From an uncultured Acidimicrobiales bacterium (GTDB lineage Bacteria; Actinomycetota; Acidimicrobiia; Acidimicrobiales; SHLQ01), in NCBI GenBank assembly GCA_938002955.1, contig CALLAA010000145.1, positions 713 to 64,712 of the forward strand: a DNA stretch of 64,000 nucleotides, given 5' to 3'. Shown piece by piece: positions 1 to 64,000 of this stretch. A program made the position numbers and the translations under genes. The notes beneath the pieces are model-generated. The model had not been told where the DNA came from. It was given only the letters and a program-made list of their open reading frames with translations, and did not search any database. How positions within the stretch are numbered: the first letter of the stretch is position 1; every line of letters starts with the position of its first letter.

Positions 1-13
1 GTTTACTCGGATT

Positions 14-748
14 GTGGGTTTGGAAGCCGTAGATCGAATGAGTTCGGTGCTGGCAGCGCTCGATGCCGTACAGCGATCCACCGGCATGGACGCGACCCTC
101 AACGACGTCTGTTCGCAAACGGGGCTTTCCCGGTCGACGGCGTCACGCTTCCTCAACGCGCTCAGCGAGCACGGCTACGTCTACCGCTCGACCGAGGGAA
201 CCTTCTCACTCGGGCCAGCACCGTCACTGCTCGCGGAGTCGCCGCTCGGGCATCGTCGACTCGCCGAGCTTGCGCACCCGCATATGCGACGGCTCGCCGA
301 CGACGTGGGGGAGGCCGTGTGTATCTCCGTGCTCGATGGCAACGAAACCCAAACGATCTATCAGGTCGGCGTGCCCCAGCCGGTCTTTGTCGAGAACTGG
401 GTCGACCGCCGATGGCCGATTCTTCCTACGGGCTCCGCGGTCTCGATCATGTCGACCTGGTCGCCGTGGAGCATCGAGCAACTCATCGCACAGCTACCAA
501 AGAACCAACGACCCGCCATTCACGACGCGATCGATGCCGCCCGCTCGAACCCGATCTCGTGGAGTGAGGACAACTACGTCGACGCGCTGACGAGCGTCGC
601 TGCTCCAATTCTCGATCACCGAGGCCACGCCACCAGCGCCCTGATCATCTACGGCCCCACCTTCCGATTCCCAAGAGACCGAGGCCGTGCCTCGATCGAA
701 AAGAAACTCACGACTTCCGCATCATCGATCAGCGAGGACTTGTACTAA
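14..748 (+). CDS. IclR-family transcriptional regulator
   Basis: 244-aa ORF, GTG start. N-terminal winged-HTH (LNDVCSQTGLSRSTASRFLNALSEHGYV) followed by an IclR-type effector domain. Confidence 0.8.
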   Translation: MGLEAVDRMSSVLAALDAVQRSTGMDATLNDVCSQTGLSRSTASRFLNALSEHGYVYRSTEGTFSLGPAPSLLAESPLGHRRLAELAHPHMRRLADDVGEAVCISVLDGNETQTIYQVGVPQPVFVENWVDRRWPILPTGSAVSIMSTWSPWSIEQLIAQLPKNQRPAIHDAIDAARSNPISWSEDNYVDALTSVAAPILDHRGHATSALIIYGPTFRFPRDRGRASIEKKLTTSASSISEDLY

Positions 749-822
749 TGGCACGACGAGGGCGAGCACGCTCGACCGCCACGCAACCACGGATTCAACA
801 GCTTCCCTGGAGACAGGTGGAG

Positions 823-2265
823 ATGACCCACGGTCCACTGCCGATCCTCGACGAGGCCGGTGTCGACCGAATCCACGACGCGTCTATTCGCGTTCTTGAG
901 GAGCTCGGCATCGAGCTCTGGAGTGAGGAAGCTCGGCAGCTCTTCGCCGATGCTGGAGCGATAGTCGAGGGAGAGGTCGTTCGGGTCGGGCGAGACATCA
1001 TCGATCAAGCCCTACAGACAGCACCGAACTCGGTGACGCTCACGAGCAGAAACGCAGCCAAACAGATTGAGCTCGGCGGAAACAAGATCGCCTTCGGTCT
1101 CGTCGCCGGCCCTCCTGCGGTACACGACGAGATCAACGGGCGACGTCAGTCGAACATGGACGACTACGAGAACTTCATTCGACTCGCGCACTACTTCAAC
1201 GCCATCCACATCATCGGAAACCAGGTCGCCGCCCCGATGGAATTGCCGGCCAACAATCGTCACCTCGATACATACCGAGCAAACCTGACCCTTTCCGACC
1301 TGAGCTTCCACTGCACCGCGATCGGTCGGGGTCGAGCTCGAGATGGCATCGAGATGATGGCGATCAGCCGCGGCATTTCCGTCGACGAGCTCGCCGAGTC
1401 CCCGGGTGTTATCACCGTCATCAACGTGAACTCTCCTCGTCGCTTCGATGAGGAAATGGCCAATGGCCTGATGGAGATGTCGAGCTTGGGGCAAGTGGTG
1501 TCGGTAACTCCGTTCACCCTTATGGGGGCCATGACTCCGGTGACCCTCGCTGCCGGGCTCACCCAACAAAACGCCGAAGCACTCTTCGGTATCACGCTCA
1601 CCCAGCTCGTGAAGCCTGGGGCGCCGGTGGTTTACGGCTCGTTCACTTCGAACGTCGACATGCGGTCGGGCGCACCGGCGTTCGGCACGCCAGAGCACGC
1701 CAAGGCAAACATCGCATCCGGCCAGCTCGCTCGCCGTTATGGCTTGCCATACCGCTCGTCCAATTCGAGCGCCTCGAACGTCGTGGATGCTCAAGCCGCC
1801 TACGAAACGCAGATGTCGCTGTGGGGCAGCGTGCTCGGCGGGACGAATCTGATCTATCACGCAGCGGGATGGATGGAAGGTGGGTTGCAGGCCAGTTACG
1901 AGAAGCTCGTGCTCGACGTCGAGATGCTGCAGCACATGATGGAGTTCCTGACACCTATCGATCTCAGCGACGAAGCGCTCGCCTTTGATGCCATGGAGCG
2001 AGTGCCGACCGGCGGGCACTTCTTTGGCGATCCGCACACGCTCGAACGGTATGAGACCGCCTTCTATGCACCGATGCTCTCGGATTGGCAGAACCACGGG
2101 GCGTGGACCGAGTCTGGAGCGGAGAACGCTACCCAACGGGCGACGAAGATCTGGCAGACCGCGTTGAGCGATTACACCGAACCGGCTCTCGACGATGATC
2201 GGCGCGAGGCCCTCGACGACTACGTGGCCCGACGCAAAGAAGAGATTGGCGGCGGTGAGCCCTGA
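823..2265 (+). CDS. MttB-superfamily (trimethylamine methyltransferase-like) methyltransferase, non-pyrrolysine type
   Basis: Uninterrupted ORF (track start 748; ATG at 823, MTHGPLPILDE..., is more plausible). MttB-family similarity runs along the whole length (ILDEAGVDRIHDASIRVLEELG..., VNSPRRFD, MGAMTPVTLAG). No in-frame TAG. Confidence 0.75.
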   Translation: MTHGPLPILDEAGVDRIHDASIRVLEELGIELWSEEARQLFADAGAIVEGEVVRVGRDIIDQALQTAPNSVTLTSRNAAKQIELGGNKIAFGLVAGPPAVHDEINGRRQSNMDDYENFIRLAHYFNAIHIIGNQVAAPMELPANNRHLDTYRANLTLSDLSFHCTAIGRGRARDGIEMMAISRGISVDELAESPGVITVINVNSPRRFDEEMANGLMEMSSLGQVVSVTPFTLMGAMTPVTLAAGLTQQNAEALFGITLTQLVKPGAPVVYGSFTSNVDMRSGAPAFGTPEHAKANIASGQLARRYGLPYRSSNSSASNVVDAQAAYETQMSLWGSVLGGTNLIYHAAGWMEGGLQASYEKLVLDVEMLQHMMEFLTPIDLSDEALAFDAMERVPTGGHFFGDPHTLERYETAFYAPMLSDWQNHGAWTESGAENATQRATKIWQTALSDYTEPALDDDRREALDDYVARRKEEIGGGEP

Positions 2266-2651
2266 ATCGACCGTGACCGGTGGAGCGTACGGCCGAGGAG
2301 CCAGCCGATGGTTACTCCGACGATGTTGGCGATCATGTCGTCCCGGCTGAAATCTCTACCGGGTACTCCTCGTTGGCGAAGTTCATCCGCTGCGCTGATC
2401 GCAAGAAAGACGCTCGGCCAGACCGGGAGAAATCGCAGCAACCGGCCATCTCCTAACGTAGCGATGAACAGTGCGGTGATCCCGCCGTACACGACAATGT
2501 GGACGATCTTGTCGAAACCGGGCGTTCGTAGGAGCTCGAGGACGAGTCCCGAGTCGGAGCCGCCCAGAACGGTCGCCCAAAACATGAAGGCAACGGGCAA
2601 TCCGAGTGCGACGTTGATGCGGAGCTGTGCCATGTCGAGCCAGGAGTCCAT
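2220..2651 (-). CDS. VanZ-like family membrane protein
   Basis: Only the C-terminal 143 aa of the 527-aa track ORF look real (ATG at 2649-2651, MDSWLDMAQL...). It has 4 TM segments and VanZ motifs FDKIVHIVVYG and ADELRQRGVPGRDFSRDDMIANIVGVTIG. Its 3' end overlaps the mttB-like gene convergently by 46 nt. Confidence 0.6.
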   Translation of the reverse strand: MDSWLDMAQLRINVALGLPVAFMFWATVLGGSDSGLVLELLRTPGFDKIVHIVVYGGITALFIATLGDGRLLRFLPVWPSVFLAISAADELRQRGVPGRDFSRDDMIANIVGVTIGWLLGRTLHRSRSIQGSPPPISSLRRAT

Positions 2652-2744
2652 CTTCACAGTGGACAGGGACAATGAGAAGAACGAAGAAGAACAGCCTGAA
2701 GGAACATCAAGAATCCATGACGATGCCGACACGCGGTTAGTAGC

Positions 2745-3482
2745 GTGCGGCGTATGAACATCATCGAGGAGATCATCGACACCGAGACCGCGGATGGGCC
2801 GATGGCGGTATCGGTGAAGTATCCCGACGACGGCCAGCGCCATCCGACGATCGCGGTGTTCCACGACGGCCCCGGCATGCGGGGATCGAATCATGAGTTC
2901 AATCGCCGGCTCGCCGGTGAGGGCTATCGGGTGGTCATGCCCGATCTCTACCACCGGCATGGTCGAATGCTCGGCTGGGAAGCCAGCGAGGCCACCGACG
3001 AAACCCGGGCCAAGGCGTGGGAGATGCTGCGCTCGCTCACCGACGACGGCATTCAAGGCGACCTCGACGATGCGCTCGCCCTGCTCGACCTCGACGACGA
3101 CGAAAAGCTTGGCACGATCGGCTTTTGCCTCGGTGCCCGAGCGATCTATCGAACGCTTATGCGCTTTCCTGATCGCTTCGTCGTCGGCGCTACGTGGCAT
3201 CCGTCGTTTCTGGCAGACGATGGACCGGACTCGCCACACCTCACCGCAGCTCAGCTCGCTCAGCCCGTCTACATCGGCATCGGAACCGCCGACACCGTCC
3301 AGTCGATCGAGATGCACCAGCCATTCTTCGATGCCGTCGCGCCGCTCGAACACGTGGAGGTCGAGATCTTCGACGGCGCGGATCACGGCTACACGTGGCC
3401 GTCGCACCCGAACTACCACGAGCACGCCGCCAGCACCTCGTGGGTCAAGACAACTGCGTTGTTTGCAGCGCACTTGCACTAA
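2745..3482 (+). CDS. Dienelactone hydrolase family protein
   Basis: 245 aa. DLH pattern: IAVFHDGPGMR, nucleophile elbow GFCLGARA, C-terminal ADHGY. Confidence 0.75.
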   Translation: MRRMNIIEEIIDTETADGPMAVSVKYPDDGQRHPTIAVFHDGPGMRGSNHEFNRRLAGEGYRVVMPDLYHRHGRMLGWEASEATDETRAKAWEMLRSLTDDGIQGDLDDALALLDLDDDEKLGTIGFCLGARAIYRTLMRFPDRFVVGATWHPSFLADDGPDSPHLTAAQLAQPVYIGIGTADTVQSIEMHQPFFDAVAPLEHVEVEIFDGADHGYTWPSHPNYHEHAASTSWVKTTALFAAHLH

Positions 3483-3485
3483 GGC

Positions 3486-4841
3486 GTGAGCACCCCAGGC
3501 CATCTCCCACGGAACGTCTTGGTGTGGCTGCACTCCACTCGCTTCACCGACATTCCGCCCGAGATCATCGCCTTCGCTAAGCGATGCCTGCTCGACCTCG
3601 TCGGCGTTGCTGCTGCCGGACGAACGACCGAATTGTCCCGCATCATCCACGATCACGCCGCGGCGCATTTTGGGCCCGGCACCGCTGCGGCTCCGATGCT
3701 GTTCGACGGTCGGCTGGTGAGCCCGGCAGGCGCCGCGCTCGCCGGTGGTATGACGATCGATTCGATCGACGCCCACGATGGCAACAAGTTGACCAAAGGC
3801 CACACGGGGTGTTCGCAGCTCCCGGCGCTGCTCGCGTTCAGCGCTGCGCTTGGTAGTCCATCACCGCGAGAGTTCCTCGCCGATCTTGTTGTTGGCTATG
3901 AGATCGCGACTCGTGCTGGCATTGCGCTCCATCAGACAGCGCCGGACTACCACACGTCGGGGGCCTGGGGTGCGGTTGGCGCTGCCGCGCTCGGCGCGCG
4001 TCTTATGAGCCTCGATGCCGAGACGACCTTCGAAGCAATGGGTATTGCCGAGTACCACGGACCGCGCAGTCAGATGATGCGCGTGATCGATCATCCAACG
4101 ATGCTCAAGGACGGATCGGGATGGGGTGCGATGGCCGGGGTCTCTGCGGCATATCTCGCCGCAGACGGATTTACCGGAGCTCCGGCAATCACCATCAACG
4201 ATCCCGAGGTAGCGGCACTGTGGTCTGACCTCGGCGAGCGCTGGATCATCACCGAGCAGTACTTCAAGCCGTATCCAGTTTGTCGCTGGGCGCAGCCGGC
4301 CGTCGAGGCCGTCCTTTCGCTGAGCGAGGCGTTCGAATTCACCGCCGACCAGGTCGCCGGGGTCGAGATCTCCACATTTCATGAGGCGGCGCGACTCGCA
4401 ACAGCGTTACCGGCGACGACCGAGCACGCGCAATACAGCCTGCCGTTTCCTGTTGCTGCAGCTCTTGTCCGAGGCCAGCTCGGTGCTGGCGAAGTGACCG
4501 CGACAGCTCTTGTCGACCCCGACATTCGCCGAGTCTCCCAACTCGTCACCATCGTTGAGGACGATGCACACAACGACGCATTTCCCGGCAACCGATACGC
4601 ACGAGCCACGATCACCCTCGCCGATGGGCGCCGCCTCACCTCTGAAGATCACGAGCCGCGCGGTGACCCCGAAGATCATCTCACCGACGAAGAAATTCGG
4701 GCGAAGTTCTACACATTTGCCGAACCGGTTCTCGGGGTCGAACGCTGCCACGCCATCGAAACGGCTATCGATCGGCTCGACACCGCCGACTCACTCGACG
4801 AGCTCGTCGGTCTTCTGTATCCACCGCCATACAGTGCATAG
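3486..4841 (+). CDS. MmgE/PrpD family protein (2-methylcitrate dehydratase-like)
   Basis: 451 aa. N-terminal PrpD-family signature (FTDIPPEIIAFAKRCLLDLVGVAAAG) and family-typical length. Confidence 0.75.
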   Translation: MSTPGHLPRNVLVWLHSTRFTDIPPEIIAFAKRCLLDLVGVAAAGRTTELSRIIHDHAAAHFGPGTAAAPMLFDGRLVSPAGAALAGGMTIDSIDAHDGNKLTKGHTGCSQLPALLAFSAALGSPSPREFLADLVVGYEIATRAGIALHQTAPDYHTSGAWGAVGAAALGARLMSLDAETTFEAMGIAEYHGPRSQMMRVIDHPTMLKDGSGWGAMAGVSAAYLAADGFTGAPAITINDPEVAALWSDLGERWIITEQYFKPYPVCRWAQPAVEAVLSLSEAFEFTADQVAGVEISTFHEAARLATALPATTEHAQYSLPFPVAAALVRGQLGAGEVTATALVDPDIRRVSQLVTIVEDDAHNDAFPGNRYARATITLADGRRLTSEDHEPRGDPEDHLTDEEIRAKFYTFAEPVLGVERCHAIETAIDRLDTADSLDELVGLLYPPPYSA

Positions 4842-4864
4842 CTCCAACGGAAGGAAGGACCCCA

Positions 4865-5338
4865 ATGGGCTTTCATGACATCTCGATGGAGTCGATCAGC
4901 GGCGAGCAGATCGACTTCACCCAATTCGAAGGACAGTACGCACTCTGCGTCAACGTCGCGAGTTTTTGAGGCGCTACGCCTCAGTACGCAGGTCTGCGTA
5001 CGCTCCACAACGACGTTGACGGCCTCACCGTTTTGGGCTTCCCGTGCAACCAGTTTGGTGCGCAGGAACCCGGTACGAACCAAGAGATCGCAGAGTTTGC
5101 CTCGTCGACCTATGACGTGAACTTTCCCATGTTCGCCAAGATCGACGTCAACGGCGACGATGCCGCGCCGCTGTATCAGATGCTGAAAGAACAGCAGCCG
5201 GGCGACGATGACAGTGCCGACATTAAGTGGAACTTCGAGAAGTTCCTCGTCAACCCGCAAGGCGAAACGATCACCCGCTGGGGCACCCGCACCACGCCGG
5301 AGGACATCGCAGCCGAGCTGGCTGACCTCATGGGCTAG
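4865..5338 (+). CDS. Glutathione peroxidase, selenocysteine-containing (in-frame TGA at 4967-4969, residue 35)
   Basis: ATG 4865 is preceded by GGAAGGAAGGA. The same frame as track ORF 5033..5338 reads ...[48 protein letters not shown]...IKWNFEKFLV. This is the canonical GPx motif NVASx[C/U]GxT with TGA at the catalytic position. A SECIS-like hairpin lies 14 nt downstream. Confidence 0.85.
4984..5001 (+). promoter_or_regulatory. Bacterial SECIS-like hairpin for the GPx UGA
   Basis: GUACGC-AGGUCU-GCGUAC: 6-8 bp perfect stem. The apex GCAGGUCUGC is identical to my recollection of the apex of the E. coli fdhF SECIS. It starts 14 nt after the UGA. Confidence 0.75.
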
Positions 5339-5347
5339 GGCCTCTTT

Positions 5348-5392
5348 GCTGCGATCGCCCGATCTCTTGTACGTGAGGCGGGTGATCGCAGC
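5348..5392 (+). terminator. Possible intrinsic terminator after the GPx gene
   Basis: 14-bp stem GCTGCGATCGCCCG / CGGGTGATCGCAGC (one G-U pair) with a 17-nt loop. A TTTT run lies 6 nt downstream, not immediately adjacent. Confidence 0.4.
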
Positions 5393-5440
5393 GTGCGATT
5401 TTGCTGGACGAACGTTCAGCGCGGGCGTAGCGTGCCCGGA

Positions 5441-6367
5441 ATGACTGCCGAAGTCGCCGCTCACGAACGGGAGCTACCGTCGCTAACCCACCTGCAAGGG
5501 TCGCTCATCATTTTGTTGACCGGCATCGGCTTCAGCTTTGGTGGCCTCGCCTTTCGGTCGGTCGATATCGGCTCGTGGGAATACCTGTTCTTCCGCGGCC
5601 TTGGGATGGGCGGCGTCGCGCTGATTGTGCTCGGCGTCCGCTATCGCGACCGCTTCGATGACCTGACCTCGCGACTTGAGCGCGGACATCTTTATGCCGG
5701 TCTGCTGCTCGGCATGATGAATACGTTGTTCATTGTTTCGCTGTCGTTCGCATCGGTCGCATTCGTCTTGATCTTGCAGACGATCGCCCCGCTAACCGCT
5801 GCGTATTTCAGCTGGCTCTTTCTGAAAGAGCGCCCGAGTTCAGCGGTCCTGATCGCGACTGCGGTGAGCGTCGTCGGCGTTGCAATCATGGTCGGTGGCA
5901 GCATCGCCGACGACCTGTCGCCGTTCGGACTCATCGCCGCCATCATCCCGATCGGGTTTGGGCTGTACACGACGTTGATCCGGTCGGCGAAGCGCATCGA
6001 TGCAATGGTTCCGCTCTTCGTCGCCGGCACGTGCCTGCTTCTGGTCGGTATTGCGGCGGTCCTGCTGCAGGGTGGATTCGACGCCACCTTGCGCGATGCC
6101 GTAATTGGAACCTTTGCCGGAAGTGTCTTGCTCGCCGTTCCGCTCGCCGCATTCAACATGGCCCAGCGAGTGGTGCCGGCACCGGAGTCGGCGCTGCTGA
6201 TCATGACCGAGGTCGTCCTGGCTCCGGTGTGGGTGTGGGTGTTCGTTGGCGAGCAAGCATCAGCGACGACGTTGATCGGCGGTGCCATCATCCTGGCCGC
6301 GGTGATCTGGGTAACGGTGAAGCGAATCCCACGAAAGGGCCGCAGGCCAATAACCACCCGCGGCTAG
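5441..6367 (+). CDS. EamA/DMT-family transporter
   Basis: About 10 TM segments with duplicated EamA-like halves. Track start is GTG 5393; ATG 5441 is preferred because 5393 lies inside the upstream hairpin. Confidence 0.7.
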   Translation: MTAEVAAHERELPSLTHLQGSLIILLTGIGFSFGGLAFRSVDIGSWEYLFFRGLGMGGVALIVLGVRYRDRFDDLTSRLERGHLYAGLLLGMMNTLFIVSLSFASVAFVLILQTIAPLTAAYFSWLFLKERPSSAVLIATAVSVVGVAIMVGGSIADDLSPFGLIAAIIPIGFGLYTTLIRSAKRIDAMVPLFVAGTCLLLVGIAAVLLQGGFDATLRDAVIGTFAGSVLLAVPLAAFNMAQRVVPAPESALLIMTEVVLAPVWVWVFVGEQASATTLIGGAIILAAVIWVTVKRIPRKGRRPITTRG

Positions 6368-6368
6368 A

Positions 6369-6417
6369 GATTTGTACAAAAAAAGGAACCTGACAGGGTC
6401 CATTTTCTGTACAAATC
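6369..6417. promoter_or_regulatory. 49-bp AT-rich imperfect palindrome (terminator or operator) between the EamA and ZIP genes
   Basis: GATTTGTACAAAAAAAGGAACC-TGACA-GGGTCCATTTTCTGTACAAATC. 19 of 22 positions pair. It is the most AT-rich stretch in this part of the window. Confidence 0.5.
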
Positions 6418-6468
6418 CCTGGGGGGTTGGTTATTGGGCTACCAATGCTTGGGCGATAGCGTTCAGCT

Positions 6469-7392
6469 GTGTCTATCGTCCTGCTCGCTATTGCGATCGC
6501 TGTTCTCTCGTTGTTGGGCGGGCTCGCTCCTCGAGCATTCTCCGGACGGTTGACCGGCAAGCAACTCGAGATGCTCACGGGCATTGCTTCGGGACTTTTG
6601 CTCGCGTCGGCGCTCATGGTTGTCATCCCCGAGGGGTTTCACACGGCGGCGCAACCCAGCGCCGAGCATCATGACGAACACGACGACGACGAGCACGACG
6701 ACGAGCACAGCGACGAAGAGCTGGGCTTTACGCACGATGCAGAAGAGCCGCTTCACATCGACGATGGCGAGCGCTTTGTGTACTCGCCCGAGCTCCTCGG
6801 ATTGACGATTCTCGCCGGGTTTGCCGCAATGCTGCTGCTCGAAGGGTTCGGCGTTGGTCACGCCGTCCACGAAGAACACCACGACCACGCAGACGGACAC
6901 GGCCATGGCCATGTGCACCACCCAACGTCGATGTCGGTCCTGGCGGTTGGCTTGTCGGCGCACGCGCTCGCAGACGGGTTAGCGATTGGTTCGGCTGCGG
7001 TCGCCGGCGATACGGCTTTCTCGGTCTTGGTTGCGTTTGCCGTCCTTCTGCATCGCGTGCCCGCAGCGTTCAGCCTGGGCCTATTCGCCTTGCACGAGAC
7101 GGAGGACAGCTCTGCTGCGATCAGAGGACTGCTCGCGTTCGCGCTCGCAACACCGCTCGCGATGGTGTTGTCCTACCTGCTTCTCGATGGAGCGAGCCAG
7201 GGCGTCGTAGCACTGACCTTGTTGTTCTCGGCTGGCACCTTCGTTTACGTCGCCACCGTCGACACCTTGCCAGCTATTCATAACCCGGAGACCGGCCGCT
7301 ACTCGGTTCGCAACGTCATCATCGGCGTTGTGCTCTTCGCCGTCTTGTTCTTTGCTACGAGCGCCACCGGCGTGCTCGAGCACGCGCACTAG
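6469..7392 (+). CDS. ZIP-family divalent metal (Zn/Fe) transporter with His/Asp-rich loops
   Basis: 307 aa with multiple TM segments. Loops HHDEHDDDEHDDEHSDEE and HEEHHDHADGHGHGHVHH. C-terminal ZIP motif (HRVPAAFSLG, region LSAHALADGLAIG). Confidence 0.75.
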   Translation: MSIVLLAIAIAVLSLLGGLAPRAFSGRLTGKQLEMLTGIASGLLLASALMVVIPEGFHTAAQPSAEHHDEHDDDEHDDEHSDEELGFTHDAEEPLHIDDGERFVYSPELLGLTILAGFAAMLLLEGFGVGHAVHEEHHDHADGHGHGHVHHPTSMSVLAVGLSAHALADGLAIGSAAVAGDTAFSVLVAFAVLLHRVPAAFSLGLFALHETEDSSAAIRGLLAFALATPLAMVLSYLLLDGASQGVVALTLLFSAGTFVYVATVDTLPAIHNPETGRYSVRNVIIGVVLFAVLFFATSATGVLEHAH

Positions 7393-7394
7393 CC

Positions 7395-8576
7395 GTGTCC
7401 GCAGATGACCCGCTCGTCACTCCGCGTTTTCTGACGATTACCGCGTCGGCGCTGTTTTACTTCACGTCGTTCGCAATGCTGCTCCCAACGCTGCCGAGAT
7501 ATATCGAAGACGAACTCGCCGGCTCGAAGACCGAGGTCGGGATCATCGTTGGCGCCTTTGGAATCTCCGCCGCGCTCGTCCGGCCGCTGCTCGGGCGTGT
7601 TGGCGACATCTACGGCCGTCGAATCCTGCTGGTAGGCGGCGCACTCTCTTCGGGGTTACTGATTTTGCTCTATCCAGTCTGGGCATCGATCCCGGTGCTC
7701 CTCGGCCTTCGCATCCTCACCGGCGTCGGCGAGAGTGGGGCGTTCGTTGGCGCGGCTACCGCCATTCAGGACATGGCTCCCGATCACCGTCGAGGTGAAG
7801 CCTCGAGCTACTTCAGTCTCTCGATCTACGTGGGTCTCGGGGTCGGACCGTTTCTCGGCGAGTACCTCGCTGACAACTACAACTTCGATGGTGTTGTCCG
7901 AACGAGCTTCGCCATGTCACTGGTTGCATCGATCCTCGCCTTTGCAATTCCCAACAAGCCACCGATCGCCGTGATCGATGCGCCCGCCGAACGGTCTCGA
8001 CGATTCCTCCATCGGGCATCGGTGCTTCCCGGAATCCTCCTGACGCTGTCGCTGCTTGGCTTCGTTGGATATACGACCTTTCTGGCGCTCTACCTCGACG
8101 ACCTCACCAACGGAGAAGCGTCGGCGGGAACGGTATTTCTTGTGTACGCCGCGATCGTCGTAGTCTTTCGACTCTCGTTCGCAAGCCTCCCCGACAAGCT
8201 CGGTGCTCGACGAGGCTCGATGCTCGCATTCGGATTCATCGCCCTCGGCCTTGCGGTCGTCGCCGCTTGGCCATCGTTGGTCGGGGTCTACGTCGGAACG
8301 TCGATTCTCGCCCTTGGCGTCGCATTCAACTATCCGGCGCTGTTCCTGTTCGTTATGGCCGATACCGAACCACATGAGCGAAGTCACTCCGTTGCCAGCT
8401 TCGGCTTCTTCTTCGATATTGCCGGAGCGCTCGGCGCTCCATTCCTGGGCGTAATCATCGATGCCACCGGCAGCGAGCGGCCGGCCTTCGCCGCGGGAGC
8501 CATCAGTTCGCTGATCGCGCTCATCGGCGTCCGGCTGATGAAAGACCCGTCGCTTGCACGTAGCGTGCCGGAGTGA
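7395..8576 (+). CDS. MFS transporter
   Basis: 393 aa, 12 predicted TM segments. MFS loop motif GRVGDIYGRR. Confidence 0.75.
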   Translation: MSADDPLVTPRFLTITASALFYFTSFAMLLPTLPRYIEDELAGSKTEVGIIVGAFGISAALVRPLLGRVGDIYGRRILLVGGALSSGLLILLYPVWASIPVLLGLRILTGVGESGAFVGAATAIQDMAPDHRRGEASSYFSLSIYVGLGVGPFLGEYLADNYNFDGVVRTSFAMSLVASILAFAIPNKPPIAVIDAPAERSRRFLHRASVLPGILLTLSLLGFVGYTTFLALYLDDLTNGEASAGTVFLVYAAIVVVFRLSFASLPDKLGARRGSMLAFGFIALGLAVVAAWPSLVGVYVGTSILALGVAFNYPALFLFVMADTEPHERSHSVASFGFFFDIAGALGAPFLGVIIDATGSERPAFAAGAISSLIALIGVRLMKDPSLARSVPE

Positions 8577-9481
8577 CACGACCCGACACCGACGACTCAA
8601 CACACTCGCTCGGCATCGTCGCAGCTGCGGTCGCCGTCTCGGCATGGGGCCTCTCAGGAGTCGTCGCAAAGAACATCGACATGGGTGGCATCGCCATCGC
8701 CGCGTACCGCTTCACGATCTACGGAGTTGTCATCGCGGCCGTCATGGGCCTTCGGCGGAATCCGGTAACCCTTCGGGTCATGCGGGCGTCGATGTGGGGA
8801 GGGCTTGCGCTCGCCGCCGACGTGGCCTTTTTCTTCAGCGCGGTGAAGATGACGAGCGTCGCGAACGCGACCGTGATCGGAGCACTGCAGCCCGTCGTCG
8901 TGAGCATTGTGGCAGCTCGTTTCTTTGGCGAGATCATCGATCGTCGAGACATCATCCTCGGGGCGCTCGCCATTGCGGGAGTCGCAACGGTGGTGCTCGG
9001 TGATGGCGGCTCGGCGGCGCGTAGTCTCACCGGCGACCTGCTCGCGATCGGCGCGCTGTTCTCGTGGTCTGCCTACTTTGTTTGTTCCAAGCAAGCCAAG
9101 GACACGATCACCTCGCAGGAGTACACCGTGGGTGCCGCGCTGTGGACCGGAGCGGTCAACATTCCGCTAGCCCTGCTGTTTGGTCAAAGCCTCGGCTGGC
9201 CGAGCACGGCGTCGTGGATTGGGCTCATCGTGTTGACATTTGGTGCGGGGATTCTCGGACACGGCTTGATGAACTGGTCGATCCAACAGATTCCGCTCTG
9301 GATCAGTTCGACCTTCACGTTGCTCATCCCGCTCGTGTCCGCCACCGCTGCGTGGATCTGGCTTGGTGAATCGTTGCAGATCGTCCAGATCGTGGCCATG
9401 GTCGTCGTGCTCGCGACGCTCGGGGCCATCGTGGCCAATCAGTCTGGAATCGGCGCCCGGCCACGCCCGTTACGCCGCTAA
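8573..9481 (+). CDS. EamA/DMT-family transporter
   Basis: 302 aa, about 10 TM segments, two EamA-like repeats. 4-nt overlap with the upstream MFS gene. Confidence 0.7.
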   Translation: MTRPDTDDSTHSLGIVAAAVAVSAWGLSGVVAKNIDMGGIAIAAYRFTIYGVVIAAVMGLRRNPVTLRVMRASMWGGLALAADVAFFFSAVKMTSVANATVIGALQPVVVSIVAARFFGEIIDRRDIILGALAIAGVATVVLGDGGSAARSLTGDLLAIGALFSWSAYFVCSKQAKDTITSQEYTVGAALWTGAVNIPLALLFGQSLGWPSTASWIGLIVLTFGAGILGHGLMNWSIQQIPLWISSTFTLLIPLVSATAAWIWLGESLQIVQIVAMVVVLATLGAIVANQSGIGARPRPLRR

Positions 9482-9498
9482 CGCAATAACCTTCGTCC

Positions 9499-10413
9499 AT
9501 GAGCGCACGCATAGTTGATTGGGGCGAGAACGAGCGGAAGCTCACCGATTCGGTGAGTGTCCTGCTCGGCCCAACTCCAGGTTCGTATCCAAGCGGCAAC
9601 TCCGTTCTGGTTCGGGGGTCGAGCGAGTCGATTCTGATCGACCCATCGGTCACCGTTGTCGCTGAGGGCGGCGCGCCGGTCCACGTCGATGCTGTGGTCA
9701 ACAGCCACGGACATGAGGACCACCTTCCCGGCAATGGGCTTTTCAGCGACGCCCGCGTTCATATTCACGAGGAGGATCTACCAGCGGCCCAAAGCCTCGA
9801 CGGACTCCTCGACATCTTTGGTTTCTCCGACGAAGTTCGTGCCGAGCAGGCGATCAGCTTCGCTGAAGAAATGCACTACAGCCCCCGCCCCGACGCTCAG
9901 GGTTTCACCGATGGTCATGTGTTCGACCTCGGCAATCTCAACGTCACCGCCATGCACCTGCCCGGACACACTCGCGGTCACAGCGGCTTTCACATAGACG
10001 GCGGGGTCTTCTTCCTGTCCGACATCGACCTCACCGGGTTTGGTCCCTACTACGGCGATGTATGGAGTGACCTCGACCAGTTTGAACAGAGCCTGATCGA
10101 CGTCCGAGAGGTCCACGCCGACTACTACGTCACGTTCCATCAAAAGGGCGTGATCGAAGGACGTGAAACCTTCCTCACGATGCTCGACAAGTTTCACTCG
10201 GTCATTGGTCGTCGACACGGAGAGATGCTCGAGTATCTCGCCGAGCCTCGGACGCTCGACGAGATGGCCGAGCATCGATTCGTCTATCGACCTCACGTCG
10301 ACATTCCGTTTGTCGAGACGGTCGAGAAACGCACAGCGGAGCTCCATGTCGCGCGCATGATCGATCGCAGTGAAGTAGCCGAGGTAGACCCAGGCCGTTT
10401 CCAGAGGACGTGA
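9499..10413 (+). CDS. MBL-fold metallo-hydrolase
   Basis: HxHxDH motif (NSHGHEDHLPGN) and a downstream LPGHTRGH. Confidence 0.75.
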   Translation: MSARIVDWGENERKLTDSVSVLLGPTPGSYPSGNSVLVRGSSESILIDPSVTVVAEGGAPVHVDAVVNSHGHEDHLPGNGLFSDARVHIHEEDLPAAQSLDGLLDIFGFSDEVRAEQAISFAEEMHYSPRPDAQGFTDGHVFDLGNLNVTAMHLPGHTRGHSGFHIDGGVFFLSDIDLTGFGPYYGDVWSDLDQFEQSLIDVREVHADYYVTFHQKGVIEGRETFLTMLDKFHSVIGRRHGEMLEYLAEPRTLDEMAEHRFVYRPHVDIPFVETVEKRTAELHVARMIDRSEVAEVDPGRFQRT

Positions 10414-11636
10414 CCATGCAGAATTGGGCCGGCAACGTCACGTACTCCGCGAGCGAGGTGGCGCGTCCCGGCTCGATGACCGAACTGGCAGCCGCGATCA
10501 CATCCGGACCACGCGTGCGGGCGCTCGGGTCGCGCCACTCGTTCTCCACGATCGCTGACGCAGCGACGATTCTCGATACGACCGGTTTGCCCGAGTTCTT
10601 GGAGTTGTCGGCAGACCGAGACGCAGTGACCGTTAACGGGTCGATGACCTATGGGCGCCTGGTCGAGCTCTTGGCTCCGTTTCGGTTCGCTCTCCACAAT
10701 CTTGCTTCGCTCCCGCATATTTCGATCGCCGGCGCCATCGCAACCGGCACGCACGGCTCGGGAGACCGCAACGGAAACTTGGCTACCGCCGTGCGGGCGC
10801 TACAGATCATGACTCCAGACGCCGAGGTCCTCTCCCTCGACCGCAGCGATCCCGACTTTGCTGGTGCGGTGGTATCGCTGGGTGCACTCGGTGTCGTCAC
10901 TGCGGTCACCCTCGAAATCGAGCCAGCGTTCGACGTCGAACAGACGGTGTATGACGGCCCGGACCTCGCAGCCGTCGGCGAGTCGTTCGACGACATTTTC
11001 TCCTCGGCGTACAGCGTCAGCGCATTCACCATGTGGCAAGGCAAGGCCGAGCAACTGTGGGTGAAGCATCGCGTCGGCGATGAATCCAAACCCCTGTCGT
11101 TCGTCGAGGCAACCGAGAAGCGACATCCGATCCTCGGAATCGACGCCCAGGCGTGTACCGACCAATTCGGCGTTCCAGGGGCGTGGGCGGACCGGCTTCC
11201 GCATTTCAAGATGGAGTTCACGCCGAGCGCTGGCGAGGAGATCCAATCGGAGTTCTTCGTCGACCGCAACGATGCAGCGGCCGCGATTGCTGCGATCGAT
11301 GCTGTTGGTGCAGAGATCGCCGACGCGCTGTTGATCAGTGAGCTTCGTACCGTCGCTCGCGACGATCTCTGGATGAGCCCGCACGTTGGCCGAGATTCGC
11401 TTGCGATTCACTTCACGTGGGTGCCCGACCAGAGTCTGGCCGAAGCAGCGGCGAGCACCGTCGCGAACGCCATTGGCCATCTGTCACCAAGAGCCCATTG
11501 GGGCAAGGTCTTCGATCCATCGCAGTTCGATCTCCGTCAGTTCGATCGCTTGAGCGACTTCACATCGCTCGTCGAACGGGTTGATCCACGAGGTCGCTTT
11601 CAGAACGATTGGTACGCAACGGTCCTGGAACGCTGA
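10410..11636 (+). CDS. FAD-binding oxidoreductase, alditol oxidase / sugar-1,4-lactone oxidase family
   Basis: N-terminus QNWAGNVTYSASEVARPGS and GSRHSF are typical of the GULO/ALO/xylitol-oxidase family. The start overlaps the MBL gene stop. Confidence 0.75.
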   Translation: MTMQNWAGNVTYSASEVARPGSMTELAAAITSGPRVRALGSRHSFSTIADAATILDTTGLPEFLELSADRDAVTVNGSMTYGRLVELLAPFRFALHNLASLPHISIAGAIATGTHGSGDRNGNLATAVRALQIMTPDAEVLSLDRSDPDFAGAVVSLGALGVVTAVTLEIEPAFDVEQTVYDGPDLAAVGESFDDIFSSAYSVSAFTMWQGKAEQLWVKHRVGDESKPLSFVEATEKRHPILGIDAQACTDQFGVPGAWADRLPHFKMEFTPSAGEEIQSEFFVDRNDAAAAIAAIDAVGAEIADALLISELRTVARDDLWMSPHVGRDSLAIHFTWVPDQSLAEAAASTVANAIGHLSPRAHWGKVFDPSQFDLRQFDRLSDFTSLVERVDPRGRFQNDWYATVLER

Positions 11637-12626
11637 TTACTCGTCCCAGAGTTCGTGCCAATCCGTCGCCCCATCCCACAGAAAGACCTGGCCCTTGATC
11701 AGACGGCAATTCTGGTCGGCGGCTTCGATCCGGTCGAGTTCGTCCTCGTCGAGAAGCTCGGTCGTGGTGGCTTCAAGATTGGCGTGGATGTTGCGAGGGT
11801 TTGTAGAAAATGGGATTGGCGTGTGGCCGTTCGACACTGCCCACTTGACGCACAAGGTCGCGGGGTGGAGGCCATGTGCCTCCGCAATTTCGACGAGCAC
11901 CGGATCGGTGGTTGGCGAGGAATCGTCGGCTGTTCGGTCTCGCTCTGGGCGTGCCGGTGACCCGATCGGGCAAAAGCCGATCGGCTCGATGTCGTGGTCG
12001 ATCAGGTATCCAAAGAGTTCTGGCTGTTGGAAGTGTGGATGGAGTTCCATCTGGTTTACCGAGGGCGTGATGGTCATGTGCGGAATGATCAGGTCGAGCT
12101 TGGGAATCGTCATGTTGGACGTGCCGATGTGTCGAACGAGGCCTCGTTGGACGAGCGCCTCCATTTGTTCCCACGTCTCGAGAAACGCCCACGGGTCGTA
12201 CGGGACGGCGTCTGGGTTCCGTTCATCCACATCGCAGTGCGGCGGATGAACGTTCGGGAACGGCCAATGGACGAGATAGTTGTCGAGGTAGTCCAACCCA
12301 AGGTCCCGGAGTGTTTGCTCACAGGCGGTTGCGACATCGCCGTGCTGGTCGTTCCACACCTTTGAGCTGACCCAGAGCTCGGCTCGGGGGACCGACGTAG
12401 CGGCGAGTGCGTGTCCGATCTGTGTTTCGTTTCCATAGACCGACGCGCAGTCGATGTGTCGGTAGCCGAGGCCGATGGCGGTCTCCACCGACGATGCGAC
12501 GATGTCATGGTCGACGTGGTCGGAACCAAACGTGCCCAGGCCGATCGCTGGCATCGACGCGCCGCTCGAAAGGATTCGCTGCGGGACGAGCGCCGGGTCG
12601 ATGGGCGAGAGCTCGGTCATGGCCAC
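11637..12626 (-). CDS. Aldo/keto reductase
   Basis: MPAIGLGTFG..., GYRHIDCASVYGNE, LVHWP motifs. GTG start at 12626 or ATG at 12620. Confidence 0.85.
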   Translation of the reverse strand: MAMTELSPIDPALVPQRILSSGASMPAIGLGTFGSDHVDHDIVASSVETAIGLGYRHIDCASVYGNETQIGHALAATSVPRAELWVSSKVWNDQHGDVATACEQTLRDLGLDYLDNYLVHWPFPNVHPPHCDVDERNPDAVPYDPWAFLETWEQMEALVQRGLVRHIGTSNMTIPKLDLIIPHMTITPSVNQMELHPHFQQPELFGYLIDHDIEPIGFCPIGSPARPERDRTADDSSPTTDPVLVEIAEAHGLHPATLCVKWAVSNGHTPIPFSTNPRNIHANLEATTTELLDEDELDRIEAADQNCRLIKGQVFLWDGATDWHELWDE

Positions 12627-12979
12627 TAGTCGTTGTCTACAAAGCTGACGAGGACCGCAGCGTTCGCGATCACCATGCCATCGTCACCCGATGGCGCTTC
12701 GACGTCGAGCCCGCCAAGAACGGCGAGGACAGTGGGTGTTCCGTACGGGATCTCTTCGGCTACTGCGTCGGTGTCGACCTCGTCGGGCTTCTGCACCCCG
12801 ATACGCACCTCGACGAGCATGTCGTGCTTTGTCTTGCCGGCAGCATTGAAGAAGTTGAGGCTGCTGTGGCGAAGCGCATCCGAGACGGCTCGCCGAGCAG
12901 CCTTGGTGTAGTCATTGCCATGGACGTCGACGCCCATGCCCATTTCGGTGATCCAGCGAGTGCTTGTCATGAGACCCAA
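12626..12979 (-). CDS. Lin0512-family small conserved protein
   Basis: 117 aa. Resembles the Lin0512/UPF family (GMGVDVHGNDYTKAARRAV...). Abuts the AKR gene. Confidence 0.5.
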   Translation of the reverse strand: MGLMTSTRWITEMGMGVDVHGNDYTKAARRAVSDALRHSSLNFFNAAGKTKHDMLVEVRIGVQKPDEVDTDAVAEEIPYGTPTVLAVLGGLDVEAPSGDDGMVIANAAVLVSFVDND

Positions 12980-13064
12980 CGGTATCGGAGCGCCGACACT
13001 TCAATCCCACAATCAATCTCAGAATACGGACGTCGAGGTGTGGAGTCCCAGGCGAGAAACTCGG

Positions 13065-13544
13065 TCAGTGATCGAAGGGAACGGCGAGGTCCAGGGCGGT
13101 CGTGTCGGTGATTGTTCGAATCGCAAAGCTGCTTCGAACTTGCGTGACGCCGGGTAGGAGGGCGATGTATTCGCGGTGAATCGTTTCGTAGTCGGCCACG
13201 TCTGCGCATGTGACGTGGACGAGGTAGTCGGCGTTTCCCGCCATCAGGTGGCAACTCTGCACGTGGGGGACGCTGCTGACGGCTTCCTCGAATGCGTCGA
13301 GTACATCCTCTCGCTGACTTTCGAGTGAGATCTCCACGAACACCGACACGCCTCGACCGACGAGCTGACGGTTGACCATCGCTGCATAGTGGTCGATGAC
13401 ACCATCGGTTTCGAGTCGTCGAACCCGTCGGTGGCATGCCGATGCGGAGAGGCCGATGCTGTCGGCGAGCTCAGCGTTGCTGACCCGACCATTGGACTGG
13501 AGCGCATCGAGAATCGCATGATCTATACCGTCTAGCTCAATCAT
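13065..13544 (-). CDS. Lrp/AsnC-family transcriptional regulator
   Basis: LDGIDHAILDALQSNGRVSNAELADSIGLSASACHRRVRRLE plus an AsnC-type effector domain. Divergent from ald, the classic pairing. Confidence 0.85.
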   Translation of the reverse strand: MIELDGIDHAILDALQSNGRVSNAELADSIGLSASACHRRVRRLETDGVIDHYAAMVNRQLVGRGVSVFVEISLESQREDVLDAFEEAVSSVPHVQSCHLMAGNADYLVHVTCADVADYETIHREYIALLPGVTQVRSSFAIRTITDTTALDLAVPFDH

Positions 13545-13713
13545 TCGAAGATTCTACGACATCTGCGTGGAATATGCTGCAGAAGATGGCGTCAAACGCG
13601 CAAAGTTGGCACGAACTTGCACACACCTTCGGCGAATCTATGCGTACGTTGTCCTCCACATACACACGCGCGCATAGCCATACAGGCGTCGCGGAGTCGA
13701 CGAGGAGGTCGCA

Positions 13714-14841
13714 GTGAAGGTTGGATTGCCCAAAGAGATCAAGAACCACGAGCAGCGGGTCGGCCTTACGCCCGACAGCGTGTCTGAGCTGACGCGTCGT
13801 GGACACTCCGTCCTCGTCGAGACCAATGCCGGAATCGGCATCGGGGCCTCCGACGACGACTACAAGGCGGTTGGTGCCGAGATCGCACCAGACGCCAAGT
13901 CCGTGTTCGACGCGACCGAAATGATCGTCAAGGTCAAAGAGCCACAGGCCGTCGAGCGCGCCATGCTCCGTGAAGACCACACCCTCTTCACGTATCTGCA
14001 CCTCGCCCCCGACGCTCCCCAGACCAAGGACCTCGTCGACAGCGGTGCTACCTGCATCGCGTACGAAACCGTGACCGATGACAACGGCGGCCTCCCACTG
14101 TTGGCTCCAATGTCCAAGGTCGCCGGCCGCATGTCTATCCAAGCAGCGGCCAACTTCTTGCAGCAGCCAAACGGTGGCTCCGGCAAGCTCATCGGTGGCG
14201 TCCCAGGCGTCGCGCCAGCCAAGGTTGTCATCATCGGTGGCGGCGTCGTTGGGCAACACGCCGCAGAAATGGCGATCGGCCTCGGCGGCGACGTAACGAT
14301 CCTCGATCGCAGCAACGCCGTCCTCGACCATTGCGATGCTCGCTGGGGCGCCGCGGTCGACGCGATCTACTCGACGAGCGCAGCGCTCGAAGCACATGTG
14401 GCAACCGCCGATGTTGTGATCGGAGCGGTCCTCGTCCATGGCGACACTGCGCCAAAGCTCGTATCTGCCGAGATGGTGCGCGGCATGGCAGCGGGGTCTG
14501 TTCTCGTCGATGTCGCCATCGATCAGGGCGGCGCGTTCGAAACCTCGCATGCCACCACGCATCAGGATCCGGTCTACATGGTCGACGATGTCGTGCACTA
14601 CGCCGTCGCGAACATGCCAGGAGCGGTGCCGTTGACCTCGACCTACGCCTTGAACAACGCAACCCTGCCGTTCACACTCGCACTCGCCGACATGGGCCCG
14701 AAGGCCGCAATGATGGCTCTTCCACATCTGCGCAATGGTCTCAACGTCAGCGCTGGAAAGGTCACCGAGCCCCACGTCGCCGAAGCTCTCGGCTATGACT
14801 TCACCCCAGCCGATGATGCCGTAGCGACATTGGCTGCATAA
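13714..14841 (+). CDS. ald: Alanine dehydrogenase
   Basis: MKVGLPKEIKNHEQRVGLTP..., Rossmann VVIIGGGVVG. 375 aa. GTG start preceded by GAGGAGG. Confidence 0.9.
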   Translation: MKVGLPKEIKNHEQRVGLTPDSVSELTRRGHSVLVETNAGIGIGASDDDYKAVGAEIAPDAKSVFDATEMIVKVKEPQAVERAMLREDHTLFTYLHLAPDAPQTKDLVDSGATCIAYETVTDDNGGLPLLAPMSKVAGRMSIQAAANFLQQPNGGSGKLIGGVPGVAPAKVVIIGGGVVGQHAAEMAIGLGGDVTILDRSNAVLDHCDARWGAAVDAIYSTSAALEAHVATADVVIGAVLVHGDTAPKLVSAEMVRGMAAGSVLVDVAIDQGGAFETSHATTHQDPVYMVDDVVHYAVANMPGAVPLTSTYALNNATLPFTLALADMGPKAAMMALPHLRNGLNVSAGKVTEPHVAEALGYDFTPADDAVATLAA

Positions 14842-14892
14842 CGAACATCAGGCCCCGTAGCGACATTGGCTGCATAACGAACATCAGGCCCG
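14821..14892. repeat. 36-bp tandem duplication (2 copies, 35/36 identical) spanning the ald stop codon
   Basis: GTAGCGACATTGGCTGCATAACGAACATCAGGCCC[C/G] at 14821-14856 and 14857-14892. Confidence 0.9.
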
Positions 14893-14979
14893 TACGGCTG
14901 CTGTATTTCGAGATCGTGCCCTGGCTTCACTCAGAAGAGGCCGGGGCATGATCGCGTTCGGGCCGACCGATCTCCGGAC

Positions 14980-16248
14980 CTAGAGTGCGGCGCGGTTTGC
15001 GGCGACTCGGTATTCAAAGAATGCCTGAACCAGAAGACCGCCAGCTGCGGCCATGCCGATGAACGAGAGCGTGTGGAAGCCAGACATCGACAAGACGAGT
15101 CCGGAGATCAACGCGCCGCAGCCACTCGCAACGTTCGTTGCCAGGTCTGCCGCACCCTGCACTGCGACCCGATCGCCGAGGCCAACAGACTCGGTGAGCA
15201 ACGCTGAGCCAGCAACGATCGTGAAACTCCACCCCAGTCCGAGCAAGAACAGACCGGGGAACATCAGCGCTTCGGGCGCTTCCCCGGCGAGTGCGGTGAG
15301 CGTCGTTGCAAGAACGAGCGTCACGCCGCCCAGTGCGATCGTCGGGAGGCGACCGTAGTTGTCGGACAGACGACCAGCTATCGGAGCGAGGGCAAACATG
15401 CCAGCGGTATGGGCCGAGATGACCGCCCCGATGATGCCGTTGCTGTGGCCGTGAGCATCCATGTGGAGTGGTGTCATCGCCATCACTCCGACCATGACCG
15501 CTTGGCCTATGACGAGGGCAAAGAACGCAAGTCGTGCCAGTGGATGGGCCATTGCGATTCGGACCGCCTGCATGAACGGCACCGTGTCCTTGCGGCTCGC
15601 GTTTGCGTTCACCCCGCCTGCGACGACGAGGGGGTCTGGGCGCATAAAGAACCAGACGAGACCGGCAGCGAGTGCAAAGAACGCGATTGCGATCATGAAT
15701 CCACCAGCGTTCTCATCGAGCGACACCGACTCAGCGAACGTTCCAGCGACACCGATGAAGAGCGGGAAGATCACGGCGCCGAAGGTGGATGCGAAGATGA
15801 CCGTGCTGATCTCCTGAGACCGTCGCTCTTCGCTGGCGAGGTCGGCGGCCGCATACCGTGACAGGTTGGCTGTTCCAGAACCGGTGCCGATCAGGACCAT
15901 TGCCGGCAAGAACAACACGAGCGTCGAAAGCTGAATGGCGAGGATTGCCAGCAGACCGCCAACCGCGGCGATGGCGAAGCCTCCGGTCAACCCTGGAGCC
16001 CGGCCCGTCCGCTGCATATAGGTTGCCAACCAGGCTGCGCTCAAGGCCGAACCAATGGTGCTGAAGCCGGTGGAGAGGCCTGCCCACGTAGACGATCCCA
16101 GGATCTCTTTGATCGCGAGGACCGACACCGGGAACATCGTCGAGATAGCACCGCGGCTTAGGACAGCCGTTCCCCAAAGGACTCGGAGCGTTCGTTTTTG
16201 GACGGCGTCACGGTCGTACTCGACCGGTGAGGATGCGGCGTTGGACAC
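14980..16248 (-). CDS. MFS transporter
   Basis: 422 aa, 12 TM-like segments. Confidence 0.7.
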   Translation of the reverse strand: MSNAASSPVEYDRDAVQKRTLRVLWGTAVLSRGAISTMFPVSVLAIKEILGSSTWAGLSTGFSTIGSALSAAWLATYMQRTGRAPGLTGGFAIAAVGGLLAILAIQLSTLVLFLPAMVLIGTGSGTANLSRYAAADLASEERRSQEISTVIFASTFGAVIFPLFIGVAGTFAESVSLDENAGGFMIAIAFFALAAGLVWFFMRPDPLVVAGGVNANASRKDTVPFMQAVRIAMAHPLARLAFFALVIGQAVMVGVMAMTPLHMDAHGHSNGIIGAVISAHTAGMFALAPIAGRLSDNYGRLPTIALGGVTLVLATTLTALAGEAPEALMFPGLFLLGLGWSFTIVAGSALLTESVGLGDRVAVQGAADLATNVASGCGALISGLVLSMSGFHTLSFIGMAAAGGLLVQAFFEYRVAANRAAL

Positions 16249-16289
16249 TGCGCCAACCTAGGTGGTGTTCGACGGGGACGCAGCGTTGG

Positions 16290-17198
16290 TCACCCCAGAA
16301 CGTTTCGTAGCGTTCTCGTCCCAATTCGACGGATCGTTGGGTCATCGGCGGAGTTCGCGAGGCAGCCGGTCGCATGGGAGAGCGCCCATGCCCTCGACCG
16401 ATTCCAGGTGTGGATGTCGACGTTGTGGCCATCGACGGTGCACCGCCGGCGGAATTCGTCACGGTCGTCGCTGTCATCGAACAACATCCAGGCTAGGCAC
16501 AGGTCCGTGGCCGGGTCGCCAGCGGTCATGTCGCCAAAGTCGATCACGGCGCTGAGCTTGGCGCCGCGGACGAGCAGGTTGAGTGGATGGAGGTCGCCGT
16601 GCAGCCACAGCGGATCGGCCCCCCAGGCCGGCGCGTCGACGAGTTCGTTCCATACATCGAGAACCTCGCCCATCGAAATCTCGAGGGGCTCGAGGACCGA
16701 GCCGAGCGTGCCAATTCGTTCGGTGACAATCTCTGCGCGCTCGTTGAGTGGCCCGCCCCGAAAAGGGTTGCGAGGTGCGTCGTCGGGGGCCGGAACGTGG
16801 AGTGCGTTGACGAACTCCGAGAGCTGACTCATCAGCACCTCGGTCGCCACGTTGGGAGCGTGAGCCAGGGGCACACCTGCCAGCCACGGAACGAGCGACC
16901 AATGCCACGGGAAGCCGAACGCTGGCTTGCCGTTGTGCGTCGGAGCTGGGATGGGGAGGGGGAGCGCGTCGGCGAGTTCAGGGAGCCAGCGTTGTTCATG
17001 CTCGATGAGGGCAGCAGCCTGCTCGCGGCGGGGGAGGCGCACCGCGTGGGCACCTCCGACCCGATGCAGCTCGTTGTCCCATCCAGCGCTGTGGAATTCG
17101 ATGGGTTCGCCTCGTAGCTCGGGAACGAATTCGTTGATCAAGGTCTCGATCAGATCGTGATTGATCGCGACCTCGGCAGGTGGTTTGTTGCTCGGCAT
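16290..17198 (-). CDS. Aminoglycoside/choline-kinase-type phosphotransferase (APH family)
   Basis: Catalytic loop LWLHGDLHPLNLLV and IDFGDMTAGDP. ATG at 17198 preceded by GGAGG; the track ORF is extended upstream to 17369. Confidence 0.75.
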   Translation of the reverse strand: MPSNKPPAEVAINHDLIETLINEFVPELRGEPIEFHSAGWDNELHRVGGAHAVRLPRREQAAALIEHEQRWLPELADALPLPIPAPTHNGKPAFGFPWHWSLVPWLAGVPLAHAPNVATEVLMSQLSEFVNALHVPAPDDAPRNPFRGGPLNERAEIVTERIGTLGSVLEPLEISMGEVLDVWNELVDAPAWGADPLWLHGDLHPLNLLVRGAKLSAVIDFGDMTAGDPATDLCLAWMLFDDSDDRDEFRRRCTVDGHNVDIHTWNRSRAWALSHATGCLANSADDPTIRRIGTRTLRNVLG

Positions 17199-17230
17199 GG
17201 TGAACCTCCGCGCCTCAATGTAGAACCCGT

Positions 17231-18082
17231 TTGGTCGATGAAGATGGTATGTCACAATTGACAGCAGCGAATTCGCATACTTCTTCGCGTCGCGATCTGT
17301 TGAAAAAGGGACTCGTCGCGGGCGGTATTGCGTGGACTGCACCAGTGGTGACGACCTTGACGGAACCACTCGCTGCGGCGACGGGGTCTACTGGCGGTTC
17401 CTACACGTATTGCTTCGATGATGGCACGACCGAGGGATGGGTCATCGATAACACCGCTGGAGCGGGCGGCGGCATGTGGAACGTCTCGAACGATCGATCC
17501 GTGAGCAGCAGCTTTTCCTTGCACTACGGCACTGGTACCGGAGGCGACTACACCGGCACCGGTCGTAACTCGGGTTCGGTGACCAGCCCAACCTTTACCG
17601 TTCCGTCGACAGGCCCAGTTCTTCTCGAATTCGACATCTGGCGCGAAGTCGAAGTGTTCGGTAGCGGTACGTGGGACGAGTTCTCCGTCTCGATCCTGCC
17701 AGCGGGCACGACGCTCTATGCGGTCTCCCGCGACGGTGGCACCGGTGGCGTCTTTGAGCACGTCACGATCGATCTCGCCGGATTCGCCGGACAGACGGTG
17801 CAGCTGTCGTTCTTCTTCGACACCGGGGATGGAAGTTTCAACAACTTCGAAGGCATCTACGTCGACAACGTGATCGTCCCGGGGGCCACCGGTGGCTTTG
17901 GACTGCTCGCCGGTGGAGGCACGTCAGCTCGCTCGCTCGGAGGAGCGGGATGGACTCCGGATCGTCCTGCACCGACCCGTCAGGAGATCCGTCGACGCGA
18001 ACGCGAAGTCCGTGCCGAACGCTTTGCTGAGGGTGTTGTCGCAGACGGCGAGTTGCAAGCCGGTATCAAGTCCGGGCAGTAG
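17231..18082 (+). CDS. Tat-signal secreted protein of unknown function
   Basis: SRRDLLKKGLVAGGIAWTAP twin-arginine signal, a Gly/Thr-rich beta-type domain and a charged C-terminal tail. No family recognised. Confidence 0.5.
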   Translation: MVDEDGMSQLTAANSHTSSRRDLLKKGLVAGGIAWTAPVVTTLTEPLAAATGSTGGSYTYCFDDGTTEGWVIDNTAGAGGGMWNVSNDRSVSSSFSLHYGTGTGGDYTGTGRNSGSVTSPTFTVPSTGPVLLEFDIWREVEVFGSGTWDEFSVSILPAGTTLYAVSRDGGTGGVFEHVTIDLAGFAGQTVQLSFFFDTGDGSFNNFEGIYVDNVIVPGATGGFGLLAGGGTSARSLGGAGWTPDRPAPTRQEIRRREREVRAERFAEGVVADGELQAGIKSGQ

Positions 18083-18091
18083 CCTCGGCAC

Positions 18092-18982
18092 ATGGGTCAA
18101 GCACCGCCATCGACCGCACGATCGCTGGGCGTGATGGTGCGCCGCGACATCGCTCCCGAGGATGTCACTGCTCACGCCACTGTGTTGGCGGGCTCCTTCG
18201 ATGAACTCTGGGTCGTCGAAGACCTGCCCTTTGCTGGCGGTATCTCCCAGATGACTGCAATCCTCGAATCCACCACCGATGTCGTGGTCGGCCATGGCAT
18301 TGCACCAGCCCCGTTTCGAACTGCGGCAGGTTTGGCTATGGAGTGGGCGACCCTCGAACGGATGTATCCGGGACGGGTCGCCTGTGGTCTCGGCCACGGT
18401 GTTCAGAGCTGGATGGCGCAACTTGGCGAGCAGGTGGCGTCACCGTTGTCGCTCATTCGCGAGACGTGCGTGGCTGTTCGGTCGTTACTCGCCGGCGAAC
18501 GGCTCGATATGTCTGGCCGGTATGTGAACGTCAACGACGCCGAACTTGAGTTTCCGCCGTTGCACGCGCCGCCCGTGTCCCTCGGGGTTGTTGGCCCGAA
18601 GTCGCTTCAGCTCTCCGGCGAGGTCGCCGACGGAACAATTCTCGGAGAAGCAACCGGTCCAACCGAGATCGCCGCTGCGCTCGAGCACATCCGTCGTGGC
18701 CAGGCTCTCGCTGGCCGTCACGACCGGACGCACCGGTTGACCGTCTACGCCGCGTTTCACCTTGGCCCGACGTCCGACATCATTCGTAATCCCGACGCAC
18801 CCGTTGGTTGGGAGGCCGTCTCAACGTCCGTCGATGAGGTGGCTGATCACGTCGGGACGCTGTACGCGGCAGGCGCTGATTCGGTCGTGCTCGTGCCACT
18901 GGCGTCGAACCCGATCGCTGCGCTCGAAGACGCAATGCACTCGCTTGTGCCGAGAATTCGCGAGCTTCTCGCATCTGCCTAA
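18092..18982 (+). CDS. Luciferase-like monooxygenase (LLM) class oxidoreductase, probably F420-dependent
   Basis: 296 aa with LLM-family look (FDELWVVEDLPFAGG..., GLGHGV). Confidence 0.6.
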   Translation: MGQAPPSTARSLGVMVRRDIAPEDVTAHATVLAGSFDELWVVEDLPFAGGISQMTAILESTTDVVVGHGIAPAPFRTAAGLAMEWATLERMYPGRVACGLGHGVQSWMAQLGEQVASPLSLIRETCVAVRSLLAGERLDMSGRYVNVNDAELEFPPLHAPPVSLGVVGPKSLQLSGEVADGTILGEATGPTEIAAALEHIRRGQALAGRHDRTHRLTVYAAFHLGPTSDIIRNPDAPVGWEAVSTSVDEVADHVGTLYAAGADSVVLVPLASNPIAALEDAMHSLVPRIRELLASA

Positions 18983-19065
18983 CCACGTTCAGGCGTATAC
19001 GTACATATGAGTAACACGCCGAGTGGCCCTCGACAGGCGCTCCAGACCGCGGTATCGATAGGAAC

Positions 19066-19920
19066 ATGACGTCTTCCCACCCGCTCGTGCACGGGATCCA
19101 CTCCCGCGTTATCGGCCACGTTTCGCTCGATGAACCGCGCCTTGCCGCCGACATCGAAACACTTCTTCGCTTTCCGTTCAACCGCGGCTACTCGGACTAC
19201 GCCCGAGGTAACCCCGGCTGGCAGAACTGTGTGTTGATGAATCACTCCGGCGACCCAAGCCACATCGAGTTTGGTGGATACGACGGTGAAGCTCAGCCCA
19301 CACCGTTTCTCGCCGAACTGCCGTATCTCGCTGAGCTGCTCGCATCGACGTGGAAAACAGAACATCTGTTGTGGGCCCGAATCTTCATGTGTGAAGACGG
19401 CATGCTTATCCCACATCGCGATTACCTCGACCTCCCCGAGGACGAGTTCACCCGTGTGCACATTCCACTGCAGCTCGGCCCAGCCTCAATGCACTCCGAG
19501 GAAGGCTCCGTCTTTCGGATGCGCAAGGGCGAGGTGTGGTTTATCGACGGCACCGTCAACCATGCTGCGTACAGCTATGACGGACAGCCACGCATCTACC
19601 TCACCGCTGACCTCCGGCCCGGGGTTGCGTTCGAGGATCTCTTCGTGGACCCCGCAACCGCAGCGCACGACGTTCGTCCCGACTTTGTTGAGCTTCCGCC
19701 GCTACCGGAGAACTTTGACACCACGCTCGCTGGTATGTCGACAGTCCTTGGTGCCGACACGATGGACGAGATTGTCGGGGTGCTCTCGAAGGTGCACTTC
19801 AACCATCGGGCACAATGCGGCGAGATCTATGAGTGGCTGATCGATGTCGCTCAGCGCTCCGGCGATGCAGCAATGGTCGAGGCCGCCAAGGACAAGCGGG
19901 CGTTCTTCCTCGGCGTCTAG
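19066..19920 (+). CDS. Aspartyl/asparaginyl beta-hydroxylase-family 2OG/Fe(II) oxygenase
   Basis: IPHRDY...H facial-triad pattern (MLIPHRDYLD, GTVNHAAYS). Cupin-like length. Confidence 0.55.
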   Translation: MTSSHPLVHGIHSRVIGHVSLDEPRLAADIETLLRFPFNRGYSDYARGNPGWQNCVLMNHSGDPSHIEFGGYDGEAQPTPFLAELPYLAELLASTWKTEHLLWARIFMCEDGMLIPHRDYLDLPEDEFTRVHIPLQLGPASMHSEEGSVFRMRKGEVWFIDGTVNHAAYSYDGQPRIYLTADLRPGVAFEDLFVDPATAAHDVRPDFVELPPLPENFDTTLAGMSTVLGADTMDEIVGVLSKVHFNHRAQCGEIYEWLIDVAQRSGDAAMVEAAKDKRAFFLGV

Positions 19921-19922
19921 CG

Positions 19923-22109
19923 CTACTGAACGCGTAGCTCTGGTACGCCAGAGACCAGAGTGCCAATGACCGAACTGGCATGACCGATCGCGATGAGTTC
20001 GGTGACGATGTCATCGGCGCGCTCGGCAGGCACCGCAGCGAGAAAGCCACCCGCAGTCTGTGGATCGAACAACACGGTCGCCCGTGGATCCGCTCCGGTT
20101 TGGGTGAGCGGAATAGCGGCGGCGTTGCTCGCATGGAGATGCGACCGCAGTCCCGACCGTGCGAGGTCGAGCGCGCCGTTGAATAGGGCGATGTTGTCGA
20201 GCTCGAGTTCGGCGGCGAGGCCCGACTCGCGGAGCATGCCGAACAGATGGCCGGCGAGACCGAAGCCGGTCACATCGGTCATGGCGGTAGCACCACCTGT
20301 AGCGAGGACCGCTGCAGCGTCCCCCTGTGGGGTTTCCAAGATGTCGAGTAGTGCGGCGATGTCTTGGCCGCGGGCACGTCGTTGCATTTCGCCGGCGAGC
20401 AATAGGCCTGAGCCGAGTGGACGGGTGAGTACCAGCCGTTGTCCGGCGGTCCCTCCAGCGAGTGTGATCGGTGCGTTCCTCGCGAGGCCCGTGATCGAGT
20501 ACCCGACCGACAGTTCAGCTCCCATCGATGTGTGCCCGCCGACGATTTCGGCGTCGGTCGTCTCGAGGGCCGCGCTCGTGCCAGCCATAATTTCGCCGAG
20601 CCACTCGCCCTGTAGTCCATGACCGAGTTGCGGGAGCGTGACGGTAACGAGAACCGCTTGGGGGTCGGCGCCCATGGCCCAAATATCGCCGAGCGCGTGC
20701 AGCGTTGCGATGCGCGCCATGCGGAAGGGATCTGGCGTGAACGTCCTGAGCTGATCGGTGGTGATGACCTGTCTCGTCTCGCCCATGAGAAGCAGGGCGG
20801 CATCATCGCCCGGCAACCGAACCACGTCGTTTCGCGTCGACGATGGCAATGCTCCGAGTGGCCCCTGCAGTACGTCGACACCGACTTTCGCGCCGCATCC
20901 ACCGCACAGCGGAGGTTCGTCTTCAACGATGTCGCGAAGGCCAGTCGCAGACCTCTTTGGCAGAGGGTCGAGCGTCATTTCCGGAAGCTCGCCGAGCTTT
21001 TCCATGAAGTCGCGATCGATCTTGTCCTTGAGGCGCCACAGCTGTCTGCCCTGGATGAAACGCTTGAACTTGTCAGCGGCCGCCGCTCGCTCGCCGAGCG
21101 AGATCAGCTTGAGGTAGTCCTGTTGTGGGTCGAACGCTTTGAGCTTGCCGCCGGTCAGCGCAGCCTGGATGTTGTGTGTGAGGATCGGCGCCTGGCGAAC
21201 GGCGAATACGCCGGCTTTGGGTCGAGGGGCAAAGCCCATGTGGGCGCAGTCGCCCGTCGCAAAGATCGATGGGTCGTTGGTCGAGCGCAGGGTTGGGTCG
21301 ATCGTAAGGAAGCCTTCGTGGCTGTCGAGGCCAAGTTCACCAAGCCAGTCGTATGGGCGAGCACCAGCAGCGCCCACGACAAGATCGGCGGCTATTAGCC
21401 CGGCGGTTGTCTCCACACCATCGGCGGTCACCGATGTGACCGCGGTGCCCTCGGCGAGGGTGATCCCCATGTTCAGCATGGTGTGGCGGATCTCGGTCCG
21501 AGCACGGTCACCGAGATCGTCAAGCACGGTCGATCGGTCGATCACCGTTACCGATGTTGTCACGCCTCCGGTTTGGAGTCGATGGGTCATCGCCATGGCG
21601 AGCTCGCATCCGCCGACTCCGCCGCCGACAACCGCGATGTTTGCGTCGTTAGCGGCTCCGGCTTGCTTGGCGGTCACATAGCTCGTCCAGCGGTCAGCGA
21701 AGTAGGTGAGCGGCTTTGCAGCGATGGCGTGTTCGGCGAACCCCTCGATGTCGGGCATCGCCGAAGAGATACCGACGTTGATCGAACAGACGTCGTAGGG
21801 AATCGGCGGCCGCCCTGGAATCGTGATGGTCTTGGCGTCGCGGTCGATCGTCTCGACGATCCCGAGTACGAGGCGTGCATCGGCAAACCGTGCGAGCCGG
21901 ACAAGATCGATGTCGAGCTCATCTCGTCCGTAGTGACCGGCGATAAAGCCCGGGAGCATCCCGGTGTAGGGCGCCGACGGGCTCGGGTTGATCACCGTTA
22001 GCCGCGCACCGGCGACCGGCTTCATTGCCCACGCACGAAGGAGCAATGCGTGCGCGTGGCCGCCGCCGACGAGGACGACGTTTTTGATGAGGGGGAGCGG
22101 GAGTTGCAT
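19923..22109 (-). CDS. selD: Fusion protein: N-terminal FAD/NAD(P)-binding pyridine-nucleotide-disulfide oxidoreductase domain + C-terminal selenide, water dikinase (SelD, Cys form)
   Basis: N-terminus VVLVGGGHAHA and VVGGGVGGCE Rossmann motifs (Ndh/SQR-like). The C-terminal half begins PPLCGGCGAKVG (SelD Cys/Lys active-site loop), followed by PurM-like AIR-synthase-related domains. Confidence 0.85.
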   Translation of the reverse strand: MQLPLPLIKNVVLVGGGHAHALLLRAWAMKPVAGARLTVINPSPSAPYTGMLPGFIAGHYGRDELDIDLVRLARFADARLVLGIVETIDRDAKTITIPGRPPIPYDVCSINVGISSAMPDIEGFAEHAIAAKPLTYFADRWTSYVTAKQAGAANDANIAVVGGGVGGCELAMAMTHRLQTGGVTTSVTVIDRSTVLDDLGDRARTEIRHTMLNMGITLAEGTAVTSVTADGVETTAGLIAADLVVGAAGARPYDWLGELGLDSHEGFLTIDPTLRSTNDPSIFATGDCAHMGFAPRPKAGVFAVRQAPILTHNIQAALTGGKLKAFDPQQDYLKLISLGERAAAADKFKRFIQGRQLWRLKDKIDRDFMEKLGELPEMTLDPLPKRSATGLRDIVEDEPPLCGGCGAKVGVDVLQGPLGALPSSTRNDVVRLPGDDAALLLMGETRQVITTDQLRTFTPDPFRMARIATLHALGDIWAMGADPQAVLVTVTLPQLGHGLQGEWLGEIMAGTSAALETTDAEIVGGHTSMGAELSVGYSITGLARNAPITLAGGTAGQRLVLTRPLGSGLLLAGEMQRRARGQDIAALLDILETPQGDAAAVLATGGATAMTDVTGFGLAGHLFGMLRESGLAAELELDNIALFNGALDLARSGLRSHLHASNAAAIPLTQTGADPRATVLFDPQTAGGFLAAVPAERADDIVTELIAIGHASSVIGTLVSGVPELRVQ

Positions 22110-22192
22110 GTGAGCGGCATCTTAGGGATCGCGGCTGATATCTGACACAACCACGCTGGCGCTCGACGTATTCGTTCCCAAAAAGCGTTGAT

Positions 22193-22216
22193 GGCCGGTA
22201 CGCATGCGTACCGGCC
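22193..22216. promoter_or_regulatory. Perfect 24-nt palindrome in the divergent selD / serine-hydrolase intergenic region
   Basis: GGCCGGTACGCATGCGTACCGGCC, 84 nt upstream of the selD start. Confidence 0.5.
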
Positions 22217-22370
22217 ACCAAACAGGCCTGTCCCGCCACAGGCGATCTCGGCCGTTCGGTTCATACGGCCTCGCAAAATGATCATACGAGTATTGCCAGG
22301 GGCGGTCTGACAACTAGTTGGCAAATCGAAGAGTCTCTCCCCGGTGTTCGCTGACGACTACGTTCTCGAT

Positions 22371-23717
22371 ATGCGAGCCAACCGTTGTGTGCGAGCCCTG
22401 TCCGTCCTTCTGAGCGTGGCGATCGTTGCCGCGGCGTGCGGTGGGAGTGCGGGCGAAGCGGAGATCATCGCCGATGCAGAAACGGCAGATCTCATCGCTC
22501 CGAGCACCACGGTCGCTGAAACGGAGGCGGCCGAAACCACCGCGGTCACCGCCGAACAGGACGTCGCTGAAGATATCGAAGACGACCAAGTAGTCGATGC
22601 CGGCGACCAACGTGCAGCGCTCATCGACCAGATCACCGACGTTCTGAGCGACTGGCAGGCCGCTGGAGAGCTGCCTGCGGTCTCGTTGTCGGTCCGGATG
22701 CCTGACGGGGAGCCGATCAACATCGCGTTGGGAGTCCGCGACCTGCAGACCGAGGTTCCGGTGACGACGGAGGACTACTTCCGCATCGGCAGTATCACCA
22801 AACCAATGACCGCAGCCGTTGTTCTGCAACTCGTCGACGAAGGGTTGATCGAGCTCGACGCGGCGGTCGAGAGCTATCTTCCTGGGTGGCTCGAGGGATA
22901 CGAATATGCCGACGAAATTACGATCCGTCAGTTGCTCAACCACACCAACGGCCTCGTTGAATATGCGCTGTCGCCATCGTTCTACGCGCTCGCAGGCCAA
23001 CGCTCCGACGTCGCCATCACACCCGGCGAGATTCGTGAGTGGCTCGCTGCGCAGCAGCCGCTGTTCGCCCCGGGTACCGACTACCAGTACGAGACGGGAG
23101 GCTTCCTCACCCTTGGAGACATCATTGAATCGGTGACGGGCAATAGCGCCGCGGCGGAGATGCGGACAAGAATCTTTGAGCCCGCCGGCGCCGAGAATAT
23201 TTACCTCACGCCAGAGGAGTTCCCGCCGACTTCGGTCGTGAACGGGTATGGCCGAGCACAGATGTATCTCGCCGGCACCGCGTTGATCGGTCGCGAAGAC
23301 ACCGACGCTCTCACGATCCTCGATGAACCGGTCATCGACCTCTTGGGGCAGCCACAGGAAGTGCTGCAGTCTGCTGGTTGGACCGGTGGTGGAAACGAAG
23401 CCCAGCTCGAGTCGGTATCGGCGATCATGCGGGCCATGTTCGACGGAACGATCCTGAGCGACGAGCAGATCGCTGAAATGACCGCGCCAACACTCGACGT
23501 CAACTATGGACTCGGTATCGACAGTTCCGAGATCGACGGCGTCCGCGTGTACTCACACGGTGGCGGTGTGCCCGGATTCCGAAGTCAAGGAAACTACCTT
23601 CCAGACTTCGATATCTCGTGGGCGGTTTCGACGAATCTCATCCCGCTCCCCGAAGGCGCGAGCGTCTCCGACCTTCGAGAGGCCCTCAACCCGGTTCTGG
23701 TAGCCGCGGTCGGCTAG
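22371..23717 (+). CDS. Serine hydrolase, beta-lactamase / D-Ala-D-Ala carboxypeptidase family lipoprotein
   Basis: Lipobox VAAACGG. SxxK motif GSITKPMTA. Track start is GTG 22344; ATG 22371 gives a normal signal peptide. Confidence 0.75.
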   Translation: MRANRCVRALSVLLSVAIVAAACGGSAGEAEIIADAETADLIAPSTTVAETEAAETTAVTAEQDVAEDIEDDQVVDAGDQRAALIDQITDVLSDWQAAGELPAVSLSVRMPDGEPINIALGVRDLQTEVPVTTEDYFRIGSITKPMTAAVVLQLVDEGLIELDAAVESYLPGWLEGYEYADEITIRQLLNHTNGLVEYALSPSFYALAGQRSDVAITPGEIREWLAAQQPLFAPGTDYQYETGGFLTLGDIIESVTGNSAAAEMRTRIFEPAGAENIYLTPEEFPPTSVVNGYGRAQMYLAGTALIGREDTDALTILDEPVIDLLGQPQEVLQSAGWTGGGNEAQLESVSAIMRAMFDGTILSDEQIAEMTAPTLDVNYGLGIDSSEIDGVRVYSHGGGVPGFRSQGNYLPDFDISWAVSTNLIPLPEGASVSDLREALNPVLVAAVG

Positions 23718-25147
23718 CGAATTCCCGGGCCGGAGGTGAACACAAAGCTACGCCCACCGGTTTCGATGGTCATGTCGTGCTGGAGCGCAACGCGCTGACC
23801 CGGACGCAACTTGGTGCGGGTCTGACGCTCGCCGTTGAGCGAGGTGTACGTGCCATTGGCTGACTGCATGTCGACGATCTCAACGGTCCATCCGGACAGG
23901 CGCACCTCGACCTGAACGTCGGATACTCCACCCGCTCCATCGTCGAGTCGAACAATCGTGGCAGGTTCGGTCTCAACGGCATAGCCGGTTGGAACGTTCG
24001 AGCCAATCGCGGCTGGTCGATCGATGTTGAGTACCGCTCCATCATCGAAGGTAAGGACGCCGAGGACGGGGCGGTCACCGCTCACGGTGGCGGCATCAGC
24101 AGCGATGTGTGTATGACAGGCTCGGCACGTGGACTCGTTCGGCGCGGTCAAGTGACCGGCCGGGCAGAGGACGCCGCGGATCTGCGGACGCTCTGGTGCG
24201 AGCGTGGCAGCGTGGCTCGGCTCTGGAGTTGGCGCGGCGGCGGTCGGTGCTGCTGGCACACCGTTTGTCTGGGCGCCGTTCGTGGCTTGAGGAGGCAGCG
24301 GCGCGTCGCCGAACAGGCGAGGCTCGGACGGGGCTGGAGCGTTCGTAGGAGTTGGGACTGCATCTTTGCGACCAAGCTCTTCGATTCGAGCGAACATGCC
24401 ACGGGCAGCCTTCGGCGTCGGCGCGTCCGACATCGAGTCGCTCGACGCTGGATCGGCAGGTGCCTCGCTTGCCGGCGCAGCCTCTGCAACAGGTGTCGCA
24501 GGAGCAGGAGCCGGTTCGGGGGTCTCAGCCTCGGGGGTCTCGGCCTCGGGAGTTGATGCTGGTACTGGTGCGGCATGCTGGGCCACGGGCTCTGGCTCGG
24601 GTGCAGAATCGGCCGTAGCCGCTTCTGCCTCGATCGCCTCGGCGGCAGCTGCGCTCGCCATCTCCGACCAACGTCCCGATGCAGGCATTGGCCCTTCGGT
24701 GTCGAGGAGGAACCCGCCCGCCGGTACAACGCCGTCGCGTAGAACGCCGACGACAGCGGACTCCGACTGGGTGCCGGCATGAATACGGTCGACCGAACCA
24801 CGAAGCGCAACGTCGATCCAGGTGCTTGAGTCTCGGCCGTCGAGCACCGTCTCAGCTCCATCGATCGTGATCGACAGGGACGTGTCGCCAAAGACGAGTG
24901 CGGCGACGCGATCGTGTTCGACCGACACGCACGCGAGGCGAGGGTGCTGGTTGTAGTCAGCCTGGGCAATGTCGGCGGTGAGTGTGCGGACAATCTCCTG
25001 CCATGGCGCGCCAGCGAGAGCGTTGATGCGAACGAGCAATTCGTTTAGGCGGCCTTCGTCGCCGGCGGCGAACGCCGTCAGATTCTCGACGTGGGCAACG
25101 ATGCCATCTCCCGCTGAGACATGCACCCCTCGCGTTTCGTGTTCCAT
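23714..25147 (-). CDS. FHA-domain protein with Pro/Ala-rich linker and CxxH...CxxC zinc-ribbon-like segment
   Basis: ATG at 25147 preceded by AAGGAG; the track ORF is over-extended to 25420. C-terminal FHA (QSANGTYTSLNGE...). CPAGH...CRACH lies before the FHA domain. Confidence 0.75.
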   Translation of the reverse strand: MEHETRGVHVSAGDGIVAHVENLTAFAAGDEGRLNELLVRINALAGAPWQEIVRTLTADIAQADYNQHPRLACVSVEHDRVAALVFGDTSLSITIDGAETVLDGRDSSTWIDVALRGSVDRIHAGTQSESAVVGVLRDGVVPAGGFLLDTEGPMPASGRWSEMASAAAAEAIEAEAATADSAPEPEPVAQHAAPVPASTPEAETPEAETPEPAPAPATPVAEAAPASEAPADPASSDSMSDAPTPKAARGMFARIEELGRKDAVPTPTNAPAPSEPRLFGDAPLPPQATNGAQTNGVPAAPTAAAPTPEPSHAATLAPERPQIRGVLCPAGHLTAPNESTCRACHTHIAADAATVSGDRPVLGVLTFDDGAVLNIDRPAAIGSNVPTGYAVETEPATIVRLDDGAGGVSDVQVEVRLSGWTVEIVDMQSANGTYTSLNGERQTRTKLRPGQRVALQHDMTIETGGRSFVFTSGPGIR

Positions 25148-25250
25148 CAGTGAGTCTCCTTGACTACTACCAGTTCGTAATCGGCTGAAACTGGTGGAAA
25201 CAAAGGACTTTCTGAAAAGGAAATTTCTTTGCTGAACGCGCAGGGTCTCC

Positions 25251-26066
25251 TTACTGAACGCGCAGTGTCGTATCTCCGACTCGGATTTGGTCGCCAAGGC
25301 TGAGCGGCTGAGGTCGATCCGGCGACACCCGAATGGATTCGCCGTTCGACTTAATGACCCAACTGCCGTTGTGAGAACCACTGTCCTTGAGCGCGAGACC
25401 GTCGACGGTCGGCTGAACAATGGCGTGCAGGCGAGATACGGCGGGGTCGCTCAGGATCAGCGGTTCGAGGTCCTGGTCGAAGTCTGGGTGCGAGTATGGC
25501 CAGCGTCCAATGACGAGCCCGTTGCCAACCATGATTGTTTGGCCGTCGAGCTCGAGGTGGAGATCGCTTACCGGCAAGCTGATGTTCGTGTCACGGGCAC
25601 CAGCGGTTCCCCAACCTCTGTGCATGTATACGCGAAGCCCACTGGCCCGGATTACCCCTTCAACGAGCATCCCGGACGCATTTTCATCGTCGTCATGGAC
25701 GACGATGTTCGCGATCATCCCGACGGTGACAATCTCGGTCGTCGTCCCGAGGTCGAGGCGATGTTTCTTCTCTGTATCCGCCTCGGTGACCTCGACGCCT
25801 CCGAGGTCGTAGCTCATCAGGCGAACCGAAGATTCAAGGCTCAAGAGCAACATTGGGGGAAGCGGTCGACCTGAGTGGATCCACTCTCGCATGGTCGTAA
25901 AACTCTCGTTTACGTCGCGCGGAATGAGCAGAGGTTCGATGACATCGTGCGCGATGTCGATCGATTCTGCGTTCGGCAAGAAGACGACGCGGTCGTTCTC
26001 TCTCGCCAGCCAACCAGTTCCAGGGGTCATCTCAACTAAGACATCCATCGCCTCGGAGTATCGCAC
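25251..26066 (-). CDS. FHA-domain protein
   Basis: C-terminal FHA domain (VSRLHAIV..., DSGSHNGSWV, GDQIRVGDTTLRV). The N-terminal domain has a pattern similar to the downstream FHA protein. Confidence 0.75.
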   Translation of the reverse strand: MRYSEAMDVLVEMTPGTGWLARENDRVVFLPNAESIDIAHDVIEPLLIPRDVNESFTTMREWIHSGRPLPPMLLLSLESSVRLMSYDLGGVEVTEADTEKKHRLDLGTTTEIVTVGMIANIVVHDDDENASGMLVEGVIRASGLRVYMHRGWGTAGARDTNISLPVSDLHLELDGQTIMVGNGLVIGRWPYSHPDFDQDLEPLILSDPAVSRLHAIVQPTVDGLALKDSGSHNGSWVIKSNGESIRVSPDRPQPLSLGDQIRVGDTTLRVQ

Positions 26067-26081
26067 AGGCAGACTCTGGAT

Positions 26082-26771
26082 ATGAAGACAATCGGATTGC
26101 TCGGCGGGATGAGCTGGGAATCATCGGTGTTATACGAAGAACTGATCAACACGGAGGTGCGGTCCCGTCTGGGCGGCACCCACTCTGCTGATCTGCTCGT
26201 GAAGAGCTATGACTTCGCCGCGATCGAAGCGTTACAGGAGGCCGGCGACTGGGATGGAGCAGGGGCGTTGCTGTCGGCCGATGCCGTGCGCCTCGTGACC
26301 GCCGGGGCCGAGCTCATCGTCTTGTGTACCAACACGATGCATCGCGTCGCGCCAGCCATCGAGGAGGCCATCGACGTTCCCTTCGTGCACTTGGGCGATG
26401 CGACGGCACGTGCGGTAGTCGCACAGGGGCTCACCACTGTTGGCTTGCTCGGCACTCGCTTCACGATGGAGGCAGCGTTCTATCGTGAGCGGCTCGAATC
26501 TCACGGCCTGACAGTTTTGACACCGAGCGCCGAAGAGCAAACGGTCGTCCACGACATCATCTATAACGAGTTGGTCCGCGGTGAGCTGAACCGGTCGTCA
26601 CGCGAGGAATATCTCGACATTATCGACCGACTTTCTGCTGCTGGAGCCGAAGGTGTGATTGCTGGATGCACCGAAATTGAACTTCTCGTGACCGAGGACG
26701 ACGTGTTCGTGCCCTATTTTCCGACCACCGAAATTCATGCGCAGGCCGCCGTTGACGCTGCGCTCGCATAA
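26082..26771 (+). CDS. Aspartate/glutamate racemase family protein
   Basis: MKTIGLLGGMSWES..., LVLCTNTMH, IAGCTEI motifs. Confidence 0.85.
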   Translation: MKTIGLLGGMSWESSVLYEELINTEVRSRLGGTHSADLLVKSYDFAAIEALQEAGDWDGAGALLSADAVRLVTAGAELIVLCTNTMHRVAPAIEEAIDVPFVHLGDATARAVVAQGLTTVGLLGTRFTMEAAFYRERLESHGLTVLTPSAEEQTVVHDIIYNELVRGELNRSSREEYLDIIDRLSAAGAEGVIAGCTEIELLVTEDDVFVPYFPTTEIHAQAAVDAALA

Positions 26772-26818
26772 ACCATCGAAGCCCTAATTTTGCTAGAGGA
26801 TTCGCCGATTACGACAAG

Positions 26819-28402
26819 GTGACGGCAACCACGATTGCGAGCGCGAACGCAGAATCGAGATGGCGTCGCGCCCGACTTCCTCTGACGATCATGGTTATCG
26901 GAGTTGCGTTGACGGCGATCATGGCGTCGTTTCAACAAGACTCCGCTCGGCGCGAACAAGAGCTGTTGTTCGAACGCCAAGCCACTCGCGAACAGCAGAA
27001 CTTCGAGGATCACATCGACGATCACATCGATGCGTTCGAAGATGCCGTTGCCTTTGTCGGAGCGACCTTTCCCGGCACCGAGCAGCAATATCGACGGTTC
27101 TTTGAGGGCTCGCCGCTCACCGGTGGGAATAGCGCCCTCGATCCCGGGATCACGTTGATCGAACCCGTTGCCCCAGGCGACGTTCAGACCCTCGAGGAGC
27201 GAGAACACTCCCTCGGCAACACCGACTTCTCCGTACTGTCCTTCGGTACTCCACTCGGCGGAACGCACTACGTCATCACCCGCACCGCCGAACCGGTCAA
27301 CATCTCGGGATTCCCGCTCGTCGGGCTCGATGTCGGCAGTGTGGCCGCAGACTCGCTCCTCTCGGACCTGCCCCAAAACGGTCGCACCGTCTACACCCTC
27401 GAGGATGAAACGGTGCTCCGGTCGATGTTCTCGGGCGGAGACCCCGGTGCTTCGGAGCTCCAGCTGGTCGTCATGCTCCAGAGCGTGAACGACCCGATCA
27501 CCGCGGAGGTGCGCGGCTGGGCGGCACGCTTCTTCGACCCGGTGATGTTCGTCGATGAGATGTCGACAAGCGCGGCGACGATCAATCTCGACATCGAGAT
27601 TCTTGGTGTTACCGAGCGCGTGCTCGACGCAGACCCGGGAACGGATTCGTCGATCGACGATGCTCCGCTAGCACGACGGGTGAGCCACGAGACGCACGGG
27701 TTGCCCTGGACGATGTCGATGTGGGCCGACGACGACTTCGGTGTGAAGACGGGCTTGTTCGAGCAGACCGCTGTCTGGATCTTTGGGCTCCTCGCAACCC
27801 TGGTTTTTATGATTATCTCGGTCTGGCGCTCGTTGCAGGAACATCGCCTAAGCGAGGCCAACTTCGAACTTGAACACGCACGGACACTCGCGAACACCGA
27901 CCCGCTCACCGGCCTTTTGAACCGCACGGGCTTCCTCCAACAGTCGACGAAGCTGAACTCCACCGAGGGCGGCACGCTCTTTTTCATCGACCTCGATGGC
28001 TTTAAGGTCGTCAACGACAGCCAAGGTCACGTCGCTGGTGATCAGGTACTTCGAGATGTCGCACGGCGCCTACGCGAACAGTTCCGCAATGTCGACCTCG
28101 TTTGTCGATATGGCGGCGACGAGTTCGTGGTCTTTACCCCCGGTCTTGCTGGTCGGGGAATCGAGCGGGGGATCTCGCGACGCGTTATCGACGCCGTCAG
28201 TCGATGCAACGGGTCGATCTCATGCAGCCTCGGTACGGCGGTGCAAATGCCACAGACCGACCTCGAGATCGAGACGCTTATCCGTGAGGCCGACCAGGCG
28301 ATGTATCGTGCGAAACAAGCTGGCGGTGGGCGCCACGAGGCGGCACCACCAGTGGTGCCGCTACCGGTGCATTCAACGATCGACCTCGGAGACTCGGACT
28401 AG
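26819..28402 (+). CDS. Membrane sensor diguanylate cyclase (periplasmic sensor domain + GGDEF)
   Basis: Two TM segments bracket an extracytoplasmic domain of about 270 aa. Intact RYGGDEFVV motif with upstream DPLTGLLNR. Confidence 0.8.
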   Translation: MTATTIASANAESRWRRARLPLTIMVIGVALTAIMASFQQDSARREQELLFERQATREQQNFEDHIDDHIDAFEDAVAFVGATFPGTEQQYRRFFEGSPLTGGNSALDPGITLIEPVAPGDVQTLEEREHSLGNTDFSVLSFGTPLGGTHYVITRTAEPVNISGFPLVGLDVGSVAADSLLSDLPQNGRTVYTLEDETVLRSMFSGGDPGASELQLVVMLQSVNDPITAEVRGWAARFFDPVMFVDEMSTSAATINLDIEILGVTERVLDADPGTDSSIDDAPLARRVSHETHGLPWTMSMWADDDFGVKTGLFEQTAVWIFGLLATLVFMIISVWRSLQEHRLSEANFELEHARTLANTDPLTGLLNRTGFLQQSTKLNSTEGGTLFFIDLDGFKVVNDSQGHVAGDQVLRDVARRLREQFRNVDLVCRYGGDEFVVFTPGLAGRGIERGISRRVIDAVSRCNGSISCSLGTAVQMPQTDLEIETLIREADQAMYRAKQAGGGRHEAAPPVVPLPVHSTIDLGDSD

Positions 28403-28412
28403 CCGAGACCAC

Positions 28413-29843
28413 CTACCAGTTCGTTGCGATGTACTGCGTCTCGCAGAACTCGTAGATGCCTTCGCTCGCACCTTCACGGCCAAGCCCGGATTGCTTCATG
28501 CCCCCAAATGGCGCGGCCGGATCTGACACGACGCCACGGTTCAACCCGATCATGCCCGCTTCGATCTGCTCGCTTACGCGTAGACCGCGCGCCAGATCCT
28601 GGGTGAACACGTAACCCATCAAGCCCATCTCGGTGTCGTTAGCCATCTCGATCGCTTGCTCTTCGCTGGTGAACCCAATGAGTGGTGCGACCGGGCCGAA
28701 AATTTCTTCGCGTGCGACGTCGGCATTGCGCGTCACGTTCGTGAGGACCGTTGGTGGGTAGAAAAAGCCTGGACCGTCGAGCGGGGCGCCACCGGTGACT
28801 GCCGTCGCGCCGCCGGCGATCGCCGACTGAACCAAGCCATCGACACTGTCGACGGCTTCTTGGTTGATGAGCGGGCCCACCTGGGCACCCTCGGAGCCAC
28901 CTTCGGCGACCTTCATTGCACTCATGGCGGCGGCGAGCTTTTCGCCGAAGGCATCCATCACCGATTCCTCGACGAGGAATCGGTTCGCCGCTGTGCACGT
29001 CTCGGCGGAGTGGCGCATCTTGGCCGCGATTGCACCTTCGACCGCAAGGTCGAGATCGGCATCCGCGAACACCACGAACGGCGCATTTCCGCCGAGCTCC
29101 ATCGCGACCTTCAGAACCCGATCGGCTGCTTGTCGAAGAAGTGTTTGTCCAACCGGGGTGGAGCCGGTGAAGGAGACCATTCGGACGGCCTTGTGATCCA
29201 TGGCGGCCTTTACAGGGGCCGAGGCGGACTTGGTAGTGACCATGTTGATAAGGCCGGCAGGAAGGCCAACTTCGTTCTCGAAGAGGTCGGCGAGCGCAAG
29301 GGCGGTGAGAGGGGTTTCCTTCGGTGGCTTGATCACGACGGCGTTTCCAGCGCCTAACGCCGGGGCCATCTTTCGGGTGATCATCGCTGCCGGAAAGTTC
29401 CATGGGGTGACCATGAGTACGACCCCGACGGGTGGATGATGCACGATCATCTTGGCGGTTCCGGCCGGGTTGGTGCCGACGGAGCCGTGAAGCCGAACCG
29501 TCTCTTCGCTGTTCCACCGAAAGAACTCTGCGGCGTAGCCAATCTCACCGAGGGCGTCGGCCATGGGCTTGCCGTGCTCGGCCACGATCAGCTTTGCGAG
29601 CATGTCCTTGTTGTCGATCATCACCTGGTAGCAGGCTCGGAGCTTTTCCGCCCGTTCGCGCGGTGCAACCTTCGCCCAGGCCTTTTGTGCTGCGGCGGCA
29701 GCGTCACAGGCTGCCTCCATGTCTGCGACCGAACCGCAGTCGACCGTCGCCACAACCTCGCCGTTCGCGGGGTTGAGAACGTCGACCGTCTCGCCGTTGG
29801 ATCCAGCGCGTCGTTCTCCGTTGATGACCAGCTGTGTCTGCAT
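28413..29843 (-). CDS. NAD(P)-dependent aldehyde dehydrogenase, succinate-semialdehyde dehydrogenase-like
   Basis: ATG at 29843 (MQTQLVINGE...). ALDH motifs FTGSTPVG, ELGGNAP, catalytic Cys in ETCTAANR. Confidence 0.8.
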   Translation of the reverse strand: MQTQLVINGERRAGSNGETVDVLNPANGEVVATVDCGSVADMEAACDAAAAAQKAWAKVAPRERAEKLRACYQVMIDNKDMLAKLIVAEHGKPMADALGEIGYAAEFFRWNSEETVRLHGSVGTNPAGTAKMIVHHPPVGVVLMVTPWNFPAAMITRKMAPALGAGNAVVIKPPKETPLTALALADLFENEVGLPAGLINMVTTKSASAPVKAAMDHKAVRMVSFTGSTPVGQTLLRQAADRVLKVAMELGGNAPFVVFADADLDLAVEGAIAAKMRHSAETCTAANRFLVEESVMDAFGEKLAAAMSAMKVAEGGSEGAQVGPLINQEAVDSVDGLVQSAIAGGATAVTGGAPLDGPGFFYPPTVLTNVTRNADVAREEIFGPVAPLIGFTSEEQAIEMANDTEMGLMGYVFTQDLARGLRVSEQIEAGMIGLNRGVVSDPAAPFGGMKQSGLGREGASEGIYEFCETQYIATNW

Positions 29844-29910
29844 GTGAGTACTCCGTACACATCGATGTTGTCCACTGGGAGAGTACTGGCGGCTGACCGT
29901 TGAGTAACCT

Positions 29911-30957
29911 TTGGACATGAAGATCTCGATGACCATCACATACAGCGACGACCCCCTCAAGGCGGTGGCTCATGCGCAGGCGATGGAAAAGGCTGGCGTT
30001 GACCAGGCATGGGTCGCCGAGGCGTACAGCTTCGATGCCGTATCGACGCTCGGATTCCTCGCCGCAAGCACGAACACGATGGAACTTGTTTCGGGCATTC
30101 TTCCCGTCTACAGCCGCACACCAACGCTCATCGCGATGACGGCTGCGACGCTCGACTCTCTGTCCGGCGGACGCTTCGCCTTGGGTCTCGGGGCATCGGG
30201 TCCACAGGTCATCGAAGGCTGGCACGGTGTTCCGTACAACCGGCCGCTCGGTCGCACGCGAGAAGTGATTGAGATCTGTCGGAAGGTGTGGACCCGCGAG
30301 CGTCTCGAGCACGACGGACGCAACTATCAGATGCCCTACACGGGCGAAGGTGCAACCGGCCTGGGCAAGCCCCTCAAGTTGATCAACACACCGCTTCGCC
30401 AAGACATCCCGATCTACATTGCGTCGATCGGCGAGAAGAATGTCGAGCTCACTGCGGAGATCGCTACGGGCTGGATCCCCGTTTTCTTCTACCCAGAGAA
30501 GGCCCACGACGCCTGGGGAGCATCGCTCGATGCGGGCAAGGCCAAGCGCGACGCGGCCCTCGGTGAGCTGGAGATTATCGCCGGTGGTATGGCGGCGATT
30601 ACCAAAACCGAAGAGGAAGCTGTGCAAATGCGGAACTTCGCTCGTCCAAACGCTGCGCTCTACATCGGTGGCATGGGAGCGAAGTCGAAGAACTTCTACA
30701 ACACGCTCTTCCAACGCTACGGATACGAGAAGGAAGCCGAGATCGTCCAGGATCTGTACCTGTCCGGCAAGAAGGAAGAGGCTGCAGCGGCGATCCCCGA
30801 CGAGTTCCTTGCGGCAACCAACCTCGTCGGCACCGAAGGCTTCATCAAGGACCGGCTTGCAGCGTTCGCTGAAGCTGGCGTCACGAGCCTGACCCTGCAT
30901 CCCGCCGGTGAGGACCCGTTGGCGATCGTGTCCCAGATCAAGGAGTGGGCGAACTAG
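29911..30957 (+). CDS. LLM-class F420-dependent oxidoreductase
   Basis: 348 aa. LLM family pattern (AWVAEAYSFDAVS..., GGRFALGLGASGPQVIEGWHG). Confidence 0.7.
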   Translation: MDMKISMTITYSDDPLKAVAHAQAMEKAGVDQAWVAEAYSFDAVSTLGFLAASTNTMELVSGILPVYSRTPTLIAMTAATLDSLSGGRFALGLGASGPQVIEGWHGVPYNRPLGRTREVIEICRKVWTRERLEHDGRNYQMPYTGEGATGLGKPLKLINTPLRQDIPIYIASIGEKNVELTAEIATGWIPVFFYPEKAHDAWGASLDAGKAKRDAALGELEIIAGGMAAITKTEEEAVQMRNFARPNAALYIGGMGAKSKNFYNTLFQRYGYEKEAEIVQDLYLSGKKEEAAAAIPDEFLAATNLVGTEGFIKDRLAAFAEAGVTSLTLHPAGEDPLAIVSQIKEWAN

Positions 30958-30971
30958 CGCCCTCGTCGTTG

Positions 30972-31796
30972 TTAGGACGAGAGCTGTCGGCGGATGTCGT
31001 TGGCGACCAGCACCGGGTCCTGCAACGGTCCGAAGTGTGTGATGGTCGGGAAGTGGTGGAGCGATCCGTTCGGTAGTGCCTCCGCGATGTGTTCCGCGAG
31101 TTGGGCGGGCAGTCCGCCATCGCCACTCTGTCCAACAACAACTTCGCAATGCACATCTGCGAGATGCGCTAGCGTCACCGACCCAGCGTTCAGGAACGTC
31201 GATGCTTCGCTCTCGGGTGTGCACTTCAGGGTGACGCCGTCCTCGCTGTCGGCGAACCCATGGCGGACATAGTCGGACAGCACATCGGCCCTGAAAAGGC
31301 CCAATGGGGGTCGCGACGCGTACCGCTCGAGAGCCGAGGCTCGGTTCGGAAATGAACGCAGACGGCCTCGCGCTGCTCTGGCAAGCGGCGACTCTCCGGG
31401 AAATGGTGCTGGCGGAATGATTGGCTCGAACGCATACAGCGAGGTAAAGGTTCCTGGCCGTTCCCGCTCGGCCCCAATCAGGGCGGCGCCTCCCATCGAA
31501 TGCCCAAATCCATGCAGCGTTGCTGCGTTCAGGTGATCGACGACCCGGAGCGCGTCGTCGACCATCCCTAGCCAGCCGAATCCAGCTTCGTCGTCGGGAG
31601 TATCGCTGTCCCCGTGGGCGCGAAAGTCGAGAGCGACAACCATCGCGTCGTGCCGGAGTTCGTGAGCGAGGGCTCGGTAGACCTTGCCAAGGAACCCCGT
31701 GGCATGGCCGACGAGCAAGGTCACGGGACCGTCACCGCCTAGGTGGTGGAGGGCAATCGCGCCGGCGTGTCCGTCGATGAGCTCGGTCGTGGTCAT
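30972..31796 (-). CDS. Alpha/beta hydrolase
   Basis: GHATG oxyanion region and nucleophile elbow GHSMGG. Confidence 0.75.
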   Translation of the reverse strand: MTTTELIDGHAGAIALHHLGGDGPVTLLVGHATGFLGKVYRALAHELRHDAMVVALDFRAHGDSDTPDDEAGFGWLGMVDDALRVVDHLNAATLHGFGHSMGGAALIGAERERPGTFTSLYAFEPIIPPAPFPGESPLARAARGRLRSFPNRASALERYASRPPLGLFRADVLSDYVRHGFADSEDGVTLKCTPESEASTFLNAGSVTLAHLADVHCEVVVGQSGDGGLPAQLAEHIAEALPNGSLHHFPTITHFGPLQDPVLVANDIRRQLSS

Positions 31797-32320
31797 AGCC
31801 GATCGTAGATCCAGTCCTTGGGTTGGTCGCCGTCGTACGGCATCGTGCCATGAAAGGCACGGGGGTCATCGTCGAATACGAGCGGAACGAAGTGCCGATC
31901 ACCAGCCCACATCGGGAGGTCGGCGGCGTTGCGCACTGCTTCGTCGGGGTCACACGCTTGGAGCAGTCTGGATCGGTCGATCCATTCGAGCGTTCCCTCT
32001 TCGTTGCCCTCCGGCGGGGTTCCGGTCCAGGCGGTCACAAGGAAGATGAAGCCCATCCAGTCCTCGTCTTTTGGGCCGAAGTTGGTCCACGTAATTGTGC
32101 CTCGCAAGGCAATGTCGTCGAGGCGTAGACCGGTTTCTTCGTCCAGTTCGCGGCGAAGGCTCGCAAGGATTCCCTCGTTCGGTTCGAGCTTGCCGCCGAG
32201 CCCGTTGACCTTGCCGAAGTGGTCGTCGTCTGGTCGGGCGTTGCGCCGGATCATCAACACGTGGTCAGTGTCGCGATCCCACAGATAGGCAAGCGTTCCA
32301 ACGATCGGCAAAAACGACAT
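31793..32320 (-). CDS. NUDIX hydrolase
   Basis: Nudix box GLGGKLEPNEGILASLRRELDEETGL. Confidence 0.85.
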   Translation of the reverse strand: MSFLPIVGTLAYLWDRDTDHVLMIRRNARPDDDHFGKVNGLGGKLEPNEGILASLRRELDEETGLRLDDIALRGTITWTNFGPKDEDWMGFIFLVTAWTGTPPEGNEEGTLEWIDRSRLLQACDPDEAVRNAADLPMWAGDRHFVPLVFDDDPRAFHGTMPYDGDQPKDWIYDRL

Positions 32321-32344
32321 CGACTCAACCTACGACCGGCCAAC

Positions 32345-32409
32345 AAAGGTACCTGGTACCCAACCCCAAAAAGGTACCTGGTACCTTTCGGCCAAAAGGT
32401 GCCAGGTTC
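32345..32409. repeat. REP-like array, left flank of the RAYT gene (3 units, 25-bp phasing)
   Basis: GGTACCTGGTACC at 32348-32360 and 32373-32385. A degenerate inverted copy GGTGCCAGGTTC lies at 32398-32409. Each unit is preceded by an A-run. Confidence 0.85.
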
Positions 32410-32528
32410 GTTCACATCTTCGGAGCTCACTCCGAATTGGCTTCGCCGCATTCGCCCGACCTATCGTTTGCCATCGGCATTGTTGCTGGTCACTTCCCCG
32501 AAGAACCTCTCTTCAAGGAAGACCAACA

Positions 32529-33164
32529 ATGCCCCGACCTCTTCGGATCCAATATCCCGGAGCGTGGTACCACGTGATGAATCGCGGTGCCTCCCGACAG
32601 AACATTTTTCGTGACGTTCATGACCGGCGAGACTTTCTCGTGTGCCTTGCGTCTGCAGCGAGTCGAACTGAGGTGGAGGTGCACGCCTACGTCTTAATGG
32701 GCAACCACTACCACTTGCTGTTGAGGACTCCGAACGGAAATCTCGACACGATGATGCATCTTCTAGGTCGCAACTACGCCCGGTATTTCAACGATCGGTA
32801 TGACCTGGACGGCCGACTATGTACCGATCGCTACTTCCCAATTCTTGTCGACTCCGACCGGTATCTCCTAGCGGTGTCGCGCTACATCCACAGAAATCCG
32901 ACCGCTTTCGGGATCACGTCGCTTGGTGACTACTTTTGGTCCAGCTATGCCGCCTACCTCGGGAATCGTCGCCCGCAGGAATGGTTGCACGTCGACTTCA
33001 CGCTGTCGCTTGCTGGCGGTGCGAGGGGGTACGAGAGCGTTGTTGAAAGCCCGCTGCCAACAGAGATCGACCTGGTGTACTCGTCAGGTAAGCCACCGCA
33101 CGTGCTTGGCCCCGAGCAGTTCCGCCAGGCCGCGATAGCGAAGGCCTCCGAGGCGAGCCGATGA
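32529..33164 (+). CDS. IS200-like Y1 (HUH) transposase of the REP-associated tyrosine transposase (RAYT) type
   Basis: 211 aa. HUH motif GNHYHLLL. Catalytic Tyr motif SRYIHRNP. N-terminus PRPLRIQYPGAWYHVMNRG is typical of this family. No tnpB and no terminal IS structure. Confidence 0.8.
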   Translation: MPRPLRIQYPGAWYHVMNRGASRQNIFRDVHDRRDFLVCLASAASRTEVEVHAYVLMGNHYHLLLRTPNGNLDTMMHLLGRNYARYFNDRYDLDGRLCTDRYFPILVDSDRYLLAVSRYIHRNPTAFGITSLGDYFWSSYAAYLGNRRPQEWLHVDFTLSLAGGARGYESVVESPLPTEIDLVYSSGKPPHVLGPEQFRQAAIAKASEASR

Positions 33165-33166
33165 GA

Positions 33167-33229
33167 GGTACCTGGTACCAAACTGCGGAAAGGTACCTGG
33201 TACCGAACGGCGGAAAGGTACCTGGTACC
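33167..33229. repeat. REP-like array, right flank of the RAYT gene (3 perfect units, 25-bp phasing)
   Basis: GGTACCTGGTACC at 33167-33179, 33192-33204 and 33217-33229. The last two share the longer unit CGGAAAGGTACCTGGTACC. Confidence 0.9.
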
Positions 33230-33238
33230 GGGTGGTCG

Positions 33239-33838
33239 TTAGTTGATGTGGATGTCGGCGGTCATGCCGAGCGGTGCTACGCCTGGGACTCGGGACTCGC
33301 GTGAAAACAGCTCTTCCATCATTGGAATGAAGTCCTCGATCGGCAGGGTCGGGTAGTCAGGATCGAAGCAGTTCTGGTCGTAGTTCTGGCAGAACTTCAC
33401 ACACGCCTCGTAGAACTCATGCTCTTGATGAACGTCACGAGCGTTGCGATCTCCGTCCATGTGATGGAAGTAGTAGTAGCCCTGGAACAAGCCATGATGC
33501 TTGATCACCCAGTGCGTCTCGTCGTCGACGTACGGCGCCAACATCGCCGCCGCGGTCGCGCTGTGATTCTGCGGTGCGATCGGGTCGCCGATGTCGTGTA
33601 GCAATGCCCCAACGACCATGTCGAGTGATTCGTCGGCTCGAAGCGCACGAGTCGCCGATTGAAGGGAGTGTTGATAGCGGTCGATCTGGTAGCCCATCTT
33701 TGGGCCCTCCATGATCTTGAGGAGCGTGATCATGTTCTCGATGAGCTCACCCTGGGTGTGCTCGGTATAGAGCTTGCCAAGCATCTCGTAGTCGGCCTTC
33801 GTGCCGTGATCCATTTGCGTCCAGGTGACCATTTCCAT
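33239..33838 (-). CDS. HD-domain protein (metal-dependent phosphohydrolase or PhnZ/MIOX-like diiron oxygenase fold)
   Basis: H...HD...H...HH...D ligand pattern (YQHSLQ, LLHDIGD, NHSATAA, IKHHG). 199 aa. Confidence 0.6.
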   Translation of the reverse strand: MEMVTWTQMDHGTKADYEMLGKLYTEHTQGELIENMITLLKIMEGPKMGYQIDRYQHSLQSATRALRADESLDMVVGALLHDIGDPIAPQNHSATAAAMLAPYVDDETHWVIKHHGLFQGYYYFHHMDGDRNARDVHQEHEFYEACVKFCQNYDQNCFDPDYPTLPIEDFIPMMEELFSRESRVPGVAPLGMTADIHIN

Positions 33839-33876
33839 GTCTGAACGATCGGCGAAAAAGACGCTCGGGTCAAGCC

Positions 33877-35505
33877 CTAGAGGACGTTGGACCGATCAGC
33901 GCGATCGACGATCAGAAGAACGACGGTCGTTATCACCATCAAGATGACGCTTAGTGCCATCGCCTGCCCGCGAATGCTCTGACCGGGTTGGCTGAGTAGC
34001 CGGCCAATCGCCAGCGGAACCGTCATGAAATCGGGCCGTCTGCCAACGAAACTTGTCGCACCGAACTCCCCGAGCGAGATGGCAAAGGCGAACCCAGCCC
34101 CCACGACGAGTGCCCGCCGTGCGATCGGGAAGTCGATATCGCGGCGAATCTGCGCCGGCGAACTTCCCATGCTCGCAGCGGCTTCACGAAGGTGCGGGTC
34201 GATCGATCGAAGGACTGGTACGACAGCTCGGGTGACGAAGGGGATGCCGATCAGAGCCTGAGCCAGCGGGATGATCACCCAGGATTGGCGTAGGTCGAGC
34301 CAGCCAGAATCGAAGGTGATGAGGATTCCGAAGCCCAAGGTCACCGCAGACGTGCCGAGCGGGAGCAAGTAGCCAAGGTCGAGGAGCCGCGAGATCTTCG
34401 TCGGGCTGTAAACGATCGCGATGGACGTCCACCCTCCGACCACCGTGGCGATCGCCGTCGCAAGGACCGCGAACCACAGCGAATTCGCGAGCGCTCGCTG
34501 TGGACTAACGGTGAGGAACGGCGGACGGTCGGCGAGCGATCGGTAGTTGTCGAAGCCCAGCCCCGAGCCGGTCTGCAGCGACTGCTCGACCAGGATGATG
34601 ATCGGGACGCTAAGCAGGCCGATCGTGGCTGCGATGGTCATCCAGGACAACCCGAGCGTGAGCGTATTGGGCGCAGGCTGGGCCCGCTCGGCGAGACGGT
34701 CGCTTTGAGCCAGCGATGAACGGAGCCGCAGATTGAGTGCGACGAGCGCGACGACCGCGATGAGCTGGACGATCGAGAGGGCGGCGGCGGTCGCAAAGTC
34801 CGTACGGCTAATCGCATATCGGAAGACCTCCGTTTCGATTGTCCGTTGGCGGGCGCCACCCAAGATGAGCACAACCCCGAACGAGGTGAAGGTGAAGAGA
34901 AACACGATCGACGTCGCCGCAAGCAACGACGGGCGAAGACGGCGAAGGGTGATTCGAAAGAACGTCTGCCAGGCCGGTGTGCCCAGCGTTCGTGCCGCGT
35001 GCTCGTCGTCTCGGGAGAGCTGGCCCCAGTAGCTCCCGACCGTTCGCACCACGACGGCCACGTTGAAGAAGACGTGAGCGACCAGGATGGCGAACACGGA
35101 CTTGGTGAGTGAAAAGGGGCCCGACGTCGCACCGAGTCTGTCGCCGGTCGCCAGGAATGCACCAGCCACGACAACCGTTGGAAGCACGAAGGGAACGGTT
35201 ACGAGCGCCTGGACTAAGCGCCGGCCGCGAAAGGTCACGTTTGCAATGACTGCGGTGAGCGGAAGCGCAACGATCAAGGTCAACACGGTTGACGCGACCG
35301 CCTGCCACAACGTGAACCATGCGACCGAACGAATCGACGATGACGAAAACGTGTTCAGCAGTGCACCGTCGCCATCGGAGAGGCCGCGCCACAGAAGCTG
35401 GGCGACGGGCCAGATGAAGAAGAGCGCGAGAAAGATCGTCGGGCCGGCCACCAGGCCGGCCCGACGGAGCGTCTGTGGCGTTAGCTGGCCACGATGGCGT
35501 TCCAT
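33877..35505 (-). CDS. thiP: Thiamine/iron-type ABC transporter permease, duplicated two-domain (ThiP-like)
   Basis: About 12 TM segments with two binding-protein-dependent permease domains. Downstream of the ThiB-like SBP under a TPP riboswitch. ATG 35505 is preferred to track start 35583. Confidence 0.7.
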   Translation of the reverse strand: MERHRGQLTPQTLRRAGLVAGPTIFLALFFIWPVAQLLWRGLSDGDGALLNTFSSSSIRSVAWFTLWQAVASTVLTLIVALPLTAVIANVTFRGRRLVQALVTVPFVLPTVVVAGAFLATGDRLGATSGPFSLTKSVFAILVAHVFFNVAVVVRTVGSYWGQLSRDDEHAARTLGTPAWQTFFRITLRRLRPSLLAATSIVFLFTFTSFGVVLILGGARQRTIETEVFRYAISRTDFATAAALSIVQLIAVVALVALNLRLRSSLAQSDRLAERAQPAPNTLTLGLSWMTIAATIGLLSVPIIILVEQSLQTGSGLGFDNYRSLADRPPFLTVSPQRALANSLWFAVLATAIATVVGGWTSIAIVYSPTKISRLLDLGYLLPLGTSAVTLGFGILITFDSGWLDLRQSWVIIPLAQALIGIPFVTRAVVPVLRSIDPHLREAAASMGSSPAQIRRDIDFPIARRALVVGAGFAFAISLGEFGATSFVGRRPDFMTVPLAIGRLLSQPGQSIRGQAMALSVILMVITTVVLLIVDRADRSNVL

Positions 35506-36599
35506 CGCTCGGTCCAGTCGTCCCGGTTCGTTTCGATGACGGCCGGGTCGATCGTGAGGGCATCGTCCACAAGCGGTCCCCATTGCACGAAGGCGTCAGG
35601 GAGGGCTGCTTCGCCATTGGCGGGGTAGACGAACATGTTCAAGGGAACGTCTTCTTGGAACGTCGTACTCAGCATGAAGTCGATCAGCGCAGCTGACGCT
35701 TCTGGGTGCGCAGTTCCGTTGAGAACGCCCGCGAATTCGATCTGGCGGAAACAGCTGTCCTGCAACACCCCGGTTGGAGGTGCGTCCACGGGCGGGTCGG
35801 CGAACAAGAACTCCGCTGGTGGGCTCGAAGCGTACGAGGTGACGATGGAACGAGCGCCGCCTCCGGCAATGAACTCGCCGTAGTACGCGTCGTTCCATCC
35901 GGCAGTGATCGAGACGTCGTTGTCGACGAGGGACGTCCAGTAGTCCTCCCACCCGTCTTCGCCGTACTTTGCGATCGTGGCGAGAAGAAACGAGAAGCCG
36001 GGGGATGATGTCTCGGGGTTCTCGGTCACGAACTGGCCAGCGTTGACTGGATCGATGAGGTCATCGAGAGACTCGGGTGCGTCTCCGGGTAGCGCGTCGG
36101 TCCAGTAGTTGACGCATACGTCGCCGTAGTCGATTGGCGTCAGGCGATTGAACGGGTCGAGCTCAAGTTCGTCAGCCACATCGTCGAGGCCTGGCGATGC
36201 GTACGGCACGAAGAGCTCGGCGTCGATTCCCCGGCACATGAAGCTGTTGTCGATGCCGAACAAAACATCGGCGGTGGGATTGTCCTTGGTCAACACGGCC
36301 TGGCTGACGAGCTGACCCGCATCACCAACCGCAACTTGTTCAACGATGATTCCGGTCTCGTCGGTAAATGCAGCGAGTGTCGATTCGCTAAGGGTGAACG
36401 AGTCATGGGTTGCCAACGTGATCGTGGTTCCGGCGAGGTTGTCGGTAGTCACGTCGGTGATGGCGTCGATCGATGGCTCATCGAAACAGGTCGACGCGGC
36501 CTCGCTCAATGTGTCGTCTCCGCACGCGCTAGCGAGCAACGCAAGTGCTGCGAGCGCAACGAGGGTCCGAGCCGATAGGCGAACAAATACGTGGTTCAT
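35481..36599 (-). CDS. thiB: Thiamine ABC transporter substrate-binding lipoprotein (ThiB/TbpA-like)
   Basis: Lipobox LLASACGD. Similarity to TbpA (ITLATHDSF..., ADVLFGIDNSF). Immediately preceded by a TPP riboswitch. Confidence 0.75.
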   Translation of the reverse strand: MNHVFVRLSARTLVALAALALLASACGDDTLSEAASTCFDEPSIDAITDVTTDNLAGTTITLATHDSFTLSESTLAAFTDETGIIVEQVAVGDAGQLVSQAVLTKDNPTADVLFGIDNSFMCRGIDAELFVPYASPGLDDVADELELDPFNRLTPIDYGDVCVNYWTDALPGDAPESLDDLIDPVNAGQFVTENPETSSPGFSFLLATIAKYGEDGWEDYWTSLVDNDVSITAGWNDAYYGEFIAGGGARSIVTSYASSPPAEFLFADPPVDAPPTGVLQDSCFRQIEFAGVLNGTAHPEASAALIDFMLSTTFQEDVPLNMFVYPANGEAALPDAFVQWGPLVDDALTIDPAVIETNRDDWTERWNAIVAS

Positions 36600-36605
36600 G
36601 TCATC

Positions 36606-36696
36606 TTCCTCCGCTGGAATTACCCAGTTCAGGTCTTGCGGGTCGGTGACGCTGTCGTCACCCTCTCAGCCCGGCATGTGCCCGAGCTCCCCGGTG
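36606..36696 (-). promoter_or_regulatory. TPP (THI-box) riboswitch
   Basis: The minus strand reads GGGGAGCUCGGGCACAUGCCGGGCUGAGAGGGUGACGACAGCGUCACCGACCCGCAAGACCUGAACUGGGUAAUUCCAGCGGAGGAAGAUGACAUG. It contains the conserved CUGAGA, ACCC, ACCUGA and CUGG-UAAU-CCAGCG elements. The 3' end covers the SD and start codon of thiB. Confidence 0.85.
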
Positions 36697-36855
36697 GTTG
36701 AATTGTTCTTCGAGTCTACGCCGATTGTGGCGCGCAGCGACGATGGGATGTCGAGGACGAAGTTTCGCTGGTCACCTTGCATGGCGACCCGCAACAGCCG
36801 ATAGTGCAGGTGTTGAGTTCACACTCGACCGTAGTGACGACGGCTAGGAGCGCCC

Positions 36856-38244
36856 GTGAAAGTTGTGTTTGCGACCGCTGAGGCGGCACCTGTTGCCCGC
36901 GTCGGCGGTCTCGCTGAGGCGGCCGCAGGGCTGATCCGTTCGCTTCGAGCCACGACCGAAGTCGAGCTGACTGTCGTGCTGCCGGATTACGGTGATGTCG
37001 TCCTGGAGTCCGAGACCAGCTCGGAACTGTCCGTGCCCGAGTGGGTGGGGGAAGCGTCCGTTCGAGCTGGTGTGGCGCCCGAGCTTGGTCTCGTGCAGTT
37101 GGTCACCGTGCCGGGTATGGCTCGACCCCATCCGTACGTCGATGCGTCGGGAGAAGGCTGGGCCGACAACCATCAGCGGTTCTTCGGGTTCTCCGCTGCG
37201 GTCGCTGCGATCACCGACGCAACGAAGCCCGATGTTCTTCACCTCAACGACTGGCATACGGCAATGACACTGGCGTGGACCGATGTTCCCTCGGTGTACA
37301 CCATTCACACCTTGGGCTATCAAGGGCACGGGGACATTGGTTGGCTACGGGCCATCGACACCGACCGGAGCACCGCGTTCGATCGACATGGTGAGCTGAA
37401 CCCGGCGGCCGGGGCGATTCGGCTCGCCGACCAGGTCATCGCCGTGAGCCCGAACTATGCCGAAGAGATTCTCGACCCGGCCCGTGGTGCTGGGCTGCAC
37501 ACGCTTCTGGCAGGGCGCGGGGCGGATTTAGTTGGCATTCGAAATGGGATCGATACCACCCTGTGGGATCCCGAGACCGACGAGCACATCACCGGTAGTT
37601 ACGGCCGCAACACACTGCCCGATAAGGCTGCGAACAAGGATGCGCTTCTCGCAAGCGTTGACTGGGAAGACGACGGCGGACCGCTCATCGGCGTCGTCAC
37701 CCGTCTTGTGGAGCAAAAGGGTGTCGACATCTTGCTGGGGTTGGTGCCCTATCTGGAACGGATGGGAGCGCGTCTCGTCGTGCTGGGAAGCGGCGAAGAG
37801 CGCTTGTCGCTGTGGGCCCGAGACTTAGCTGAGCAGTATCCGAGCGTCTTCCGTTTCGTGGACGGGTACGACCTTGTGCTGGCGCATCAGATCTTCGCCG
37901 GCGCGGATCTGTTCTGTATGCCGAGTCGCTTCGAACCATGCGGTCTGGCGCAGATGCAAGCAATGGCGTACGGGACCATCCCGGTCGTCACTCCGGTCGG
38001 AGGTTTGGTCGACACGGTCATCGACGTCGACGCGGAGCCGAAGACGGGAACCGGCGTCGTCGCGTTGACGATCGATGGATTGGGCATGTTAGATGCGCTC
38101 CACCGAGGGGTTGCCTTGTGGAACAACAAACGCAAGCGAACCTCAGTACAAAAGCGTGGCATGAAGATCGATTGGAGTTGGGATCAACCAACCCAACAGC
38201 ACCTCGAGGTGTACCGAGAAGCGGCGGCCCGCCGACCCTCCTGA
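36856..38244 (+). CDS. glgA: Glycogen synthase (ADP-glucose type)
   Basis: MKVVFATAEAAPVARVGGLAE... KxGGL-type N-terminus. GT5 family length. glgC is nearby. Confidence 0.85.
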   Translation: MKVVFATAEAAPVARVGGLAEAAAGLIRSLRATTEVELTVVLPDYGDVVLESETSSELSVPEWVGEASVRAGVAPELGLVQLVTVPGMARPHPYVDASGEGWADNHQRFFGFSAAVAAITDATKPDVLHLNDWHTAMTLAWTDVPSVYTIHTLGYQGHGDIGWLRAIDTDRSTAFDRHGELNPAAGAIRLADQVIAVSPNYAEEILDPARGAGLHTLLAGRGADLVGIRNGIDTTLWDPETDEHITGSYGRNTLPDKAANKDALLASVDWEDDGGPLIGVVTRLVEQKGVDILLGLVPYLERMGARLVVLGSGEERLSLWARDLAEQYPSVFRFVDGYDLVLAHQIFAGADLFCMPSRFEPCGLAQMQAMAYGTIPVVTPVGGLVDTVIDVDAEPKTGTGVVALTIDGLGMLDALHRGVALWNNKRKRTSVQKRGMKIDWSWDQPTQQHLEVYREAAARRPS

Positions 38245-38331
38245 CCTCGCGGTGCGCACGGTGATCGCAATCTCTCACATACTGTGGGGTTCTGCCGATT
38301 GGGCCATTGCGGACTAGAGAGGAAGTGCGTC

Positions 38332-38799
38332 ATGCGACGTCAACTTTTGGGAACAGTAGCGTTGGCCGTGCTGCTGCTCGGATGTTCGGGCGACGGCACA
38401 ACCCGTGAAGAGGACGGCACGATCACCGGCGCAGGCGAAGTCCGCGTCGATGCTGTCCAAGAAGGCGATTGCGTCGATATGCCCGCTTCGTCCGAGGTGA
38501 GCGAGTTCACCGGTATCCCGTGTGACGAGCCTCACGATGCCCAGGTCTATGCGTTGTTCGAGATCACCGGCGACGATTTTCCCGGTGATCCCGAGGTGAC
38601 GGCGCAGGGTGAAACTGGCTGTGCCTCTCGGTTTGAGGCGTTCGTCGGCAAGTCATACGAAGAGTCGATCTACTACATCAACACGGTCCGGCCAACGGAG
38701 CTCTCGTGGGAGCGCGGCGACCGAGAGGTGATTTGTTTGATCGCTCCCGAAGACGGATCGCCCAAGCTCACTCAAGACCTCGCTGGCATCGGCGAGTAG
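38332..38799 (+). CDS. Septum-formation-domain lipoprotein
   Basis: Lipobox LLLGCSG. Motif GDCVD...IPCDEPHDAQVY, with a second Cys pair. ATG 38332 follows GAGAGGAAG. Confidence 0.6.
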   Translation: MRRQLLGTVALAVLLLGCSGDGTTREEDGTITGAGEVRVDAVQEGDCVDMPASSEVSEFTGIPCDEPHDAQVYALFEITGDDFPGDPEVTAQGETGCASRFEAFVGKSYEESIYYINTVRPTELSWERGDREVICLIAPEDGSPKLTQDLAGIGE

Positions 38800-38826
38800 C
38801 TGGTTGTAGCGCTGCGCCGGTGGCAG

Positions 38827-40071
38827 CTAGTTGACCATCGCGTTCTTGGCGATCACGACAATGCCGTCGTCGCTCACGGTGTAACGCTCGGCATCGGCGA
38901 CGGGATCCACACCGATCTGTACACCTGCTGGAACGATCACGTTCTTGTCGATCACACAGTTCCGCAGCACGGTCTCCGGGCCGACGGTGACGTCGTCGAG
39001 TAGCACGACGTTCTCCAGGTCGGCGCCATGGTGAATGTGGCTTCCCACCGAGACGACCGAGTTTGAGACACGCGCACCCGAAACGATCACGCCGGTGCTC
39101 ACGATCGAGTTGATCACCGTTGGGTCGCCCGATCGCCAGTCGGCGACAAACTTGGCCGGTGGGAGGTTGCGGCTGTAGCTGAAGATCGGCCAGCTTGGGT
39201 TGTAGAGGTTGAAGATTGGCTCGGGCTGCACCAGGTCCATGTTGGCCGCGAAGTACGAGTCGAGCGTTCCAACGTCTCGCCAGTAGTGCCGGTTGTCCTG
39301 CGTGTCACCGGGTACGACGTTGGTCGTGAAGTCGTAGACGTTTGCTTCGCCCTTGCTGACGAGTTCGGGGATCAGGTCGCCGCCGATGTCGTGTTTCGAT
39401 CCGTCCTTGCGGGCGTCATCGGATGCGAGGTCCATCAGCATCTCGGTCGAGAAGATGTAGTTGCCCATCGAGGCCAGAACCTCGCCGGGGGAGTCCGGTA
39501 GTCCTTGTGCGTTCTCCGGTTTCTCATCGAAGCGAAGAATCTTGTTGGAGTCTGGGCCGATTGTGATCACACCGAATTGGTTGGCTTCTTCGATCGGAAC
39601 TCGAATACCGGCAACCGTTGCGCCCTTGCCGCCTTCGAGATGAGCGTCGAGCATTTGGCGGGCGTCGATTCGGTAGATGTGGTCGGCGCCAAAGACGATG
39701 ATGTTCTCGGGCCGCTCATCATCGATGAGGTTGAAGTTCTGGTAGATCGCGTCGAGCGAGCCAGTGAACCATTGCGGGCCACGGCGCATCTGCGCTGGAA
39801 CGGTGGTCACGTAGTTCCCGAGTTCTGTGGAGAGACTCCACGTCCGGGAGATGTGGACATCGAGGCTGTGAGACTTGTACTGGGTGAGCACGACGATCTT
39901 TCGGTACCCAGAATTGACCAGGTTGGAGATCGCGAAGTCGATCAATCGATAGCGCCCACCGAAGGGAACAGCAGGCTTGGCACGCTGCGCAGTGAGTGGC
40001 ATGAGGCGCTTGCCTTCTCCACCTGCGAGAACCATGCACAGCACGTTTGGACGACGACCCGAATGCAACAT
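38827..40071 (-). CDS. glgC: Glucose-1-phosphate adenylyltransferase
   Basis: LAGGEGKRLMPLTAQRAKPAVPFGGRYRLIDFAISN and a C-terminal LbH domain. ATG at 40071. Confidence 0.9.
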   Translation of the reverse strand: MLHSGRRPNVLCMVLAGGEGKRLMPLTAQRAKPAVPFGGRYRLIDFAISNLVNSGYRKIVVLTQYKSHSLDVHISRTWSLSTELGNYVTTVPAQMRRGPQWFTGSLDAIYQNFNLIDDERPENIIVFGADHIYRIDARQMLDAHLEGGKGATVAGIRVPIEEANQFGVITIGPDSNKILRFDEKPENAQGLPDSPGEVLASMGNYIFSTEMLMDLASDDARKDGSKHDIGGDLIPELVSKGEANVYDFTTNVVPGDTQDNRHYWRDVGTLDSYFAANMDLVQPEPIFNLYNPSWPIFSYSRNLPPAKFVADWRSGDPTVINSIVSTGVIVSGARVSNSVVSVGSHIHHGADLENVVLLDDVTVGPETVLRNCVIDKNVIVPAGVQIGVDPVADAERYTVSDDGIVVIAKNAMVN

Positions 40072-40084
40072 AGCAACACAGTAG

Positions 40085-41743
40085 TCAGGAGATGGACGCA
40101 ATCCCGGGTGCGCCGGCATTGACTCGCAAAGTGGTGTCTATCGAAATCGCCGATGACTCCGAGGTCCGGTCTGCGAGCAGGTGGATTTCGGTCGTCCAGG
40201 CGGTGTCCGTGACCTCACAGATCATGAATCCGTTCTCCGGAGAGAAGTGCCGAACTTGGGGGTTGATGCCGAGTACCAAGGGCGCCAGGCTCCGCAGGTT
40301 TTCCGGAAAGGCCGAGCTGATGGCGGGTGCCATGAACTCGGTGGCGAGCACGGGGGTCTCGAGATCGAACGGGTCGGCTCGCACGTCACCTCCCGATGCT
40401 GCATGGAAGTCGCCGCTCAAGATGACGAGGTTGTCCGAGGTCGCGGTCAAGGTCTCGAGTAGGGCCTTTCGCTCGCCGAAGTAGCCGTCCCAGGTGTCGG
40501 TGTTGGTGGCCGGCACTTCGCCGGGAAATGCGTTCAGGCCGTGCATGTAGACCTGATTGCCGAGCACGTTCCAGGTCGCTGTGGATGCCGCTACTTGTTG
40601 CTCGAGCCACGCCCGTTGCTCGGCCCCGAGCATGGTGTGGGTGGGGTCGGTCGCTGTCGGGCCCAAGAGGCGGACGCCGAGGTCGCCGACGCCGGGCAAG
40701 ATCAGCGGTTCACCATCGGTGGGTTGAGGGTCTCGGTACTGGCGCCCATCGAGCAGGTGCAGGTCGACGAGTGAACCCCACGACGTCGATCGATAGATCG
40801 TGAAGTCGCCTTCGGGGCTCGGGGGGTCGAGGCGAACTGGCATGTTTTCCCACCAGGCCTGGTGCGCGGCGAGCCGTCGTTGCTCGAACGCGGCTCGGTC
40901 TTGGGCGTCTTCGGTTGCGAGCCCGGCGTGGTTGTTGTCGACCTCGTGGTCGTCCCAGGTGATGAGCCACGGCCGCGCCGCGTGGTGCGCTTGGAGGTGC
41001 GGGTCAGATTTGTAGAGGGCGTAACGAGATCGATAGCCGTCGAGCGTCGTGACCTCTGGGGAGTTGTGCAGGCGTCGTCCTGCCGAGCTGACCACTCCGC
41101 CATTGCCCGGCCCGTATTCGTAGATGTAATCGCCGAGCCAAACAAAGAGGTCGAGGTCAGCGTCGGCGAGATGTCGATGGGCTGCGTACGTGCCGCTCTC
41201 CCAGTTCTGACACGAGGAGAATCCGAACCGGAGTGTGGTATCGCCAGAGGCCGGAACCGTCCGTGTTCGACCACTGGTGGAGGTGTGATCACCAGCCCGA
41301 AATCGATACCAATACCAACTGTCGGGGTCGAGGTCGGTCGCGAGCACATGGACGCTGTTGCCAAGTGCTGCGGGCGCGTCCTGGACGGAACTGTGGACGA
41401 GCTCAGCGAAGTTCTGATCTCGGGCGATGTCGACGGCGACGCGGTAATCGAGGCCGGTCGGGGCCTGTTCGGCCGATGTCAACAGCCGGGTCCACAGGAC
41501 GACCGATGTCGAGTCGGGGTCTCCGGAGGCGACCCCGAGGGCGAACGGTGAAGGACCTTGGAAGTCGGGCGCGGCGACGGGCGTGGGCTGGGTGGTGGTT
41601 GTCGGCGCCTGTGTCGTCGGAGCGCTCGTTGTGGCCGTGTCCGGGACTGGGTTAGCCACCGGCTCGGACTGGCTGGTGCAGGCAGCTGCGGTGAGGCCGA
41701 GACCAGCAGCGAGCAGTTCACGTCGAGAAAGGGTCACCTGCAC
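40085..41743 (-). CDS. phoD: Alkaline phosphatase D (PhoD) family, Tat-exported lipoprotein
   Basis: Tat signal SRRELLAAGLGLTAAAC. PhoD motifs FSSCQNWESGTY and WLGDYIYEY. Confidence 0.8.
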   Translation of the reverse strand: MQVTLSRRELLAAGLGLTAAACTSQSEPVANPVPDTATTSAPTTQAPTTTTQPTPVAAPDFQGPSPFALGVASGDPDSTSVVLWTRLLTSAEQAPTGLDYRVAVDIARDQNFAELVHSSVQDAPAALGNSVHVLATDLDPDSWYWYRFRAGDHTSTSGRTRTVPASGDTTLRFGFSSCQNWESGTYAAHRHLADADLDLFVWLGDYIYEYGPGNGGVVSSAGRRLHNSPEVTTLDGYRSRYALYKSDPHLQAHHAARPWLITWDDHEVDNNHAGLATEDAQDRAAFEQRRLAAHQAWWENMPVRLDPPSPEGDFTIYRSTSWGSLVDLHLLDGRQYRDPQPTDGEPLILPGVGDLGVRLLGPTATDPTHTMLGAEQRAWLEQQVAASTATWNVLGNQVYMHGLNAFPGEVPATNTDTWDGYFGERKALLETLTATSDNLVILSGDFHAASGGDVRADPFDLETPVLATEFMAPAISSAFPENLRSLAPLVLGINPQVRHFSPENGFMICEVTDTAWTTEIHLLADRTSESSAISIDTTLRVNAGAPGIASIS

Positions 41744-41808
41744 TTGCTAGCAGGCACGCACTGCATACGGGGACGCAGCACGCAATTGAGCGCCAGACAG
41801 CGCCAGCG

Positions 41809-42276
41809 CTATGCGGCCTGGTCTTCTTCTCCAGGAAGCAACAGTGCTTGTCCGCGGAACGTTACGGCCGGGCCGCCGGTGCCCGAGGCGGGAGCCGTAG
41901 GTACCCATGAGTCTGGGTCGTATGGGTTGTCGCCGAACGGGGTGTAGGTCTCGCTCGAGACTCCGCTGGAGAACAGCAGCATCAGCTGGAAGATCAGGTT
42001 CACGACGGGCACGAAGAGAAGCACAACCCACCCTGCGCCCATGTGCAGGTCCTTCATCCGGCGAAGGACGTTGATAACAGCGAGGAACAGAAAGCCGACA
42101 TAGATGAACGCCATCAGCGCAAGCTTGTCCGCTGCGTAACTGATCTCTCGGGTAACCGGGTCGACGGTGAGCTCAAAGAGGAGAATGACCGACGCGTACA
42201 CAATGACGTTCAGCACGATGGCGACGAAGAAGTATTCGAGGCGTCCAGCTGGGGTGACCGTGGTGAAGAATCGCAT
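41809..42276 (-). CDS. DUF805-family membrane protein
   Basis: GRLEYFF N-terminal motif, 3-4 TM segments, RRMKDL loop. Confidence 0.6.
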   Translation of the reverse strand: MRFFTTVTPAGRLEYFFVAIVLNVIVYASVILLFELTVDPVTREISYAADKLALMAFIYVGFLFLAVINVLRRMKDLHMGAGWVVLLFVPVVNLIFQLMLLFSSGVSSETYTPFGDNPYDPDSWVPTAPASGTGGPAVTFRGQALLLPGEEDQAA

Positions 42277-42370
42277 AGGGCACAGATCGAGCGTTTTGGT
42301 GTCCAGATTGAGATGTGTCCGCAGATTTGGGCCGTTTGGCCCAGCATTGCGGCGCTGCCGGTTCGTGGGT

Positions 42371-42964
42371 CTAGAACTCGCTGATTCGGAACAGTGCCGA
42401 GGAGAGATCGTCGTAGAGGGTCGTCACAAAAAGCAGCCCAACCAGGCCGAGGACGATCGCGCCGCCGGTGACGATGGCTCGGTGCGACAGCTTCTCCTGC
42501 AGTTTCGGGAAGGCCACACCGGCGGCAGCAATGGAGATGAATGGCAGGAGCAAGCCGAGGAAGAACGACACGGTTCCTCCGAGGTGAGCAAGGGGTTCGC
42601 GACGAGCGCCGTTGAGGATGTCGGCCAATTCGGGGCCGACGCACGGAATCCACGCCCACACCGCAACAACGGCGGTGATGGCAGAGGCCGCTGCGTCAGA
42701 GATGCCACGGTCGAGCTTCCACGCGATTGCAGCCGCAGCCATGACGATCAGTCCGAGCGCGATCTGTACGAAGCCTCGCGGGGTCTCGAACCACCATCCG
42801 GCAAAGCGCACCCACGCTATGAGGGTCGCAACGGCGACGAAGACCGAGATAACGAGCGGTGTTCGGCGCCTGCCGAAGATCGTGATCGCAGCAGCGGGTA
42901 TGAGCAAGACCCAGCTGCACGGAAGGCGCAGGCTCTCGACGCCCTCGAGAAGCGTGTCGATCAC
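42371..42964 (-). CDS. CcdA/DsbD-like thiol-disulfide electron transporter
   Basis: 6 TM-like segments with the two membrane-embedded Cys motifs LPCSW and IPCVGP. 4-nt overlap with the upstream thioredoxin-like gene. Confidence 0.65.
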   Translation of the reverse strand: MIDTLLEGVESLRLPCSWVLLIPAAAITIFGRRRTPLVISVFVAVATLIAWVRFAGWWFETPRGFVQIALGLIVMAAAAIAWKLDRGISDAAASAITAVVAVWAWIPCVGPELADILNGARREPLAHLGGTVSFFLGLLLPFISIAAAGVAFPKLQEKLSHRAIVTGGAIVLGLVGLLFVTTLYDDLSSALFRISEF

Positions 42965-43653
42965 GAGGTCGCAGGGGGCGGATTATCGATGAGGTATTGC
43001 ACGGTCTGTGCGAGCTCTTCGTAACGACCTTCACCAATGTGGTCGTACCGTATGTCGCCGTTCTGGTCGATGACGTAGGTGCGTGGCCAGAAGCGTCGGC
43101 CGCCTTCTTGCCATGCGCGGAAGTTCTCTTTGTTGGTGTCGATTGCAACGGGCCAGGTCACACCGAGTCGTTCGATTGCATCTTCGATGTTTGGAATCTC
43201 GGCTTCGAAGGAGAACTCGGGGGCGTGGACGCCAATGATGTCGAAGTCGTCCCGGCTCGTCGCTGCGTAGAGCGCTTGGTTGTGGGGGATTCGGGCTTTG
43301 CAGTTGCTGCAGCCGAACGTCCACATTTCGACGAGGAGCACCTTGCCGTTGAAGTCATCGATCGAGGTGTTGTCGGTGTTTCGCCATCCGTCGAGGTTGA
43401 CGAGGTCCTTGCGGGGACCGTAGTTCTCGGGAGCGACCTCGAGCGCTTCGGTCGTGGTTGGGGCCGCTGTGGAGTCGGCGGTGGCGCTCTCACTCGTCGC
43501 TGCATCCGCAACGACGTCGACCGACGTGGTGTCATCTTCGCCGCCTCCAAAGCCGACGAGGGCGAGGACGACGAGACCTGCGAGCAGGACGATTCCAGCG
43601 ATGAGACGAATGGCCATACGTCGAGCGTAAACAGCGTGTGCTCCGCCGAGCAT
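42961..43653 (-). CDS. Membrane-anchored thioredoxin-fold protein (TlpA/ResA-like, Cys form)
   Basis: N-terminal TM anchor, acidic/Thr-rich linker, redox motif WTFGCSNC, cis-Pro region RTYVID. Confidence 0.75.
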   Translation of the reverse strand: MLGGAHAVYARRMAIRLIAGIVLLAGLVVLALVGFGGGEDDTTSVDVVADAATSESATADSTAAPTTTEALEVAPENYGPRKDLVNLDGWRNTDNTSIDDFNGKVLLVEMWTFGCSNCKARIPHNQALYAATSRDDFDIIGVHAPEFSFEAEIPNIEDAIERLGVTWPVAIDTNKENFRAWQEGGRRFWPRTYVIDQNGDIRYDHIGEGRYEELAQTVQYLIDNPPPATS

Positions 43654-43707
43654 TCCACGGCGCGTTGTTTCAGAACTTGTTCACGACTCCTTTGCTAGAA
43701 CTCAGAG

Positions 43708-44100
43708 ATGACCGTATCTACGAACGCTTCATCCATGGGTGCCTTTTCGATCAGCCTCCCGGTTGCTGATCTTGCGGTATCGACCGAGTTCTACAGCACG
43801 CTGGGATTCTCCGTAACCGGTGGCGATGAGGAGAGTTGGGCGATCCTGATGAACGGGCCGGTAATCATTGGGCTGTTTCAGGGCATGTTCGACAAGCCAA
43901 TGCTCACATTCAACCCCGGCTGGGCGAACGACACCTCCGAGATCGACGGATTCACCGACATTCGTGCGTTGCGCGACGCGTATGTCGAAGCAGGCGTGAG
44001 CATTGGCGACGACACAACCCAGGACAGCGATTCGGGACCCGCGTCGTTTTCGATGGTCGATCCCGATGGCAACCCGATTCTGATCGACCAGCATCGGTAG
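43708..44100 (+). CDS. VOC/glyoxalase-family protein
   Basis: 130 aa, paired beta-alpha-beta-beta-beta look (FYSTLGF..., DPDGNPILI). Confidence 0.6.
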   Translation: MTVSTNASSMGAFSISLPVADLAVSTEFYSTLGFSVTGGDEESWAILMNGPVIIGLFQGMFDKPMLTFNPGWANDTSEIDGFTDIRALRDAYVEAGVSIGDDTTQDSDSGPASFSMVDPDGNPILIDQHR

Positions 44101-44161
44101 TGCTGCTCGCCAAGATCGCGCTGCGTGCAACGCCCGCCGGAGCGAGGGATAGAGTTCACCC

Positions 44162-44728
44162 GTGATCTTGAGCGACCGCAGTATTCGTGAACATCTTGAC
44201 GCCGGCACCATCGCCATCGACCCGATCGACGCGAGCGCCGTTCAGCCGTCGTCGGTCGACGTGCGCCTCGACCATCGTTTCCTCGTGTTCCGGAACCACA
44301 CGCGCGGCCTTATCGACGTCAAGCAAGATCTCTCCGACCTCACCGAACCGGTCGAGGCCTCCGATGATGACCCGTTCATCTTGCATCCCGGCGAGTTTGT
44401 CCTCGGGTCGACACTCGAGCGAATTGCGCTCCCCGATGATCTCGTCGCACGTCTCGAAGGCAAGTCGAGCCTCGGTCGTCTCGGGTTGCTCATCCACTCC
44501 ACAGCGGGCTTTATCGATGCTGGTTGGGATGGGCAGATCACCCTCGAACTGTCCAACGTCGCGAGCCTGCCGATCACGCTGTACCCCGGCATGCGCGTTG
44601 GTCAGGTGAGCTTCATGCAGATGACGACCGCAGCCGACAACCCCTATGGCTCAGGCATCATTGGGTCTAAGTACCAGGGACAGGTGGGACCTCGTCCGAG
44701 CCAGTACTGGAAGAACTTCACGAAATGA
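44162..44728 (+). CDS. dcd: dCTP deaminase
   Basis: ILSDRSIREHL..., PSSVDVRL, GKSSLGRLGL, GWDGQITLEL motifs. Confidence 0.9.
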   Translation: MILSDRSIREHLDAGTIAIDPIDASAVQPSSVDVRLDHRFLVFRNHTRGLIDVKQDLSDLTEPVEASDDDPFILHPGEFVLGSTLERIALPDDLVARLEGKSSLGRLGLLIHSTAGFIDAGWDGQITLELSNVASLPITLYPGMRVGQVSFMQMTTAADNPYGSGIIGSKYQGQVGPRPSQYWKNFTK

Positions 44729-45942
44729 CGTCTCGCCGAGCAGATCCGGCACGACTCTTCGTCCGGGGGTTCGGTGTCGTAGAAGGAATCGAATGGGGCT
44801 TCTGGCTGGTGCTCACGGTCTTTTGGATCGTGGAGCTCGAGCTCGGGCCAGCGGAGCTTGTGTTGCTGGGCATTGTGCTCGAAGCCTCGGTGCTGCTGGC
44901 CGAGACGCCGACGGGAGTAGTCGCCGATCTCCAGTCGCGCAAGCGGTCACTGGTCATTGCTCAAGTCGTGATGGGCATCAGCTTCGTGTGGAGCGTCGCA
45001 AGCACGAATTACTGGGTCATCCTGCCGGCGCAGATGCTCGTCGGTATTGGTTGGACCTTTCGTAGTGGAGCGGACACCGCATGGGTCACCGACGAACTGA
45101 AAGGCATCGGCACGTTCGATGATGATGACGTAGAGCGGCTGCTCCTGCGACGGCATCGCTTTGGTATTGCGTTCTCGCTCTTGACGTTGCCGGTCACGAT
45201 CGCGGTCGGTGTGCTGACGTCGATCCGGTGGGCGGGAGCGATGATGGGCGTCGCATACTTGCTGCTCGGCCTGTACTTCTACCTCGTCATGACCGAGGAG
45301 CACTTCACCCCCGGGAAGGACACCGGGCGCGGGTTCATCGACATTTTCCGCGAGGGGCTGACAGTCGTGCGAGACCGACCGCGGCTGCGGGTGCTCGTCG
45401 TCGTCATCTTGTTGCTCGATCTCGGTGCTGAAGGCTTTGATCGTCTTGGCTTTAAGCACTTTTTGGATAACACCGGAGCCGATTCTGCGGCGGCGAGCGA
45501 CTCACTCGTCGTCCTCGGGGTGCTGTTCTTCATCCTTGCGCTGACCGGCCTCGTGGTGAACGCGGCTGCGTCTCGATACCTCGAGCGTGGCCGCGGTGTT
45601 GCGAGGCTTGCGGTGGCATTATTGGCGGTGGCGACCGTCGGTGGGTTCATCGCTGCGATTACCAACATCGTCGTGGTGATCGCGATTGGTTACATGATGC
45701 AGGACAGCGTTCGTGAGGCTCTTTGGCCGGTGCTCGAAGGGTGGGCGAACCGTGACGCTCCAACGGAGGTGCGGGCGACGGTACATTCGCTGATGGGCCA
45801 AACCACATCGGTTGGCGAGCTTGTGGGTGCGTTGTTGCTCGGTGCGGTTGCCGAGTTCGCGTCGATTCAAGTGGCGTTGCTCGTTGGCGTCGTGGCATTT
45901 GCTGGCGCAGGGCTCTCCGCCACAAGAGGTGTCGCCCGCTAG
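44725..45942 (+). CDS. MFS transporter
   Basis: 405 aa, multiple TM segments. 4-nt overlap with dcd. Confidence 0.65.
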   Translation: MTSRRADPARLFVRGFGVVEGIEWGFWLVLTVFWIVELELGPAELVLLGIVLEASVLLAETPTGVVADLQSRKRSLVIAQVVMGISFVWSVASTNYWVILPAQMLVGIGWTFRSGADTAWVTDELKGIGTFDDDDVERLLLRRHRFGIAFSLLTLPVTIAVGVLTSIRWAGAMMGVAYLLLGLYFYLVMTEEHFTPGKDTGRGFIDIFREGLTVVRDRPRLRVLVVVILLLDLGAEGFDRLGFKHFLDNTGADSAAASDSLVVLGVLFFILALTGLVVNAAASRYLERGRGVARLAVALLAVATVGGFIAAITNIVVVIAIGYMMQDSVREALWPVLEGWANRDAPTEVRATVHSLMGQTTSVGELVGALLLGAVAEFASIQVALLVGVVAFAGAGLSATRGVAR

Positions 45943-45945
45943 CGG

Positions 45946-46596
45946 TTATGTGCTCTCGAGCCAGTCGATGTCGTCGCGAAGTTGTGACTCGCTCCAGCCA
46001 CTGCGCAGCCGGGATTCGCCGCCGCCCTGAATCACGACGAAGGTGGGAACTGCATTCACGCTGTACTCGGCAAAGAGCTGGTCGATTTCGGCTGCGTGTG
46101 TGTCGTCGGTGATATGGACCATCGATTCGACGCCTTGAGCCGTAACGAACTCGTCGAGCTCGGCGGTGGTGCCATCGAGGCCGACGCCGACGAAGGTGAC
46201 ATCAGGGTGCTGTAGTTGAAGCTCTGCGACCGCAGGAGCTGCTGCTTTGCAATGTGGTCACCAGGGAGCCCAGAACCACAACACGAGGTCGGTGTCGCCG
46301 GACAGGTCGACCTGCTGGCCCACGACGCCGGCGTTGTCGTCGGCAGGGGCCTCGGCGGTGTCGACGAGCGCTGTGGTCGTTGTCGCCGCTTCCGTCGTGG
46401 TTGTGGTCTCGACCGCTGGTTCGGTTTCGGGTGGGGCGGTCGTCTCGGGTGCGGTCGTGGTCGTTTCCGGCAAGGTTGTATCCGGTGTCGACGCTGTCGT
46501 CTCCGGCGCCGCCACCTCGGCGGCGTCGCTCGAACTCGCACAGGCCGAAGCCAGAAGGCCAAGGGCCGTGAGCAAACACACAAGTCGACGCCGCAT
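45946..46596 (-). CDS. Thioredoxin-fold lipoprotein, selenocysteine-containing (in-frame TGA at 46258-46260, residue 113; redox motif W-A-P-W-U-P-H-C)
   Basis: Track ORF 46258..46596 ends ...LVLWFWAPW-TGA. The same frame continues PHCKAAAPAVAELQLQHPDVTFVGVGLDG...NAVPTFVVIQGGGESRL...WLEST-TAA (stop 45946-45948), completing a TlpA/ResA-type domain. Lipobox LLASAC and a Thr/Glu/Pro-rich linker. A SECIS-like hairpin follows the TGA. Confidence 0.85.
46220..46240 (-). promoter_or_regulatory. Bacterial SECIS-like hairpin for the thioredoxin-like UGA
   Basis: AGCU(C)CUGC-GGUC-GCAGAGCU: 8 bp with one bulged C and a GGUC apical loop. Starts 17 nt after the UGA. Confidence 0.7.
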
Positions 46597-46658
46597 TGCC
46601 CTCAGTGTGACAGACCAGAGCGACGCGGCGTGCGACTACGTTCGTTCGTGTATGAGGC

Positions 46659-48986
46659 CTAGGCCTCTTCGGTCTCGGTCGGGGTCACGGTGGCGTCTGG
46701 CCCAGGAGCGGTTGCACCGCCTGAACCAAGCGACACGGGAGTGTCGACGTAGGCAAACGTTGGTGAGAGCGCTGCTTGCTTTGCGATCTCATCGCCGCGT
46801 TCGAGCGCCTCGATCATGTGGATCGCAATATCGGCGACCTGTACGGCGTCCTCGTCGAGACCTTGCCCCTTCACGCCGTCATCGATCATGACGTAGCAGA
46901 ACGGGCACGCGGTCGCGATGCGCTCGGCGCCCGTAGCGACGAGCTGCTCGGAGCGTTCGACGTTGACGTCCTTGCCAGTGGTCTCTTCCATCCAGAAACG
47001 TCCGCCGCCTGCGCCACAGCACATGCTCTTGGTGCCATTGCGCTCGGCTTCGAGAATCTGGACTCCGCCGAGGGAGCCAAGGACCTTACGAGGCGCCATG
47101 TAGATGTCGTTATGGCGGCCGAGGTAGCAAGCGTCGTGGTACACGATGCGCTCTTCGAGCGACGCGTTGCTCATGTCGAGGTCGCCATCTTCGATGAGCT
47201 GCTCGAGAAACTCGCTGTGGTGGATGACCTCGTAGTGGCCACCGAGCTGTGGGTACTCGTTGGCGAGGGTGTTGAAGCAGTGCGGGCACTGGGTGATGAT
47301 CTTCTTGACCCCCATGCCGTCGAGTGTCTCGATGTTCTGCATGGCGAGCATCTGGAAGATGTACTCGTTGCCGGTTCGCCGAGCGGAGTCGCCGGTGCAG
47401 TTCTCGGCTGGACCGAGGATGGCGTACGACACGCCGGCACGGTTCATCAGCTTCGACAGGGCCTGGCTGACCTTCTTGTTCTTGTCGTCGAAGGAGCCAG
47501 CGCAGCCGACCCAGTAGAGGTATTCGGCTTCGAGCGGTTCGTCGCCGGCGAGCACGGTGACGGAGTCGTCGACGACCCAGTCGGCGCGGTCACCCTGGCT
47601 CAGCGCCCATGGGTTCATCTGGTTTTCCATGCCGCGGTAGGCGTTGCCCAGCTCGGTCGGGAAGTCCGATTCCATAAGCGACAAGTAGCGACGCATGTCG
47701 AGGATCTTGTCGAGGATCTCGATGTTGACCGGGCAGATCTCGTCACAGGCGCGACATGACGTGCACGCCCACAGCTCTTCGGACGTCACGCGGTCGAACA
47801 TCCAGTTCGATGGCACGGTGATCTCGGCGTCGACGCTGATCGGAGGGGAGACCTGGGGGTCTCCGGTACGGGCCATAACCTCGCCAACCTTGAGCACGAT
47901 CTCTCGAGGGTCCAGCGGCTTGCCGGTTGCGTTTGCGGGGCAGACGCTGGTGCAGCGGCCGCACATGGTGCACGAGTCCGTGTCGAGCAGTTGCTTCCAC
48001 GTGAACTCTTCGACGGTCGAAACACCGAAGCTCTCGAGCTCGGTCTCCATGAGGTTCGGCATTGCCTTCATGGCGCCCTTCGGACGGTCCTTGTCCTTCA
48101 GGTACATGTTGAGCGGCGAGGTGAAGATATGGCGAAGCATGGTGATCGGCAGGAGGATCAGGAAGCCCACGAAGGAGAGCACGTGGGCAATCCACCATGC
48201 CTGGTGCCAACCAGCAATCGAGCCGGTGCCTTCGACGAGTTGCGCGATCGGGTAACCAATGAAGCTCCACTTTTCGTACTCGGGAAGGCCGCCGAGAGCC
48301 TGGCCCTCGAGCGCGATACGCCAACCTTCGGCCAGGAAGCCAGTGACGGCGATCGTCAGGAACGTGGCGAGGATGATCGCGTGCTCAGGCTTGCTCTTTA
48401 CCCGGATGCGGTAGGGACGCATAGCGCGAGGTCCGTATCGGCGGCCGATTGCCCACAGAATCGAGATGGTGAAGATCAGGCCAGCGAAGTCACCGACGAA
48501 GGCGTATCCCTTGTAGGTGCCGCCGTGGAGGAACTTGAGTGCCGTCGGCAACTGGTGATCGATCTCGAGCGTCGTGGTGACGCCGAGGAGCACGACGAAG
48601 CTGAAGTACATCATCGAGTGCATGATTCCGGCCGCTGGTTCACGCAGCAGGGTCTTCATGTAGAGACCCGAACGGAGGTCTGCGAGACGGGTCTTTGCGT
48701 TCTTGGACGTGGTGGCTCGGTTGTCGGGTCCGCCTCGTTCCCAGTTCTTGATGCGAAGCGAGAATACCCACGCGCCGTACACGATCATCACGGGCAGCAG
48801 CGTGTAGAACGCAACCTTTATCGCACCCGGGATATTGGCGAACACGGTGCGGTGAACCGGGTTGTCAGCAGGGTCGAAGTGGAAGACCTGAGCAGCGATG
48901 CCGGACAGCACGGTGAAGAGGGCTACACCGATACCGATTCCGAGGACGAGGCGCTGCGGGGAGACGCGGGTTTTCATGGGCGCCAA
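46659..48986 (-). CDS. Membrane-bound (Fe-S) reductase: NarI/DsrM-like TM domain fused to an HdrD/DsrK-like 2x[4Fe-4S] + 2xCCG domain
   Basis: 775 aa with about 6 N-terminal TM segments. CTMCGRCTSVCP and CTSCRACDEICP ferredoxin motifs. Two Cys-rich CCG repeats (WVGCAGSFD...QCPHC; HDACYLGR...MCCGAGGG). Confidence 0.8.
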   Translation of the reverse strand: MAPMKTRVSPQRLVLGIGIGVALFTVLSGIAAQVFHFDPADNPVHRTVFANIPGAIKVAFYTLLPVMIVYGAWVFSLRIKNWERGGPDNRATTSKNAKTRLADLRSGLYMKTLLREPAAGIMHSMMYFSFVVLLGVTTTLEIDHQLPTALKFLHGGTYKGYAFVGDFAGLIFTISILWAIGRRYGPRAMRPYRIRVKSKPEHAIILATFLTIAVTGFLAEGWRIALEGQALGGLPEYEKWSFIGYPIAQLVEGTGSIAGWHQAWWIAHVLSFVGFLILLPITMLRHIFTSPLNMYLKDKDRPKGAMKAMPNLMETELESFGVSTVEEFTWKQLLDTDSCTMCGRCTSVCPANATGKPLDPREIVLKVGEVMARTGDPQVSPPISVDAEITVPSNWMFDRVTSEELWACTSCRACDEICPVNIEILDKILDMRRYLSLMESDFPTELGNAYRGMENQMNPWALSQGDRADWVVDDSVTVLAGDEPLEAEYLYWVGCAGSFDDKNKKVSQALSKLMNRAGVSYAILGPAENCTGDSARRTGNEYIFQMLAMQNIETLDGMGVKKIITQCPHCFNTLANEYPQLGGHYEVIHHSEFLEQLIEDGDLDMSNASLEERIVYHDACYLGRHNDIYMAPRKVLGSLGGVQILEAERNGTKSMCCGAGGGRFWMEETTGKDVNVERSEQLVATGAERIATACPFCYVMIDDGVKGQGLDEDAVQVADIAIHMIEALERGDEIAKQAALSPTFAYVDTPVSLGSGGATAPGPDATVTPTETEEA

Positions 48987-49065
48987 TGTACTTCCTACCG
49001 GCGGGTACAGGTGTACTCAGCGCCCGGTGAATACGGCACACCACATGGATGTGTTGTGCGAGTAG

Positions 49066-50406
49066 CTAATTGGACAGCTGCTCGGAGATGCGTTCGACCG
49101 CGTCTTCCCATGCCTCGAGAGGCGTCTGCCCGCCACCTTCGACGCTGTTCAGGGCCTCGACGAGGGACTCGATAGCGATGCGACGCTGCGGCGACGCGAG
49201 CGCTGTTGGGCGGCTTCGAGCCGTTGCGCTATAGATGGCACCGACCCCGTTGGTGCCGAAGAAGTCCTCGGGGGCGACCTCTGCCTCCCGGTTGCGGTGG
49301 AACGTCGCGGTCGCCGGAAGCGGCCCGAGGCCGTCGGCGAAGCTCAGTTCTTGAACGATCGGGTCGGTGAGGGTGAGGAGCAGGTCGTACGCCAAATCGC
49401 GATTTTCGCTGCTCTCGAGCACGCTGAGATGCAAGCCCCCTTCACTCGATGCGGAGCCTTCGCTCGTTCGTGGGAGCGGAATGGCGATCCAGTTGCCGGC
49501 CTTTTCGGGTGCAGCGTTCGAGATGCGTCGGCGGAACGTCCACGGTGCAAAGACCGCAGCGAAGTCGTCGCTTGCGAGTTCGGAGCGCCACAATGAATCG
49601 TCGAAGTTGAGGTTGCGGGCGATGCGCTGGACATCGTCGGTGCCCTCACACGGATCGCCGTGGAGCGGGCCTTCGCCAACGGCGATCATGGCGAGGTCCC
49701 ACGCGCGTTCGAGCTCGGCTTGGTCAGCGTCGATCAGGTTGCCTTGGTCGTCGGCGAATGAGGTGCGGGTCTGGGCCAGGATCGCTACGAGCAGGTCATC
49801 CCCATCGGCGAGGAATGCTTTGCGGGTTTCGTCGGAGAACGCGTCGCCAGCGACCAAGACGTCGCACCAGGTACGGGCCTCGCGAAGCTGGCCGACGATC
49901 TCGTCGCCGACGAGGTCTGCTCGGAGAACGAGCGCGGTGCTTTCGATATCGATCGGGACGCCGATCAGCGACCCGTCGGTACCGATCCCTTCGGCCCAGC
50001 GTGACGCCAAGAAGTCGGTCTCATCAAGATCGGCGCCCATGGTCGTGAGATCGACGAAGAGTTCCGGCTTCTCGCGAACTTCGGGGCCGTACGTTGCGTC
50101 GAACGCAACGATGTCGAACTGGCCGCCGGCACCGGCGTTATCGAGAACCGAGCGGTGGTGGTCGTCGATATTTCGAACCGAGATTTCGACCTCGGCGGTC
50201 GGGTGTTCACGTTCCCAGCTGGCGATGGCCGCTTCGAACCCGGCGATGCGCGGCGTCGCGATTCGGATGATCGTCGGTTCGGTTTCATCGGTTGCGTACG
50301 CGAGCGAATCCGGAGTGAGGTCACCGCAGGCGGTGACGAAAAGGGACGCGGCGAGGAGAACGGCTATTGCCGATCGCAGTCGACGCGGACGCGAGGTCTT
50401 TGTCAC
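49066..50406 (-). CDS. Extracellular solute-binding lipoprotein (family-1 SBP), orphan
   Basis: Lipobox LFVTACGD. GTG start at 50406 gives a GTGA overlap with the stop of the upstream EAL gene; track start 50499 would overlap it by 97 nt. No ABC permease or ATPase nearby. Confidence 0.65.
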   Translation of the reverse strand: MTKTSRPRRLRSAIAVLLAASLFVTACGDLTPDSLAYATDETEPTIIRIATPRIAGFEAAIASWEREHPTAEVEISVRNIDDHHRSVLDNAGAGGQFDIVAFDATYGPEVREKPELFVDLTTMGADLDETDFLASRWAEGIGTDGSLIGVPIDIESTALVLRADLVGDEIVGQLREARTWCDVLVAGDAFSDETRKAFLADGDDLLVAILAQTRTSFADDQGNLIDADQAELERAWDLAMIAVGEGPLHGDPCEGTDDVQRIARNLNFDDSLWRSELASDDFAAVFAPWTFRRRISNAAPEKAGNWIAIPLPRTSEGSASSEGGLHLSVLESSENRDLAYDLLLTLTDPIVQELSFADGLGPLPATATFHRNREAEVAPEDFFGTNGVGAIYSATARSRPTALASPQRRIAIESLVEALNSVEGGGQTPLEAWEDAVERISEQLSN

Positions 50407-53402
50407 CGATTGTTCCGAGGCACGTTGATGCGGGTGACGGGACGGTCGATCGTGATCTCGATGAAGTTCTCGAGTGGACCGGGACGTCCGGTGAGCCACC
50501 CCTGAATGCGGTCGCAGCGCATTCGACGAAGCGCGTTGAGCTCCTCGTTGGTCTCGACACCCTCGCCGACGACACTCATACCGAGGTCGTGGGCCATCTC
50601 GATGGCCTTTCGCACAACCGACGATGCGCCGACATCGTCGACCATCGGCGTGACCAAACTGCGGTCGAGCTTGAGAATCTGTGCCGGCAACGTGGTGAGA
50701 TACGACAGGTTCGACTGACCTGAACCAAAGTCGTCGATCGCAATCTTGACCCCGAGAGCCCGGATCTTCTTGAGCAGCTCGACGTCGTCTGCGGTGGTCG
50801 TTGCACCTTCGGTGACTTCGAATACGACTCGGTGTCGATCGACCTGCGATTCATGAAGCACGCGTTCGATGCGTTCGAGGAGTCCGTCGTCGGCCAGCTC
50901 GATCGGCGACAGGTTGACGGCCACGTACGGCGAGTCGCCGCGCAAGAATGGCAGTGCGGCACACGCTTCGCGAAGCACGAACTCGCCAATGGAGACGATC
51001 ATGTTCGTCTCCTCGGCGATCGGCACAAACTCTGCTGGCGAGATTGGCTTGCCGTTCTGGGAGCCACGGATCAGCAACTCGTAGCCTTCGATCGTTGTCG
51101 TCGTGGCGTTGACGACCGGCTGGAAGTGGACGAACAGGTCGCGGTTGTCGATCGCGTTCGCGAGCCAGTTGGTCAGCTCCGTCCGGCGACGGACCTCGTC
51201 GCGGTGACGGGGCTCAAAGGTGATGACCTGCGTTGCTCGACCGTCGGCCTGGCGAACGGCAGCAGAGATGTTCGCCATGGTCTGGGTGAGGTCGCGGTCG
51301 GCCGCTTCGAGTTGGTTGACGACACCGAGGGTGACATCGACGTTGACCCGTGCGCCATCGACGGCGAGCGGTTCCGAGGCCGATGCGGTGATGGCTTCGA
51401 TGAAGTGCGGGGCGCTGCTCGTCGGTACCAGCAAGATGAAGTCCGGCTCGCTGATCCGTGCAATTCCGACTTCGACACCCAGTTCGCGTGCTGTCGTTGT
51501 GAGCTGCGTGTTGAGGCGCGTGGCAAAGGCGTGCAGGACGAGGTCGCGGGCGTTGCGGCCGAACACACCGTCCCATTCGTCGAGGCGTTTTGGTTGCACG
51601 CCGATCGCTGTCCATGTGTTCTGATCGCTTCGAGCAGCGAACCAGCGGCGCAGGTGCGTCGAGTTCGGCAGACCCGTGAGAATGTCGTGTTCGCGATCAT
51701 GCGTCGCCCGGGTCTCGGCGGCCTGGCGTCGGTGTGCTTGGGCGAGGATCTGGCCCGCGGTTTCCATGAGTGATACGAGAGGTTCGATCTGGGCAGGTTC
51801 GGTGTCGCCGAATCGAAGTACGAGGACCGCCGGTGGTCCTTGTGGAAACTCGACGAGGCTGGCGATGCCCGGTCCGTCCCGGAGTTCGACCCGTTGCGCA
51901 TTGTCCATCAGCGTTGGGACCTCAAGGGCCGAGATGCTCTGCTCGAGGTGCACTCCGAGGTCCACGTGTGGTGGCCCGCTCGGGTGTTCGTGCAAGTGCG
52001 CGTGGGATCCCGGCAAGACCTGCGGAAGATGACGCAGCACGGCCGCGGTGAGCTCGGGCGCCGACTCGGCGAGCACCGCGGTGTTCGAGATCTCGGTCAT
52101 GACGACACGTCGATCGAGTTCTTCCTTAACGGCATCGCGGTGTGCTTCGCCGGTGGCCAGTGTTTCGTTCATCGTGGTTGCAAGACGCAGCCAGTCACCC
52201 TCGAGTTGATCGGTGTCGATGCGGCGGTCGTAGTCACGTGCCGCAACAGCCGTGGATACGGCATCGACGTCGGTCCAGAGGTGTTCCATCGTCGAGGCAA
52301 GCGAGGAGAATGCGTGCGCCACCTCGGCAATTTCGTCTGTGGCCGGATCGTCGATCGGGGCGAGTTCGCCCTGTTTCAACAGACGTGCATTCACCGTCAG
52401 GTTCGACAATGGGCCGACGATACTGCGACGCAGGCGAAGTGTTCCGAGCGTCGCGATCGTCAACACGAGGAGGACAATGCCGGCCAGGATGGCCAGTCGG
52501 CGTGCTTCCGCGTCCACCGCTTCAGCAACGTCGGTCTGCAACGCGGTCGTCTCTTCGAGCGCGAGTACGTGGAATGCGAGCCTGCGGACCTTTGCCGATG
52601 GCGCCCAGCTGTTCACATCGAAGGCAACGTCGCCGCCGCCGAAGGACGCCGCTCGCATGAGGGTGAGGGTGCGCCACGACGAGCTCACGGTGAGGGCTTC
52701 GAGCGCTTGGGCTCGCTCGGTGGTTGCGTTCAGGCTGTACCGATCGAGCGCTTCGCTTGCGCTGGTGTGGAGCCGGGTGAGCTCGACGATGTTGATGGTC
52801 GACGCCCGAGCAGCGATGTCTTCACGCAAGAAGGCTTCTTCGCTCGCCAAGAGGGCACTCAGGGCGTTACTTCGTTGCAGAGCGAGTCCAATGGGAGCGT
52901 CATCGAGTTGGCGGTTGATGGCGCCGCCGAACTGGTCGATCAAATCGTTATAGGCCACCTGGGCTTGCGTCAGACGGTTCGCTTCCGCCAGCTGTCGCGC
53001 AATCGTGAGGTCGCTGACGATCTCGTCGGCAACCGTCGAAAGACCGTGTGCGTCCATCACGGCCTTCAGGGCCTCGATATCGATATTTGCTTGTTCGGCC
53101 GTTGGGTCGAGGTCGAGTAGCGCCACATGACGTTCGGTTTGCAGGCGGGCTCGGACGGTGACGAGTTCGTCGACGCTCTGGCTGTTCTGGTCGAATCGAC
53201 GCAGCTGAAGCAGCGACTGGGCATCGGCGGTCGCGAGCAGGCCGATCAGCGCGAGGAGCGCCACGACGGGGACGGCCATAAAGAGGAGCAGCCGCGGACC
53301 GATCTTTAGCTTCCGGAGGAAGCGTCCAGCGGCACGGTCTGGCCGTTCCTCTGTGTTTTTGGACGTACGTCGGACCATCTGAGCCAATCGACACAGGTAC
53401 AT
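50403..53402 (-). CDS. Membrane sensor protein: periplasmic domain - HAMP - sensory domain - degenerate GGDEF - EAL (probable c-di-GMP phosphodiesterase)
   Basis: Two TM segments flank a domain of about 250 aa. HAMP follows TM2. The GGDEF position reads SEPDF. EAL domain motifs FQPVV, EGYELLIRG, DDFGSG, LKLD. Confidence 0.8.
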   Translation of the reverse strand: MYLCRLAQMVRRTSKNTEERPDRAAGRFLRKLKIGPRLLLFMAVPVVALLALIGLLATADAQSLLQLRRFDQNSQSVDELVTVRARLQTERHVALLDLDPTAEQANIDIEALKAVMDAHGLSTVADEIVSDLTIARQLAEANRLTQAQVAYNDLIDQFGGAINRQLDDAPIGLALQRSNALSALLASEEAFLREDIAARASTINIVELTRLHTSASEALDRYSLNATTERAQALEALTVSSSWRTLTLMRAASFGGGDVAFDVNSWAPSAKVRRLAFHVLALEETTALQTDVAEAVDAEARRLAILAGIVLLVLTIATLGTLRLRRSIVGPLSNLTVNARLLKQGELAPIDDPATDEIAEVAHAFSSLASTMEHLWTDVDAVSTAVAARDYDRRIDTDQLEGDWLRLATTMNETLATGEAHRDAVKEELDRRVVMTEISNTAVLAESAPELTAAVLRHLPQVLPGSHAHLHEHPSGPPHVDLGVHLEQSISALEVPTLMDNAQRVELRDGPGIASLVEFPQGPPAVLVLRFGDTEPAQIEPLVSLMETAGQILAQAHRRQAAETRATHDREHDILTGLPNSTHLRRWFAARSDQNTWTAIGVQPKRLDEWDGVFGRNARDLVLHAFATRLNTQLTTTARELGVEVGIARISEPDFILLVPTSSAPHFIEAITASASEPLAVDGARVNVDVTLGVVNQLEAADRDLTQTMANISAAVRQADGRATQVITFEPRHRDEVRRRTELTNWLANAIDNRDLFVHFQPVVNATTTTIEGYELLIRGSQNGKPISPAEFVPIAEETNMIVSIGEFVLREACAALPFLRGDSPYVAVNLSPIELADDGLLERIERVLHESQVDRHRVVFEVTEGATTTADDVELLKKIRALGVKIAIDDFGSGQSNLSYLTTLPAQILKLDRSLVTPMVDDVGASSVVRKAIEMAHDLGMSVVGEGVETNEELNALRRMRCDRIQGWLTGRPGPLENFIEITIDRPVTRINVPRNNR

Positions 53403-53516
53403 CGGAATTGATGGGTTGGGCAGAAAATGGGCCGTGTCGACCAGAGGCGTTTGTCACGGCGAATCCCGCTACCGAAGTGGGCGTTGTGGCACCTGAGATG
53501 GTCAACTCGTTGCTAG

Positions 53517-54596
53517 GTGGCCGACGAACTCGCAACCCTCTGGGCCCTCATTTCCGGGGTCTCTATCTTGCTTTCGGCCGTGGGTTTGCTCCTGATGGTC
53601 GAAGGCTTGACGCGCCACCGCTCCGTCAGCACCGGGGCGAGTCGACACGTCGCAACCGCATCTGGTGCGGTGCTCGGAGCCGTCGCAGCTGGGATCATCC
53701 GGCCGGGCGAAACAACGGCGGCTGATCGTTGGGTCGAAATGGCCGTCGCCGTACTCGTCGCCACGATCGTCGCGGCAGGTCTCGCCGAGCGCGCAACATT
53801 CGTTGCCCACACCGTCACCGGCCTGGTGGTTGGCGGGTTGGCGCTACCGGTGTTGGCCTGGAGCCGCGAATCAGCCGGAATCCTTGCGTCGATTTCGATC
53901 GACGGGCAAGACTTTCTCGATGCTGGCGCAGCATCGATCTTTGGCGTTGGCGGATGGATGGCGACGGTCGGATTGCTCGTGATCGGGCCGCGACGCGGAC
54001 GGATCGGCGCCGACGGCACAATGCGCGAGATCCCGGGAAAGTCGATGGGCGCGGCTTCGATTGGCGCGGCCCTCTTCCTCTCGACGGTCGTTGGACTTAG
54101 CACCCGGCCGAGCAACACATGGACCAACGCCGTGTTCGACACCGCGCCATATTTCGTGCTTGCGGGCGCGGTCGGAACGGTCGCTGCGGCGGTCGTTGGA
54201 TGGCAGCGAACCGGGTCTGTCGAAACCCCGACCGCAGTTCACGGCGTCATCGCAGGAGTCGTATCGGCGGCGGGAGCGCCCCTCGACCTGACCGTGCTAC
54301 GCGCAGTGATCTTCGCAACCGTCGGGACGCTCCTGGCGCTCGCCGTTATCGAACTTCTTCCCCGCGTCACGGTCGATGACCCGGTGGGGGTCGTCGGCGT
54401 GTTCGGCGCAGCAGGGCTCTGGGGCACGCTGGCGGTCGGCATCACAAACGCCGAGCAGCTCTCGGCTCAGCTCGTCGGCGCACTCATCTTGCTCGCCGGG
54501 TCGGTCGTCGTCGCCGGTGTCCTCTTCGGAGCACTTCGCCTAACCCGCGTGCTGCGGTTGCCACCTGATGTAGAAATCGTTGGGCTCGACCGCTAG
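53517..54596 (+). CDS. Divergent ammonium-transporter (Amt/Rh)-like membrane protein lacking the twin-His pore motif
   Basis: Aligns by eye to AmtB landmarks: GLAER, DF-xx-AGAASIF (for DFAGGTVVH), VIGPRRGR, VDDPVGVVGVFGAAGLWG (for VDDPCDVFGVHGVCGIVG). GTG start. Confidence 0.6.
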   Translation: MADELATLWALISGVSILLSAVGLLLMVEGLTRHRSVSTGASRHVATASGAVLGAVAAGIIRPGETTAADRWVEMAVAVLVATIVAAGLAERATFVAHTVTGLVVGGLALPVLAWSRESAGILASISIDGQDFLDAGAASIFGVGGWMATVGLLVIGPRRGRIGADGTMREIPGKSMGAASIGAALFLSTVVGLSTRPSNTWTNAVFDTAPYFVLAGAVGTVAAAVVGWQRTGSVETPTAVHGVIAGVVSAAGAPLDLTVLRAVIFATVGTLLALAVIELLPRVTVDDPVGVVGVFGAAGLWGTLAVGITNAEQLSAQLVGALILLAGSVVVAGVLFGALRLTRVLRLPPDVEIVGLDR

Positions 54597-54600
54597 TCGA

Positions 54601-54960
54601 CTACAGCAGGGCGTTCGCGGCCTTGCGCAGCGCAAGCGAGTTCAACGGCTTCGTGACCCACGCATCAGCATCCGACGTTGTCGCCAAGAACTCGTCTGCT
54701 TCGCGATCGAGCAGCAGCAAGACAGGAACGTCGGGCAAGCGTCCAGCGCGCGCCTCCTGCTTGATGAGCAGCGACGTCGCCACACCGCCCATGTTGCCGA
54801 TCTGCAGGTCGAGAATCACAAGCTCAGGATCGACTTCACCCACGGCCGCAGCAACCTGGGATCCCTCCCGAACACGGTGCACGTCGTGGGTTCCGCCGAG
54901 GGCAGCAGCGACGTCGTCGAACAGCCAGTCGGCATCGGTGGCAAGCAATACGTTGGTCAC
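54601..54960 (-). CDS. Single-domain response regulator (receiver only)
   Basis: 119 aa. DD...D(ILDLQ)...T/K receiver pattern. No output domain. Confidence 0.75.
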   Translation of the reverse strand: MTNVLLATDADWLFDDVAAALGGTHDVHRVREGSQVAAAVGEVDPELVILDLQIGNMGGVATSLLIKQEARAGRLPDVPVLLLLDREADEFLATTSDADAWVTKPLNSLALRKAANALL

Positions 54961-55082
54961 GGCTGAAATGGTATCGCCTTGTTCACTGTGCTGTGTTCAC
55001 GAGGCTCCGCTAACCTAACCAATTCGCAATGAACCGCGCAGGTCACCAGATCTGAGAACGTGGCGCAAGCGGGGTAACTCTC

Positions 55083-55430
55083 ATGTTGGAAATCAATGTC
55101 GAATCTTCAGACGAGGGCGAGGGCTACCACCTTTGCCGTCTCACCGGCGAGGTAGATGCCTACACGGTCGGTGAATTCCGCGAAGCCTTGGCGGGCATCG
55201 ACGGCGTGCGATGGCTGATCATCGACCTGTCCGAAGTGCCGTTCATGGACTCCGCAGGTCTCGGTGCGCTCATCGGCGGTATCCGCCGAGTGCGTGAAGC
55301 CGAAGGCGACGTCGCCGTGGTCAGCACCACGGCCAGCCTCAACCGCCTCCTCCACACCACGGGCTTCGATCGCATCGTCCCCGTCACCGAGTCGCTCGAA
55401 GAAGCACTCACCGCGCTGGCCGAAGCGTAG
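55083..55430 (+). CDS. STAS-domain anti-sigma-factor antagonist
   Basis: 115 aa. LTGEVDAYTV..., phosphorylatable-Ser context FMDSAGLGALIG. Confidence 0.8.
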   Translation: MLEINVESSDEGEGYHLCRLTGEVDAYTVGEFREALAGIDGVRWLIIDLSEVPFMDSAGLGALIGGIRRVREAEGDVAVVSTTASLNRLLHTTGFDRIVPVTESLEEALTALAEA

Positions 55431-55439
55431 GTTTCGCTC

Positions 55440-55563
55440 GAGGTTTGTTTCTCTGGCGGGTTGGAAGGCTCCGCCGGCGTCGACCTCCCGCGGCGCTCCG
55501 CTTCGCTTGCTTGCAACGTCGGCCGACTCCGACCGAACCTTCCCCGCCTCCGAAACAAACCTC
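55440..55563. other. Long imperfect hairpin (about 23 bp in three helices) in non-coding DNA
   Basis: The left arm GAGGTTTGTTTC-TCT-GGCGG-GTT-GGAAGG (55440-55468) pairs with the right arm CCTTCC-CCGCC-TCC-GAAACAAACCTC (55538-55563). Confidence 0.7.
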
Positions 55564-55751
55564 GGCTCAACAGGTGTGCCTGCGCCTGAGGCGGCGACTG
55601 GTCGTTCGTCCCTCACTCCCGTGCGCGGCGAAGCATTCCTTCGTGCGTATACCGGCTCACGCGTTGACTAGGTGAGAGCTGCTGTCGCGTCGGCCGACTC
55701 CGACGGAACCTTCCCCCGCCTCCGAAACAAACCTCGGCTCAACAGGTGTGC
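55517..55751. repeat. Two direct copies of a 63/64-nt element (55517-55579 and 55688-55751)
   Basis: CGTCGGCCGACTCCGAC[C/G]GAACCTTCCCC(C)GCCTCCGAAACAAACCTCGGCTCAACAGGTGTGC. The copies differ by one substitution and one indel. Confidence 0.9.
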
Positions 55752-55886
55752 TGACTTTGGCGTTTCGACACGCTGTCTCGCGCCTCTGGCGTAAAGCCTG
55801 CGTGGCGTTTGAACGTTTCCCGAAGGGGAGGGCGGGCTCTGTGTTGGAGGTGGCAGGATTGCGGCGGAGCCGCTGCCACCGAGAAC

Positions 55887-57830
55887 TCAGAGCTCCTTGG
55901 CGAGGGTTTTGATTCCGGTGATGTTCGTTACGGGCTTCGGGAGGTCGTCGACGAGCACCATTGGCATGGTGGAGGTTGCGGCGTATTCGGCGATGTTCTC
56001 GCGTTCGGCGGTGCGTTTTGTGCGGAGGTGATCGACGATCGTCGACGCAATCTTTGACCGGCCGGCCTTTGGCACCGCCGGCGTGCAGCGGTTCGCAATG
56101 GTGAGCGCTGGCTCCACGTCGGCTTCGCGGAGCTGCGTGGTGAAGTCGCGGGCGTTCTGGAGGGACGCTCCCGTTGGCGATGCGACCACGATGAAGCTCG
56201 TGTCTTCGGAGCGAAGGGCCTTGTAGATGAGATCGCCGCGAGCCCGAAAGCCCTCCTCGATGCCATCGAAGCTCTTGAAGAAGTCGACGGCTTCACGGAC
56301 AACCGTTCCGCCGACGGTGGCTACGAGCTGTCCAACGACTCCGCCGATCGCACGGTTCACGATGCTTCGGCGTTTTCCGTGCACCAAGACTTTATAGATG
56401 CGGTTGTCGAGGAGTCGGGCGAGCAGGTTCGGTGCGTCGAGGAACGCGAGCGCATCGGACGACGGCGGGGTGTCGACGACGACCAGGTCTATCGTTGGGT
56501 CGTCGTGTAGCTGCCACAGGCGTTCTACCGCCATGTATTCGGTCATGCCCGACAGCGAGTCGGTGAGTTGGGCGGCAAGCGGAGACGCAAGAATCTGTTC
56601 GGCGTGTTCGGTGGTGGTTGCCTCGGCACGAACTACTCGTTCGAAGGTCGCGCCAGGGTCGAGCATCGTTGCTTGCAGTCGGCCCGAGTTCTTGCCAGCG
56701 ACGGTGACCTCTCGAAGTTGGTCATCGAGTGTTTCGAGACCGAGCGCATCGGCCAGTCGTTTCGCCGGGTCGATCGTGATGAGCGCGACCGAGCGTCCCA
56801 TGGTTGCCGCACGATACGCAATGGCTGCGCCCAGTGTCGTCTTGCCGACGCCCCCGGTTCCGACGGTGACCACGATCGACTTCGAGAGCGCCGCTTCGAG
56901 AGCTGCACTATCGGACTCGGGTACCTCGACGTCGGACCCATCGCTCAGCGCTGGCTCCAGGGCCCCGGTCAGCAATTCGTCGATATGGCTCGGGGTGACG
57001 ATGCCATGGGGGTTCTCGGCGGTTGTGTGTTGTGGGACAGGAAGCTCGTCGACCAATCGTTGTCGCTGCTCGACGTTGGACTCGTGGCGGACACGCGTTG
57101 CGGGGCCGAGCGGGTGATCATCGAAACTCTTCGGGGGTTCGGCGTGGGGAAACAGCCGATTGACGACGACTCCAGCCAGGCGGATGCCGGGATCGTCCTC
57201 GACATCGAATGCGGTTTCGATGGTTTCGTTGACCGGCGTCTCTTCGGGGATGGTGACCAACAAGATGGCCGCTGCTTCGGGGTTCGTGAGCAATGCATGT
57301 GCTCGGGTCGCCTGGTCGAAGATTGGGCCCTCTGTCGATGCCTCGGCCACCATGCGCGGCGCTCGCAGTAGCTCACGGGCCCGTCCGGAGGCCGGTCCGT
57401 CGACGATGATCCGTTCGTACTTGCCTTCGTCGACGAGCCGTCGTAGGTGGCCGATCATGAGGACGTCCTGGATGCCCGGCACCGACGTTGCGATAACGCT
57501 CAGCGCCCCGGACCGCTCGAGGCGATCGGCGATGAGGCCCATGCTGCGACCCGACAACCAGCCAGCGAGAAGCCGGTCGGGAGAAATCGATTCCCAGCTG
57601 AGGTTGTCAGAAATGCGGACAACACCTTCGCCATCGGGGCTTGGGAGCGCCTCAATATCGCTACTTAGCATCGGGAGGAGCTGGCGTTGCCCGCCAAGTT
57701 CGACGACGAGTGTCGAATGACCATGCCGTGCGGATTCGGTTCCGAGCGCTGCAGTCAGTACCGTCTTACCGACTCCACCCTTTCCGGCAATGATGAGGAG
57801 CGGATATGGGTATTGAAAATCGCTCTGCAC
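55887..57830 (-). CDS. ArsA/Get3-like ATPase, fused two-domain form
   Basis: Two deviant Walker A loops (AGKGGVGKT at the N-terminus; GTGGVGKTT in the second half). 647 aa. Confidence 0.75.
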   Translation of the reverse strand: MQSDFQYPYPLLIIAGKGGVGKTVLTAALGTESARHGHSTLVVELGGQRQLLPMLSSDIEALPSPDGEGVVRISDNLSWESISPDRLLAGWLSGRSMGLIADRLERSGALSVIATSVPGIQDVLMIGHLRRLVDEGKYERIIVDGPASGRARELLRAPRMVAEASTEGPIFDQATRAHALLTNPEAAAILLVTIPEETPVNETIETAFDVEDDPGIRLAGVVVNRLFPHAEPPKSFDDHPLGPATRVRHESNVEQRQRLVDELPVPQHTTAENPHGIVTPSHIDELLTGALEPALSDGSDVEVPESDSAALEAALSKSIVVTVGTGGVGKTTLGAAIAYRAATMGRSVALITIDPAKRLADALGLETLDDQLREVTVAGKNSGRLQATMLDPGATFERVVRAEATTTEHAEQILASPLAAQLTDSLSGMTEYMAVERLWQLHDDPTIDLVVVDTPPSSDALAFLDAPNLLARLLDNRIYKVLVHGKRRSIVNRAIGGVVGQLVATVGGTVVREAVDFFKSFDGIEEGFRARGDLIYKALRSEDTSFIVVASPTGASLQNARDFTTQLREADVEPALTIANRCTPAVPKAGRSKIASTIVDHLRTKRTAERENIAEYAATSTMPMVLVDDLPKPVTNITGIKTLAKEL

Positions 57831-59299
57831 GTCGTCGTCCGTTCGCCACTTTTCGCGCGCCCATTGCGGTTGCGATGGTGGTGTTGGGTCTTATTCTGGC
57901 CGCAGTTCCCGCAAATGCACAGGATTCAACGCCTGCAACGCCGCCCGATAGCTCGGTGACCACCGCGCAGGAACCATTGGGTGGTGCAAACGGGTTCTTC
58001 GATGTTGTCGAAGTCAACGGGTTGATCGACCCGGTCATGGCGAGCTTCATCAACCGGAGCCTCGACGAATCGCTGAACAGCGGCGCTCGGGGTGTCGTTC
58101 TGCAAATGCAGAGCGATGGCGTTGCCATCTCCGACGATGAGCTCGCTGCGCTCACCACCCGCATTGCCGAGTTCGACATTCCGGTTTCGGTGTGGCTTGG
58201 GCCATCCGGCAGCGGCAAGGCACTCGGTGGTGCTGGCCAGATCGCGCTCGTCTCGTCGCGCATCGGTATGACACCCGGCTCTGAGCTTGGTGACTTTGGC
58301 GAATCGGTTCTCTCGGGAGCCGCAGCCGACGGTGCCTTCGTCTCCCGATTCGAGAGCGGCTTCTCGGGCGGAGTGTTCGGGTATGAGGACTTGTTCCCTG
58401 AAGGCGAAGAGGGAGCAGAGGCAGCAGCGGACATCGTCGTGCTCATCGAGGACGGCGCAGCGATCCAGAACGCACCCACCGTGTTGCTGCACCTGCTCGA
58501 ACTAGCCGACTTTGAGTCTCGCGTCGTGCAAGCGGGTGAAGAACTTCCAAATGGCAGCATCTTGGCCGAGGACGCAGATCCAATCCGCGTCCCGGTGAGC
58601 AGCACCCGGTTCGTGACGCTGCCCCTTATCGATCAGCAGTTCCACACCTTTGCCTCTCCCGCTGTTGCCTTCTTGCTGTTCGTGATCGGCATGGGTTTGC
58701 TGGTCTTCGAATTGTTCACCGCAGGTGTTGGTGTCGCCGGTGTGATCGGGGCCGGATCGTTTCTCGCCGGCAGCTATGGTCTCGCCGTGCTCGACGCTCG
58801 CTGGTGGGCAATCGCCATGCTCGTCATTGCCTTCATTGGATTCGCGATCGACGTGCAGTCCGGGATCCAGGCGTTCTGGAGTGCCGCGGGCTCGATTCTG
58901 CTCGTCCTTGGTTCGCTACTTCTCCTACCCGACCACAGCATTGGTTGGCTTCCGTTGAGCGTCGGCATCATCGGTGTCTTGCTCGCAATGCTCGGCGGTA
59001 TGCCCGCAATGGTTCGTACCCGCTTCTCCACCCCGACGATCGGTCGCGAGTGGATGATCGGCGAGGTTGGCGATGTGGTCGAGGCGGTCGACCCCGAGGG
59101 TGTTGTCACGTTGCGCGGCGCACCGTGGCGTGCTCGCACCAACCGCGCGACCCCAATCGCTGCCGGTGAGCGCGCTCGAGTGGTCGAGGTCGACGGGTTG
59201 CTCCTCGAGGTCGAGCCCGAGAGCGGCGGCGCGGCCGATTACCGTGAGCGCCGTTCGGCAGAACACGCAGAAGCTGTCGAGGCTGAAGCCGAGTCATAG
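57806..59299 (+). CDS. NfeD-family membrane protein (ClpP-class protease-like domain + TM region + C-terminal OB domain)
   Basis: Signal/TM, ClpP-like N-domain, 4-5 TM segments, C-terminal NfeD OB fold (VTLRGAPWRARTN...GERARVVEVDGLLLEVEP). The start is uncertain: 57806 overlaps the divergent ArsA-like start by 25 nt, and an internal start near 57872 is possible. Confidence 0.7.
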   Translation: MGIENRSARRRPFATFRAPIAVAMVVLGLILAAVPANAQDSTPATPPDSSVTTAQEPLGGANGFFDVVEVNGLIDPVMASFINRSLDESLNSGARGVVLQMQSDGVAISDDELAALTTRIAEFDIPVSVWLGPSGSGKALGGAGQIALVSSRIGMTPGSELGDFGESVLSGAAADGAFVSRFESGFSGGVFGYEDLFPEGEEGAEAAADIVVLIEDGAAIQNAPTVLLHLLELADFESRVVQAGEELPNGSILAEDADPIRVPVSSTRFVTLPLIDQQFHTFASPAVAFLLFVIGMGLLVFELFTAGVGVAGVIGAGSFLAGSYGLAVLDARWWAIAMLVIAFIGFAIDVQSGIQAFWSAAGSILLVLGSLLLLPDHSIGWLPLSVGIIGVLLAMLGGMPAMVRTRFSTPTIGREWMIGEVGDVVEAVDPEGVVTLRGAPWRARTNRATPIAAGERARVVEVDGLLLEVEPESGGAADYRERRSAEHAEAVEAEAES

Positions 59300-59314
59300 C
59301 CGGCTGGCGAGTGC

Positions 59315-59578
59315 TTAGAGCAGGGCCCGACGTTCTTGTTCGCTGAGTCCGCCCCACACCCCGTGTGGTTCGCGGATCGCTATCGAATACTCCCGACACT
59401 CACCGAGTACGGGGCATGACATACAGATGTCTTTCGCCTTTGCTTCGCGAGCGAGCTTTTCCCGCTTGCGCTCGGTCGTGGGTGGGGGAAAGAACACTGC
59501 CCCCAATGGTCCGCGACACGCCGCCTGTTGTTGCCAGAGCAGAGCTCCGGATTCTGTTGTGCTGTGTTGTACCGCCAA
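59315..59578 (-). CDS. WhiB-family [4Fe-4S] transcriptional regulator
   Basis: Four Cys (C-x30-C-x2-C-x5-C: AACRG...[10 protein letters not shown]), GVWGG turn, basic tail. TTG start 8 nt after AAGGAGG. Confidence 0.85.
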
Positions 59579-59681
59579 CTATTTCGCCTCCTTACGGCGA
59601 ACCTAGGCGCGCTGTGACGGAAACCACAAGGGGGGCGGAAAATCGGGGAAGAAGTTCACCTCGACGTTACGAAGTGGTCGA

Positions 59682-61400
59682 TCAGCGTTTCGGCAGTCGC
59701 GGTCCAGCAATACGCAGATTTTCTCGACGTCGCGTCATCCCGCCGGCGTCGAGTCGCGCAATGAGTGGCATTGCATGCTTGCGGGTATTGCCCATCGCCG
59801 TACGAACCTCAGAGACCGTGACGCCATCGGGTTTGGCCGCTAACAGATCGGCGACCACGAGTGCTGCGGCATCGATTACCTCGGGTGCGAAGTAGACCCC
59901 GTCCTCGACGATGACTTCGCCTCGCCTGACGAGCTCACGTAGCTCTTCTCGGTCGACGCCGTCCGGCTCGGGTGGAGCGAACCCACCCTCTCGAAGCGCA
60001 AGAACAAAAGGGTGTGCGAGCAGCGGGTCGGCTGCGGCAGCGAGTGTCGCACGACCGCCGTTGACGACGACCTCGTTGAGGAGCTCGAGTGTGGCGCGCT
60101 CTTGATCGGACAGCGTTGCCGTGTCGAGACCGAGCGCTCCCGCCGCGTCGATCTGTGAGCGGAGTGACTCGATCGCTTCTTGCAACGCGTGCGGGTCGAC
60201 AACCCACACGCCGACGTCGGCATCACGTTGTTCGCCGGTGAGTAGCGCGAGCTCGGTGGTCGTCACCCAGCCCCGTTCGGCGATGACCCGGTCGACCGAG
60301 CGGTCGGGGCTTGCTTCGGCCGCTTTGGTCTGGGGATCGACGTCGAGCACTTCGCCGCCGCCGATGGTCTCGGCCCGTCCGGACTCGCGAAGGACGAAAC
60401 GGTCGCCGGGAAGCAGGGGAAGGGCAACCGGGAGATAGATGCGGATGTTGCCCGTCGTGCCCGGGGCGATCGCTGGTCCGAGGATTCGAATTCGGACGGC
60501 ATGTTCTCCCGCTCCCATGTAGAGCAGATGGGCGCCGCGTCGCGAGACCTCATGGTCGAGCGAGTCGAGAACGCTGAGCGCGCCGTCGAAAACGGTGGTC
60601 TCATGCCATTCGCCTTCCCGCACGAGGGCATCGCCGCGGGCGACTTCGTCATGGCTGACCCCGCTCAGGTTGATCGCAGTGCGGTTGCCAGGTCCGACCT
60701 TGGTCCGCTGTGCGTGGAGGCTCTGCATGGCGCGGACTCGTACGGACTTGCGTTGGGGGAGTAGCAACAGTTCGTCGTCGACGCGGATACGGCCGCCCGT
60801 GAGCGTGCCGGTGACGACCGTTCCCGAGCCCTTGGCCGAGAACGCACGGTCGACCCAGAGCCGTGGCGTGCCACGGTCGGCTGCATCGGGAGTTCGAGCG
60901 AGTAGCGCGTCGAGCTCATGAAGCAAATTGTCGATGCCGGTCCCGTCGAGAGAATCTACGGGAACGATCGGTGCACCTTCGAGGAACGTGCCCTCGACCC
61001 GTTCCTCGACATCGAGAATGGCCAGCTCGATGAGGTCCTCGTCGGCGAGGCCGATCTTGGTGAGTGCCACAACGCCGTGTCGGACGCCGAGCAGATCGAG
61101 AATACGAAGGTGCTCCTCGGTCTGCGGCTTCCAGCCTTCGTTTGCATCGACGACGAACAGGCACGCATCTACCGCACCGACCCCGGCAAGCATGTTCTTC
61201 AGGAATCGAATGTGCCCCGGAACATCGACCAGCGAAAGTACTTTGCCGCTCGGGAGTTGCGTCGATGCAAAGCCAAGATCGATGGTGAGGCCACGCGCCT
61301 TCTCCTCTGCGAAACGGTCCGGGTCAGTACCGGTAAGGACACGTACGAGGGTCGACTTGCCGTGGTCGACGTGACCGGCGGTGGAAATAACATGACTCAT
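59682..61400 (-). CDS. selB: Selenocysteine-specific translation elongation factor
   Basis: GTPase G1-G4 (AGHVDHGKSTL, DVPGH, TKID-like LTKIGL) followed by EF-Tu-like domains II/III and a winged-helix C-terminal extension. Directly downstream of selA. Confidence 0.9.
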   Translation of the reverse strand: MSHVISTAGHVDHGKSTLVRVLTGTDPDRFAEEKARGLTIDLGFASTQLPSGKVLSLVDVPGHIRFLKNMLAGVGAVDACLFVVDANEGWKPQTEEHLRILDLLGVRHGVVALTKIGLADEDLIELAILDVEERVEGTFLEGAPIVPVDSLDGTGIDNLLHELDALLARTPDAADRGTPRLWVDRAFSAKGSGTVVTGTLTGGRIRVDDELLLLPQRKSVRVRAMQSLHAQRTKVGPGNRTAINLSGVSHDEVARGDALVREGEWHETTVFDGALSVLDSLDHEVSRRGAHLLYMGAGEHAVRIRILGPAIAPGTTGNIRIYLPVALPLLPGDRFVLRESGRAETIGGGEVLDVDPQTKAAEASPDRSVDRVIAERGWVTTTELALLTGEQRDADVGVWVVDPHALQEAIESLRSQIDAAGALGLDTATLSDQERATLELLNEVVVNGGRATLAAAADPLLAHPFVLALREGGFAPPEPDGVDREELRELVRRGEVIVEDGVYFAPEVIDAAALVVADLLAAKPDGVTVSEVRTAMGNTRKHAMPLIARLDAGGMTRRRENLRIAGPRLPKR

Positions 61401-61446
61401 TTCCTTCCCTCCGGGGGGCGTTCAAGCGCCACGCAGGCTGGGCGCC

Positions 61447-61530
61447 GGAGGCGCTGGTCGCGAGCGCGGGTCGCCTGGCGCTGGTTGTGAGCGCTGGTCG
61501 CCTGGCGCTGGTTGCGAGCGCTGGTCACGG
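61447..61530. repeat. 27-bp tandem repeat (about 3 units) in the selA-selB intercistronic region, running into the selA stop codon
   Basis: GAGCGC[G/T]GGTCGCCTGGCGCTGGTTG[T/C] at 61462-61488 and 61489-61515. Partial units on both sides. Confidence 0.9.
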
Positions 61531-62814
61531 GGCGCCAACGCGCTGGAGCGCGTTCGTGATTGCGAGGTCATCTTCGGTATCGACCGAACGCAGATCGAGG
61601 ATCGTCGTGTCCTCTGCGACCCGGGCCATGATCGGCACCGGAGCGGTCCGCAGCGCCTTGCGATGATCTCCCTCGATCGCAATTCCGACCGACGGAATCT
61701 CGACCGTGGGCAGGGTCCCACCGCCGGGCACCGCCATCGTCTCGATGATTGCCCCGACACCGCCAGCGTTCACGATGGCCTCGGCTCTGGCCTGCAACGA
61801 ACCGTTCGAGGCCATCGCCATTCGCCAAAACGGGATGGCCTCCCAGTTCCGATTCATGTACTCGAGGGCGAGTTCCTGGAGCGCTCCGAGGACCAAACCG
61901 CCAGGGCGCAGAGCACGGGCGAGTGGATGTCGTCCACAGGCATCGACAAGGGCCTTGTCGCCAGCGATGATGCCTGCCTGTGGTCCGCCGAGCAGCTTGT
62001 CCCCAGAGAAGGCGACGAGGGACGCGCCGTTCGCCAGAGTCTGTTTGGCTGCGGGTTCATCGGCGAGCCAGCTGGGCGGCCCCGATGGTAGCCACGGACA
62101 TGCGGCATCGAGGAGGCCCGAGCCAATGTCGGCCACGAGCGGTACATCGAAGTTCGCCAGAGACTGAATGGTCGGCATCTCGGTGAAGCCCTGGATCGTG
62201 AAGTTCGACTGGTGGATCTGCATGACGAGCGCAATATCCGATTCGGGATCGTCGATGCGTTTCCTGTAATCGGCGGCGCGCGTGCGGTTGGTCGTACCGA
62301 CTTCGACGAGGTGGGCGCCGCTTTGTTCCATCACATCTGGAACACGGAACCCGCCGCCGATCTCGACGAGCTCGCCACGCGAGACCGCAACGCCCCGGTT
62401 CTCAGCCAGCGCGGCCAGGATCAACATGACCGCCGACGCGCAATTGTTCACGACCATTGCGGATTCGGCTCCACACAATCGTGCGAGCAGTGTTGGTGCG
62501 TGGGCTTGCCGAGATCCCCGCTCGCCTGTGCTGAGGTCGAGTTCGAGGTTCCGGAAGCCGGCGTCTTGATGCACCCCGTTAGGCGCACGCCCAAGGTTCG
62601 TGTGCAAGAGCGTTCCGGTGGCATTGATGACCCGTTGGAGCATCGCTCGCTGCAGTGCCTCAGCTTCGCGTCGAGCCGACTCAGGATCGCCGTTCGCTAT
62701 TGCCGAGCGAGCCGCGTCCACAAGAAGCGGATGGGGCAACCCGGTATCGGCGATCGAACGGGCGAGCACATCCACCGACGGCGGGCGTTTCTGGTTCGTG
62801 TCGGGTTCTCGCAC
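61525..62814 (-). CDS. selA: L-seryl-tRNA(Sec) selenium transferase
   Basis: NLELDLSTGERGSR and PLP-lysine motif FSGDKLLGGPQAGII. 429 aa. Confidence 0.9.
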   Translation of the reverse strand: MREPDTNQKRPPSVDVLARSIADTGLPHPLLVDAARSAIANGDPESARREAEALQRAMLQRVINATGTLLHTNLGRAPNGVHQDAGFRNLELDLSTGERGSRQAHAPTLLARLCGAESAMVVNNCASAVMLILAALAENRGVAVSRGELVEIGGGFRVPDVMEQSGAHLVEVGTTNRTRAADYRKRIDDPESDIALVMQIHQSNFTIQGFTEMPTIQSLANFDVPLVADIGSGLLDAACPWLPSGPPSWLADEPAAKQTLANGASLVAFSGDKLLGGPQAGIIAGDKALVDACGRHPLARALRPGGLVLGALQELALEYMNRNWEAIPFWRMAMASNGSLQARAEAIVNAGGVGAIIETMAVPGGGTLPTVEIPSVGIAIEGDHRKALRTAPVPIMARVAEDTTILDLRSVDTEDDLAITNALQRVGAP

Positions 62815-62909
62815 CAGACCAGTCTACGAGATGTGCCTGGACACAGTCGCCGCCGCAGCAACCACACCAAACCATTCACTACCTAGCAAAACATGCCGAT
62901 ATTGCCACT

Positions 62910-64000
62910 GTGAGTACCATTTTTGATTGGGCGGACACGCTTGCTGAGTATGACGCGGAGTGTCTCGGAGCGGTTGTGCTCGACCGCGAATTTCGCATTC
63001 GGGCCGTTTCCGACTCGGTTCTGCAACGCGGTGGTTATAGCAAGGACCAGGTCATTGGGATGAGCGCACTCGATGTAGTGCACCCCGATGACCTTGCGAG
63101 AGCGGCCGAGGTCATCGCCGAAGTAGCGATGATCGATGGCGGTCGAGCCCCCGGTATGTATCGCTTGATGTTCGCAGACGATGGTTGGGCGACGTTCGAA
63201 CTACAGGCGGTCAACCTCGGCGACAGCTACGACGGCGCACTCGTTATGCGTTTCGACGAAGTGTCGCCGGAGGTTCGCAGCAGGGCTTTTGCCGAAGACG
63301 TCATCGACATCACTCAGTTGCTCGTCGAAACGTGTTCTACCGCTGAGAGCATCGGTCGGATCATCGACTTCGCCGAGCGCCACGTCGACGGCATTTCGGT
63401 TGCTGTTACGACGTTCGCTCCGGACGGATCGACCTCGACAATCTCCCGGCGCGACCTTCCGGCCGAGATGCTCGAAAGCAACCGCGCCTCGCATCCACTG
63501 TCGCTTCCAACCGAGGTTCGCGAGGCGTTCGACCTCCAACGTTCCGGTCCCTGGCGCGCGAACAACCGCGCCGGCATCTTGAGCCACGACGGATGCTGCG
63601 TCGTTATCGCGCTCGCCGATGATGCGGGCAAAACGCTCGGCTATGTGCAGGTCCTGCGATCGGCAACGGCCGAACCAGAAGAATCCGAATGGCTGGTCTA
63701 TGCGTCGCTCTCGCAGATTCTGCGGGCGGTGTTGGTCCGGCACGGTCTTGACAACATGTTGCGGTTCGCCGCCGATCACGACTCGCTGACCGGTCTCATG
63801 AACCGCCGTCGCCTGCTCGAGCTCATGGGCGACAATCCCGAGCTCGGTGGCTCCGGACTCTTGATGATCGACCTCGACAAGTTCTCCTGGATCAACAACA
63901 CCCTCGGCCACGCGGCCGGCGACACCGCCTTGATCTCCGCCGGTCAGTGCATGTTGGCCGCCTCGCCCGCCGAAGCCATCGTGGCTCGCCTCGGCGGTGA
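62910..64000 (+). CDS. PAS/GAF-like sensor diguanylate cyclase, 3'-truncated by the window edge
   Basis: An open frame from GTG 62910 to the window end, absent from the ORF track because no stop is reached. The PAS-like N-terminus (VVLDREFRIRAVSDSVLQRGGYSKDQVIGMSALDVVHPDD) leads to a GGDEF-domain onset (DSLTGLMNRRRL...LMIDLDKFSWINNTLGHAAGD...VARLGG-). Confidence 0.75.
   Translation, partial: MSTIFDWADTLAEYDAECLGAVVLDREFRIRAVSDSVLQRGGYSKDQVIGMSALDVVHPDDLARAAEVIAEVAMIDGGRAPGMYRLMFADDGWATFELQAVNLGDSYDGALVMRFDEVSPEVRSRAFAEDVIDITQLLVETCSTAESIGRIIDFAERHVDGISVAVTTFAPDGSTSTISRRDLPAEMLESNRASHPLSLPTEVREAFDLQRSGPWRANNRAGILSHDGCCVVIALADDAGKTLGYVQVLRSATAEPEESEWLVYASLSQILRAVLVRHGLDNMLRFAADHDSLTGLMNRRRLLELMGDNPELGGSGLLMIDLDKFSWINNTLGHAAGDTALISAGQCMLAASPAEAIVARLGG

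Follow-up and report, generated by a model that had tools for sequence, protein, structure and literature searches.

A glutathione peroxidase (GPx) reading frame that carries an in-frame TGA at its catalytic position may be a gene broken by mutation, a shorter gene with an unrelated stretch in front of it, or a complete gene in which the TGA is read as selenocysteine (Sec). The question arises in the window (the whole 64-kb stretch of DNA analyzed here, from an uncultured Acidimicrobiales bacterium), where gene callers break just such a frame into two ORFs, of 34 and 101 aa. We conclude, with a probability of roughly 0.93, that the locus 4865-5338 is one intact gene, predicted to encode a monomeric, GPx4-like thiol peroxidase that uses Sec as its peroxidatic residue (Table 1).

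Table 1. Features of the window that bear on the predicted selenoprotein gene (positions are those of the window)
Feature	Position	Strand	Basis
Shine-Dalgarno-like stretch GGAAGGAAGGA, 5 nt 5' of the ATG	4849..4859	+	direct sequence reading
Complete coding sequence of predicted selenoprotein GPx	4865..5338	+	translation, 157 aa plus TAG
In-frame TGA, putative Sec codon, residue 35	4967..4969	+	aligns with peroxidatic Cys of homologues
Putative bacterial SECIS hairpin GUACGCA-GGUC-UGCGUAC, loop 4991-4994	4984..5001	+	folding; within codons Q40-T46
Strong terminator-like hairpin, then weak U tract GAUUUUG	5348..5392	+	fold -36 kcal/mol, z = -4.0
selD, Cys form (CGGCGAK), Pyr_redox_2::SelD fusion	19923..22109	-	Pfam Pyr_redox_2 + AIRS + AIRS_C; motif search
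selB, Sec-specific elongation factor	59682..61400	-	Pfam GTP_EFTU, Beta-barrel_SelB, SelB-wing_3; TIGR00475 292.4 bits (cut-off 242.25)
selA, L-seryl-tRNA(Sec) selenium transferase	61525..62814	-	Pfam SelA E 2.2e-94; TIGR00474 387.5 bits (cut-off 267.9)

A single reading frame with one internal TGA

Translation from the ATG to the TAG at 5336-5338 gives 158 codons with a single internal stop, the TGA, while the mechanical ORF list for the locus holds only the 101-aa piece (5033..5338). The original prediction had described a full-length GPx starting at ATG 4865, an ORF track reduced to that C-terminal fragment, a sole in-frame TGA falling on the catalytic residue, and a gene that standard callers would truncate, and in all of this it was right. 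The 157-aa product matches Pfam GSHPx (PF00255) across the TGA (E 5.6e-38, 129.3 bits against a gathering cut-off of 27, residues 3-108 of 157), and 29 homologues have TGC or TGT where this gene has TGA. The N-terminus MGFHD aligns with orthologue starts MGFHD and MNFHE, and codon-usage log-odds are 0.51 upstream of the TGA and 0.49 downstream, compared to 0.35 in validated genes. TGA is the terminal stop of 10 of the 26 Pfam-validated ORFs in the window, so the genetic code is standard. The terminator-like hairpin begins 10 nt past the GPx stop codon; a simple terminator scan did not flag it (folding showed it), and for that reason we treat it as a putative terminator only.

The product also matches GPx chains in the PDB (best E 3.6e-41, residues 3-152). 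Matches to the NCBIfam equivalog models NF007900 (BtuE-type) and TIGR02540 (Gpx7) score under the equivalog cut-offs, and the protein is therefore assigned to the GPx family but not to either equivalog. Its closest database proteins, at 71-97% identity, are every one of them fragments of 101-121 aa, and full-length matches reach at most 62% identity.

A SECIS-like hairpin downstream of the TGA

The DNA segment GTACGC-AGGTCT-GCGTAC starts 14 nt after the TGA, where a hairpin had been predicted, and it folds into a stem of 7 bp (GUACGCA/UGCGUAC) capped by the tetraloop GGUC; the 18-mer has an energy of -8.5 kcal/mol (z = -3.55). The published general model of the bacterial SECIS, or bSECIS (PMC13188914, Fig. 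2 legend), allows a loop of 3-9 nt with G in the first two loop positions, an upper stem of 4-16 bp, a UGA-to-loop distance of 16-37 nt, and an MFE of -7.5 kcal/mol or lower. The hairpin, with its 4-nt loop, GG at loop positions 1-2, 7-bp stem, spacing of 21 nt and energy of -8.5 kcal/mol, falls within every one of these limits. Rfam, searched over 4860-5100 at E <= 10, gave no SECIS match, with SECIS_2 (RF01988) and SECIS_3 (RF01989) included in the search. SECIS models had been named with the original prediction as a check on the element. When E. coli fdhF was run as a positive control it scored 87.1 bits with SECIS_2 (gathering score 70) and 35.8 bits with SECIS_3; the Rfam SECIS models are gene-specific, and their miss at the GPx hairpin is therefore uninformative.

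The element had also been called fdhF-like, a description that holds for its apex. The fdhF gene of E. coli K-12 carries the same 10-mer, GCAGGTCTGC, 15 nt past its own TGA and in the same frame (Ala-Gly-Leu). Both elements have the apex GCA-GGUC-UGC, both lie in the coding region just after the UGA, and both are presumably bound by the C-terminal domain of SelB. The likeness ends below the apex, where the GPx hairpin has neither the bulged U nor the lower helix of the fdhF SECIS but a continuous 7-bp stem; the distance from the UGA to the start of its loop is 21 nt, compared to 18 nt in fdhF, and the fdhF product belongs to a different protein family. The RF01988 covariance model describes a helix of 55 nt in two parts, in which a bulged U lies below the shared apex, and the GPx hairpin is not a member. 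It probably works like the fdhF apex, although outside the fdhF-type family.

The exact 18-mer occurs once in the window, with 0.06 matches expected at up to 3 mismatches. GGUC hairpins of at least 7 bp are not rare in themselves (1 observed on both strands of the 64 kb, about 0.9 expected); for one to fall in the SECIS spacing window of the one TGA that replaces a catalytic Cys, we estimate a chance of about 1e-4. A small hairpin directly after the TGA (GGCGCUACGCC, 4970-4980) was considered as part of the SECIS and rejected. The codons it covers vary freely at synonymous sites (entropies of 1.26 bits for G36, 1.76 for T38 and 1.45 for P39), and it is left out of the element on that ground.

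The TGA and the hairpin in orthologues

The comparative set comprises the 80 nearest genome loci, which hold 81 GPx genes and make 82 homologues together with the window gene. The catalytic codon is TGA in 52 of the 81 (53 with the window) and TGC or TGT in the other 29. The TGA orthologues come from Acidimicrobiia, marine and freshwater Gammaproteobacteria, and Myxococcota. A hairpin exactly 14 nt past the TGA is present in 52/52 of them, as in the window, and in 0/29 of the Cys-type homologues. Both comparisons had been proposed with the original prediction (whether relatives carry Cys or TGA at this codon, and whether the hairpin is conserved, its absence to count against the claim), and both favor it. 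Mean energy at the hairpin site is -8.24 kcal/mol in Sec forms vs. -0.94 kcal/mol in Cys forms, and below -3.9 the two groups do not overlap. The stem is weakened in a single orthologue, L013, to -3.9 kcal/mol.

Across the 53 sequences, 98.9% of stem cells are paired. One pair varies by wobble (U-A to U-G, in 12 sequences) and one is compensatory, a change from G-C to A-U in three related sequences that costs the protein Ala to Thr and Arg to Cys. With a single truly compensatory pair, confined to those three relatives, the structural signal in the alignment comes mainly from invariance. The TGA-plus-hairpin pattern is also found on at least 120 metagenome contigs, and all the readable ones look like GPx genes (FPCNQF is present in 113 and an open upstream frame in 118). 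Synteny was tried as supporting evidence and dropped: PrpD and EamA neighbors are common only to the closest relative, L001, and no sel genes were found within 3 kb of any orthologue.

The same alignment bears on the chemistry of the enzyme. Residues U35, Q67, W122 and N123 of the product occupy what we take to be the GPx catalytic tetrad (Sec/Cys, Gln, Trp, Asn), and all 82 aligned homologues keep this tetrad unchanged. The resolving Cys is missing from the window GPx, whose residue at that site is Ala79, aligning with the Cys of the 'QFC' segment of PDB 3cmi. Such a Cys occurs in 0/53 Sec forms vs. 27/29 Cys forms; by this alignment, the Sec clade has lost it.

Selenium machinery in the window

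The original prediction had placed selA, selB and selD in the window. All three are found there with scores above curated cut-offs (Table 1; for selD, TIGR00476 at 260.7 bits with cut-off 125 and TIGR03169 at 481 bits with cut-off 310), and selD proves to be a fusion, a selenophosphate synthetase with an N-terminal pyridine nucleotide-disulphide oxidoreductase domain. SelB ends in a winged-helix SECIS-binding domain. A selD adjoining selA was considered and rejected, as beyond 62900 there is an ORF of PAS/GGDEF type and selD lies elsewhere.

The gene for tRNA-Sec (selC) was found in the 64-kb window by neither ARAGORN, which reported no tRNA of any kind there, nor Rfam. The Rfam scans covered the whole window at the gathering threshold, and 4860-5100 and 59000-64000 at E <= 10, and gave no SECIS and no tRNA-Sec. 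Their only match in the window was a TPP riboswitch. The search for selC extended to the public contig that bears the SelA of the window, which is just 3 kb long.

A codon-usage log-odds scan of the window for TGA-interrupted ORFs returned five candidates, two of them credible. A second TGA-containing gene in the window is Trx-like, and its hairpin, too, has a GGUC loop. (A GC3-filtered version of the scan was discarded; of its 47 candidates most were in the wrong frame, and the GPx gene was not among them.)

Alternative readings of the locus

The competing explanation that survives best, although we consider it very improbable, is selenium-free read-through of UGA35, for example by near-cognate tRNAs that insert Cys or Trp, in which case the hairpin would be a general read-through or pausing signal. 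Sec insertion at UGA35 is, after all, deduced from sequence, and selC was not seen in the window. Against this, the window has intact selA, selB and selD genes, the GGUC loop of the hairpin and its correct spacing agree with the SelB-binding consensus, the apex of the hairpin is that of the E. coli fdhF SECIS, and a Trp in the peroxidatic position would have no activity. The hairpin also decays on a switch to TGC: two Cys forms (L022 and the L063 paralogue) are nested in the Sec clade, in a neighbor-joining tree without support values, and both of these reversions have a decayed hairpin, as would follow if Sec decoding were its sole function.

Even less probable is a locus in which the downstream ORF alone is real, starting at TTG 5033 or another position after the TGA, with the upstream 34 codons a separate small ORF or untranslated. 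The 101-aa ORF does have a possible TTG start, and databases hold the 101-aa form. A product this short, however, would have neither a peroxidatic residue nor the beta strands with which the Trx fold begins, and TTG 5033 is the codon of a Leu that lies inside the protein (VLGFPCNQF) and is conserved in all homologues, full-length Cys forms too. The upstream segment starts at a conserved Met after the Shine-Dalgarno stretch and is conserved in frame. Its 34 codons have dN/dS of 0.07-0.52 in nine pairs (values are below 1 downstream too) and are under purifying selection.

We give almost no credence to a third proposal, that protein-level constraint or codon bias on QYAGLRT, and not an RNA element, explains the 18-mer. 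The hairpin does sit in a conserved segment, and QY.GL is kept in all GPx homologues. The Cys forms, however, keep Q, Y, G and L while using all synonymous codons (normalized entropy 0.64-0.96 at the hairpin-codon positions), whereas the Sec forms are near-fixed at the hairpin codons, unlike at other invariant residues (normalized entropy 0.08 at six hairpin codons vs. 0.77 at 47 other conserved codons; Mann-Whitney U = 0, p = 4e-5). Synonymous sites in the hairpin codons are nearly frozen, and in TGA genes only. Sec forms have Ala42 and Arg45, while most Cys forms carry Glu at 45 and either Glu or some other residue at 42, and it is residues 42 and 45 that switch jointly to Thr and Cys with base pairing kept.

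The idea of a pseudogene, in which a Cys-type GPx (TGC or TGT) was killed by a nonsense mutation to TGA and both pieces are decaying, is as good as dismissed, for although callers output two fragments and either Cys codon is one mutation from TGA, the TGA is kept in 52 orthologues of three phyla and in the metagenome contigs, neither side of it has further stops or frameshifts, dN/dS is below 1 and codon-usage scores exceed the validated-gene average on both sides, and the conserved hairpin goes with TGA only.

Relation to known peroxidases

A bacterial Sec-containing GPx-like family with a UxxT motif was predicted by Kryukov and Gladyshev (2004), with Treponema denticola WP_010957027.1 as its example. 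Five sequences were then counted from the Sargasso Sea and 40 in the Global Ocean Sampling (GOS) survey (PMC2398784), and a 2006 genome survey had one bacterial case (PMC1794560). A 2026 review has bacterial Sec-GPx as "predicted with high confidence" and lists none as experimentally verified (PMC13188914). Compared by published descriptions, the window GPx and the Sargasso, GOS and T. denticola proteins have in common the fold of PF00255, a peroxidatic Cys replaced by Sec, and a U-G-x-T motif (PMC1088965, PMC2398784, PMC13188914), as well as a bacterial-type SECIS that follows the UGA directly and has a G in its apical loop, and hosts that are mainly aquatic or marine bacteria. The difference lies in taxonomy: the window gene is from Acidimicrobiales, its clade spans Acidimicrobiia, Pseudomonadales-type Gammaproteobacteria and Myxococcota, and the bacterial Sec-GPx literature cited here makes no mention of Acidimicrobiia for GPx. 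The window gene is a new, mis-annotated member of the bacterial Sec-GPx, a predicted family since 2004-2008. The earlier statement that Sec-GPx is rare in bacteria agrees with the 2006 survey and its single case (PMC1794560) but not with metagenomes and MAGs, given the GOS count (PMC2398784), the 52 of 81 genes here and the contigs described above.

Cys-type "2-Cys" GPx, such as yeast Gpx3/Hyr1 (3cmi), poplar GPx5 (2p5q) and the E. coli BtuE-like proteins (NF007900), have the same fold and length as the window GPx, and both are of the monomeric type without the tetramer loop and with the same Gln, Trp and Asn. Identity to bacterial Cys forms is 51-62%. The window GPx differs in having Sec for the peroxidatic Cys and Ala79 for the resolving Cys, and without the latter the thioredoxin-recycled intramolecular-disulfide mechanism of "2-Cys" GPx is unlikely there. 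The mycothiol peroxidase Mpx of Corynebacterium is another Cys-type "2-Cys" homologue. Mammalian GPx4 (2obi, 6hn3 and others) shares the Sec peroxidatic residue, the absence of a resolving Cys and the monomeric architecture, and aligns over residues 3-149 (E about 1e-33). In eukaryotes, in contrast, the SECIS is a 3' UTR element, and SBP2/eEFSec takes the place of SelB in reading it. In previous phylogenetic work, bacterial and eukaryotic GPx seemed to have acquired Sec independently (PMC1088965).

Proposed mechanism and significance

With the gene structure, the family, the conservation of TGA and hairpin, selection at the RNA level and the presence of selA, selB and selD established, we infer Sec insertion, SelB binding and the identity of the reductant as follows. 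In the mRNA, the hairpin 14 nt past the UGA, its loop starting 21 nt after the codon, would be bound by SelB.GTP.Sec-tRNA(Sec) via the SelB C-terminal winged-helix domain, and Sec would be delivered to UGA35 in competition with release factor 2. SelA would make the Sec-tRNA(Sec), and selenophosphate would come from the SelD fusion protein. Peroxides would be reduced at Sec35 within the Gln67/Trp122/Asn123 tetrad. Because the window GPx has no resolving Cys, the resulting selenenic acid would most likely be recycled by an external thiol or redoxin directly at Sec, and not through an intramolecular disulfide.

A broader proposal is possible but, on balance, doubtful. The TGA genes may form a "1-Sec" GPx clade of single origin, without resolving cysteine and widespread among aquatic Acidimicrobiia, Gammaproteobacteria of sea and fresh water, and Myxococcota. 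Its Actinomycetota members would be selenium-dependent peroxidases recycled by a non-glutathione thiol system, for example mycothiol/mycoredoxin, or by thioredoxin attacking the selenenyl intermediate directly. To our knowledge, Actinomycetota as a phylum typically lack glutathione, and we know of no Sec-GPx for which such coupling to a non-glutathione reductant has been described. If true, bacterioplankton would have in this clade a selenium sink and an antioxidant activity that are large and that annotation systematically misses.

Current understanding is not overturned by the locus, which is a sound annotation fix and no surprise. The 33-nt pattern TGAGG....AC....CAGTACGCAGGTCTGCGT recovers the Sec-GPx family cleanly and is usable for annotation repair. 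The 18-nt SECIS and the 157-aa product make a compact system for studying the limits that a coding-region SECIS places on protein sequence, and the clade is also suited to probing Sec-to-Cys reversion and the reductant of a bacterial Sec-GPx without resolving Cys. Since all public assemblies examined have the gene split or truncated, the peroxide-defense capacity and the selenium dependence of these aquatic bacteria are under-counted.

A candidate selenocysteine glutathione peroxidase

The glutathione peroxidase (GPx) gene runs for 158 codons from ATG 4865 to TAG 5336-5338, with a GGAAGGAAGGA stretch 5 nt upstream of the ATG, and has a single internal stop, TGA 4967-4969. With Cys put in place of the TGA for the profile search, the 157-aa product scores 129.3 bits against Pfam GSHPx (cut-off 27, E 5.6e-38); since this match covers residues 3-108, it crosses the TGA at residue 35, bearing out the full-length enzyme proposed in the original prediction. 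Matches to solved GPx structures (E down to 3.6e-41) cover residues 3-152. The mechanical ORF list for the window has only a 101-aa piece (5033..5338), and public assemblies with an identical copy of the gene split it into ORFs of 34 and 101 aa, the truncated annotation that had been anticipated of standard callers. In a protein search, the closest relatives (71-97% identity) are every one a 101-121-aa fragment, and full-length relatives reach at most 62% identity. The downstream EamA gene starts at ~5441 in public assemblies versus GTG 5393 in the ORF list.

A genome scan (one genome per GTDB species, 80 nearest loci) has MAGs of Acidimicrobiales and Ilumatobacteraceae as its top hits, which assigns the window to a member of the Acidimicrobiia (Actinomycetota). 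It finds TGA at the aligned catalytic codon in 52 genes and TGC or TGT in 29, placing the TGA on the catalytic residue as claimed. Position 35 (Sec or Cys), Gln67, Trp122 and Asn123 are invariant in 82/82 homologues.

A locus so interrupted might be a pseudogene, or translation might start downstream of the TGA. Both readings are excluded by the evidence for coding on either side of the TGA. In every TGA gene (the 52 orthologues and the window gene) the frame stays open for 32-37 codons between start codon and TGA; dN/dS, in nine fairly close pairs, is 0.07-0.52 before the TGA and 0.04-0.32 after it; and codon-usage log-odds, from a model trained on validated genes, are 0.51 and 0.49 for the two sides versus a genome average of 0.35. 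UGA is not globally reassigned, since TGA terminates 10 of the 26 Pfam-validated ORFs. The earlier observation is confirmed and its reading as a recoded gene supported; we put the probability of a Sec-GPx with a SECIS hairpin at about 0.93.

Features of the window
Feature	Position	Strand	Remarks
MttB-family (trimethylamine methyltransferase superfamily) protein	748-2265	+	505 aa; three genes upstream of GPx gene; no in-frame TAG (non-pyrrolysine type)
GPx gene	4865-5338	+	Candidate Sec-GPx
Candidate SECIS hairpin	4984-5001	+	14 nt 3' of TGA
Strong hairpin, probably a terminator	5348-5392	+	Just 3' of GPx stop codon; -36 kcal/mol, z = -4.0; weak U tract
selD	19923..22109	-	C-terminal half of 728-aa Pyr_redox_2::SelD fusion
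TPP riboswitch	36589-36703	-	Rfam RF00059, 57.4 bits, above gathering score; upstream of minus-strand ORF ending ~35481, adjoins ABC-type permease gene (33877-35583)
Thioredoxin-fold lipoprotein-like gene	45946-46596	-	TGA 46260-46258; hairpin ~46239-46221
selB	59682..61400	-	TIGR00475 292.4 bits (cut-off 242.25); C-terminal SelB winged-helix domain
selA	61525..62814	-	TIGR00474 387.5 bits (cut-off 267.9)

A hairpin tied to the TGA codon

The hairpin GUACGCA-GGUC-UGCGUAC, found at the predicted distance from the TGA, folds at -8.5 kcal/mol (z = -3.55), and its 18-mer occurs once in the window (0.06 matches expected at three or fewer mismatches). GGUC hairpins with 7 bp or more are not in themselves unusual (1 observed versus ~0.9 expected from shuffles, both strands); what makes this one significant is where it lies with respect to the one TGA standing in for a catalytic Cys, together with the comparative data. 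It is conserved in identical register in 53/53 TGA genes, 50 having the 7-bp stem position and GGUC loop and three having 6 bp and a CGGGUU loop. Mean 18-mer energy is -8.24 kcal/mol in Sec forms versus -0.94 in Cys forms, none of which falls below -3.8.

The strongest sign that the hairpin acts as RNA and belongs with the TGA is the freezing of synonymous sites. Normalised codon entropy over the six codons Q40-R45 of Sec forms is 0.08, and 47 other conserved codons average 0.77, each above Q40-R45 (Mann-Whitney U = 0, p = 4e-5); in Cys forms these positions give 0.64-0.96. No comparable synonymous constraint was seen in the small hairpin directly 3' of the TGA (4970-4980). Across the 53 aligned sequences, pairing holds in 98.9% of stem cells; one pair has A-U in place of G-C in three sequences, and at another U-A gives way to U-G in twelve. 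The compensatory G-C to A-U change replaces Ala42 by Thr and Arg45 by Cys (QYAGLRTL to QYTGLCTL), a clear case of RNA structure dictating protein sequence; its carriers are loci L015, L021 and L023 (Alphaproteobacteria, OM182 and Pseudomonadales MAGs).

The general bacterial SECIS model has a loop of 3-9 nt, a stem of 4-16 bp, G in the first two loop positions, a UGA-to-loop distance of 16-37 nt and an MFE of at most -7.5 kcal/mol (PMC13188914), and the GPx element lies within it throughout (GGUC loop, 7 bp, 21 nt, -8.5 kcal/mol). An Rfam search at E <= 10 matches it to no family, SECIS models included. The sequence of E. coli K-12 fdhF, TGA-CACGGCCCATC-GGTTGCAGGTCTGCACC, shares with the GPx element the 10-mer GCAGGTCTGC, in Ala-Gly-Leu frame in both, although one codon nearer the UGA in fdhF. 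The likeness ends there: the bulged U and lower helix of fdhF have no counterpart in the GPx element, and Rfam SECIS_2 gives fdhF 87.1 bits. The label "fdhF-like" in the original prediction therefore holds for the apex only, and the GPx element, though it probably acts in the manner of that apex, is not a member of the fdhF SECIS family. E. coli SelB, the Sec elongation factor, contacts the bulged U and the loop G-U, and for Moorella SelB a plain GGUC-type hairpin is sufficient.

Selenocysteine machinery and a second TGA gene

The window does contain selA, selB and selD, as had been claimed, all above curated cut-offs. The selD fusion, ~38 kb from selA and selB, reaches 260.7 bits with TIGR00476 (cut-off 125) and 481 with TIGR03169 "Nterm_to_SelD"; its N-terminal partner is a pyridine nucleotide-disulphide oxidoreductase domain, and the catalytic N-terminal motif of SelD, CGGCGAK, has Cys rather than Sec. 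Neither ARAGORN nor Rfam finds tRNA-Sec (selC) in the 64-kb window, and ARAGORN returns zero tRNA genes of any kind over 1-64000; selC must be elsewhere in the genome, or atypical.

A codon-usage scan of the window for TGA sites flanked on each side by coding-like sequence yields only five, the GPx gene among them. Another is the thioredoxin-fold gene, whose lipoprotein-like product (MRRRLVCLLTALGLLASAC) has WAPW-U-PHC where CxxC would be, and whose Pfam Thioredoxin, Thioredoxin_8, Redoxin and AhpC-TSA matches cross the TGA. Its bulged hairpin, GCUC-C-UGC-GGUC-GCA-GAGC, begins 18 nt past the UGA and has the GGUC tetraloop of the GPx hairpin; its energy in a 56-nt context is unexceptional (z = -0.14). 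From these features it is likely a second selenoprotein gene, and as a TGA gene with a GGUC hairpin it supports the reading of the GPx gene. The three other candidates are antisense or leader artefacts.

Enzyme chemistry and distribution

In 2-Cys GPx the resolving Cys corresponds in the alignment to the Cys of the "QFC" segment of yeast Gpx3 (3cmi). It is present in 27/29 Cys forms versus 0/53 Sec forms, the window residue being Ala79. Cys residues elsewhere (alignment columns 28 and 105) occur in ~60% of Sec forms and are absent from the window protein. As in eukaryotic Sec-GPx, oxidised selenium would then be recycled by an external thiol or redoxin, not by an intramolecular disulfide.

The TGA genes form one clade in a neighbour-joining tree without support values, with hosts in Acidimicrobiia, Gammaproteobacteria (Pseudomonadales, OM182, Halioglobus, Azotimanducaceae), Myxococcota and one MAG labelled Alphaproteobacteria. 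Nested within it are two Cys forms, which are also the two without the resolving Cys. One, L022 (Pseudomonadales MAG CAYGBI010000023.1), has TGC and a decayed hairpin relic, GUACACAGGCCUGCGUAC, at -3.1 kcal/mol; the other is a paralogue in L063 (Ilumatobacteraceae MAG JBEBGL010000007.1), where a TGC copy and a TGA copy lie ~0.5 kb apart. They resemble natural cases of Sec-to-Cys reversion or duplication. Scanning public metagenome contigs for the pattern TGAGG....AC....CAGTACGCAGGTCTGCGT yields at least 120 contigs, drawn from marine, lake and other samples. Among the 120 matches listed, all have a GPx-like frame, 113 have FPCNQF and 118 an open upstream frame, and the resolving Cys is found in 0/114 scorable sequences.

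Bacterial Sec-GPx was predicted in Treponema denticola, the sole case among genomes sequenced by 2006 (PMC1794560). Five Sec-GPx sequences came from the Sargasso Sea, with a bacterial SECIS shown (PMC1088965), and 40 from GOS (PMC2398784). A 2026 review places a "GPX-like protein, UxxT" with the families "predicted with high confidence" rather than with those verified by experiment (PMC13188914), and a 2026 preprint reports the Sec machinery of Acidimicrobiia for Actinomarina, with GPx not mentioned there. Given the T. denticola, Sargasso and GOS precedents, the window GPx adds a further mis-annotated member to a predicted family that was already known. What is added to that family is incremental: an assigned lineage, a resolving Cys uniformly lost, SECIS-driven amino-acid covariation and Sec-to-Cys reversions.

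Follow-up and report, generated by a model that had tools for sequence, protein, structure and literature searches.

The question raised by this locus is whether a TGA codon lying within a thioredoxin-like coding region ends a small protein or is read as selenocysteine (Sec). The locus lies in a window of 64,000 nucleotides, the whole stretch of DNA analysed here, whose host is an Acidimicrobiales-type marine actinobacterium. On comparative sequence evidence, we put at about 0.92 the probability that positions 46596-45946 of the minus strand encode a real selenoprotein of 216 residues, belonging to the actinobacterial DsbE/DsbF-like (TlpA-like) thioredoxin-fold family and annotated as a 112-aa fragment. 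The first-pass annotation of this DNA had proposed a lipoprotein of thioredoxin fold that is exported, carries a U-x-x-C centre and relies on a SECIS element for decoding of the UGA. This proposal is supported by the dN/dS downstream of the TGA, by the distribution of the hairpin and by the Sec/Cys dichotomy among relatives.

On the minus strand, the first open reading frame runs from an ATG at 46596 to the TGA at 46260-46258 and yields 112 aa with the C-terminus ...DLVLWFWAPW. Beyond the TGA the same frame reads PHCKAAAPAVAEL... / PHCKAAAPAVAELQ... for 103 further codons, up to a TAA at 45948-45946; the earlier description of an ORF stopping at 46258 after ...LVLWFWAPW, with the frame open to a TAA at 45946, was correct in all coordinates and sequences. 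With the TGA taken as a sense codon, the complete gene (45946..46596) has 216 codons plus TAA and Sec at codon 113, as judged from the sequence, its translation and Pfam models that run across the UGA. Its product comprises a lipobox signal peptide, a 71-residue linker and one thioredoxin-fold domain, and the motif around the TGA becomes W-A-P-W-U-P-H-C.

The N-terminus, MRRRLVCLLTALGLLASAC (46540..46596, minus strand), fits the lipoprotein pattern with the lipobox L-A-S-A-C, and Cys19 is the predicted lipidated residue; the export signal and membrane tether of the 216-residue protein are assigned by this pattern match only. Found by pattern search in 28 of 32 Sec-type and 35 of 41 Cys-type members, the lipobox signal peptide is a predicted trait of the whole family. 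The long Thr/Glu/Pro linker noted earlier follows it directly (residues 20-90; 46327..46539, minus strand): 71 residues of low complexity, rich in Thr, Pro, Glu and Ala, with a weak match to the Pfam Mucin-like model. This linker diverges strongly among relatives and is wholly different in the loci L001 and L002. The thioredoxin-fold domain (residues 91-216; 45949..46326, minus strand), TlpA-like and of DsbE-DsbF type, is recognised by Pfam, by NCBIfam below cutoff and by a PDB match. Within it lie the redox motif U-P-H-C (46249..46260, minus strand), with the UGA (Sec113) at 46260-46258 and Cys116 at 46251-46249, and the cis-Pro P184 (46045-46047, minus strand), which aligns to the Pro of M. 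tuberculosis DsbF (3IOS). That the fold continues through the TGA, as the first reading had it, is borne out by four Pfam models (Thioredoxin, Thioredoxin_8, Redoxin and AhpC-TSA), each of which aligns across it. By Pfam and PDB matches, neither the half before nor the half after the TGA is a complete fold on its own.

The DNA of relatives was gathered from the loci behind public protein fragments, from one genome scan and from one metagenome scan, giving a comparison set of 89 loci with the LWFWAPW motif. The codon following this motif is TGA in 41 loci (33 distinct sequences) and TGC or TGT in 48 (46 distinct sequences), a clean Sec/Cys dichotomy of the kind that the first-pass annotation had thought worth seeking among orthologues. 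Alignment with the Cys homologues places the UGA exactly at the catalytic Cys position, where the proteins P0004, P0005, P0007 and P0008 also have Cys. The TGA loci cover 30-97% protein identity, and in every one of them the frame is open through the complete thioredoxin fold. They range from a close relative in an Acidimicrobiales MAG (L005, 96% identity) to orthologues at only 30-43% identity in Acidimicrobiales and Actinomycetes MAGs (L006-L008) and on many marine metagenome contigs. Comparison of the window gene with its nearer relatives gave a dN/dS of 0.07-0.13 for the 88 codons past the hairpin, equal to that upstream of the TGA; the contrary picture, orthologues ending at the TGA with a downstream dN/dS of about 1, was not what we found. 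In the 15 codons after the UGA, dS falls to 0 (window against L001 or L004), compared with 0.8-1.3 elsewhere in the gene.

Public protein collections hold fragments only, among them the 112-aa N-terminal piece of the window gene and that of a 94%-identical relative, while C-terminal pieces of 79-84 aa are called as separate ORFs in relatives. A genuine stop, with a pseudogene or two small genes and the downstream thioredoxin-like frame a decaying remnant, would agree with these calls and with the fact that no Sec machinery is seen in the window, but it is effectively refuted by the conservation data, namely the TGA kept across all 41 loci, the low downstream dN/dS, the incompleteness of either half as a fold and the starts of the downstream ORF calls at arbitrary internal Met or Val codons.

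A neighbour-joining tree sets the Sec forms almost entirely apart from the Cys forms and puts the subclade of the window gene on a long branch. One Cys form (L082; CEVC, Cys codon at about 2469) is nested among the Sec forms and has lost the hairpin; it may represent a Sec-to-Cys reversion, judging from its place in the tree. The locus L004 (1-471) comes from a metagenome contig of 615 bp. It matches the window exactly over the 25 codons preceding the UGA, but past the SECIS its dS is about 1.3, which points either to recombination with the breakpoint at the invariant SECIS or to chimeric assembly of the contig. When the selenoprotein gene is compared with L001 (45946-46596 against L001 1464-2171), the domain is about 84% identical and the linker cannot be aligned, compared with about 96% identity for the flanking genes of the same two contigs. 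The selenoprotein evolves much faster than its neighbour genes, a point that speaks against the Sec reading.

For the TGA to be read as Sec, a SECIS element is the next matter. The predicted bacterial SECIS hairpin, AGCU(C)CUGC-GGUC-GCAGAGCU (46220..46240, minus strand), lies 17 nt after the UGA, and its apical loop GGUC (46231-46228) starts 26 nt after the UGA; the bulged, SECIS-like hairpin of the first-pass annotation is present as described. Its design resembles the SECIS of E. coli fdhF, which has a short upper stem, a GGUC loop and a bulged 5'-side pyrimidine, and lies shortly after the UGA within the coding sequence. The window hairpin has the same GGUC loop and 5' bulged pyrimidine in coding sequence, but its loop starts 26 nt after the UGA rather than the about 18 nt of fdhF, its lower stem differs, and SelB binding is here a prediction.

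We applied published bSECIS criteria (PMC13188914), in our own implementation, to all TGAs of the window, which has a GC content of 62%. The hairpin, with a stem of 4 + 4 bp, satisfies all of them (a 4-nt loop, a stem of at least 4 bp, a G within the first two loop positions, 26-nt spacing, -10 kcal/mol). However, the same generic criteria are satisfied by 29% of all TGA trinucleotides in the window, and the fold, at -10 kcal/mol, has a z of -1.1 against shuffled sequences, which is not significant; for these two reasons the hairpin alone was not used as evidence. A GGUC-loop hairpin at SECIS spacing is found at only 5 of the 1669 TGAs in the window, and two of the five are the two selenoprotein candidates discussed here. 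No SECIS family was found at the site in Rfam, either at the gathering threshold or at E up to 10, a null result that is uninformative and was to be expected, given how thinly Rfam covers bacterial SECIS elements (2026 preprint).

While the hairpin alone is not beyond chance, the comparative evidence is far beyond it. Numbering columns from the U of UGA, we took columns 26-29 with 34-37 as the core pairs. All 33 distinct Sec forms have the four core pairs formed, the GGUC loop, and a loop start exactly 26 nt after the UGA, and the full four-pair stem occurs in none of the 46 distinct Cys forms; absence of the hairpin from relatives, which would have counted against the first reading, is confined to the Cys-type sequences. 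The four stem-loop codons have a third-position entropy of 0-0.2 bit in Sec forms, compared with 1.5-1.7 bit in Cys forms. Compensatory double changes were observed at two core pairs (C-G to G-C twice, U-A to C-G once), together with G-C to G-U wobbles. The lower stem exists in two registers, with a bulged C in the window subclade and, in most others, a 1x1 mismatch followed by C-G, C-G and G-U. The residues A-V-A encoded by the loop region are invariant in Sec forms and variable in Cys forms, and it is therefore the RNA that constrains the protein, not the reverse.

These data also bear on whether the hairpin could be a by-product of a conserved A-P-A-V-A-E motif, devoid of RNA function. Consistent with such an origin, (A)PAVA(E) is also present in some Cys homologues (P0004, P0005 and P0007), and the single-sequence fold, as stated, is not significant. 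Nevertheless, Cys forms vary both codons and residues at this place and none has the 4-bp stem, whereas the third codon positions of Sec forms are fixed as U, G, C and A, double substitutions preserve pairing, and a Sargasso Sea member has another stem, GCGGC/GCCGC, around the same loop. A hairpin arising from the protein motif is, in our judgement, scarcely credible.

A further possibility is that the UGA is translated, through leaky termination or a variant code, as one of the standard amino acids Trp, Cys and Gly and not as Sec. UGA followed by C is a weak termination context, as is found here, and the Sec machinery of this genome is a prediction. The window holds no tRNA gene, selC included, and selA, selB and selD are not among its annotated genes. 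According to a 2026 preprint, a different order of the class Acidimicrobiia has the complete Sec machinery. Against a standard amino acid, TGA serves as the ordinary stop of many further genes in the window; dcd (44162-44728), one of these, aligns with its orthologues over its full length. Moreover, all UGA forms, but none of the Cys forms, have a hairpin with the G-rich loop of SelB type at fixed spacing, the UGA coincides with the catalytic Cys position, and the window holds a second gene arranged in this way. We consider translation as a standard amino acid very improbable. Since the TGA and the frame are conserved, dN/dS is low and TGA is an ordinary stop elsewhere, a pseudogene, a sequencing error and a variant code are excluded for practical purposes.

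The second gene, a glutathione peroxidase (GPx; 4865..5338, plus strand) and probably the 'hidden selenoprotein 1' of the first-pass annotation, was the only further in-frame TGA candidate to turn up when the window was scanned for a TGA with a GGUC-loop hairpin. Its TGA (4967-4969) is at the catalytic position, in the motif NVASF-U-GAT (CVNVASF-U-GATPQY), and Pfam GSHPx matches end to end across it (E 5.6e-38). A hairpin of 7 bp, GUACGCA-GGUC-UGCGUAC (4984-5001, plus strand), has its loop 21 nt after the UGA. The GPx gene offers independent support for decoding of UGA as Sec in this organism. Two genes with a catalytic-site UGA and the same apical loop argue, at the level of sequence, for what is probably one SelB specificity in this genome.

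Although the selenoprotein reading stands, the notion of a hidden, new selenoprotein class does not, as the LWFWAPW-U-xx-C family was described in 2005 from the Sargasso Sea metagenome as 'thiol-disulfide isomerase-like' (Zhang, Fomenko & Gladyshev 2005) and is listed with cd02966 and UxxC in a 2026 review (PMC13188914, Table 1). The supplement of the 2005 study gives the member AACY01523057 as ...REVLLWFWAPWuGGCNREAAAVAAL.... Its DNA after the TGA, ...GCA GCG GCG GTC GCC GCT..., has the GGUC loop in the same codon register, and its stem, GCGGC/GCCGC, is fully compensated and unlike that of the window in sequence. Because this published member has the same motif, loop and register, the family must count as already known, together with its SECIS and its Sec/Cys pairing. 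Exported thioredoxin-fold selenoproteins, DsbA-like and DsbG-like, have likewise been predicted before (PMC13188914), and NCBIfam has no dedicated model for this thiol-disulfide isomerase-like selenoprotein family.

The window protein is 40% identical to AACY01523057 (BLASTP E 1e-10), the same level as to other Sec forms. It shares with the 2005 family the sequence LLWFWAPW-U-xx-C followed by ..REA.AVA, the thioredoxin/TlpA-like fold and the SECIS design. It differs in lying in a long-branch subclade (the window and L001-L005), with the dipeptide of U-P-H-C, a bulged-C lower stem and, in the subclade, a thioredoxin-like 'VPTF' cis-Pro region in place of 'QP(A/S)F'. The window gene therefore adds a new, divergent member to a family known since 2005, and no new class of system. 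What we add is descriptive: the monophyly-like clustering of Sec forms, the invariant SECIS core, the lost CcdA linkage and the second Sec gene.

To understand what such a protein might do, its characterised relatives are informative. The best matches among solved structures (phmmer) are M. tuberculosis DsbF (Rv1677, PDB 3IOS; E 4e-16) and DsbE/MPT53 (Rv2878c, PDB 1LU4; E 1.2e-13), in alignments of about 100 residues that cross the U position and align the cis-proline, a similarity in sequence and fold that places the window protein alongside Mt-DsbF and Mt-DsbE. Like the window protein, these actinobacterial enzymes are extracytoplasmic, have a single thioredoxin fold and carry the motif VLWFWAPWCPxC (with U here for Cys); unlike it, they have Cys and not Sec, and CcdA- or DsbD-type membrane proteins are their proposed partners. 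Both are oxidants in vitro, folding hirudin oxidatively and not reducing insulin. The first-pass annotation had spoken of a TlpA/ResA-type fold. The TlpA-like thioredoxin fold is confirmed, but the closest characterised relatives are the actinobacterial DsbE/DsbF and not the cytochrome-c-maturation reductants ResA and TlpA.

The latter comparison nevertheless deserves attention, as the protein could be a ResA/TlpA-type reductant of cytochrome c maturation, receiving electrons from CcdA. ResA, TlpA and CcmG(DsbE) are, like the window protein, membrane-anchored extracytoplasmic thioredoxin folds with a WxxW-CxxC-type motif. The NCBIfam models show weak profile similarity, all below curated cutoffs (ResA 29.8 bits against 170, TlpA 29.5 against 230, DsbE 21.8 against 123), that is, about 30 bits compared with the 123-230 required. 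A finding that would suit such a role is the DsbD_TM/CcdA gene that directly follows the family member in at least 16 of 32 Cys-type loci. In contrast, this gene is adjacent in 0 of 23 Sec-type loci, and the window locus has no ccs, ccm or ccdA context and no resB or resC neighbour. For a nearby gene labelled 'ccdA', no similarity to CcdA is detectable, and Mt-DsbE/F, the nearest relatives to have been characterised, act as oxidants and leave insulin unreduced. On balance, a role as a CcdA-fed reductant is unlikely, albeit deserving of some weight. Examples of the CcdA-linked Cys type are L058 1079-2380 and L035 3360-4238, and the Sec-type loci so compared are drawn from L014-L087.

The gene just mentioned (42371-42964) was labelled 'ccdA' in the first-pass annotation, a label that finds no backing: it has no Pfam match (E up to 10), no NCBIfam match and no BLASTP similarity to real CcdA. 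Its product is a multi-pass membrane protein of 197 residues with two Pro-Cys motifs (LPCSW and IPCVGP), and the gene overlaps by 4 bp, on the minus strand, a Redoxin gene (42961-43653, WTFGCSNC). A CcdA-like role for this protein is possible but unsupported; perhaps it is a membrane partner for thiol transfer of a kind not yet described. The pair (42371-43653) is conserved in L001, L002 and L005. The Redoxin gene, from another subfamily, is no Cys counterpart of the selenoprotein. The proposal that 'ccdA' and this Cys paralogue form a natural Sec/Cys comparison is consequently weak, with a membrane protein not detectably CcdA and a Redoxin of another subfamily, and the natural Cys comparators are the DsbE/F-like genes of other genomes.

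The immediate neighbours of the window gene are a gene for an Fe-S CCG protein, an MFS transporter gene and dcd. A neighbour shared across the Sec clade was sought and none was found. The Fe-S CCG protein (46659-48986, minus strand) is a 775-aa membrane protein with two 4Fe-4S motifs and two CCG domains (HdrD/DsrK/TfrB-like). Its gene shares the strand of the selenoprotein gene and stops 62 bp before the start of the latter; this synteny is kept in L001 and L002 only and is absent upstream in L003 and L005. In one Sec subclade (L055 2095-2676 and six related Sec-type loci), a fused HMA + cupin gene lies just upstream on the same strand, which hints at a metal link for that one subclade only.

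Building on established bacterial Sec decoding and lipoprotein export, we infer the following course for the selenoprotein. At UGA113, the hairpin 17-37 nt downstream would recruit SelB with Sec-tRNA(Sec), so that Sec is inserted and translation does not terminate. The lipobox signal peptide would then send the unfolded chain through the Sec translocon, after which Cys19 would be lipidated, and the long Thr/Pro-rich linker would keep the domain away from the membrane. Outside the cell, U113-P-H-C116 would cycle between selenol/thiol and selenenylsulfide, exchanging disulfides with secreted or membrane proteins.

In E. coli DsbA, the active site also has P-H as its dipeptide. This match, the oxidant activity of the relatives and the absence of CcdA linkage make us lean by analogy towards oxidative folding, thiol oxidation or disulfide exchange, and away from cytochrome c maturation. 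The Sec forms constitute a largely separate DsbE/DsbF branch, found mainly in marine metagenomes and, where a genome is named, in Acidimicrobiales and Actinomycetes MAGs, which has lost the CcdA coupling of the Cys forms. In a more far-reaching version, their U-x-x-C lipoprotein (U-P-H-C, with the DsbA-type dipeptide, in the window) would serve as a partner-independent extracytoplasmic oxidant, whose selenenylsulfide is regenerated directly by O2 or peroxide and not by a membrane electron carrier. We hold this version at long odds. Diselenide catalysts speed oxidative protein folding in vitro, and a partner-independent oxidant, if real, would be their natural counterpart.

Independently of function, the locus has practical relevance for annotation, as this gene is broken at the UGA in public gene calls and the GPx gene would be split likewise. 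Because gene calls split Sec genes in this manner, counts of redox capacity and of selenium dependence in marine Acidimicrobiales come out too low. With 33 Sec and 46 Cys sequences and one homologous SECIS, the family also provides a natural experiment, and its invariant Ala-Val-Ala in the helix after the active site shows a coding-region RNA element freezing codons and residues.

Elsewhere in the window, a TPP riboswitch (36589-36703, minus strand), above the Rfam gathering threshold, lies upstream of an ORF at 35481-36665. A full-length MTTB-family (trimethylamine methyltransferase-like) gene is found at 748-2265 on the plus strand (Pfam E 2.7e-203), in which no in-frame stop was seen.
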